Positions 1 through 33,394 of a stretch of 33,394 nt of DNA are shown piece by piece. The stretch covers positions 1-33,394 of IMG/VR virus record IMGVR_UViG_3300032130_000010; one strand, written 5' to 3'. A program made the position numbers and the translations under genes. Source of the stretch: a virus (taxonomy: Duplodnaviria > Caudoviricetes). Below the pieces are notes generated by a model, which saw only the letters and a list, made by a program, of their open reading frames with translations, was not told the DNA's origin and searched no databases. The first letter of the stretch is position 1; every line of letters begins with the position of its first letter.

Positions 1-144
1 CCATGAGATACAGAACTACGCGTTAACGTTCAAGAAAAAAGTGTAAAAATATTTTATTTTGATATTTTTCACCTTTCCGCATATATATTCAACTTTATTC
101 ACTTAGGGCTTGCTTTTTTCCACTTTATACCATTTTGTGCATCC

Positions 145-396
145 ATGAGTAAATCCGTGCCGAAAATAGATTTCACAACCGTGAATGTCCGCATGCCCAA
201 GTCGGATTATGAACGCCTTAGGGCTGTAGTTGAAAAACTACCGTCCGGTTCCAATGCGAATAACTTTGTCGTCAAGTGCGTGCAAGCCTGCTTGGACATG
301 ATTGAGGCACCACCCGGCAAAGCTCCGAAACTCCCACAATTTCTTGGCGTGTGCAAATACGCCGTAAACTACGAGGAATTAACCGTCACAAAATAA
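145..396 (+). CDS. Small putative ribbon-helix-helix (Arc/CopG-like) DNA-binding protein
   Basis: 83 aa. The pattern VNVRMPKSDYERLRAVVEK...ANNFVVKCV fits a beta-strand followed by two helices. AT-rich upstream region. The fold call is inference. Confidence 0.5.
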   Translation: MSKSVPKIDFTTVNVRMPKSDYERLRAVVEKLPSGSNANNFVVKCVQACLDMIEAPPGKAPKLPQFLGVCKYAVNYEELTVTK

Positions 397-500
397 GTAT
401 AATATTGTAATTCCCCAAAAGATGTAATTCATATATAAGAAAGATGCCGGGACGCTCACACGTCCCGACACCCGGTAATCACCCACTGACAACGCAGAGA

Positions 501-869
501 ATGACTGAGATGACCATAGAACAAAAATCCCCACAAACGCAAACTTTTGATCAAACGATAGTCATTGAGACTCCGGGTGAGACAATCGAATTTCCCGAGC
601 AGGACATCAGATCGGTTTGGGTAGGTGGCAGGCAAATTAGCGAATTGCACGCCCTTGTGCAGGAAACCGATCGTGAACGAACCATAGCGGCCACAGTACG
701 AGCCGAGCAAGTTACCCAAGAGGGCATCCGCAACCGGCGAATGCTATGTTGGATCGGCATCTCGACCTTGGTTTGCGTCGCTGTGACCGTGGCGTTGGTG
801 TCGTATGTGGTGGCGGAGGTTCATTTTATCCGCGATATGCTCATAGACCCAAACGGATTCCTTAGATAA
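501..869 (+). CDS. Hypothetical membrane protein with one C-terminal TM helix
   Basis: Hydrophobic stretch MLCWIGISTLVCVAVTVALVSYVVA preceded by RNRR. Start at ATG 501 preferred; the track uses 444, so the start is uncertain. Confidence 0.55.
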   Translation: MTEMTIEQKSPQTQTFDQTIVIETPGETIEFPEQDIRSVWVGGRQISELHALVQETDRERTIAATVRAEQVTQEGIRNRRMLCWIGISTLVCVAVTVALVSYVVAEVHFIRDMLIDPNGFLR

Positions 870-1045
870 TGGATTCCCCCCTGCACCCCCCTAGATGTAT
901 AAGATATAACCTTATATTAAGATAATGTCTTTGTATCGCACACCTGCATTACACACACATACGCGCGCGCATTGGATGCCTAATATGCGCTTATGATGCG
1001 CAGATATGTGCATGACACACACATCTGATGCGCATATTTGGATAA

Positions 1046-2041
1046 TTATGGGTATAGTTCGAAGAACTTTTTCCCATCTTCCTCCGGCACCGAATTCTCA
1101 ACATAATGCCGATGAAATATCGTGTGGTCGTTGTGACCTGTGAATCGTAGGCATTTCTCCTGTCCGAAGAACCAGTATCCATAACTGCAGAAGGTGTGCC
1201 TCAGGGCATCGTGCCCAATATATCCTACCGCCCTTCGACGGGCTGACCTCCAAGCACTGTACGCGCAAGGTTCGAAGGGATACTTTTTTATCCACTCGAC
1301 TAGGTTGTCGGAAATCCCGTTCAGTGTCCTTGCTTTTCGTGTTTTCGCTTTTGCTCCGGGAATGTGAATTCTTCGCAAGGCAAGGTTTATGTCCTTTGAC
1401 CCGAGCCGACACGCTTCGTCTGGTCGCACACCTGCAAAGAGCTGAACCGCGAGTCTGCCCTTGTGGGAAACTGCGTCCTTCCCTTTCGAGCATAGCTCCA
1501 GAAGTATAGCGCTTTCCTCAATGGTCAGAAATTCAATCGGCTTTTCGTCTTCAAGGATTTGATCTAGCTTAATTTTCGTAAATTGGTTTTCGCACCATCC
1601 TTTTTCCGAGCACCAAGTCAGGAAGGTGGCGACATCGCTCCTGTAGCCTTTCTGCGTCCATGGGGACTTGAGTTGGGGTTGAGTGCAGAAGGCAACAACG
1701 TCCTCCCTCTTGATTTGGTCGATGTTCCTCGGCCCCGCAAATGAAGCAAAAGAGTTTAGCCTTTCGCGATATGCTGAGTATGTGGCTGGTCGCACGTTCC
1801 TGGACTCGCACCATTCCAGATACATTTCAATAGCCTCTATTATTCCGCAACGCCCACCCGACCATTGTGGATTTGCTCTTCCTTGGACAATATTTTCCGC
1901 CTCTTCCTTCTTTGCGTCCCGTATGAATTTCTGCGCTTTCTCCTTGGATTTGAAGAATTTTCTATAAATTCGCTTCCCGCCGGCGAACAGCGCGACCTGA
2001 TAAGGGGACGATCTTTTTACCTCTGTTAATGTGAATTTCAT
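1046..2041 (-). CDS. int: Tyrosine recombinase / phage integrase
   Basis: Catalytic signature R (FAGVRPDE), K (AKAKTRK), HxxR (HDALRHT), H (TGHN), Y (RHY). SAM-like core-binding region and N-terminal arm-binding-like region (YRKFFKSKEKAQKF). ATG at 2041 preferred over TTG at 2086. Confidence 0.95.
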   Translation of the reverse strand: MKFTLTEVKRSSPYQVALFAGGKRIYRKFFKSKEKAQKFIRDAKKEEAENIVQGRANPQWSGGRCGIIEAIEMYLEWCESRNVRPATYSAYRERLNSFASFAGPRNIDQIKREDVVAFCTQPQLKSPWTQKGYRSDVATFLTWCSEKGWCENQFTKIKLDQILEDEKPIEFLTIEESAILLELCSKGKDAVSHKGRLAVQLFAGVRPDEACRLGSKDINLALRRIHIPGAKAKTRKARTLNGISDNLVEWIKKYPFEPCAYSAWRSARRRAVGYIGHDALRHTFCSYGYWFFGQEKCLRFTGHNDHTIFHRHYVENSVPEEDGKKFFELYP

Positions 2042-2303
2042 GCCACTCGAAAATAAAGTGGTGGCAGATTGGTGGCACGAAATCAAGGTGGAAAATTATG
2101 GAAGTGGCATAAACAAAGGGGGGTTACTGCCACTAAAACCGACCTTTATGGAGTAAAGTGGAATTTCATAAACCACTACCCGTTAGGGAGTTAAAATGGT
2201 CGGGACGGAGAGATTCGAACTCTCGGCCTCCTGCTCCCAAAGCAGGAGGGATACACCTTAAATAGAGGCTCATAAAGTTTTAGTGGCAGAAGGGTGGCAG
2301 TAA
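2041..2303. repeat. GTGGCA-core repeats flanking the att core (putative integrase arm-type sites)
   Basis: GTGGCA at 2061, 2072, 2104, 2283 and 2294; inverted (TGCCAC) at 2041 and 2128. Perfect 13-bp inverted pair: CTGCCACTAAAAC 2127-2139 / GTTTTAGTGGCAG 2277-2289. Confidence 0.75.
2197..2246 (-). other. att core: 3' ~50 nt of tRNA-Pro(UGG), not a complete tRNA
   Basis: Minus strand reads CCTGC-TTTGGGA-GCAGG (anticodon arm, TGG), AGGCC, GAGAG-TTCGAAT-CTCTC (T arm), CGTCCCG-A-CCA. No D arm or 5' acceptor strand follows. Adjacent to the integrase start. Confidence 0.9.
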
Positions 2304-2306
2304 ACT

Positions 2307-2336
2307 ATGGTCAAACATGGTCAAACATGGTCAAAC
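2307..2336 (+). repeat. 3 x 10-bp perfect tandem repeat ATGGTCAAAC (possible Xis/RDF binding sites)
   Basis: Copies at 2307, 2317 and 2327, with one-helical-turn spacing, immediately outside the right arm sites. Confidence 0.7.
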
Positions 2337-2397
2337 CGTCACCTAATTTATTAAGTTTAATCTTGCACTCCCAAAAAGAGTAATTCATTTTCAATGG

Positions 2398-2634
2398 ATG
2401 GATGATATGGATGTGGACCAGATGGGAGAATATATAGAACCTTATGCGAAAGAAATGTTTGATGCTTATCTGTTGATCGGTTTTCGGGCTAGCGACCACA
2501 AGATTGCCATGATTGGAGACTTGGGTCACCCCAAAACTCTTCCTGAACTCAACAGGAAGCTTCGCCCGGTATACAAAGAATGCAGAAAGTTGGTAAGAGA
2601 TGAGGAAGATAAGAAAGGGTTGGACCTGCTTTGA
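2398..2634 (+). CDS. Hypothetical protein
   Basis: 78-aa ORF, first of the overlapping + strand operon. Follows an AT-rich region with TTGCAC-N17-CATTTT (2363-2391). Confidence 0.6.
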   Translation: MDDMDVDQMGEYIEPYAKEMFDAYLLIGFRASDHKIAMIGDLGHPKTLPELNRKLRPVYKECRKLVRDEEDKKGLDLL

Positions 2635-2998
2635 GGAGTTTCCTCCGATCTTCGTAAGGCTTCTTGCGAGGGAAAAGGTCACCCAAACGCATAAGGCAAC
2701 GTCCTCAGTGAGGGTTCTTTCCGATGAGGAGATTGCCATTCGTTCCGGGTTGAACCTGAACCAAATCGGAAGAATATCCGAAAAGCACTCTTGGGATGAC
2801 GTGCCAATTTCAACGGCAAGAAAGTTTTGCGATGGTTGTAACTTCGACCTTTTCGACTGGCAGGTCAGGAATCGTGCATTTGCACTGGCTAACGGAGGAT
2901 CATTTGCATATCTGAAGTCATCTCCCGACTGGCAGGGCAAATACATGCCTATGCTAAGAAAGTATTTTAATGGGCAGAAGAAAGACGATACCAACTGA
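2600..2998 (+). CDS. Putative XRE/Cro-like HTH protein
   Basis: LSDEEIAIRSGLNLNQIGRISEK...VPISTARKFC resembles an XRE helix-turn-helix. Overlaps both neighbours. Confidence 0.5.
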   Translation: MRKIRKGWTCFEEFPPIFVRLLAREKVTQTHKATSSVRVLSDEEIAIRSGLNLNQIGRISEKHSWDDVPISTARKFCDGCNFDLFDWQVRNRAFALANGGSFAYLKSSPDWQGKYMPMLRKYFNGQKKDDTN

Positions 2999-3629
2999 GG
3001 AAATTGGTCGCCTCATGGTAAAGCATGAGGGAAAGTACGTAAAGGTTGCCGAAGAGCTTGGAATGAATCGTCGGGCTGTGGTGGAGCGCGTTCGACGCGA
3101 CCCCAAGCTTCGCGCAATTTGGGTGACCGCAGGCAACGAGGGACACCAGCCGTCCGAGGTCGACTTAATGGTCAGGAAGGAACCACCACCCGAACCAGAA
3201 CCCAAGGAGCTTATCGGAGCAATGAAGAAGAACGGCCGCGACGTATTCATGAGCGACATCGAGTCGATGCTGAAGAAACCCGAAAGCATAGAGAAACTTA
3301 GGGTGTTCAAGGATTTTGATGATAGTGTGGGGCAATTGATGGGCGAAGCCCTTAAGGTAACTCAGAAAATCGCCATTAGGCAGAACATGAGTCTTTTCGA
3401 GGTGGCGGAAAAACTGAGAGATGACATTTCCGAGGGGAAACTGGATGCGGAAGAGGAGGTTTTACGAACTAGGCTTTTCATTCAGGCTACAGAGCAACAG
3501 GGCAAGTTTTACGACCGACTTCTTCACGGACTTGACCTTATGCTAAAGCTAACCGAGCGAGAAAAGGGAAGTAAATCCAAGAAACCGGGATTTCGCCCAC
3601 TCAAAGAAATGGAAGACCAAGATGGGTGA
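2970..3629 (+). CDS. HTH-containing protein, candidate terminase small subunit
   Basis: N-terminal HTH-like KYVKVAEELGMNRRAVVERVRR, helical body, basic tail. Lies just upstream of the large terminase. Confidence 0.5.
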   Translation: MGRRKTIPTEEIGRLMVKHEGKYVKVAEELGMNRRAVVERVRRDPKLRAIWVTAGNEGHQPSEVDLMVRKEPPPEPEPKELIGAMKKNGRDVFMSDIESMLKKPESIEKLRVFKDFDDSVGQLMGEALKVTQKIAIRQNMSLFEVAEKLRDDISEGKLDAEEEVLRTRLFIQATEQQGKFYDRLLHGLDLMLKLTEREKGSKSKKPGFRPLKEMEDQDG

Positions 3630-3831
3630 TTGCACCAAAATAGTAAGCATTCGACAGGACGAGCTCGACATACCGGACGAGTGCGACCCGCAGTTGACGG
3701 CGGACTGGGCAAAGTTTGAGGAGTCCTTCGGAAACCCCAACGAAGAGAATCATCCTTGGAAGTTGAAATATCTTGTGGCTTTAGCGTTTTGCAAGGGATG
3801 GGAATCCGCTTACAAGCGTGGCAAAGTTTAA
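3622..3831 (+). CDS. Hypothetical protein
   Basis: 69-aa ORF overlapping both neighbours. Confidence 0.55.
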   Translation: MGDCTKIVSIRQDELDIPDECDPQLTADWAKFEESFGNPNEENHPWKLKYLVALAFCKGWESAYKRGKV

Positions 3832-5356
3832 GCAGTTCAATACCGACGATCTGGTCAAGAGGCTGGATGAGGTCGAAAACGTAGAGGTAGATGCAGAACC
3901 TTGGATTCCGGGGTTATCCGGAACGCAAAGAGTTATATTCGACAGTCCCGCCAAATACATTCTTGCTTATGGTGAAAGAGCTAGTGGGAAAACCTTTGTT
4001 TTGGGAGGTCATAAGCTAGTGAGGCACTGCTATGAGGGTTTTAACGCTTTAGCGCTAATTATAGTAGGAATCAAAAGTCAGGCAACGCAGGGAGGTGTTT
4101 GGCATAAATTGATAACCGAGATTCTGCCTGAATGGAAGGAAGGCCTTGGTCTTGATTACACCGATCAGAAGCTAGACCTCCAGAAGCAACCTTACATCGA
4201 CGTGTCAAATAGGTATGGGGGTTGGTCGAGGATTTCCCTGATGTCCGCTCCGTTCGGCAATATATTGATAGACAGGATCAAGGGGTATGAGCCGAGTTAT
4301 GTATTCATCGACGAGCTCACCAACTTGGACTCCCCCGCATACTTCGAGGCTGTGGTTCAGCAATTAGGTCGCCGACAGGGGATTGAGGGGGTTCAGCAAT
4401 ATACAGCCGCCTGCAACCCATCCGGTCCTTCCCATTGGGTTTATAAGCGCTTCCTTGAGTCTCCGTACAACGAGGCTGGGGAGTGGAATGACGACTATGC
4501 CACCATCCATGTAAAGATTCAGGAAAACATAGCGAACCTTCCCGACGGATATTACGACCGGGTAATGGAGGCTGTTTCCAACGATCCGATCGAGGCAAAG
4601 CGTATGCTGGATGGGGAGTGGATTGATCGCCCTGCGGGAGACGCAATCTTCGGCCCCTATTTCAGCAAGCCTCTGCATGTCGTAGGGGGCGTCAGGACAG
4701 GGATAGTTCCAAGTCCCGACTTTCCAATTATCTTGGGCTGGGACCCCGGTGCGGTAAACAATGCGATTATCTTTCTTCAGTGCTTGGTTGGTGCGGAAAA
4801 GAGTCTATGGACGGTATTCGATGAATTTGTGTCGGTAAACAAAAAGCTACCATACACGACGATAATTCCCTTACTTTACCGAAAGATGAAAAGTTGGGAA
4901 AGAAAGCTCGGCAAGTCCCTGAGGTGGATTCACGTGTCCGACAATTCGGCATTTAATCAATATCGCGCCAAGACCGGGAGTTATGACGTTAAGGACATCG
5001 AGGAAATCTCGCGCGAAAAGTGCGGACATTTCGACCTCGACCCCATCCGTATGCGTGCGGCACCTAAGTTTAGCGGAAGCGTGGAAGGGCGTGTTCGTCT
5101 TATGATTGCAAAGCTAACCAGCGAGGAGATTGTCGTGTCGGCTCAATGCACAGACGTGATAAAGATGATGACCAACCTTATAAGCGAGAAGCAGAAAGAG
5201 GGGAAATATGACCCAAATTTAGCGCTTAAGCCGAAGCGATCCATATATGTTCACACTTTTGATGCGCTTACCTATCCGTTGATGCACTACGACATAGGAC
5301 CCGGCATCCCCACTCCACATGTGGAGAAATCGGAAATTGTGGAAATTAACACTTGA
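3818..5356 (+). CDS. terL: Terminase large subunit
   Basis: Walker A YGERASGKT, Walker B YVFIDE, coupling motif AACNP, nuclease-domain ILGWDPG and terminal HTFDALTY. 512 aa. Confidence 0.95.
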   Translation: MAKFKQFNTDDLVKRLDEVENVEVDAEPWIPGLSGTQRVIFDSPAKYILAYGERASGKTFVLGGHKLVRHCYEGFNALALIIVGIKSQATQGGVWHKLITEILPEWKEGLGLDYTDQKLDLQKQPYIDVSNRYGGWSRISLMSAPFGNILIDRIKGYEPSYVFIDELTNLDSPAYFEAVVQQLGRRQGIEGVQQYTAACNPSGPSHWVYKRFLESPYNEAGEWNDDYATIHVKIQENIANLPDGYYDRVMEAVSNDPIEAKRMLDGEWIDRPAGDAIFGPYFSKPLHVVGGVRTGIVPSPDFPIILGWDPGAVNNAIIFLQCLVGAEKSLWTVFDEFVSVNKKLPYTTIIPLLYRKMKSWERKLGKSLRWIHVSDNSAFNQYRAKTGSYDVKDIEEISREKCGHFDLDPIRMRAAPKFSGSVEGRVRLMIAKLTSEEIVVSAQCTDVIKMMTNLISEKQKEGKYDPNLALKPKRSIYVHTFDALTYPLMHYDIGPGIPTPHVEKSEIVEINT

Positions 5357-5387
5357 CCTTTTGAAACCCAAAGTATTAGGTGACATC

Positions 5388-5639
5388 ATGCAAGACGTAC
5401 TACAATTGGCACTAGAGGATCCTGAAGTCTCCGAGTTGTTCGAAGGCGTTGCAGCGGGTTCCAAGGTAAAGATAACCCTGGACATCACAGTTTCGGAGAT
5501 AGACGAGGAGCGGATACACGGTACCGTTGATTCCGTGCATGACGACTTGACCGTAATAGAGTCTTCGGAGGACTTGGAGTTGGACGAAGAACCTGACGAA
5601 GAACCAGTTGAGGACGAGGAAGAAGACTACGAGGAGTAA
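5388..5639 (+). CDS. Small acidic hypothetical protein
   Basis: ATG 5388 preferred over the track start at 5319. Short beta-rich core with a very D/E-rich tail. Confidence 0.6.
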   Translation: MQDVLQLALEDPEVSELFEGVAAGSKVKITLDITVSEIDEERIHGTVDSVHDDLTVIESSEDLELDEEPDEEPVEDEEEDYEE

Positions 5640-5994
5640 TCCTCTAAAGACCTCAACTCCCGCAAGCGAGTTAATAGACATTCACTACGAGGTACTTGGG
5701 GTAAAGCGAAGATGGAACCGCGACAGAATAGAGAGGCTATGCGGATACCTGAAACTTTCCGAGGCGGAGTTGGCGAGCATGGTATGCGCCACGCACCAAT
5801 CCTTCTCGGGTTATATAACTCGAAACACTTTCCCCGGCCCCGTTGCACTACTTTTGACCATTTTGGAGACTCGCTATCTGACGGGCAAGGCACCCGACAT
5901 AATAACCAACCTATTTGATTTTCATGGTACACCCAGACGTATTGAGGAAGACGAACACGACGCAAGAACGATTGCGACAGGTGTTCACAGCTAA
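5608..5994 (+). CDS. Putative XRE-like HTH protein
   Basis: WNRDRIERLCGYLKLSEAELASMV...FPGPVALLL resembles an XRE HTH. TTG start uncertain; overlaps the portal start. Confidence 0.5.
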   Translation: MRTRKKTTRSNPLKTSTPASELIDIHYEVLGVKRRWNRDRIERLCGYLKLSEAELASMVCATHQSFSGYITRNTFPGPVALLLTILETRYLTGKAPDIITNLFDFHGTPRRIEEDEHDARTIATGVHS

Positions 5995-8257
5995 AGACGG
6001 CAAGGATCTGCAGGTACGAGAAAAACTTCAGGACCTAATCCAGTCTCGCGTGCACGAGGGGATTTACCATTCCTGCAAGCGCCACAGTTTGTATCTTGCC
6101 GTGGATTTGGCATGGGACAGTCTACCCATCAATAAGTTTACGATACCTCTCCTCCAGTATGCTCAAGGCAAGATAAACGTCGAGACTTGCGCGAACAAAC
6201 TGGATGACATCGACCCCGACTTGGCAAGACAGTTCACTGAGTACAATGATGAGGGCAAGATAAAGAACGTAAACCTTCTTAGGCTTTACGAGGTCAGCGT
6301 ATCCCTGATCCGCTCGTACATCACTCGGAGAGTTGCCGCCCAAGTGTCCCGGTTCAGCAATATGTATCCGTACTTCAAGTACTCCCCCAGAGGAACGGAC
6401 ATGGAAAGCAAGATTCGGGCAGAGGTTCTGTCGCAACGGGTAGAGATAATGTCCGAGCAATACGACTATCGACACCTGTTCGAGCAAGCCATTCGTCACA
6501 TGTTCATGTACGGATACGCAGTTCTTTTCCCGGCGGAAGCATGGTCGAGAGAGGTTCAGTGGAGGCTTGTCCCCGGCATGACCGGCGAGGAAGAGTACGA
6601 GGCTTATGTGGAGCGCGAAGGGATTCAATTCATAAACCCCCACCCCACCCGCGTAATTTGGGACAACGCCGCCCCGTTGCACAATATTAATTCAAATCTC
6701 GGCCCAAGCTGGATCGGGTATTGGGACATAGTGAGGTATTCATCCGTTCGGGACAATCCAGACTTCTGGAACATGAACGAGATTACCTATACGAACTCGC
6801 TTCATGGGCTGGTGAATGCGCATAAGGACTTTTTTGACGCATATTACGACCCTACCGTTCTAGCCTTCCCTCAGTCGAGGGATGAATTTGCGTTTGGTAA
6901 CGAGAGGGTTTCGCAGACCGGCGTGTACGCGGCGGAAGAGAGGGACAAGTCAATGTTTCTCTCCACTGTCTTCATGAGGCTGAACCCCAAGGCTGAAAAG
7001 CTTGGCGACTACCCGTTCGATTGTTGGTTAAAATGCACAGTGGCTAGTGACGAGACAGTAATCCATGCAGAATGGATGCCGTCACTTCCTGCCGTTTACG
7101 GTGGAATAAACCAAAACGACGACCGTATGGTGAATTGCTCAATGGCTCACGACCTTATGCCATACCAAGACCAAATGAACAACATTACCTATGCAATGTT
7201 GCATTCGATGAAGATCAGCATGTTTAAGATTTTGGCGATAGATCAGGATGCGTTGGATGAAGATACGCGTGAATTCATAAAGGACAGTCTCGCCGAAGAT
7301 ACTTTTTATCAGAAACCCAAGGCTTTATTTTATAGCGGAGCGAAAGCTGCGGACTTAGGCATCGACACTAAAGATTTCATCTCAGTTATAGATGTGTCGA
7401 AGGAGTTGTCTCAGGGCATCAATCAGAGCTTGCAGGCCCTGTTTCAACTCCTGAATCTTGTCGAGCGCCTTATGATTCTGTCTCCGCAGGAGCTGGGTCA
7501 AGCCGCGGAGCGTGAGATTTCCGCTACCGAAGTAAGCGAAATAGCCAATTCCACAAATACGATATACACTTTCATTTCCGAGGGCATTGACGATATGCGC
7601 GGAGCCGTAAAGAAGATGCTTTACGAGCACTTGATTTGTTGTTCCACGACCGAATTCAATGTTCCTGTAAAGCAAAGGTTCAGCGCCAAGAAGATACGGG
7701 AAGTCGGTCTGGACGTGGAGGACGACGGCGATCAGGACGATCTGCCCAAGGGTAGGAATATCATAGGCTCGCCAACCAACTTGATACATGAGTACATGTT
7801 CAGCGGGCGTGATGGCGCGGAGAGAAATAGAGATACTCAATCCGCCCAAACCCTCGCTCAACTTTTCCAGCAGGTCGTATCCATACCGGATATGGCGCAA
7901 CAACTGGGCAAGGAGCGAATATTCAGTATCTTGAACGAAATCTTCAGGATGAGCGGTGCTGGGTTTGATCTTAAACTGGAAATAGATGAGGCGGATGAGG
8001 ACGTTGATCTGGACATGGAGCAACAGCAGTTCATCGGCGAAATAAAGGAGAAGTGGCCAAAGGTGGAGCAGATTCTCCAGCAGGTCATGATGCAGTTGCA
8101 ACAGCAACAGCAAGGTGCTCCGCAAGGTCCGCAAGGTCCGCAAGGTGCCTTGCCACCGGGTGCGCCAGCTATGCCACCGGGTGCGCCAGCTATGCCACCG
8201 GGCGCGCCAGCTATGCCACCGGGCGCCCCCGAAGCGCCACCTGTGCCAGGACAATAA
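5924..8257 (+). CDS. Portal protein (putative, P22/podovirus-type size)
   Basis: ~777 aa between terminase and scaffold/capsid. SATEVS motif typical of portals; Q/P/G-rich low-complexity tail. ATG 5924 preferred. Confidence 0.75.
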   Translation: MVHPDVLRKTNTTQERLRQVFTAKDGKDLQVREKLQDLIQSRVHEGIYHSCKRHSLYLAVDLAWDSLPINKFTIPLLQYAQGKINVETCANKLDDIDPDLARQFTEYNDEGKIKNVNLLRLYEVSVSLIRSYITRRVAAQVSRFSNMYPYFKYSPRGTDMESKIRAEVLSQRVEIMSEQYDYRHLFEQAIRHMFMYGYAVLFPAEAWSREVQWRLVPGMTGEEEYEAYVEREGIQFINPHPTRVIWDNAAPLHNINSNLGPSWIGYWDIVRYSSVRDNPDFWNMNEITYTNSLHGLVNAHKDFFDAYYDPTVLAFPQSRDEFAFGNERVSQTGVYAAEERDKSMFLSTVFMRLNPKAEKLGDYPFDCWLKCTVASDETVIHAEWMPSLPAVYGGINQNDDRMVNCSMAHDLMPYQDQMNNITYAMLHSMKISMFKILAIDQDALDEDTREFIKDSLAEDTFYQKPKALFYSGAKAADLGIDTKDFISVIDVSKELSQGINQSLQALFQLLNLVERLMILSPQELGQAAEREISATEVSEIANSTNTIYTFISEGIDDMRGAVKKMLYEHLICCSTTEFNVPVKQRFSAKKIREVGLDVEDDGDQDDLPKGRNIIGSPTNLIHEYMFSGRDGAERNRDTQSAQTLAQLFQQVVSIPDMAQQLGKERIFSILNEIFRMSGAGFDLKLEIDEADEDVDLDMEQQQFIGEIKEKWPKVEQILQQVMMQLQQQQQGAPQGPQGPQGALPPGAPAMPPGAPAMPPGAPAMPPGAPEAPPVPGQ
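8110..8227 (+). repeat. Coding tandem repeats in the portal C-terminus (9-bp GCAAGGTCC; 21-bp TGCCACCGGGTGCGCCAGCTA)
   Basis: PQG x3 and PPGAPAM x3 plus a partial fourth copy. 21-bp units start at 8151, 8172, 8193 and 8214. Confidence 0.9.
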
Positions 8258-8260
8258 TTT

Positions 8261-9622
8261 ATGAGCGAAGAAACAGTGGAAAATACGGCTACCGAAGAGG
8301 TTGCCGAGTCAGAGACAGCGCCGGTGGAGTCGGAGTCAAACCCGATCTTCGATGCCTTATTCAAGATACAGGAAGAGGATACCGAAGAACAGGCCGCCCC
8401 CGAAGAAGAGATATTCGAACGACCTTCCTCCCTTCACGAAACCCTTTACGAAATGGAGCGCGAAGCTTCTTCCGGCGAAGAGCCGAGTGCGGATGAAGAA
8501 AAACCGGCAGAAGAGGCATCTCCACCCGCGTCGTCGCCCAAGCTAAAGCCTAAGTTAAAAGTCAAGGGCAGGGTCGTCGACCCCGACTTCAAGCCATCCA
8601 CCCCTGCCCCTCCCCGTCGCCAGATTCCCTCCACCCCCGACGATCCTTTTGTTTCGGAGTTGAATGAGGACGAGAAGGATCGGTACAACCTAGCTAAGTG
8701 GGCTTCCCAGAATGTCCGAGGGCAAGAGTCTCTGGCTGGAGATTACCTAAACTTCTTCAAGGGACATAAGGACTACATCAACAAGAGGCTGGAGGAGGAC
8801 CCAGACTTGGAGCTTAAGGATGATGAAGGTTACAACACTTTCGTTGAGGCAGCTCGGCCGAAGATAAATATCAAGGACTTGGAGAGGGAGAAGTGGACGC
8901 AAGCCGCTGAACAGCGCGCCATGAAGCGCATGCAACCCGAAATTCAGAGATTGTCCCGCGAGCAAACAAGAATCCAGAATGCCCCAGTCGCCAAAGAGAA
9001 TATTGGTCGCGCTAGGAAACTTATGGTCGAGGCAATCCCTGAGGGCATGAGGAAGGAGCTTTACGAAAATGCGGAGGACTATGCCAAGCGTAATCCATTT
9101 GAAGTCAATATAGTGAACACTGCAGTCGCGAACGGGTTGGCTCTTACCCAAGCTTTTTACGATATACTTTACGAGATTGTAGACTACAATGAGCAAGATT
9201 CCGTCCACCGAGCTTTGAGCGAATTCATAAATTCCGAGCAAGAAAGCTTTATTCAATCGGGAAAAACCAAGCGAAATGGGAAATTATTCGTGCGTAGGGA
9301 GAGATTTCCGCATGTCCCCGACGAGGAGAAAGGGAAGTATTACACGTTTACCGACGATGACATTGCTCGACTTTTAGCAATGCGAACCAAGTCGACTATG
9401 GAGGGTCAACTGGATCAGATGAGAAATCAGTTTGCATCCGCAGGGTACACCCGAAGTGGAGTCCCTGCCCCCAGTGCTCCAGCGGCAACTCCAGAACCAT
9501 CTAAAGATCAACAGAATGCGACGCGGCCGATCCAGCCTACACAAATGGCGGGTGCTGCACTTCCTACTCCCCAAAAGAGCGCCACGCCAAAGAATACGGT
9601 ACTCTCCCTTCTGGATATGTGA
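8261..9622 (+). CDS. Putative capsid scaffolding protein
   Basis: Acidic disordered N-terminus, helical core, P/A-rich C-terminus. Lies between portal and capsid. Confidence 0.55.
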   Translation: MSEETVENTATEEVAESETAPVESESNPIFDALFKIQEEDTEEQAAPEEEIFERPSSLHETLYEMEREASSGEEPSADEEKPAEEASPPASSPKLKPKLKVKGRVVDPDFKPSTPAPPRRQIPSTPDDPFVSELNEDEKDRYNLAKWASQNVRGQESLAGDYLNFFKGHKDYINKRLEEDPDLELKDDEGYNTFVEAARPKINIKDLEREKWTQAAEQRAMKRMQPEIQRLSREQTRIQNAPVAKENIGRARKLMVEAIPEGMRKELYENAEDYAKRNPFEVNIVNTAVANGLALTQAFYDILYEIVDYNEQDSVHRALSEFINSEQESFIQSGKTKRNGKLFVRRERFPHVPDEEKGKYYTFTDDDIARLLAMRTKSTMEGQLDQMRNQFASAGYTRSGVPAPSAPAATPEPSKDQQNATRPIQPTQMAGAALPTPQKSATPKNTVLSLLDM

Positions 9623-9775
9623 TTATCAAAAAGAGTATTTGGGTTTCCATTTGAAGACCGAAATATTCTGTATCCCCCCGAAAATGGGGAAAATCCCCGC
9701 CGGTTCTTGTTTCTGAGGTTTTTCGGCTATTCTTAGGTTGTTACTTAATAAATTAGTTATCAACCAATAGTTCAA

Positions 9776-11692
9776 ATGCCATTAGACACACCAACAGCAG
9801 GTAGTCCCAGTACTCTTATACCGGGAAGCAATTCACTTCAGTCAGGATATGACGCACTTCCACGCATAGTCTCGGTAGATGACAGCACGGGCTGTACTCT
9901 CACAAAGGCTCACATCAAGGGTTTGACTCCGCGGGAGTTCGAAGACCTGTCCAATAAGGAAACTGATCTGGCTCGAGTTATTGCCAGTGCGGCCGAAGCA
10001 AAAATGCTTGGCGTCGAAGAGCGCGGACTTACTGCTCTGCTCACATCTTCAGTACAAAACATCAAGCCGCTTATCAATAAGGTAAACGTTGCTGAACAAT
10101 CAATTATTCTTCCTTACATCCAGCGTAGGCAAAGAAGCGTAATCAACGCCAACTACTTTGCGATTTCCGAAGGTGGAACTGGTACTGCCAATTACGCAGG
10201 CTCACATCCGTCATGGCCAGCCTCTGGTCTTGCCGCCGGTACGGGTGGGTCACCATCCTCCTCTGCCCAGTCTGGCGATTGGGTTGTAACGGTAAACCTT
10301 GGAGGTTCTGACTGGGCGAGTCCAATCTCGGACATCGAGCGCTACTTCCTTCCCGGAAGCTATGTAGTCATCAACCATTGGTCATCCGCAGGCGCTGCCG
10401 TCGAGGTTCAGTTTATGGTGATGGGCGCCATACCCAACACGAGTGTAACAGGCGTAAGCCAAGCAGATGTCACCCTTCGCCCAACCGGCAAGGACATTCC
10501 TGGCATCGCTGGCACCTTTGCCTCCGACTGGGCTGCTTTGAGTGCAGGCATGAAGGCGAAGTACGAACCCGCCACTGGTGTTCTACAAACCGTCGCGAAC
10601 AATATCAACGACTACGAGGCATGGTGTCGTAATCAGCCGACCGACCTCTCTGTTCGTCTGTTGGTTAACTGGTTGCAAACAACCCGCGAGTCTCGTGAGG
10701 TCAATGAGGAGTACAAGGATACTCTTGCCGCAATCATGTCGGGCAAGGTCAATCCGTATCTCCGCAGTATGGTTTATCAACCGCTCGCCGAGCAGAACAA
10801 GCTCGCCTCCAAGTTGTCGCAAGACCAATGGACGCGCGGCGTATGGTTCAATCAGGCGTTGAACAATCAGCAAACTCCGGAAACTTACATGAAGCTTCCC
10901 GGTGTTCACGATCCGGAAGACACCAATTGCACGCTCGAGTACAAGGCTCAAGCTCTTGGAATCAAGTCCCTACTTCGCGAAGCCAACAGGGTAACGCAGG
11001 CAGGAACCGCCGGTGACGCACTTGACTTGGATAAGCTCATGAGCGACCTGTACTACCTGAAGCGCAACCGCGAGCAGGACGGTACAACCGTTTCCGTAAT
11101 CGACTGCATGACGGATCGCATGACCTCCGTGAAAATCTTTGAGGCTTTTAACAAGTACTACAAAGACCGTTACGGCTGGGAAGTTCATCGCAATGCTCAA
11201 ATCGGTCAAACGATCGAGCATAACGGAATCATTTTGTTTAACTACAATGTCTACGACCTGCCGGATATCGGTTGTCAACTTGCGGTCTTCCATGATCCTA
11301 TGTTTGACGACCTACTCAACGTTGGGGCTAAGTTCAATCTCACCGCAGATGGTGGGTATGACGCCCAAACTCTTGAGGACGGTACCACGCAAGTGTTTGC
11401 CGGAGACAACGCCACTGCCGATTCGGACTTCAACCGATTCAAGGCTACCTCTCGCACATTGTGGTTGATCGACTGGTCCGACGTTAAAATCGGAGTCGCC
11501 GGCACGAATAGCGTTACTCGCAGTCAGCCTCATCCCGAGGTGGATCGCTTGTATAGCTGCCGTATGGATTCCGTAAAGCGTACATTCAATCTTCGCTCCA
11601 CGAAGTGGACCACCATGGTAGATCGCCCGCATCGTCACCTCATCATTGAAAACTTCAATGACCAAGTGAAGATCGGCAATATCACGGTTTAG
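9776..11692 (+). CDS. Putative major capsid protein
   Basis: Follows portal and scaffold, has its own AT-rich leader, and is followed by a GC-rich hairpin. No diagnostic motif recognised; the call is from synteny. Confidence 0.65.
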   Translation: MPLDTPTAGSPSTLIPGSNSLQSGYDALPRIVSVDDSTGCTLTKAHIKGLTPREFEDLSNKETDLARVIASAAEAKMLGVEERGLTALLTSSVQNIKPLINKVNVAEQSIILPYIQRRQRSVINANYFAISEGGTGTANYAGSHPSWPASGLAAGTGGSPSSSAQSGDWVVTVNLGGSDWASPISDIERYFLPGSYVVINHWSSAGAAVEVQFMVMGAIPNTSVTGVSQADVTLRPTGKDIPGIAGTFASDWAALSAGMKAKYEPATGVLQTVANNINDYEAWCRNQPTDLSVRLLVNWLQTTRESREVNEEYKDTLAAIMSGKVNPYLRSMVYQPLAEQNKLASKLSQDQWTRGVWFNQALNNQQTPETYMKLPGVHDPEDTNCTLEYKAQALGIKSLLREANRVTQAGTAGDALDLDKLMSDLYYLKRNREQDGTTVSVIDCMTDRMTSVKIFEAFNKYYKDRYGWEVHRNAQIGQTIEHNGIILFNYNVYDLPDIGCQLAVFHDPMFDDLLNVGAKFNLTADGGYDAQTLEDGTTQVFAGDNATADSDFNRFKATSRTLWLIDWSDVKIGVAGTNSVTRSQPHPEVDRLYSCRMDSVKRTFNLRSTKWTTMVDRPHRHLIIENFNDQVKIGNITV

Positions 11693-11717
11693 TAATTTTC
11701 ACTCCATCCACGCCAAT

Positions 11718-11745
11718 GCGGGGGTTTGCTAACGTGAGCCCCCGC
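11718..11745 (+). terminator. Stem-loop after the capsid gene (weak terminator or mRNA-stabilising hairpin)
   Basis: GCGGGGGTTTGC-TAAC-GTGAGCCCCCGC: 12-bp stem with G-U pairs and a poor U-tract. Confidence 0.55.
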
Positions 11746-11758
11746 TACCTTAATCATT

Positions 11759-12154
11759 ATGTATATACTTATTGAAGGACTAAATAACGACATAGGCGGC
11801 TTTAAGAGATTCCAGCCAGCCTTAATTTGCAACGTGTGGTCTGGTCTTGCCGAGGTGTCGGACGCCGAGGGTGAGAAGCTACTCAAATATCCATGCGTAG
11901 AGGAGTTAAACGAAATGCAGTGGTTCGCTGCGAAAAAAAAAGTGAACGGGGAGGCCATAGCGTACAGGGAGTTTACAACTCACAAGCAAGTCCCCAATCA
12001 AAACCCAAATGCGGTGTATGCGGAACCAGATGAGGAACCGGCACCGGTAGCGGACGACCCCAAAGAATTATTGAGCGTAGAAGAGGTAGCCGTCGACAGA
12101 CCTCTGGACGACATTAAACCCAAGGCAACTAAAAAGACCAAGGGCAAGAAATGA
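11759..12154 (+). CDS. Hypothetical protein with lysine-rich tail
   Basis: 131 aa ending KPKATKKTKGKK, a common type of gene directly after capsid genes. Confidence 0.7.
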   Translation: MYILIEGLNNDIGGFKRFQPALICNVWSGLAEVSDAEGEKLLKYPCVEELNEMQWFAAKKKVNGEAIAYREFTTHKQVPNQNPNAVYAEPDEEPAPVADDPKELLSVEEVAVDRPLDDIKPKATKKTKGKK

Positions 12155-12303
12155 TTGATACCCATGCCGGCATAGGGGTTCTTGGAGTGGCAACGGGCTG
12201 GGGTTTAGCTGATATTCATTTAATTTCGGCAACCGCCGCCGCTTTGCTTACGACTGTATATATGGGGTACGTGCTATACCGAAAGATCAAGGACGACAGA
12301 TGA
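12151..12303 (+). CDS. Small membrane protein, holin-like (not in ORF track)
   Basis: Hand translation MIDTHAGIGVLGVATGWGLADIHLISATAAALLTTVYMGYVLYRKIKDDR (50 aa). ATGA overlaps at both ends (12151-12154 and 12300-12303). Hydrophobic segments and a charged tail. Confidence 0.7.
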   Translation: MIDTHAGIGVLGVATGWGLADIHLISATAAALLTTVYMGYVLYRKIKDDR

Positions 12304-13232
12304 GACTTGTACGGCAGGAGGCGCTTGGTTCGGAGGTAAAATCAAGCGACGACATTGATCCGTATATAGGGGTAAGCGATGGTCGCCTCATGGTCGCCCA
12401 AAACCCATTGACTTCCGGCACCTTCACTTCGTCCGGTGGTGAACTTCCGAACATTTCGGCAAAGAGCTTCCGCCTCTCGAATTCATCAAGTTCCAATATT
12501 GTGGTTCGCAAGCGCCGAGTGCTCTTGTCGAAATACTTCGACGGAAAGAATCTTGAGGTCGTGGGCGATTCGGAATCAATTATTTTATCGAACCCATCAA
12601 TAGATACCCCACTAGGATCGAGTCGCGTGCTCAAGGTGAGGCATACCGCGGACAATTCGGCGTACTCAAAGATTGATGCGCCATTTGGCTTGGCGGTAGA
12701 TCAGTTGCTTCGATGCTTTTTTAAGGTAGAGAGTAATACGACCCAGTTGCAACCGCTTGGAATTTACTCCAACTATGGGGGGATTGACATCAACCATCCC
12801 GCTGTAGGCATAAGGGTGAACGCGGACAACTCGTTTGTCGTGAGAATCGGGACGACGGAAACAGTCGTATCGGGTACTTACGCACCGGGCGCTTGGCATC
12901 GGGCGACGATTAACGTCTTACAGGACGCGGCCACGGTGAGCGTAGATGCGTATGACGGGGGGGCAACCCAGACCTGGACTTCGGTCTTCTCCGAGGCATC
13001 CATGGCGTCTAGCGGTGTAGGTCTTGTTTCGGAGCTTCTCACGAAGGATAGCTACTATGTTGCTTTTGCCGCCGAAGCATCGGGGGTTCAGTATGTCGAC
13101 AATTTCGAAATACTCTCTGGCGATCAAGGTGGGGAATACCTTTTCCCCGGCGAGTCGAAAGAATACGAGTGCAATAGGACTTTAGCCGAATATGACACGG
13201 ATGCACCGGTTACAGGATACTATCGTGGATGA
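12300..13232 (+). CDS. Putative virion protein with a ConA/LamG-like beta-sandwich
   Basis: GAWHRATINV...VSVDAYDGG and VQYVDNFEI resemble concanavalin-A-like lectin motifs. Confidence 0.5.
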   Translation: MRLVRQEALGSEVKSSDDIDPYIGVSDGRLMVAQNPLTSGTFTSSGGELPNISAKSFRLSNSSSSNIVVRKRRVLLSKYFDGKNLEVVGDSESIILSNPSIDTPLGSSRVLKVRHTADNSAYSKIDAPFGLAVDQLLRCFFKVESNTTQLQPLGIYSNYGGIDINHPAVGIRVNADNSFVVRIGTTETVVSGTYAPGAWHRATINVLQDAATVSVDAYDGGATQTWTSVFSEASMASSGVGLVSELLTKDSYYVAFAAEASGVQYVDNFEILSGDQGGEYLFPGESKEYECNRTLAEYDTDAPVTGYYRG

Positions 13233-13645
13233 GGCTTTTAATTCTGCTTGCGCTATTTTTACTGACCTCGTGTTCGATCAGTAGTCTTTACCCGACCCTC
13301 GGCGCCACGGCGGGCGGGGCGAGTGGAGCAGTTGTGGGCGGACCCGGCGGAGCCGCGATTGGCGCATTTGGAGGAGCGGCAATGGGCGAAGTGTTCCGTT
13401 CCGGTTCGAACACAAAGGATATGCAGGAAAGGCTGAATGAAGCTAATGCAGTAGTCGAAGCCGTATCCGAAGGAGATGTATCCAAGTTAATCGCGGAAGC
13501 TTCAGCTCAACAGCAAACTTGGTTCGACAAGGTGGTGGATGGGATATATGATGTACTTGTCCTTGTGGCAATCGGAGCTGTGCTAGTAATCGCAATCCCG
13601 ATGCTTTACACGAAATTTCACATAAAGAAGTTAAACAAACAATGA
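13229..13645 (+). CDS. Lipoprotein with glycine zipper and C-terminal TM helix (u-spanin-like)
   Basis: Signal peptide and lipobox MRLLILLALFLLTS-C; GATAGGASGAVVGGPGGAAIGAFGGAAMG; C-terminal VLVLVAIGAVLVIAIPMLY followed by KFHIKK. Confidence 0.6.
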   Translation: MRLLILLALFLLTSCSISSLYPTLGATAGGASGAVVGGPGGAAIGAFGGAAMGEVFRSGSNTKDMQERLNEANAVVEAVSEGDVSKLIAEASAQQQTWFDKVVDGIYDVLVLVAIGAVLVIAIPMLYTKFHIKKLNKQ

Positions 13646-14373
13646 TGACATGGGCTGAGTTCAATGAGGCAGTAGTGGACCTCTTATTGACCGACGGAAT
13701 CCGTCGAGGTCGCGGAGTTGAGAAGTTTCGCGACAGGATGATCGTTGCGGGAGTGCGTGACCTTCAGCGGAACATACCCGAACTCAGAACTACCCCAGCG
13801 CTCAAGGTGTATGCCTATGGTGATCTTACTACCCACTCGGAAGGGAAGTCCGAAGTGGGGGATTTCGATTATGAATCAACTCGCCTTCTTGACATTGTAG
13901 TGAGGAGACTCCCCACGGACTCCAACTCCCAGTCGGCTAGCGTTTACTATCGCCCGAAGTTACTACTTACTCAGGACTATTATGACATAGTGGACGGCGG
14001 GGGACGCGCCCGCACTAACTCGTATCCCGGTCGCATCGCCTTTAATTCGGGGAAATTCTATTCTGAACCCGCCCTGCGGGAAGACGAATCTCTCTCCATT
14101 CTCTACAACACGGAAAAGAACTACAAGCCAATCAATGCTTGCACTGAGGCAGAGAAGGCAGAGGAAACTCGGCTAAATGACGATGCCGCTCTTGCCGTGC
14201 ACCATTTCGTAAAGTACCATTTTTCAAAGGACATTGACGACAATCAGAAGCTGGCATCCTCGAACTTTGAACTTTTCAAGAATATCCGTCGCTCAATCTT
14301 TGCAAACCGCAGAGAGTTGGTCGCAACGGAAAGTCCCACAATTCCAGAAGTAGGAGGAGCTCAAGTTGGCTAG
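13642..14373 (+). CDS. Putative head-tail adaptor (P22 gp4 / T7 gp11-like position)
   Basis: 243 aa. Helical N-terminus (MTWAEFNEAVVDLL), beta middle, helical end. Position upstream of the nozzle-like gene. Confidence 0.5.
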   Translation: MMTWAEFNEAVVDLLLTDGIRRGRGVEKFRDRMIVAGVRDLQRNIPELRTTPALKVYAYGDLTTHSEGKSEVGDFDYESTRLLDIVVRRLPTDSNSQSASVYYRPKLLLTQDYYDIVDGGGRARTNSYPGRIAFNSGKFYSEPALREDESLSILYNTEKNYKPINACTEAEKAEETRLNDDAALAVHHFVKYHFSKDIDDNQKLASSNFELFKNIRRSIFANRRELVATESPTIPEVGGAQVG

Positions 14374-16576
14374 CGGATTTGACAGAACCGCCCTGAAGGG
14401 CAAATTCACGACAGGAAGTGATCTTAACGAGAATGCCTTCTCTGACCTTATCGACTCAGTGTCTCACCCGACCGATGTCGTAGATACGGTGGCTACGGAA
14501 CCAACCGGTGGCTTGCCACTCGCTGCATCGGTGGGTTACGACATATCTCAGGACTTGGATACGGTAAAGGTGTCGGTAGCGGCAATTAAGTTGACGCAGG
14601 ATAATTTCGTGAACACCCATCCTACTGCCGCGCAGGTAGCCACGGATATTACATCATCATCAGACACTCTATTGGCGAACATAACGCAGGTAAGCGATTC
14701 CCTCGTCGGGTCGTACACGCCTACCACGGACATCGACACCGCAACCTCGGCTCTTGAGGCGGCAGACACGGCGTTGGACTTAAGGATAGACGCAACTAAC
14801 GCAACCGTATCATCTCTGAGCTCGTCCGCATTATTGAAAACTGAATTTGCGACGGAGAAGGCAGGCCTTACGGCATTGATAAACCTGAAGTCGAATTCCT
14901 CTCACCAGCATTCCGAGTATATTGTCGACGCCGACCTTACCCCTTATGCCAAGCTCACGGACTTAGCGGCAAAGGCAAGTGCCATACATACGCACCCAGC
15001 CAGCGACATAAGCGGTCTGGATGATCTTTTCACGACCCCGCTTGAGGTGCAGGCGTTAATAAATCAGAATCGCGTACTACTGGACGAGACGACAATCCTT
15101 GACGACTTTTACGACAAGGCAGAGGTTGACGAGCAGTTTCGGGTCAAGCGATGGCGCACGGATCAGGTTAGCCTCTTCAATGAGACGGTATTGTCCTTGG
15201 CGGCAATCCCAGCCACCAATATAAAGGATGAAGTAAACCTTTCCATAGCTGCGGTAAGAGTCTCTATGGACTCAAATAAGGCAGGCGTCCTTGCCGAGCT
15301 TTCAACAACCCGAGCCGACCTTGTATCCGAAACCAATCGAGCCACCGCGGCAGAAGTTGCGATTCAGGCGGATGTGGATGCAAATGAAGTTACTTCGACC
15401 GCGAATATCCTCGCCGAGCAGAATCGTGCGTCGGCTGCGGAAGTGGCCTTGGGAGGCAGGATTGATGACGTAATCAGCAACACCGACCCCGCGGCACTAG
15501 ACTCCCTTTCTGAGATAGTTACGCAGTTTCAGTCGAATGACAGTACGCTGAGTTCCGCCATAACCTCTGCCTTGGGTACTCACACAAGCGAACTCAATGC
15601 ATATATATCTGCCAATGACGCCTCCTTGGCATCGGAAGTTGCTCGGGCTGTCGCGGCAGAGTCCTCATTGCAGGCTGGAGTAACCGCGCTACAGACCGAT
15701 CTAGCAACGACTCAGACGAGCATAGCGACTCAAGGTGCGTTGGTATCTGCCAACAGCACGGATATTGCGGACAATGCCACGGCAATCGCAACGACGGCAG
15801 GAACCGTATCCACCTTGCGCTCGGACGTTGACTCCAATGATGTTGATATTGCCGCCTTGCAATCCTCCGTCGGCACCACGCTTCCCGCAACCATAGCAAC
15901 AATAAATTCCGCAATCGCCACCCTCCAGACCCAGGTTGGCGTTGACCTTCAGGCTACAATTGTAAGCATCCAGTCCGAGTTGGCGCTCCTCGAAAACAAG
16001 GTAAACATTACGATAGACCAAAAAGTTGCCGACCTTCAGGAGCAGGTGAACGCTTGTATGGCTCTTATTACTATTCTGGCGGGGACAAGCGGGTCAGGGA
16101 CTTATGATGATCTTGCCGCCGTCACCGGAGTGGAAAGTGCGACACTGGCAATAGCATCACCAATAACTTTATCATCCCCAGCCAACGAACCGTTGACGGG
16201 AGGGTTTGTCTCCATTCCGAAGAATGACACAGTGCTTGCGGGTAATGGCGACTATACCGATCATGTCTTCAAGGGTACCGACAATCCGAATCAATTGATT
16301 GCCTACAACTCGACGCTTGGTCAGTGGGAGTGGCTATGGGTAGACCCCGGCACAGGCGCCATATCCGTGATAGCGTCTCAACCGGACACCGACGATTCGC
16401 ATGTCCCCGAGTTTTGGTCGACAGTAGACCCCGGAGGTGTGTTTGCGGGCTTACCCGATCCACTAGAGGTTACCCCGGATCAGGGAAGCACCTCATCCGT
16501 AGTGAATTACCTAGAGGCTCTTAGATTCTTCACATCAGGGTACGTGCAACAAGGACTTGATTACGCGGGCGGTTAG
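14366..16576 (+). CDS. Coiled-coil tail fibre / spike protein
   Basis: Fibre motifs HQHSEY, HTHPASDISGL, DPAALDSLSEI, ExxRAxAAE repeats and long heptads. TTG start preceded by AGGAGGAG (14352-14359). Confidence 0.75.
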   Translation: MASGFDRTALKGKFTTGSDLNENAFSDLIDSVSHPTDVVDTVATEPTGGLPLAASVGYDISQDLDTVKVSVAAIKLTQDNFVNTHPTAAQVATDITSSSDTLLANITQVSDSLVGSYTPTTDIDTATSALEAADTALDLRIDATNATVSSLSSSALLKTEFATEKAGLTALINLKSNSSHQHSEYIVDADLTPYAKLTDLAAKASAIHTHPASDISGLDDLFTTPLEVQALINQNRVLLDETTILDDFYDKAEVDEQFRVKRWRTDQVSLFNETVLSLAAIPATNIKDEVNLSIAAVRVSMDSNKAGVLAELSTTRADLVSETNRATAAEVAIQADVDANEVTSTANILAEQNRASAAEVALGGRIDDVISNTDPAALDSLSEIVTQFQSNDSTLSSAITSALGTHTSELNAYISANDASLASEVARAVAAESSLQAGVTALQTDLATTQTSIATQGALVSANSTDIADNATAIATTAGTVSTLRSDVDSNDVDIAALQSSVGTTLPATIATINSAIATLQTQVGVDLQATIVSIQSELALLENKVNITIDQKVADLQEQVNACMALITILAGTSGSGTYDDLAAVTGVESATLAIASPITLSSPANEPLTGGFVSIPKNDTVLAGNGDYTDHVFKGTDNPNQLIAYNSTLGQWEWLWVDPGTGAISVIASQPDTDDSHVPEFWSTVDPGGVFAGLPDPLEVTPDQGSTSSVVNYLEALRFFTSGYVQQGLDYAGG

Positions 16577-19057
16577 ATGGCTTATAAGCACATTACCTTC
16601 ACTGTTCCGGAAGGTGGGTCGTTAATAGCCGGATCAAACTCATCGGACACCGCGGGCGCAACGAACTACACCCAGAAGCTAAACTTCAGGCGTGAGTCCG
16701 ACGGCGAGGTAAGACGGGAAGGCTGGGGTCCGGCAAAGGTCGGAAGTGACTCATTTGCCCAGCTCGACACATCTGGATATCCGGTTCGCCTAATGTATCA
16801 GTTTTATTCCGAGGAGAAGCAGGTTTTAGTAGCTTCTGCAGGAGACAAGTTGTTTCGACTGAATGAGGATACTGTACAGTGGGATGTGATTGCCTCAGGC
16901 TTGCAATGCATTGACATTGCCCCATCCGGAGACATTCCCAAGGCGATCAGATGGGAAGCTGTTTCAATTGACGGGTATTGCATATTCAATAACGGAGTCG
17001 ATCTACCCTTGTTTTATCGCGCTGATTGGCCTTGCGCGTTTCCAATTTACTCCCTGAGGGAAAGAGGAATAATTCGGTGCGGAACAATTTCCGAGTTCGA
17101 CGGCAGGCTCTGGATCGGCGACATCGAGTACATCGAAGACTTGTATTTCGGAAACTTAATGACCTCGGCTTCGGAGCCATACGGAATCCCCGAAGGGCAA
17201 TCCCTTGGGTTTGATCTAGGACCCGCGACGTATAGAGTCCCTCATACGGTAGAGTATTCTGCGTGGCGCCTTACCAACACCTCCGGCGAGGCTAGGTCGG
17301 CACCTCATCTATTCGGTCAAGTGTACGGCGATACGGACGACCCGGGCGAAATGATCGTTACGGGATACTTATCAGAAGTGACGGTTACCAATGGCGGAAG
17401 TTACAGTAGTAGCACCCCACCGGCAATTACACTTACAGACCCAAAGGCGGGACAACACACGGAGTATCCCGGCGGCTCGGGCGCTTCCGCAACTGCCGAG
17501 ATGAAAGACAACGAGGACGGAACTTGGAGCGTAGACAAGGTGACGGTTGTTGGAGGCTCGGGTTATCGGGCGATAGATGCAGCGATAACCGGCGATGCCG
17601 TCATTTCCGCATCACTTGCCACATCTCTGCAGGCGATTGAACTCCCCTACCCCATATCCGTGAGCGGAAGTCTGAATCCATATTATACCAGTCCGACATG
17701 GGTAGATTCGGGGAAGAACAGCGAGCCAAATGCAATTAGAATTGGCGACCCACTGCGCATTGTCGACGAGGGAGTTACCGATGCCACTGTCCTGGACATT
17801 TCATCGTCCAGCTCGAAGACCTTGATTAAATTAAGTCCCCTGTCCTCAACCACTCCGAACACCGACGGCGAACCGGCATCCTTTTATTTGCTGAAAGAGC
17901 CTGATTCCGCCAGCACGGACTCAGCTATAACGAGAGAGTCATCAGACACCTTGAGCTTCCCCGAGGATGGTTCGCGCATTCTGAAGATGGCAAAACTTGG
18001 AGATAAGCTACTAATATATCGCCAGACAGGATATGTCGCGATCAGCAGGGGCAACACTCAGTCACCATTCTTTTACGAAGAGAGGTATCGAGGGGAGAGG
18101 GTTGCGGACTTCCGAAATACCGTAATCTCACTCAATGAAGAGAGGCAAATGTTCATAGGGTACAACGGTGCCTTTTTCGTGACTCCCGCCTCGGTTGAGC
18201 CCCAGCCTATGCCAACCTTCATGAATGGCCCCGAATTCTGGAGGAATATCACCGAGGATGACATTGAGCGTATTTATGCAATCGAGAATGGACTGACTCA
18301 GGAAGTTATGATTACCGCTCCGATTGGGCTGCGCCAACGCAACTCAAGCTATGAACTTGATTGGGGTATAGTTGCTTTCGATATGGTGTATGGAACACTC
18401 TCAACAATAGATTTTGCCTTTACTGCCGCCGCGACAATCTTTCCTTCGGACAGGATAAAGAGTCGATGGTTTCTTCTGGCCACGCATACAGTGGCAGACC
18501 TTGACGGATCGGGGATTTACACCGATAGCGAGCTAGCGACCACCGGGATGGGCGTTGGTTCATATATCATGCGCTATGGCTACGGACCCGCGGAGGGCGG
18601 ACACGGACCTTATCGAATATTTTCACGTGATGGAGGCGGGTACACCTCTACCATAAAGTTCGGCTTGACCGACTTCGGGAATCGGTTTTCCGAGAAAAGC
18701 CTAAGAAGCTACCTCGTGCATCTGTCGGACGCATTCCCCGATGAGGGGTTTGATGACTTCATGGAATCCGACTATGTGGCGGACGACTACCTCAAGAATG
18801 CTTCTGCGTCCATTGCCATATCCTCACATTCATCGGCGCCGGATGCTGCGATTGACGAGGTTGTCGAAGAGCTCACGAGTTTGGGGGTTCAGAATATGGT
18901 GCCACTTTTTGCCAGAGGCAATTACTTTCAGGATGCACTTTCAATTACCGGGGACAGCGTAGGGTTTAAGTTGATCGGGCGAACATTTGAGGTAAGCGGA
19001 GTAAAAACCCGACATGTATCCGAGGCGGTTCAAGTTGTGGAGGTTGTCGATGCCTAG
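16577..19057 (+). CDS. Putative tail nozzle (P22 gp10 / T7 gp12-like)
   Basis: 826 aa, beta-rich. N-terminal LNFRRESDGEVRREGW and C-terminal FGLTDFG...KSLR resemble podovirus nozzle termini. Confidence 0.6.
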   Translation: MAYKHITFTVPEGGSLIAGSNSSDTAGATNYTQKLNFRRESDGEVRREGWGPAKVGSDSFAQLDTSGYPVRLMYQFYSEEKQVLVASAGDKLFRLNEDTVQWDVIASGLQCIDIAPSGDIPKAIRWEAVSIDGYCIFNNGVDLPLFYRADWPCAFPIYSLRERGIIRCGTISEFDGRLWIGDIEYIEDLYFGNLMTSASEPYGIPEGQSLGFDLGPATYRVPHTVEYSAWRLTNTSGEARSAPHLFGQVYGDTDDPGEMIVTGYLSEVTVTNGGSYSSSTPPAITLTDPKAGQHTEYPGGSGASATAEMKDNEDGTWSVDKVTVVGGSGYRAIDAAITGDAVISASLATSLQAIELPYPISVSGSLNPYYTSPTWVDSGKNSEPNAIRIGDPLRIVDEGVTDATVLDISSSSSKTLIKLSPLSSTTPNTDGEPASFYLLKEPDSASTDSAITRESSDTLSFPEDGSRILKMAKLGDKLLIYRQTGYVAISRGNTQSPFFYEERYRGERVADFRNTVISLNEERQMFIGYNGAFFVTPASVEPQPMPTFMNGPEFWRNITEDDIERIYAIENGLTQEVMITAPIGLRQRNSSYELDWGIVAFDMVYGTLSTIDFAFTAAATIFPSDRIKSRWFLLATHTVADLDGSGIYTDSELATTGMGVGSYIMRYGYGPAEGGHGPYRIFSRDGGGYTSTIKFGLTDFGNRFSEKSLRSYLVHLSDAFPDEGFDDFMESDYVADDYLKNASASIAISSHSSAPDAAIDEVVEELTSLGVQNMVPLFARGNYFQDALSITGDSVGFKLIGRTFEVSGVKTRHVSEAVQVVEVVDA

Positions 19058-19328
19058 AAGAAAGAAAGCGACAAGACCTTTCAGCAACATGAGCATCAGC
19101 TTTAATCCAAACCAAAAGGATTTAACGGGCGGACTGAATCGTATGCGTGAAAAACTTGACAGGATCGCTTCCGTAGCGATTGAGTCGGACGCGGAGTCAG
19201 AGGGCGGTTTTGACGATTTCTCTGCCGCGCTTGAGGATACCTCCCCTCTTCCCGGAGCCACCGGTGAACTTCTTTCGGGTGACGCAGCTCAACAGTTAGC
19301 CGACTTTGAGGCAGCATTCAATTCGTAA
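19050..19328 (+). CDS. Hypothetical protein
   Basis: ATG 19050 with upstream GGAGG, overlapping the nozzle stop. Contains DDFSAAL and ADFEAAF. Confidence 0.6.
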   Translation: MPRRKKATRPFSNMSISFNPNQKDLTGGLNRMREKLDRIASVAIESDAESEGGFDDFSAALEDTSPLPGATGELLSGDAAQQLADFEAAFNS

Positions 19329-19346
19329 CCTAGTTCGTTAGGTAAC
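19325..19346. promoter_or_regulatory. Operator-like 22-bp motif GTAAC-N4-TTCGTTAGGTWAC (copy 1)
   Basis: GTAACCTAGTTCGTTAGGTAAC; matches 19841-19862 at 17 of 22 positions. Confidence 0.55.
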
Positions 19347-19390
19347 TTTTTTCTTGAAAGTTACGGAATAGTAGGCAATGTTATGTGCCT

Positions 19391-19579
19391 ATGAAAGACG
19401 AATCCTGTCTCAGGTATGTTTCCTCAAGAACCATACAGGAAAAAATGGAGGTGACCGGGAAGACCGTGCGAGCTTGGTCGAAAAGAATGGGTTGGAGGTT
19501 TCAGAAAATCAATGCTCGGGTAATAAGGTATTGCGCGGAAGATGTTGAGCGAACCCTCAAGGTGGACTTATCGAGATGA
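19391..19579 (+). CDS. Small winged-HTH protein (Xis/AlpA/MerR-like)
   Basis: YVSSRTIQEKMEVTGKTVRAW...KINARVIRYCAEDVER matches the excisionase/AlpA-type pattern. ATG 19391 (track start GTG 19385). Confidence 0.7.
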   Translation: MKDESCLRYVSSRTIQEKMEVTGKTVRAWSKRMGWRFQKINARVIRYCAEDVERTLKVDLSR

Positions 19580-19824
19580 GCAGTATTCTTGCACAACTTG
19601 GCTCAAAAGTTAAAACACAACTTGACACCAAGCTGGATGCTTCAGGTGGTAGCGTGTCGGGGACGCTGGAGGTGGATGGACATATAAAACTGCCCGTGTA
19701 CACGACTTCGACTATTCCGACAGCGGGGGTTGCCCGTCGCATGGTTTATGTCTCCGACGAGGATTGCTTGGCATTTGATACGGGAAGTTCGTGGAAGAAG
19801 GTGAATTTTGGCTCTGAGCTTTGA
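19576..19824 (+). CDS. Short fibre-like protein
   Basis: KLDASGGSVSGTL and LPVYTTSTIPTA...MVYVSD...LAFDTGSSWKKV are phage fibre neck/head-type motifs. Confidence 0.65.
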   Translation: MSSILAQLGSKVKTQLDTKLDASGGSVSGTLEVDGHIKLPVYTTSTIPTAGVARRMVYVSDEDCLAFDTGSSWKKVNFGSEL

Positions 19825-19831
19825 AAGTGCC

Positions 19832-19864
19832 TTGACTGGTGTAACGGATTTCGTTAGGTTACAC
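19832..19864 (+). promoter_or_regulatory. Sigma70-like promoter TTGACT-N17-TAGGTT overlapped by operator-like motif copy 2
   Basis: -35 at 19832-19837, -10 at 19855-19860; inverted repeat GTGTAAC 19839-19845 / GTTACAC 19858-19864. Confidence 0.55.
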
Positions 19865-19901
19865 TTGCCTAACTCATATTAACAAATCAGAATAATCAAT
19901 C

Positions 19902-20876
19902 ATGTCTAGTATCTTCACACTTCTCGGTCAAAAGACCAAAGCATTCGTAAACACGCAAGTTACCGCATTGGAAAATGGGGCTGTTGCGACCAACGCATCG
20001 AACATCTCGACCAACACGTCAAGTATTGCGACTAACGCATCGAACATCTCGACCAATACTGCGACCGGTGCGACAAACGCCAGCAACATTTCGACCAACA
20101 CGGCGAGCATTGCAACAAACGCCAGCGACATTTCGACTAACGCCGCAAGCATTGTCTCCGAGGCCGCCACCGCACGTGCCGCCGAGGTAGCCAATGCCAG
20201 CGATATTTCAACGAACACGTCGAACATCACGACTAACGCGTCGAACATCTCGACCAACTCGGCGGATATTTCGACTAACACGTCAAGTATTGCGACAAAC
20301 GCTTCCGACATATCCACAAACACCTCGAGCATTTCGACTAACACATCCGACATCTCGACCAACACATCGAGCATCTCAACCAACGCATCGAACATCTCTA
20401 GCAACGACAGCGACATCTCCGACTTGGAGACGCAGGCTGGATCGCTCGCCGCCGATGGCAACTCCGCTTCTTTCAGCGGCGACCTCGGGGCTGCCAACAT
20501 GGTGTTGACCGGCAACTTGACTGTTCAAGGCGCCACGACCGCAGTCCAGACGACCAACTTGGACGTTTCCGACAGCATCCTAAACCTTTCCAAGGGCGCA
20601 GGAGACGGTTCCAACGCAGCTAATGACGTTGGGTTTGTGGTAGAGCGTGGCTCTGCCGAAAACAACGTAGCATTCGTCTGGGACGAAGGTAACGATCGGT
20701 TCACTGCTTATGAAGCTTCCAGTGGAACTTCCTTCAGCGCCACCGATACGGACTTGGACAGCACGGACGGCTCCGCCGGTTTCGCTACAGCCCAGTTTGC
20801 CGACGTTTACGTTAACAATGGCGGCTCTGCCACCAACCTTGGCACGGTTGCCGAGTTTGACGCAGCACTTGCTTAA
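19902..20876 (+). CDS. Fibre protein with IxxNxxx heptad stalk
   Basis: About 18-19 heptads of the ISTNASN type, then GNLTVQG-type beta segments and a ..VVERG...FVWDE.. fibre module. Confidence 0.75.
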   Translation: MSSIFTLLGQKTKAFVNTQVTALENGAVATNASNISTNTSSIATNASNISTNTATGATNASNISTNTASIATNASDISTNAASIVSEAATARAAEVANASDISTNTSNITTNASNISTNSADISTNTSSIATNASDISTNTSSISTNTSDISTNTSSISTNASNISSNDSDISDLETQAGSLAADGNSASFSGDLGAANMVLTGNLTVQGATTAVQTTNLDVSDSILNLSKGAGDGSNAANDVGFVVERGSAENNVAFVWDEGNDRFTAYEASSGTSFSATDTDLDSTDGSAGFATAQFADVYVNNGGSATNLGTVAEFDAALA

Positions 20877-20913
20877 AATTAATTTTTCCCGAGGGGGGGA
20901 ATAGAAAAGGGTT

Positions 20914-20955
20914 AGCCTCCCATCTGCGTAGCGGGTGGGAGGCTTTTCTTTGTTT
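20914..20955 (+). terminator. Rho-independent terminator
   Basis: AGCCTCCCA (20914-20922) / TGGGAGGCT (20936-20944) stem followed by TTTCTTTGTTT. Confidence 0.8.
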
Positions 20956-20982
20956 GACCATTCCGCTGTTACCTAATACATT
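20954..20982 (+). promoter_or_regulatory. Sigma70-like promoter TTGACC-N17-TACATT for the long fibre gene
   Basis: -35 at 20954-20959, -10 at 20977-20982, ATG at 20990 (near-leaderless geometry). The spacer holds GTTACCTAA (20968-20976), the reverse complement of TTAGGTAAC. Confidence 0.6.
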
Positions 20983-20989
20983 ATCTGAC

Positions 20990-23900
20990 ATGAGTATCTC
21001 GCCACTAATCTTCAACGGTAACGGTACTCCCGGTGCCGTAAGTACCGATGACACAAACAAAGTTTCCTTAAGGAAGCTCACGACTGCGCCCCTGACGCAT
21101 GACGATCTGGACGACAACTTTCAGTCCATATCAGAGAAGATCAACGATCTGGTCGGCGCGGTAGTACCGCTATTCTCGAACTGGGACACTTCTAATCCAA
21201 CCAGTCCAACCCAGCAGTTGACCCTCCAAGGGTACCCGGCGTTGAAGGTATTGAGTAACGACGGACTCTCGAAATATCAATTCTACCCTCACGATAACGG
21301 ATATTTATATATCAACGACGAAACCCAAACGAGGATAGTCATCTCCGACGTCGGATTCGTCGGAATCGGGACTGGAACGCCGGGTAATCCCCTTGAGGTA
21401 CAAACTGTTGGCGCGAAATACGGTTTGTCGGTTTGTGATAGCGCCAATCAGCTAGGAGGCTTGTACGTGAGCGACAACTCCGGGTCTGGTGGATTGGATT
21501 TGTATTTAAAGGATCGGACAGCCGGGACTACAAAGTCCTTAATAGCATCGACTCCGAACCTTGATAGTTATTTCAACAACGGTGGCAACGTCGGAATCGG
21601 GACTGATGACCCAGAATGCCAATTAGACTCTACTGGGACGATCAGAGCCATAACGGGCGCCCAAGTCGCGCCGTCGCATGGCGAGGGTCTGGAGATGTTT
21701 CACAACGGCGTACGGGGATATCTTATTCCCTATGATCGAGATACTAGCACATACGGCGATGTTCAATTAGGCACGGCTCTGCATGTGAAAGGTGACCACA
21801 AATCAACGGTTTTCCTTGGAGCGACAGGATCACCCGAGCACAAATCTGGTGGTCTTAAGATCGGTGAAGACTGGGATGCGGCGGATTCAGATGTGAACGG
21901 TCCAATCGCCAAGCTGGTCGTTCAAGGCCGCCCGGACTACTGGAATTCGGCCCAGATTGAAAACACCTCCACCACCGGAACGGGCATCACGTTGTTTAAT
22001 GAAGACTCAGGGGTCAAGTGGAGCCTAATATCGCAAGGCTCAATTGGAGGTGCCGGTGAGAATAACTTAGGGTTTCACTTGACAGGCGCTGGCTCTTCGA
22101 CAGGCGTTCCGGGCTACAAGATGTCCTTGACCGAGGACGGCCATCTCAGTTGCGGGACTGATGCAAACGGTAATCAAGCCGTAACCTTACAACCCGGTTA
22201 CGCAACGAACTCTTATTCCAAGGTTTTTGCCTCCAGCTACCTGAACCTTTCCCTTGGCAGCGGATCAGGCGCCGAGCCAAGAATATATTTGCGTGGAACC
22301 GGCACGGGCGTGACCACAGCAGGCGACATATACATGGCATCTGCCCAAGCTGCCAATTGCTTGGTTATCCAAGGCACTACCGGCAACGTCGGAATCGGGA
22401 CTAATCAACCAAGCGCTAGGTTGTCGGTCCTAAGCAGTGACCCCGGCACGAATTCTGCCATAATAGAAAACGACCATTCCGAAGGCTACGGTCTGAAGAC
22501 GATTGGCGGAGGCAACACCACTACTCGTTATCTTGCTGATTTTAGAGATAAAGATGGGGTATCGGGTTTAAAAATAGACGGCGACCGCAACGTCGACATC
22601 GGCGGCAATCTCGACGTAGGCGGTATAATTTCAGGCGACGCCTCGGGCTTGACGAACCTTCCTTCATCAGCCGCGTCGTCGGGCATCTTCACGAATCAAC
22701 TGTCCCCGCTTGGCGGCGCCCAGCAAAGTCCTCCCGTACCGGGGGCAGATACTGTAACGCTAAGCGCCCCTGATCCAACTTTACGATTTAGTGACTCCAC
22801 AAACACAGGGGACATGACACTTTACTGGCAGGCAGCCGCCTCCGCCTCCACCCTGACCGCGATTGGTGGAAGCGGTAAGGGAGGTTTATATTTCTACAGA
22901 AATGCCGATCCGCAAGTTTTTCCCCGCGATGTCAATATGATGATTGATCTAGACGGCAAAGTCGGAATCGGGACTGATAATCCAACGCACAGTCTTACCA
23001 TTGGGGATGGCACTAGCAATGAGTGGATAAAAATAGACGGCGAAGAGGGCCATTTCTCCGTTGGTACGGGTAGCATTTCCAACGGCAAAAAATACTTTTC
23101 TTTATACGATAGCGAAAGCAACAATCATAGACTTACGATTAGTGAGGAAGGCAACGTCGGAATCGGGACTGTTACGCCCGTCGCGCCGTTGGAAATCAAA
23201 GGCCCAGATGGCCCTGTAACAACATCGAATGACGCTATTGTCATCCGTGCCGCCTCCACCGCTCACATTTTAACGATGGGCACCGACTCTTCGACCGGAA
23301 CATCATGGATTCGTCCGGTCCAAGAGAATGTTGGCAATAATAAATTACTACTGGATGCCACTGAGGTGGGAATCTCATCTTCTGAAACAACAGGACTGCT
23401 GTTAGTAAATCCGGATTCTGCCGCCACAAACGATAGCAATGATCCACCTGCAATTTTATTTCAGGCAAGCGGATGGGACACCAATGCAGGGTCTGAAGGA
23501 TATCGGGCTAGAATCCGAGTCAAAGGAGGCTACTCAGGCGCGCCTAATCGTGGTAATACACACCCTGTAATGCACTTCGATCTGGAAACGAATGAGGACA
23601 ATCCTGATGACGCCCTGAGTACCAAGATGGTAATCAATGCTGACGGCAATGTCGGAATCGGGACTGATTTAGATGATATAGATTCAGACTTTGGTTTATC
23701 TATACATAATAGAGCCGGGATACTTGTAAGAAACATCCAAGGGGCACTTAATAGTCAAACGAATATAATTCGCGGCTCAATTTCAGATCGCTATGACCAA
23801 GATGATTGGGGTGTTGGAATAAATCAAGTAGTAGAAAACAACAGTAATGGATTCGGAATGGCATTTTGGACACGCAATGCTTACAACGGATCATATTCGG

Positions 23901-24883
23901 AAAAGGTTCGTATTGATAAGGATGGCCAGGTCGGAATCGGGACTGATAATCCTGCATCATTTTTGCATGTCGCTGGTGGCGCTTCAAATAATCAAGCATT
24001 ATTTGAAAGTACAGACGGTACAAGTTCCATACAGTTTAAAGACCCGGCTGGTACTGCAGAATTTGGTAATAAGGGTGATGATGCTGTTATCATGCCGGCA
24101 GGGGTCGAAAAAATGCGAATAAAAGCCAATGGCAACGTCGGCATCGGGACTGATGAGCCAAATGCAAAACTCTGCGTTCATTCAGAAACCACAACGGCAT
24201 ATGGAGGCTCAGTGCAGGACCTCAATAATCGGATTAACCTTCGCAATGAAGTGAGTACTGACGGCTTGCATCAAAACGTAGGAATATCGTTTGAACTTAA
24301 AACAACAGGAAACGGTTTCTCAAGATATTCATGGATTGGCTCGGTTCAGGATCAAGCAAACGCACGATATAGTTCTTTGGTATTTGGTACAGACGAAGGA
24401 ACAAGCGCACAACCTAATCGTCTAGAAAAAATGCGTATCACCTATGACGGCAAAGTCGGAATCGGGACTGATTCGCCGAGCAGAACTCTTACGACTGCTG
24501 GTAATTTTCGTTTGGAAAAAACAGCAGCCGATGGAAGTCATGATGCATTAGATGTCAACGTTGGGGGAGGTGCAGACCATCCCGAACTTAACATATATGA
24601 TAAGGAAGGAGATGCGGGCGTATTCATAGTTACCGCGACCACGGTGAGCAATTTAACCGAACCGCGCGTCGGAATCGGGAAAACATCGCCATCGGTCGCA
24701 CTTGATATTGATGGTGATGTCGCCATCGATGGGAATCTCGCGACCACCAACATAGCGGATGTAGAAGATTCCATCCTAACAAACATGGTCGAAACAAACG
24801 GCAAGGTCACTTTCGGCGGCACTGCGGTAAACAGCATCGACTTCACCATAAACGGAACGACTCTGGAAATCACAACATCCTAA
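20990..24883 (+). CDS. Long modular tail fibre with GNVGIGT repeats
   Basis: N-terminal anchor-like LRKLTTAPLTHDDLDDNF; ten VGIG(T) repeats separating dissimilar modules. ATG 20990 preferred over TTG 20954. Confidence 0.85.
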   Translation: MSISPLIFNGNGTPGAVSTDDTNKVSLRKLTTAPLTHDDLDDNFQSISEKINDLVGAVVPLFSNWDTSNPTSPTQQLTLQGYPALKVLSNDGLSKYQFYPHDNGYLYINDETQTRIVISDVGFVGIGTGTPGNPLEVQTVGAKYGLSVCDSANQLGGLYVSDNSGSGGLDLYLKDRTAGTTKSLIASTPNLDSYFNNGGNVGIGTDDPECQLDSTGTIRAITGAQVAPSHGEGLEMFHNGVRGYLIPYDRDTSTYGDVQLGTALHVKGDHKSTVFLGATGSPEHKSGGLKIGEDWDAADSDVNGPIAKLVVQGRPDYWNSAQIENTSTTGTGITLFNEDSGVKWSLISQGSIGGAGENNLGFHLTGAGSSTGVPGYKMSLTEDGHLSCGTDANGNQAVTLQPGYATNSYSKVFASSYLNLSLGSGSGAEPRIYLRGTGTGVTTAGDIYMASAQAANCLVIQGTTGNVGIGTNQPSARLSVLSSDPGTNSAIIENDHSEGYGLKTIGGGNTTTRYLADFRDKDGVSGLKIDGDRNVDIGGNLDVGGIISGDASGLTNLPSSAASSGIFTNQLSPLGGAQQSPPVPGADTVTLSAPDPTLRFSDSTNTGDMTLYWQAAASASTLTAIGGSGKGGLYFYRNADPQVFPRDVNMMIDLDGKVGIGTDNPTHSLTIGDGTSNEWIKIDGEEGHFSVGTGSISNGKKYFSLYDSESNNHRLTISEEGNVGIGTVTPVAPLEIKGPDGPVTTSNDAIVIRAASTAHILTMGTDSSTGTSWIRPVQENVGNNKLLLDATEVGISSSETTGLLLVNPDSAATNDSNDPPAILFQASGWDTNAGSEGYRARIRVKGGYSGAPNRGNTHPVMHFDLETNEDNPDDALSTKMVINADGNVGIGTDLDDIDSDFGLSIHNRAGILVRNIQGALNSQTNIIRGSISDRYDQDDWGVGINQVVENNSNGFGMAFWTRNAYNGSYSEKVRIDKDGQVGIGTDNPASFLHVAGGASNNQALFESTDGTSSIQFKDPAGTAEFGNKGDDAVIMPAGVEKMRIKANGNVGIGTDEPNAKLCVHSETTTAYGGSVQDLNNRINLRNEVSTDGLHQNVGISFELKTTGNGFSRYSWIGSVQDQANARYSSLVFGTDEGTSAQPNRLEKMRITYDGKVGIGTDSPSRTLTTAGNFRLEKTAADGSHDALDVNVGGGADHPELNIYDKEGDAGVFIVTATTVSNLTEPRVGIGKTSPSVALDIDGDVAIDGNLATTNIADVEDSILTNMVETNGKVTFGGTAVNSIDFTINGTTLEITTS
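21359..24682 (+). repeat. Dispersed in-frame 15-bp direct repeat GTCGGAATCGGGACT
   Basis: Perfect at 21359, 21590, 22388, 22961, 23156, 23651, 23930 and 24455; one mismatch at 24137; first 13 of 15 bases at 24668. Confidence 0.95.
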
Positions 24884-24889
24884 CAAGCC

Positions 24890-26689
24890 ATGACAGACAT
24901 TAGCTTTTTTGACGGGCTGTCGGGCGCTAGTGGTGCTCCGACCGAAGTAAAGTTCAACGGTACGGACATAACTGAAATAAAGATCAGAGAAGGCGCCGGG
25001 GCGTTTACTACCGCATGGACATCCGTGCCTCCCGCCCCTACTCCCTCCACTTCTTACAATTATTTATCCGATGCCACCGACGGCTCGGGCAATCCTCAAC
25101 CGCACTTCATTCCCGACTTCAGTACGCCGACGGCAACGATTTACGTGCCATCCCAGTATGCTTCCGATGTCTATTCGGATTCTTCGAGTAGTGTGGGGTA
25201 TAAAAAGCAATTCGGGTGTGGCGGGACTGCGATTGACGGAGACGTCTGTGCAGTCATCGCGAAAATGGGCGGCAGTAATCCTGTAGGGGATTATCCCGAA
25301 TACGGGATGGTGTTTATTTACGAACGCAGTCAGTTTGGATGGAGTTTTTCGGCATCATTCGGCGGAATTCCCGGCAATGCCAATACCGACCAATGGAATC
25401 ACATGGGAGGCTACGAAAGCTCTACCGGATCAGCAATTGCCGTTCATAACGGCAGAGTGTTTGTGTCGGCGGGTAGTTTCAGTAAGTCCGTTTATATTTT
25501 CTCTAAGGACGCCGGTACTTGGTCGCTGGAGGCTAGGGTAACAGGTTCCTCTTCAGGCATAGAACAAAGCAGCAACTACAGTGATGACATCTCGCTGTCA
25601 GTTCATGGCGGTATAATTGCAATGGGGTTACCCCACGCCCGTGGCGACATCGCTCACACCGGCACCAGTAATCATTCGGGCATTGTCGCTGTGTACGTTG
25701 CCCCCAGTAAAGACGAGTGGGTAACCGGCACCCGTGGACAAACTGTTCCTTGGACATACTGGATGAGTCAGGGTGCGTATGCGGAGGACGACAACGACAG
25801 CTACCACCATATGAACATGGGATTTTCGGTAGCCGTGCATGACGGTCGGGCAAGTGGAGGTAAAAGCGTGATTGTCGGCGGGGTGGCCAAAACCGTAGCG
25901 GTTAAAAATTCTCATTATTATTGGATTAGCAATTCCAGCCATCAACATGCCTACGGTGCCAGTTTCAATTCCAGTTCAGGAATTGTAGACCCCGACGGAG
26001 TCGTATCGGTGCCAACAACCAATTCAACGACGCTCGACGCATACTGGGCGGAAACCCAAGCATCTTTGTGTGGTTGGGGTAACGACATAACCTTTCTCGC
26101 CTCCACCGGGGCTGACAGCGCGAATGCCGCAACGGAGCGCCTCTACCAGTTAGACGACGCCGGGGGTTCTTGGGATTTTAGTTTCATGCAATATATCAAC
26201 GCCTATTGGGGGGGGATAAATGAAAATATGAATGAAGATCACCCCGGTAGACGTGGTCATGCCACCATTCTAGCGGATCGACTAATCGTTGCCGGGGGGC
26301 GGTATGACTGGCATCCCGTAAGGAGCGTGTTTATGCGTGAGCAGACTGGCGCAGGGGGCGCAAGTCAGAACATTGTTCAGGGCGATTACTTCATCGACGC
26401 TTTCAATGGGGGACTCCCTGACCTCAATCCGTCAGGGGGGTCTGTGTCTGGCGGCGGAGTCACTTCCCCGGACTCGCAAAATGCAGATTTCGAGGGGTAC
26501 GTAAACTTTCACGGCGATCTTTCGTCCTACTGGACAGCAAACCAATCGTCCCTTGAGGCGACTCATGGGAATAAGCGCGGATGGGGCGAAGCGCATTGGT
26601 ATACAGCTGGCATAAAAGAGGGAAGGGAAATGAAGTACCAATTCACAACCTATGATTACGATGATGGAGTGAAAATATATGAAGGATAA
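24890..26689 (+). CDS. Putative receptor-binding protein with FG-GAP-like beta-propeller blades
   Basis: Blade-like repeats TAIDGDVCAVIA, AIAVHNGRVFVSAG, SLSVHGGIIAMG, GFSVAVHDG, with VFIYER / VYIFSKDAGTW strands. Confidence 0.6.
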   Translation: MTDISFFDGLSGASGAPTEVKFNGTDITEIKIREGAGAFTTAWTSVPPAPTPSTSYNYLSDATDGSGNPQPHFIPDFSTPTATIYVPSQYASDVYSDSSSSVGYKKQFGCGGTAIDGDVCAVIAKMGGSNPVGDYPEYGMVFIYERSQFGWSFSASFGGIPGNANTDQWNHMGGYESSTGSAIAVHNGRVFVSAGSFSKSVYIFSKDAGTWSLEARVTGSSSGIEQSSNYSDDISLSVHGGIIAMGLPHARGDIAHTGTSNHSGIVAVYVAPSKDEWVTGTRGQTVPWTYWMSQGAYAEDDNDSYHHMNMGFSVAVHDGRASGGKSVIVGGVAKTVAVKNSHYYWISNSSHQHAYGASFNSSSGIVDPDGVVSVPTTNSTTLDAYWAETQASLCGWGNDITFLASTGADSANAATERLYQLDDAGGSWDFSFMQYINAYWGGINENMNEDHPGRRGHATILADRLIVAGGRYDWHPVRSVFMREQTGAGGASQNIVQGDYFIDAFNGGLPDLNPSGGSVSGGGVTSPDSQNADFEGYVNFHGDLSSYWTANQSSLEATHGNKRGWGEAHWYTAGIKEGREMKYQFTTYDYDDGVKIYEG

Positions 26690-27023
26690 GCCAGAGGAAG
26701 AATTGTCCGAAGAGGAGCACAAGGAGCGTGTTCAAAAGTCCCGAGCCAAAAGACAGGCGAGGAAGGACAGGGCGGAAGCCGAGAGACAAGCTCACTCCCA
26801 TTTAGAGAAAAACCTAAAGGCGGACGAGTCCCAGCCGCAGGCAACCCCCGCGCCCAATAGGAAGCCTTGGGCAAACACCACCAAGGCGAAGTGGGGAGAA
26901 ATCCTGAAGTCCTCAGAAGCCGAGGAGCACTTGGCGAAAAACCTTTTGAGCAACGAGGAGTCCGACGCCGAGGAAAAGGCAAGGGTTCACTTGGCTAAAA
27001 ACCTGAAGGCCAATGAGCTATGA
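26679..27023 (+). CDS. Charged hypothetical protein with three HLxKNL repeats
   Basis: HLEKNLKADE, HLAKNLLSNE, HLAKNLKANE. Overlaps both neighbours. Confidence 0.6.
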   Translation: MKDKPEEELSEEEHKERVQKSRAKRQARKDRAEAERQAHSHLEKNLKADESQPQATPAPNRKPWANTTKAKWGEILKSSEAEEHLAKNLLSNEESDAEEKARVHLAKNLKANEL

Positions 27024-30000
27024 ATGGAAGTTCGCGCCGCATGTCGAGGAGGACGCCGGCAATTCAGTCTTTGTCAGCAACTTCAACCTGCACGGCGAGG
27101 TCAATAAGGTTCCGTACAAGGACGGCAAACCGCTTTACGACGATCCGGAGTTTGCCACAGCGGCAAAAAAGTGGATACGGGAAAATCATCCCGGCTATCC
27201 CGTGGATGAGCGTTACGGGTGGTGGAGCTACAAGAGGTGGTGGAAGGAGGGGGCGTCAGTCCGCGCACTTCTCACGCCTTTCGCCAAGGCATGGATTGAG
27301 GCAAGAGAGGTTGAGCCGCGCCGGAGTGGTCAAGTTGCCGTGGATGAACTTGATGAATTGCTCAAGAATATTGAGGGACTTAAGTATGCAACCGTCAACA
27401 AGTTCAGTAGCTGGGATGCCCGCACCCCCATTTGGAACGGTGGTCATCTGTTTTCCAGTCAAGAATTCAAGGACTTCATGGACACGGGAAACCGGTGGAA
27501 GGGTTTGTTCGGCGGTCGCGCACCTACCACAGAGCACCACCAATGGTACGGCAGCAAAGGCAGGGAAACAGTCGCTCGGATGCATGCAAACGTCGAGGAC
27601 TTCTTCAAAAAGAAAATCGACGACCTTAAAGCCAGTCTTAAGCCAGAAATGAACTACGGAGACATAGTCGCATCGGAGGGTAAGCGCTATATCGTTGGGG
27701 AAAACGACGAGCTTATTCCTACTTCCGACAATATCGCGGGCAACGCCGAGGACGGCTATGAATATGTCGGGTACCAATTCTATCCGACGAAAGGAAGCGA
27801 CGATAGCGAGTTTGCGCTTGGATATACGGCGGGCACTGGAACGAGCATGGATCTGGACGTTGCCCCCGAGGAAATCATGCAGCTTGATCTACTGGAAGCG
27901 GACCTCTTGGGGGATGGTAGTACACTAATGACGGACTTTGCGGGTGGCTTTTGGACGGAGGAATACCTTTCCAAAAGATTTCAGGACACCGCAAAGTTTT
28001 CCACAACCAAAGCGTCATTCGATCCTCGGGCCGAGCCGGGATACTCTGGCGGTCCTCACCGTGTTCAGTTGGAAATCGAAATGTTAGTCCCTACTGGATG
28101 GATTGGCGTTGTCCCGACTGCAGACGCCGAAGCAGTTACTAGAGGAGCTTTCACCGACGAGGGCACGGGTGCGCTAGTCACAAACGACAAAGACACGCAG
28201 TTTTACTCATACAAACGGGGGGTGAATGCCAACGGCGACTTCTCGACGGGCGCCACGCTTGTTAATTTGACGAACTCGGATAAATTCTCAGCACATGGCG
28301 ACGACGCCTCGGGTTACTCGCTCAAGTGGGATGGTGAGTATGCCGAAACTGACTCGGGGAGGATTTCTGACTCTGAAGGTTTTCTGGGAGAATCGCTCAT
28401 GAGTCGCATTCGGGCTGACCAAAATGGATTTGTCGTCAATCATGAGGGAAGCTGGGCGTACGACACAGGCGATGGCTGGATGTATGATACGGCCGGAGGC
28501 TTGGGTTGGTATTACAAAGGTGAAGACGACAATTGGATTTTCGCCACCGACAGCAGAGGTGACGCCAAGGGAAACTGGTTGTACTGGGATAACATGCCTG
28601 ACCATCCCGGCGAAGTTGCTTATTATGCAAATGGATCCAATGAGTGGATGTTCAACCGCGACGGCACTTGGATTACCCCGGAGGGCGCAACGACGACCCT
28701 TGAGGCGTCAAGCATGGCAAAGCCTACGGAGAATCCCGACTTAGACATTCAAAAGGAGTTGACGGACGCGGAGTGGTTGGCCAGAGGCAACAAGCTTCCC
28801 GACGGATGGGTCGACGCCAACAAAGACGGCTATGACGACAATACCCTCTTGAATAGGGATGGGTCGCAGTCGCTTTTCAAAGAAGGCGGACCCGACGCCG
28901 ACACCGACAAGTCGCCCAAGAAGTGGGAGAAACACCCGGTACTTGGCGATGTTTGGTATCAAGATAAGGCATCACCCGACGAGGAAAACTGGATGTACGT
29001 CGCCGACACGGGTCGCTGGATGTACGATGCCCCACCGGGCGAGATGGAAGGCTGGGTTTACGATGATGAGACTTCCCGATGGATGTTTCCGGCCGAGCGT
29101 GATGGCGAAATCTGGTACATGGTCGAGGACAGTCCTTATAACCGGACCGAAGACGCCGATGGCAAGACTATTCCGAAAGGACCATGGGTGCATTCCTCTC
29201 AAATGAGCAAACCCATTGGAGAATGGGAAGTATCCTACCCAGAAGAAAAAGATGAAGTTGATCCGAATTTCGAGCAAACCAACGGTGTTGACCCGAGACT
29301 TCTAAACTACTCGGACGAGCACGGCAATACCTACAAGGGAGTGTATGCCGAGGACGCCGCTTACGACAAGGCGATAGAATTTGCCAATGAGCGAAAATTC
29401 CAAGACGGTCTTCCGTGGGACAGAAAAGTGATGTCCGACGTCTGGGACGGAATCTTCAAGACCTCTGATGAGAATCCCGGAAGCAATCCATTTAGATTCC
29501 TCGATGATTATTTCGGTGACAAGGACTCCGATGCCTACCGACTTTTTGATAAAGCGTGGAACGAGGAGACGAAACGAGAGGCGGTCGAGCGTCAAGCCTC
29601 CGACGTAATTGGTGGCGCGATCGACGCCGGTGCTCCAATGCCGACGAATCCGCTCGGAACCGTAATGGAGCAAGTCGGGCAATACCTCGAAAAGCCGTAC
29701 ATCAAGGATGAAAACGGGAATGTCATCCCGAACCCGAAGTACGAAAAAGCAAAGGATCACAGCATTTTCTTTGAGCATGAAGGCGAAGCCAAGACGTGGT
29801 CGCCGAACTGGCTTTTTCCCTTCGACATGAAGACGCAAGAGGCGGGCATTCGTGCCAGCCTGAAGGACAAGGCGGACGAGAGAAACGCCATGTACAGGGA
29901 CAAGATTCCCGCGCAGATCAAGGATGAGGCAGGTAATCTTATTGCCAATCCCGATGCGGGTACGAATGGCGAATATGCGGGCATGACCCAAGTGGAGAAG

Positions 30001-30669
30001 CGTCTGGCAATCCAAAGAGCATACGCCGAAAAGCACGGGCTGGTAAACGATGACCCGGCACACGACCTTCTTACCGGCGAAATCAACAATTCAGTAAACT
30101 ACCTTTACGGTGGTGACGAGGACGAGGGAAGCTACGCAAATCTGAACAAGAATTGGCTGGACGCCAGACAGTACTACTCGGACCAAATTGGCGAACTTGA
30201 GGGTCTTTCAAACCTGGACAAGATGAACAAGACCAGTGCTTATCTGGAAGCGCTTGGGGATACGTCCGATGTCGCCAAGGCTCGCTCAAGAATGCAGGAG
30301 GAGATGGGCCGAGCGCGTATATTCGGGGGCAAGGTAAATAAATCCGATTACTTCGACTCCTACTTAAGCAACCCCAACGAGCCACGTTCCAGAGTGTTCA
30401 CAGATGACCTGCCGACCGACGCACCGAACGGTACGCTGTTCGAGAAGGATGCCGCCGGGAAGCTCACTACCACACCGCGGTATGGAGGCGACCCGAATGC
30501 TACGACCGAGAGTGAACTTACAGGCGGTCTAGTTAGTCCCGATACGACCCTTATTGGTAAAAGGTTGGCGGCATGGAAGAAAAAGCAGCAAGAGAAGACG
30601 GGCATGCCTAGCAACAACCCATACCTAGAGACTGGCACTTGGTCGACCGGAAAGTACGTAAAGCCATGA
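27013..30669 (+). CDS. Large virion-associated protein (candidate internal/ejection protein) with Trp/Tyr-rich repeats
   Basis: 1218-aa ORF after the fibres, with two aromatic repeat blocks. Function inferred from synteny only. Confidence 0.55.
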   Translation: MSYEWKFAPHVEEDAGNSVFVSNFNLHGEVNKVPYKDGKPLYDDPEFATAAKKWIRENHPGYPVDERYGWWSYKRWWKEGASVRALLTPFAKAWIEAREVEPRRSGQVAVDELDELLKNIEGLKYATVNKFSSWDARTPIWNGGHLFSSQEFKDFMDTGNRWKGLFGGRAPTTEHHQWYGSKGRETVARMHANVEDFFKKKIDDLKASLKPEMNYGDIVASEGKRYIVGENDELIPTSDNIAGNAEDGYEYVGYQFYPTKGSDDSEFALGYTAGTGTSMDLDVAPEEIMQLDLLEADLLGDGSTLMTDFAGGFWTEEYLSKRFQDTAKFSTTKASFDPRAEPGYSGGPHRVQLEIEMLVPTGWIGVVPTADAEAVTRGAFTDEGTGALVTNDKDTQFYSYKRGVNANGDFSTGATLVNLTNSDKFSAHGDDASGYSLKWDGEYAETDSGRISDSEGFLGESLMSRIRADQNGFVVNHEGSWAYDTGDGWMYDTAGGLGWYYKGEDDNWIFATDSRGDAKGNWLYWDNMPDHPGEVAYYANGSNEWMFNRDGTWITPEGATTTLEASSMAKPTENPDLDIQKELTDAEWLARGNKLPDGWVDANKDGYDDNTLLNRDGSQSLFKEGGPDADTDKSPKKWEKHPVLGDVWYQDKASPDEENWMYVADTGRWMYDAPPGEMEGWVYDDETSRWMFPAERDGEIWYMVEDSPYNRTEDADGKTIPKGPWVHSSQMSKPIGEWEVSYPEEKDEVDPNFEQTNGVDPRLLNYSDEHGNTYKGVYAEDAAYDKAIEFANERKFQDGLPWDRKVMSDVWDGIFKTSDENPGSNPFRFLDDYFGDKDSDAYRLFDKAWNEETKREAVERQASDVIGGAIDAGAPMPTNPLGTVMEQVGQYLEKPYIKDENGNVIPNPKYEKAKDHSIFFEHEGEAKTWSPNWLFPFDMKTQEAGIRASLKDKADERNAMYRDKIPAQIKDEAGNLIANPDAGTNGEYAGMTQVEKRLAIQRAYAEKHGLVNDDPAHDLLTGEINNSVNYLYGGDEDEGSYANLNKNWLDARQYYSDQIGELEGLSNLDKMNKTSAYLEALGDTSDVAKARSRMQEEMGRARIFGGKVNKSDYFDSYLSNPNEPRSRVFTDDLPTDAPNGTLFEKDAAGKLTTTPRYGGDPNATTESELTGGLVSPDTTLIGKRLAAWKKKQQEKTGMPSNNPYLETGTWSTGKYVKP

Positions 30670-32675
30670 ATTTAAACGATAATCTATTTTCAAGTAAGTC
30701 TGATCGAGATAAGTTCGTTCAGTCCTCCGGGGGTATGGGCAACAAGCTCATGACCGATTCGATCAACAGCGCATTCGACGCATCGGACAAGGCGGGACAA
30801 GGCTTCTTCAGTGACTTTTTTGCTAACGACAACAATGACAAAACCAGTCCTGATTGGAACTTATTCAATGAGGGTTACAACGCCGCCAAGACAACAGCTT
30901 GGGACGACTGGTGGGATGGTGACGATACGGCATCCCAACTTGATTTTTCAAAAGCCGCTCCATCGTGGGGCGAATGGGGCAACTGGTCTACCCAGCTCGG
31001 CGATAATGCGCGCAATAATTTGAATGCTTACACCTCACAGGTGGGTGTGGACGCAGATGGCAACATTAACTATCTCCCCCCGTGGATGAACGCCGAGGCG
31101 GGACTTCATGAGGCCATTGCGGATTCCGGCGAAGAGGCGGACATGCGATTAGGAGCCGCCTCAGATAAGTATAATGCCGACTGGAACTCCATTAATACCC
31201 ATGCCGCCGGCATGGAATCCGCTCTTGATCCATATAAGACCTCGGTCACCACCGCTCTTGGCACTCGGGAAACCGATCTTGAGGGTGCGCTAGACCCATA
31301 TAAGACCTCGATCAGCTCGGCCCTTGGTGCTCGGGCGACCGATCTTAAGAGCGCGCTAGACCCATACGGCTCGGCAATGACCTCGGCATCGGAAAGGCTA
31401 AGGCAGACCCAACTCGACAACGCGGCGTCCAAGTATCAGGCGATTCGCGACGTGCTTCATGGTGATACTCTTGCGGGTCAACGCTCGACGGAACGGGGTA
31501 CGACCGGCTCCACCAATCGACTTCTTCTCGGTGCTCGCGCTAAAGCCGCGCAGGATCGCTCGGCAATCGAGGAGGCGGCGAATATTGGGCACGCTCAACG
31601 CGAGTATTCGCTGGAGGGTCAGTTAGCCGCTACCTTAAAAGAAATTGAGGATCAGGCTACAGCGGGTGAGTACACGCTAGAGGGTGAGATAGCCTCTGCC
31701 AAAAAATCCATCACGGACCAGACGACAGCGGACACCTACTCATTAGAGAATCAAATAGCCTCTGCCAAAAAAGCCATTAGTGACGAAAAAGTGCAAAAGC
31801 GCCTTGTTATTGAGCAGACGCTATCGGAAGACCGCGAAGCCATCATAACTGATTTTGCCGCCGTGCTCGGAATAACCCGAGAGGAGACTGCGGGCATGGT
31901 GGAGCTTACTGATGAAGTCGCCTTGCAATTGGCTGAGAAGCACAATATGAACATTGCTACCATCAAGGAGGCTCGCCTTGCCATGCTTGGTCAATTGGCG
32001 GAAACAGCGAAGCTTGGTGGTGCGCAATTTGATGAATATATCAATGATTTATTCCGCCAGCTTGACCAACTCAGCCAAGAAGACGCACTAACCAAGGCAG
32101 AGCAAGAGGCAAGGATGCAAAACCTTCCGTATCTGCAGTCAGCGATCAAGGAAGTTTTGTCGGCGAATCCTGAGTTGGCGCAGAACCAAGCCGATATTAA
32201 CGCGCTTGGAAAATTCATCACCGACTACTTTAACATATCCGGAGGCACCCCAGCTGTAAACTTTGCGGCGCAACCAATCGCCAAAACCATGTCCGCTCTT
32301 GAGGCAACGCTACCCTCGTCCGATCTTGAAGATGGCGGCGTTAGGGAAAGTGGAGATATTTTATCGAAGCTTCTCCCGACGCTAAACACAAACATTGAGA
32401 AAGCGGTGCAGGAAGCCAACAGCGGCGGTACGGTAACTCCTACCGACTCAAAAGAAATCGTCAATAATATGTGCTGGGTGGCTAGGGAGGTCTATGGGGA
32501 GTACAATCCAAGATGGTTACTATTCCGCAGATGGCTGCTAGGGTCATCGCCGGAATGGTTCCGCAACTTGTACATCAGCAAAGGCAGGGTCTTCGCCAAC
32601 TGGCTGTCTAGCAACACTTGGTTGAAGCCGTTTGTCCGTCGCTGGATGGATGGTCGCATCCGATCACAGTCATGA
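30666..32675 (+). CDS. Candidate DNA ejection/pilot protein with 22-aa helical repeats and a CFI-box-like C-terminal domain
   Basis: ATG 30666 (ATGA overlap). Ala/Gln/Gly-rich and helical; terminal CWVAREVYG...RRWM domain. Confidence 0.6.
   Translation: MNLNDNLFSSKSDRDKFVQSSGGMGNKLMTDSINSAFDASDKAGQGFFSDFFANDNNDKTSPDWNLFNEGYNAAKTTAWDDWWDGDDTASQLDFSKAAPSWGEWGNWSTQLGDNARNNLNAYTSQVGVDADGNINYLPPWMNAEAGLHEAIADSGEEADMRLGAASDKYNADWNSINTHAAGMESALDPYKTSVTTALGTRETDLEGALDPYKTSISSALGARATDLKSALDPYGSAMTSASERLRQTQLDNAASKYQAIRDVLHGDTLAGQRSTERGTTGSTNRLLLGARAKAAQDRSAIEEAANIGHAQREYSLEGQLAATLKEIEDQATAGEYTLEGEIASAKKSITDQTTADTYSLENQIASAKKAISDEKVQKRLVIEQTLSEDREAIITDFAAVLGITREETAGMVELTDEVALQLAEKHNMNIATIKEARLAMLGQLAETAKLGGAQFDEYINDLFRQLDQLSQEDALTKAEQEARMQNLPYLQSAIKEVLSANPELAQNQADINALGKFITDYFNISGGTPAVNFAAQPIAKTMSALEATLPSSDLEDGGVRESGDILSKLLPTLNTNIEKAVQEANSGGTVTPTDSKEIVNNMCWVAREVYGEYNPRWLLFRRWLLGSSPEWFRNLYISKGRVFANWLSSNTWLKPFVRRWMDGRIRSQS
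31221..31790 (+). repeat. Two sets of 66-bp (22-aa) coding repeats
   Basis: ALDPY units start at 31221, 31287 and 31353; (E/T)Y(S/T)LE units start at 31602, 31668 and 31734. Confidence 0.85.
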
Positions 32676-33394
32676 GAGAAATACCGGGAATAATAAAAGC
32701 GGCTCCGCCTGCAGCGCTGCGGCCAATACCATCCTCATCACCTTCACCTTCGGAGATGACTCCCAAGGTGCGCCCACCTTCCGCGCAACAGCCTGTACAG
32801 ACTCTTCAAAACCGCGGTGACCGCGTAGCATCAGAGCTAATCCGCCCTAACATTCTCAATGCCACATCCGATGCGCGTAGAAATAACTACCAGATAGGAC
32901 AGGAGGAGCGAGCAGAGCAGACGCGGATACGCCAAGAGGGACGCCTAGAGGATATTAAAATCCGCCAAGAAGGCAGGACGGAAGAGTCTCAAGTCCGCCA
33001 AGAAGACAGAGCGGAGGAGCGGGGAGGTCGACAGGACGAGGCGCGGGCTGTACTTGAGCGTGAATTGGCAGAGTTCAACAGTGCGATTAAGAAGGACTAC
33101 GCCGAGTGGGGACATAAGAATTTAGGTGGTGAGCAAAAGATGGATCTTCTGAATCGCGAGGCAGATGCAATGAACGTGCGTCTCGCGCTGGAGGCATCTC
33201 GCATTCGATCCAGTCTCCTGAACGCAGAGATTGAAATCATGAGCAAGGTGGAGCTTGGCGAAAAATCCAAACAGCTCGGCACCTTTATAACCGGAGCAAG
33301 GGACACAATTCGAGCCTCGAAAGTTCAAGAGACTTTCAATGCAGCTTTCCCCGGTGACGACGACCACGATGAAAAGACCGAGTGGGTCGATGAA
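32672..33394 (+). CDS. Candidate ejection protein, truncated by the window end (not in ORF track)
   Basis: ATGA overlap with the previous stop. Hand translation MREIPGIIKAAPPAAL... stays open to the window end, with 11-aa repeats IRQEGRLEDIK / IRQEGRTEESQ / VRQEDRAEERG. Confidence 0.75.
   Translation, partial: MREIPGIIKAAPPAALRPIPSSSPSPSEMTPKVRPPSAQQPVQTLQNRGDRVASELIRPNILNATSDARRNNYQIGQEERAEQTRIRQEGRLEDIKIRQEGRTEESQVRQEDRAEERGGRQDEARAVLERELAEFNSAIKKDYAEWGHKNLGGEQKMDLLNREADAMNVRLALEASRIRSSLLNAEIEIMSKVELGEKSKQLGTFITGARDTIRASKVQETFNAAFPGDDDHDEKTEWVDE

Follow-up and report, generated by a model that had tools for sequence, protein, structure and literature searches.

The tail fibre gene of the marine phage contig IMGVR_UViG_3300032130_000010, whose 33,394 nucleotides form the window analysed here, carries a confirmed array of a 15-nt word, GTCGGAATCGGGACT, that is frozen at synonymous sites and separates unrelated modules. 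Host-recognition fibres are the most mosaic genes of phages, but one seldom sees where their parts meet. In this gene the joint is apparently a defined word of 15-27 nt that is a structural segment boundary and a crossover at once, and the word appears to be an anchor for exchange and conversion among relatives and unrelated viruses. This makes an old question testable, namely whether hotspots arise from DNA homology or from selection that keeps only foldable chimeras. Synonymous recoding would separate homology from folding, and the cultured cyanophages S-CRES1 and S-CRES2 carry such arrays.

The frozen word in the fibre gene

The fibre protein (1297 aa) matched the PHROG tail fibre families 9942 (E 6e-37) and 18345 (E 8e-25). 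Searches of Pfam and NCBIfam gave no meaningful match, the whole protein in PDB and the N-terminus among viral contigs gave nothing useful, and the sole near-full-length match in the protein database was the protein itself. A Peptidase_S74 C-terminal chaperone was matched neither in this protein nor in that of the relative L322, and such a domain was present in the L042 fibre (E 8e-14). The ESM Atlas returned nameless clusters at 0.95-0.97 and PF26696 at 0.89, taken as a lead only.

Table 1. Features of the fibre gene and its context in the window.
Feature	Position	Strand	Remarks
Fibre gene	20990..24883	+	N-terminal anchor, then nine internal modules set between ten VGIG(T/K) repeats; short tail at the C-terminus
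M0, N-terminal anchor	20990..21358	+	first ~58 aa kept in five relatives
Repeat 1, exact	21359..21373	+	
Repeat 2, exact 15-mer at 21590 within GGCAAC...GAT	21584..21607	+	
Repeat 3, exact, 21-mer form	22382..22402	+	
M3	22388..22960	+	degenerate internal repeat near 22588; 5' half with homologue in another array
Repeat 4	22952..22978	+	27 nt = 24446-24472
Repeat 5, exact, 21-mer form	23150..23170	+	
M5	23156..23650	+	3' two thirds elsewhere in a relative's fibre (L378)
Repeat 6, exact	23651..23665	+	
Repeat 7, exact	23930..23944	+	
Repeat 8 (one mismatch), M8 and repeat 9	24131..24472	+	unit common to an unrelated 211-kb virus
M9	24445..24632	+	homologue in L328/L368
Repeat 10 (VGIGK), two mismatches	24668..24682	+	followed by C-terminal tail resembling that of L322
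Tyrosine integrase-like gene	1046..2086	-	context only; no tie to the repeats found

Exact copies of GTCGGAATCGGGACT start at 21359, 21590, 22388, 22961, 23156, 23651, 23930 and 24455, and near copies at 24137 (one mismatch) and 24668 (two mismatches). All ten lie on the + strand and in frame within ORF 20990-24883. Two further matches, with three mismatches each, were found at 11414 and 12840, in keeping with a chance expectation of about one. The modules measure, in order, 77, 266, 191, 65, 165, 93, 69, 106 and 71 aa. The longest perfect tracts between copies were 27, 23, 22, 21 and 21 nt, with a median of 16 nt over 45 pairs. The recount confirmed the eight exact and two near in-frame copies of the preliminary description and their spacings, and the pairwise tract lengths confirmed its extensions of identity to 21 nt and to 27 nt. 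After the repeat ends were trimmed, DNA similarity among the modules was limited to matches of 10-22 nt and protein matches were weak (best E 0.003), which bore out the statement that they are unrelated.

The probability that at least eight of nine VGIGT copies carry any one common string was 4.7e-17 under the fibre gene's own codon usage, 8.7e-16 under motif-specific usage (333 family copies) and 1.3e-14 when 160 GC-matched family copies were used. The claim that the DNA identity goes beyond codon usage was upheld under all three. The frozen core was short, from about -6 to +20 nt. Among same-residue pairs, codons were identical in 28/36 at -2, in 36/45 to 45/45 at positions 0 to +4 and in 15/15 at +5; outside the core the corresponding counts were 11/36 for a conserved Pro (+7), 9/36 for a conserved Leu (+11) and 6/21 for Ile (-6). 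Third-base identity was 0.96 within this array and 0.29 between arrays.

Apparent exchange and concerted evolution across genomes

The first 58 aa or so of the anchor were 32-44% identical to those of L322, L374, L375, L378 and L382 (E 1e-8 to 8e-11). The anchor is common to the syntenic relatives L322, L374, L375 and L378, which have largely different modules and carry eight, two, five and at least four repeats, respectively. L374 and L375 were 86% identical to about aa 173, seven codons ahead of the first repeat of L375, and their similarity started again at a repeat in both. A homologue of the 5' half of M3 was found in L333 (44% aa, E 5e-13), the 3' two thirds of M5 lay at a different position in the L378 fibre (50% aa, E 3e-30), and the homology of M9 to L328/L368 (78% nt) starts at a repeat and stops just before the next one. 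For the module cores of M1, M4, M6 and M10, a comparison with 386 loci yielded no homologue at E 1e-3. By whole-protein alignment and reading by eye, M1 resembles modules of L375 and L378. An integrated relative was sought in prokaryote genomes, and the one match (a bin titled uncultured archaeon) ends before the fibre region.

M8 was also found in a complete 211-kb virus that otherwise has nothing in common with positions 14000-33394 of the contig except the repeats. Identity was 33/35 in the first repeat, then 93/160, then 145/147 in a tract ending at the next repeat, and 22/48 after it. The 145/147 tract (24326-24472) starts mid-module and its end is the word. Capsid families, tried as a way to class the 211-kb virus, gave no match, and neither did the controls. 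Such sharing suggests module traffic between a temperate phage lineage of about 75 kb and the 211-kb virus. In L111, one 65-aa module is present five times, four times in full and once truncated where the contig stops; the copies are 90-100% identical, bounded by repeats and set between unrelated modules, and a few other arrays also reuse modules internally.

Among 198 arrays, 9/16 ends of tracts with at least 80% identity coincided with a repeat in each of the two partners, against an expectation of 3.1, and homology ran across a repeat in 6/90 directed comparisons (all from one pair) vs 121/433 at control sites; these tests suffer from small size or pseudo-replication, and a conserved motif tends to carry alignments onward. 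Breaks within modules were common (312/433 control comparisons were one-sided), and 40/84 of the one-sided cases at repeats involved a partner without a recognised in-register repeat. L042 and L322 had been found by a search with the word itself, and L347-L349, which are this contig, were excluded from all counts. The alignment of relatives and unrelated viruses supported the earlier proposal that module gain, loss and exchange concentrate at the repeat. Breakpoints were enriched at the conserved motif, as in the shuffling of T-even adhesins.

Third-base identity in a codon-blind sample was 0.55 for copies of the same array, 0.35 for copies from different, GC-matched arrays and 0.36 at the other codons of the same genes. 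Identity within exceeded identity between in 40/43 arrays, and only 5/43 codon-blind arrays reached 0.8. The frozen strings vary among arrays at every synonymous position. In the 3954-nt fibre gene of S-CRES1 and S-CRES2, 12/14 differences fell within -31..+25 of a repeat, zones that make up 17% of the gene; the 12 differences form only four clusters, with consensus errors possible. One allele equalled a sister repeat at 5/5 differing sites (33/34 nt) and another at 4/4 (39/41), so that two tracts had a sister-repeat donor and two had none. Concerted evolution by gene conversion fits the sequence comparisons, in which copies are closer within than between arrays and different variants are fixed. 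Sister-copied tracts are present in S-CRES1/2 and probably arise in this phage's gene too.

The population check rested on contigs from 4/20 runs. Contigs of these four runs, from four studies, bridged 10/10 repeats in the order of our contig, and their sole difference was a cluster of eight substitutions at 24607-24641. No deletion joint was seen in the four assemblies, and the 15 joints listed out of 24 included none with long sides; joints with 21-26-nt sides were taken to be other arrays bearing this word and not deletions. Exchange was not observed in this phage itself, whose module order was constant in the four runs; rare variants are lost from contigs.

Explanations of the array

In the explanation that we consider probable, the word is both a capping-loop boundary and a site of short-homology exchange and conversion, driven by an annealase over evolutionary time. 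In an intertwined fibre of the trimeric beta-helix type, the capping loop encoded by the repeat would close off every segment, which would make the repeat a natural place to join segments in frame. When PDB was searched with a profile of 54 repeats, the five sequences hit all belonged to the Bdellovibrio MAT set (mosaic adhesive trimer; best E 2e-16), and the consensus I-xxx-GNVGIGTT-x-P-xxx-L fits the capping-loop motif type V-G-(G/N)-x-x-x-P-x-x-x-L. This MAT motif (PDB 8OND, 8OML, 8OL4, 8OJN) is described in the accessible text of PMC10769870. Sequence establishes membership of the family, and a trimer would follow by analogy with the MAT structures. Because the word is the only homology that otherwise unrelated modules have in common, short-homology recombination would use it. 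Sister copies within the gene would overwrite one another over about 15-40 nt, and for this reason one codon string would be frozen per array. Crossovers at one or two copies would add, drop or replace modules, always in frame, with co-infecting viruses or prophages as donors, and selection may then filter the products, favouring fibres that fold and that make new contacts with the host surface. Exchange would keep the word uniform and uniformity would promote more exchange, at the pace of evolutionary time and not as a fast switch. The crossover pattern is visible across genomes; the exchange events themselves are putative.

The engine is most likely a Rad52/Red-beta-type annealase acting in ordinary phage recombination; judging from relatives, it would work with a PD-(D/E)XK exonuclease. 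A Rad52-like annealase was found in the relatives G002, G003 and G006, in the region just past what is the left end of this contig. In G002 an exonuclease, RusA and SSB lie beside it (annealase and exonuclease at L390:7905-9454), and an orthologue of the tyrosine integrase-like gene precedes the module. A Rad52-like annealase is also annotated in S-CRES1 and S-CRES2. A Rad52 match was absent from the contig fragment (44% complete) and from the 211-kb partner. The preliminary description had noted that the window holds no invertase or reverse transcriptase. Its 25 proteins indeed included no match to a reverse transcriptase, but little can be concluded from a missing enzyme when the contig is 44% complete and relatives carry the annealase beyond its left end. 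The minimal pairing segment is 23-27 bp for Red-beta and 31-34 for RecA, according to the accessible part of PMC3945230. A perfect tract of 23 nt or more was present in only 2/45 repeat pairs, which is marginal for Red-beta.

It is rather unlikely that conversion freezes the word as a mere by-product while illegitimate joins occur anywhere, with junctions clustering at the repeat because only chimeras joined at a capping loop fold. The S-CRES1/2 conversion tracts, which lie at repeats and came with no change of module, would agree with such passive homogenisation, as would the frequent in-module breaks, the stable module order in the population and the fact that most arrays are mildly homogenised and their modules nonetheless mosaic. 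However, the 145/147 tract takes in the word and breaks off where the word ends, and L322, which was picked by the word, keeps 27/38 third bases of the contig's string vs 39/96, 24/86 and 33/121 in flanking genes. Unrelated viruses also carry this same string, and freezing does not extend to the codons for the conserved Pro and Leu beyond the core.

A dedicated site, at which a nuclease or recombinase, maybe supplied in trans by the host or another element, cuts a quasi-dyad word and starts cassette exchange, is improbable. Just as doubtful is the wider idea of a common connector standard, in which the GNVGIGT word would be a quasi-dyad site with C-left/G-right skew through which marine phages and large viruses trade fibre modules from a single pool, with a dedicated nuclease starting the exchange in trans; if true, this would be an in-frame cassette system within a single ORF. 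In 133 codon-blind ORFs, third bases were C-rich left and G-rich right of the centre, beyond codon-pair controls (GGC 0.44 vs 0.20, GTC 0.31 vs 0.12, GGG 0.26 vs 0.07, ACG 0.39 vs 0.12). V3-G2 complementarity was 143 vs 110+-8, and the GTC/ATC/GGG form made up 31/333 copies vs 7.7 expected, in 14/133 loci. However, off-dyad complementarity was as strong (I3-G2, 134 vs 110) and the hairpin gain merely -0.21+-0.07 kcal/mol, so a strict dyad or hairpin site was not supported, and the variation of strings among arrays also speaks against a dedicated site. In the 843 ORFs next to 101 array loci (short flanks, read by eye), no family of nucleases or recombinases turned up repeatedly, the 58 scanned ORFs of the complete relative G002 included no second nuclease candidate apart from the recombination module, and no polar growth was seen across 66 arrays, many of them cut by locus ends (mean rho -0.03, 28 positive, 36 negative). 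The C-left/G-right skew around the word is not accounted for by annealase-driven exchange.

Trivial causes are very improbable: assemblies break or are wrongly joined at short exact repeats, contig ends of other runs fall at the repeats, and the family has some motif-specific codon bias, but codon or codon-pair bias is ruled out by P of about 1e-14 or less in all three codon models, recent tandem duplication, which the preliminary description had named as a possible refutation, by the unrelatedness of the modules, and chimeric assembly via the 21-27-nt repeat by independent runs of other studies that bridge 10/10 joints, a cultured phage showing equal freezing. That assemblies break at such words is a warning for similar work.

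Comparison with known systems

Integrons, CRISPR arrays, shufflons and DGRs have defining enzymes, sites and polarity of their own. The array is like them in that variable units are parted by repeats, but these defining features were not found at it. The integrase-like protein scored 19.1 bits against the integron integrase TIGR02249 (cut-off 265) and its gene lies 19 kb from the array, and 36-nt repeat windows folded at -0.5 to -6.2 kcal/mol with no common attC-type structure. Cas1/Cas2 had no match among the contig's 25 proteins, and, unlike CRISPR repeats, these repeats are coding and spaced by 195-798 nt. Shufflon sites are inverted, whereas the ten copies here all run in the same direction; the one match on the minus strand has three mismatches and lies 10 kb off. 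No reverse transcriptase was matched in the 25 proteins of the contig (44% complete) or the 58 of G002, and no TR/VR-like pair was seen. The integron- or CRISPR-like array first proposed was rejected on the variety of strings, the lack of polarity and the lack of a common recombinase or nuclease neighbour, and was further weakened by the common in-module breaks and the stable order in four assemblies. A literature search covering little subscription content returned no paper on GNVGIGT, and none of the VGIGT titles listed concerned fibres.

MAT fibres have the same peptide motif and are chimeric fibres made of segments between capping loops; in the accessible text of PMC10769870 the motif is structural, recombination is mentioned for cloning only and no DNA-level freezing is described. 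This phage gene has no S74 domain, unlike the MAT S74 subgroup. Work by Tetart from 1996 and 1998 is said to have described exchange of T-even adhesins at conserved motifs. The part of PMC3157838 available to us ascribes to it such exchange in the gp37/gp38 adhesins. In gp38, five motifs are fixed in number and order and the homologous loops are short. In contrast, the number and order of modules vary here, the modules are unrelated and of 65-266 aa, one DNA string stands at all joints, and exchange appears to reach across unrelated viruses.

For the Rad52-like proteins Red-beta, RecT and Sak, short diverged homology suffices in the relaxed recombination of temperate phages; this fits the annealase of the relatives, and the text available for PMC3945230 treats general mosaicism and describes no repeated in-gene connector. 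For the receptor-binding domains of tailspikes, DNA motifs of 20-95 nt were proposed as cross-genus recombination hotspots, and these are, in the available excerpts, two or three different motifs around one domain with 63-81% identity (PMC10408124). Here, by comparison, ten copies of one word stand in series. GRINS are long skewed tracts. In polyketide synthase genes they tie gene conversion between modules to nucleotide skews, as far as the accessible text goes (PMC8256042), whereas the skew in the present family covers about nine codons and flips at the motif centre.

Frozen repeats in the fibre gene and in related arrays

The virus record (33,394 bases; CheckV completeness 44%) carries genes that include a tyrosine integrase-like gene, a terminase and a portal gene, and 19 of 20 rows for the runs holding the fibre gene were labelled marine metagenome. 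The fibre modules were unrelated to one another, and their GC3 ranged from 0.30 to 0.62, against 0.50-0.65 in the window's other genes. Contigs from four other studies bridged 10 of 10 repeats with the order unchanged, which indicates that the repeat array is real and that its common form is stable.

The coordinates, spacings and extended identities that the preliminary description gave for the VGIGT-encoding 15-mer were all correct, and the codon identity to which it drew attention proved improbable by chance. The probability that at least eight of nine VGIGT copies carry any one codon string was 4.7e-17 with the codon usage of the gene itself; with family usage that was motif-specific and GC-matched, it was 1.3e-14. 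Freezing was confined to a core from about -6 to +20 nt. The residues Pro (+7) and Leu (+11) were conserved too, but their codons varied (11/36 and 9/36 identical).

Arrays of this kind were common in viral and metagenome contigs, and 24 records of cultured cyanophages and pelagiphages carried them as well. We analyzed a codon-blind sample of at least 147 stretches; among the matches listed, 43 arrays had at least three copies. In these 43 listed arrays, third-base agreement was 0.55 between copies of one array, as against 0.35 between copies of GC-matched arrays and 0.36 at the remaining codons of the gene, and agreement within arrays exceeded that between arrays in 40. Only 5 of the 43 reached 0.8 or more, so the window, at 0.96, lies at the extreme of the family. 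The frozen strings differed from array to array. What the family shows is concerted evolution rather than a single universal site.

A profile built from 54 repeats (10 of the window and 44 of 12 loci) matched five PDB sequences, all of them structures of the mosaic adhesive trimer (MAT) fibres of Bdellovibrio (best E 2e-16). In the MAT work the fibre is an intertwined trimeric beta-helix divided into segments, and the motif forms the capping loops at the segment boundaries (PMC10769870). Because the profile matches this capping-loop motif, the repeat would mark a structural boundary in the window protein.

Apparent exchange and conversion at the repeat

Four syntenic relatives kept the N-terminal anchor, and the number and kind of their modules were different. 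In one of them, L322, the flanking proteins were 37-74% identical to those of the window and the C-terminal tail was alike, with no internal module core in common at E 1e-3. Between two others, L374 and L375, DNA similarity broke off 7 codons ahead of L375's first repeat and was regained at a point where both have a repeat. Module M8, near the 3' end of the array, was also present in a complete 211-kb virus that otherwise shared only repeats with window positions 14000-33394; the homology ran from one repeat to the next, and 145 of its last 147 nt were identical. A homologue of module M9 in another array was bounded in the same way. In locus L111, one 65-aa module was scattered over five places, with four copies full and the fifth cut by the contig end.

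Across 198 arrays, tracts ended at a repeat in both partners in 9 of 16 cases (3.1 expected). Of 90 directed comparisons, 6 showed homology that continued across a repeat, whereas control sites were crossed in 121 of 433. These counts are small or not independent. However, breaks within modules were common, the partner had no repeat in register in 40 of 84 one-sided cases, and L322 and the array locus L042 had been picked up via the word itself.

The cultured cyanophages S-CRES1 and S-CRES2 were 96.5% identical overall, and their 12-repeat fibre genes, 3954 nt long, had 14 differences. Of these, 12 fell in four clusters close to repeats, between -31 and +25 relative to the repeat start; such positions make up 17% of the gene. 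At one repeat the S-CRES1 allele equalled a sister repeat at 5/5 differing sites (33/34 nt), and at another the S-CRES2 allele did so at 4/4 (39/41); for the other two clusters no donor of the changed allele was found within the gene. The repeat differences may alternatively be assembly errors.

Candidate machinery

On either side of the motif centre third bases were skewed, towards C on the left (C 0.32, G 0.13) and towards G on the right (C 0.12, G 0.28), with one copy counted per ORF. At each position of GNVGIGT the skew went beyond what codon-pair controls gave. One possible cause is DNA repair at crossovers, which would have left the skew as a footprint; another is a site-specific enzyme, of which the skew would be a trace. 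The skew is the main support for the reading that a dedicated enzyme acts on the word. Third-base covariation was not specific to a dyad register, and the folding gain of the repeat was small. A survey of 101 array loci, with 843 neighbour ORFs, turned up no recurrent nuclease or recombinase; 66 arrays showed no polarity, and no enzyme was found tied to the arrays. The earlier likening to an integron- or CRISPR-like array did not hold: the array failed the tests for integron, CRISPR and shufflon, and the window integrase (Int) scored far below the integron integrase cut-off.

A Rad52-like annealase was found in three relatives, and the 211-kb virus gave no Rad52 match. By synteny with the complete relative G002, the annealase would sit just past the left end of the window. 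Red-beta requires 23-27 bp of perfect pairing (PMC3945230). The best perfect tracts between window copies were 27 and 23 nt (median 16). The match to this requirement is marginal, which predicts that events are rare, in line with the stable module order.

Locations of features in the window and in related genomes
Feature	Source	Position	Remarks
Fibre ORF	window	20990-24883	1297 aa; matches two PHROG tail-fibre families
Inverted pair, 28 nt	window	15-42 and 19345-19372	82% complementary, 19.3 kb apart; second copy directly precedes the 64-aa ORF; may serve as common operator or promoter
64-aa ORF	window	19385-19579	HTH-like by eye; no Pfam or NCBIfam match
21-nt (7-residue) tandem repeats	window	19945-20427	in 324-aa gene upstream of fibre gene; homologues of this gene adjoin arrays in 10 loci
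Near-perfect 21-nt tandem repeat	window	8130-8234	3' end of portal gene
Repeat remnants	window	22145 and 22588	lie within the two longest modules, degenerate and not frozen; point to long modules as older, fused units
Eight clustered substitutions	window	24607-24641	five M9 residues altered; common to contigs of runs X3, X4, X8; micro-scale population allele that may reflect a short conversion tract
3-nt insertion	window	26779	one contig of run X4
Rad52-like annealase	G002		1.3 kb beyond orthologue of window Int (41% identity); adjoins PD-(D/E)XK exonuclease, RusA, SSB
Two tyrosine-recombinase-like genes	G002	L387 15895-16935; L390 5643-6563	
Cluster of large genes	211-kb virus (G001)	L391 7437-19647; L392 28-4812	three with repeat arrays (995, 1321, 1594 aa); one large gene ends in S74 chaperone
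Rad52 recombinase	S-CRES1/S-CRES2	L396 3956-4651	single gene as annotated in S-CRES1; shorter gene plus second ORF in S-CRES2
S-SM2 gene	S-SM2	L393 2290-5049	GC3 0.19; repeats still hold many C- and G-ending codons
Protein with 21 repeats in 7 kb	L111 (G004)		mostly one string; first long module (412 aa) contains a possible intein/Hint segment

Comparison with known systems

In the literature covered, which was incomplete and took in the MAT paper in part, no report of DNA-level freezing of the motif was found. As described in the literature, T-even adhesins resemble the window array in exchange at conserved motifs (PMC3157838), and tailspike domains in the hotspots proposed around them (PMC10408124). 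In contrast to both systems as described there, the window array has one DNA word at every joint, a chain of variable length and modules unrelated to one another.
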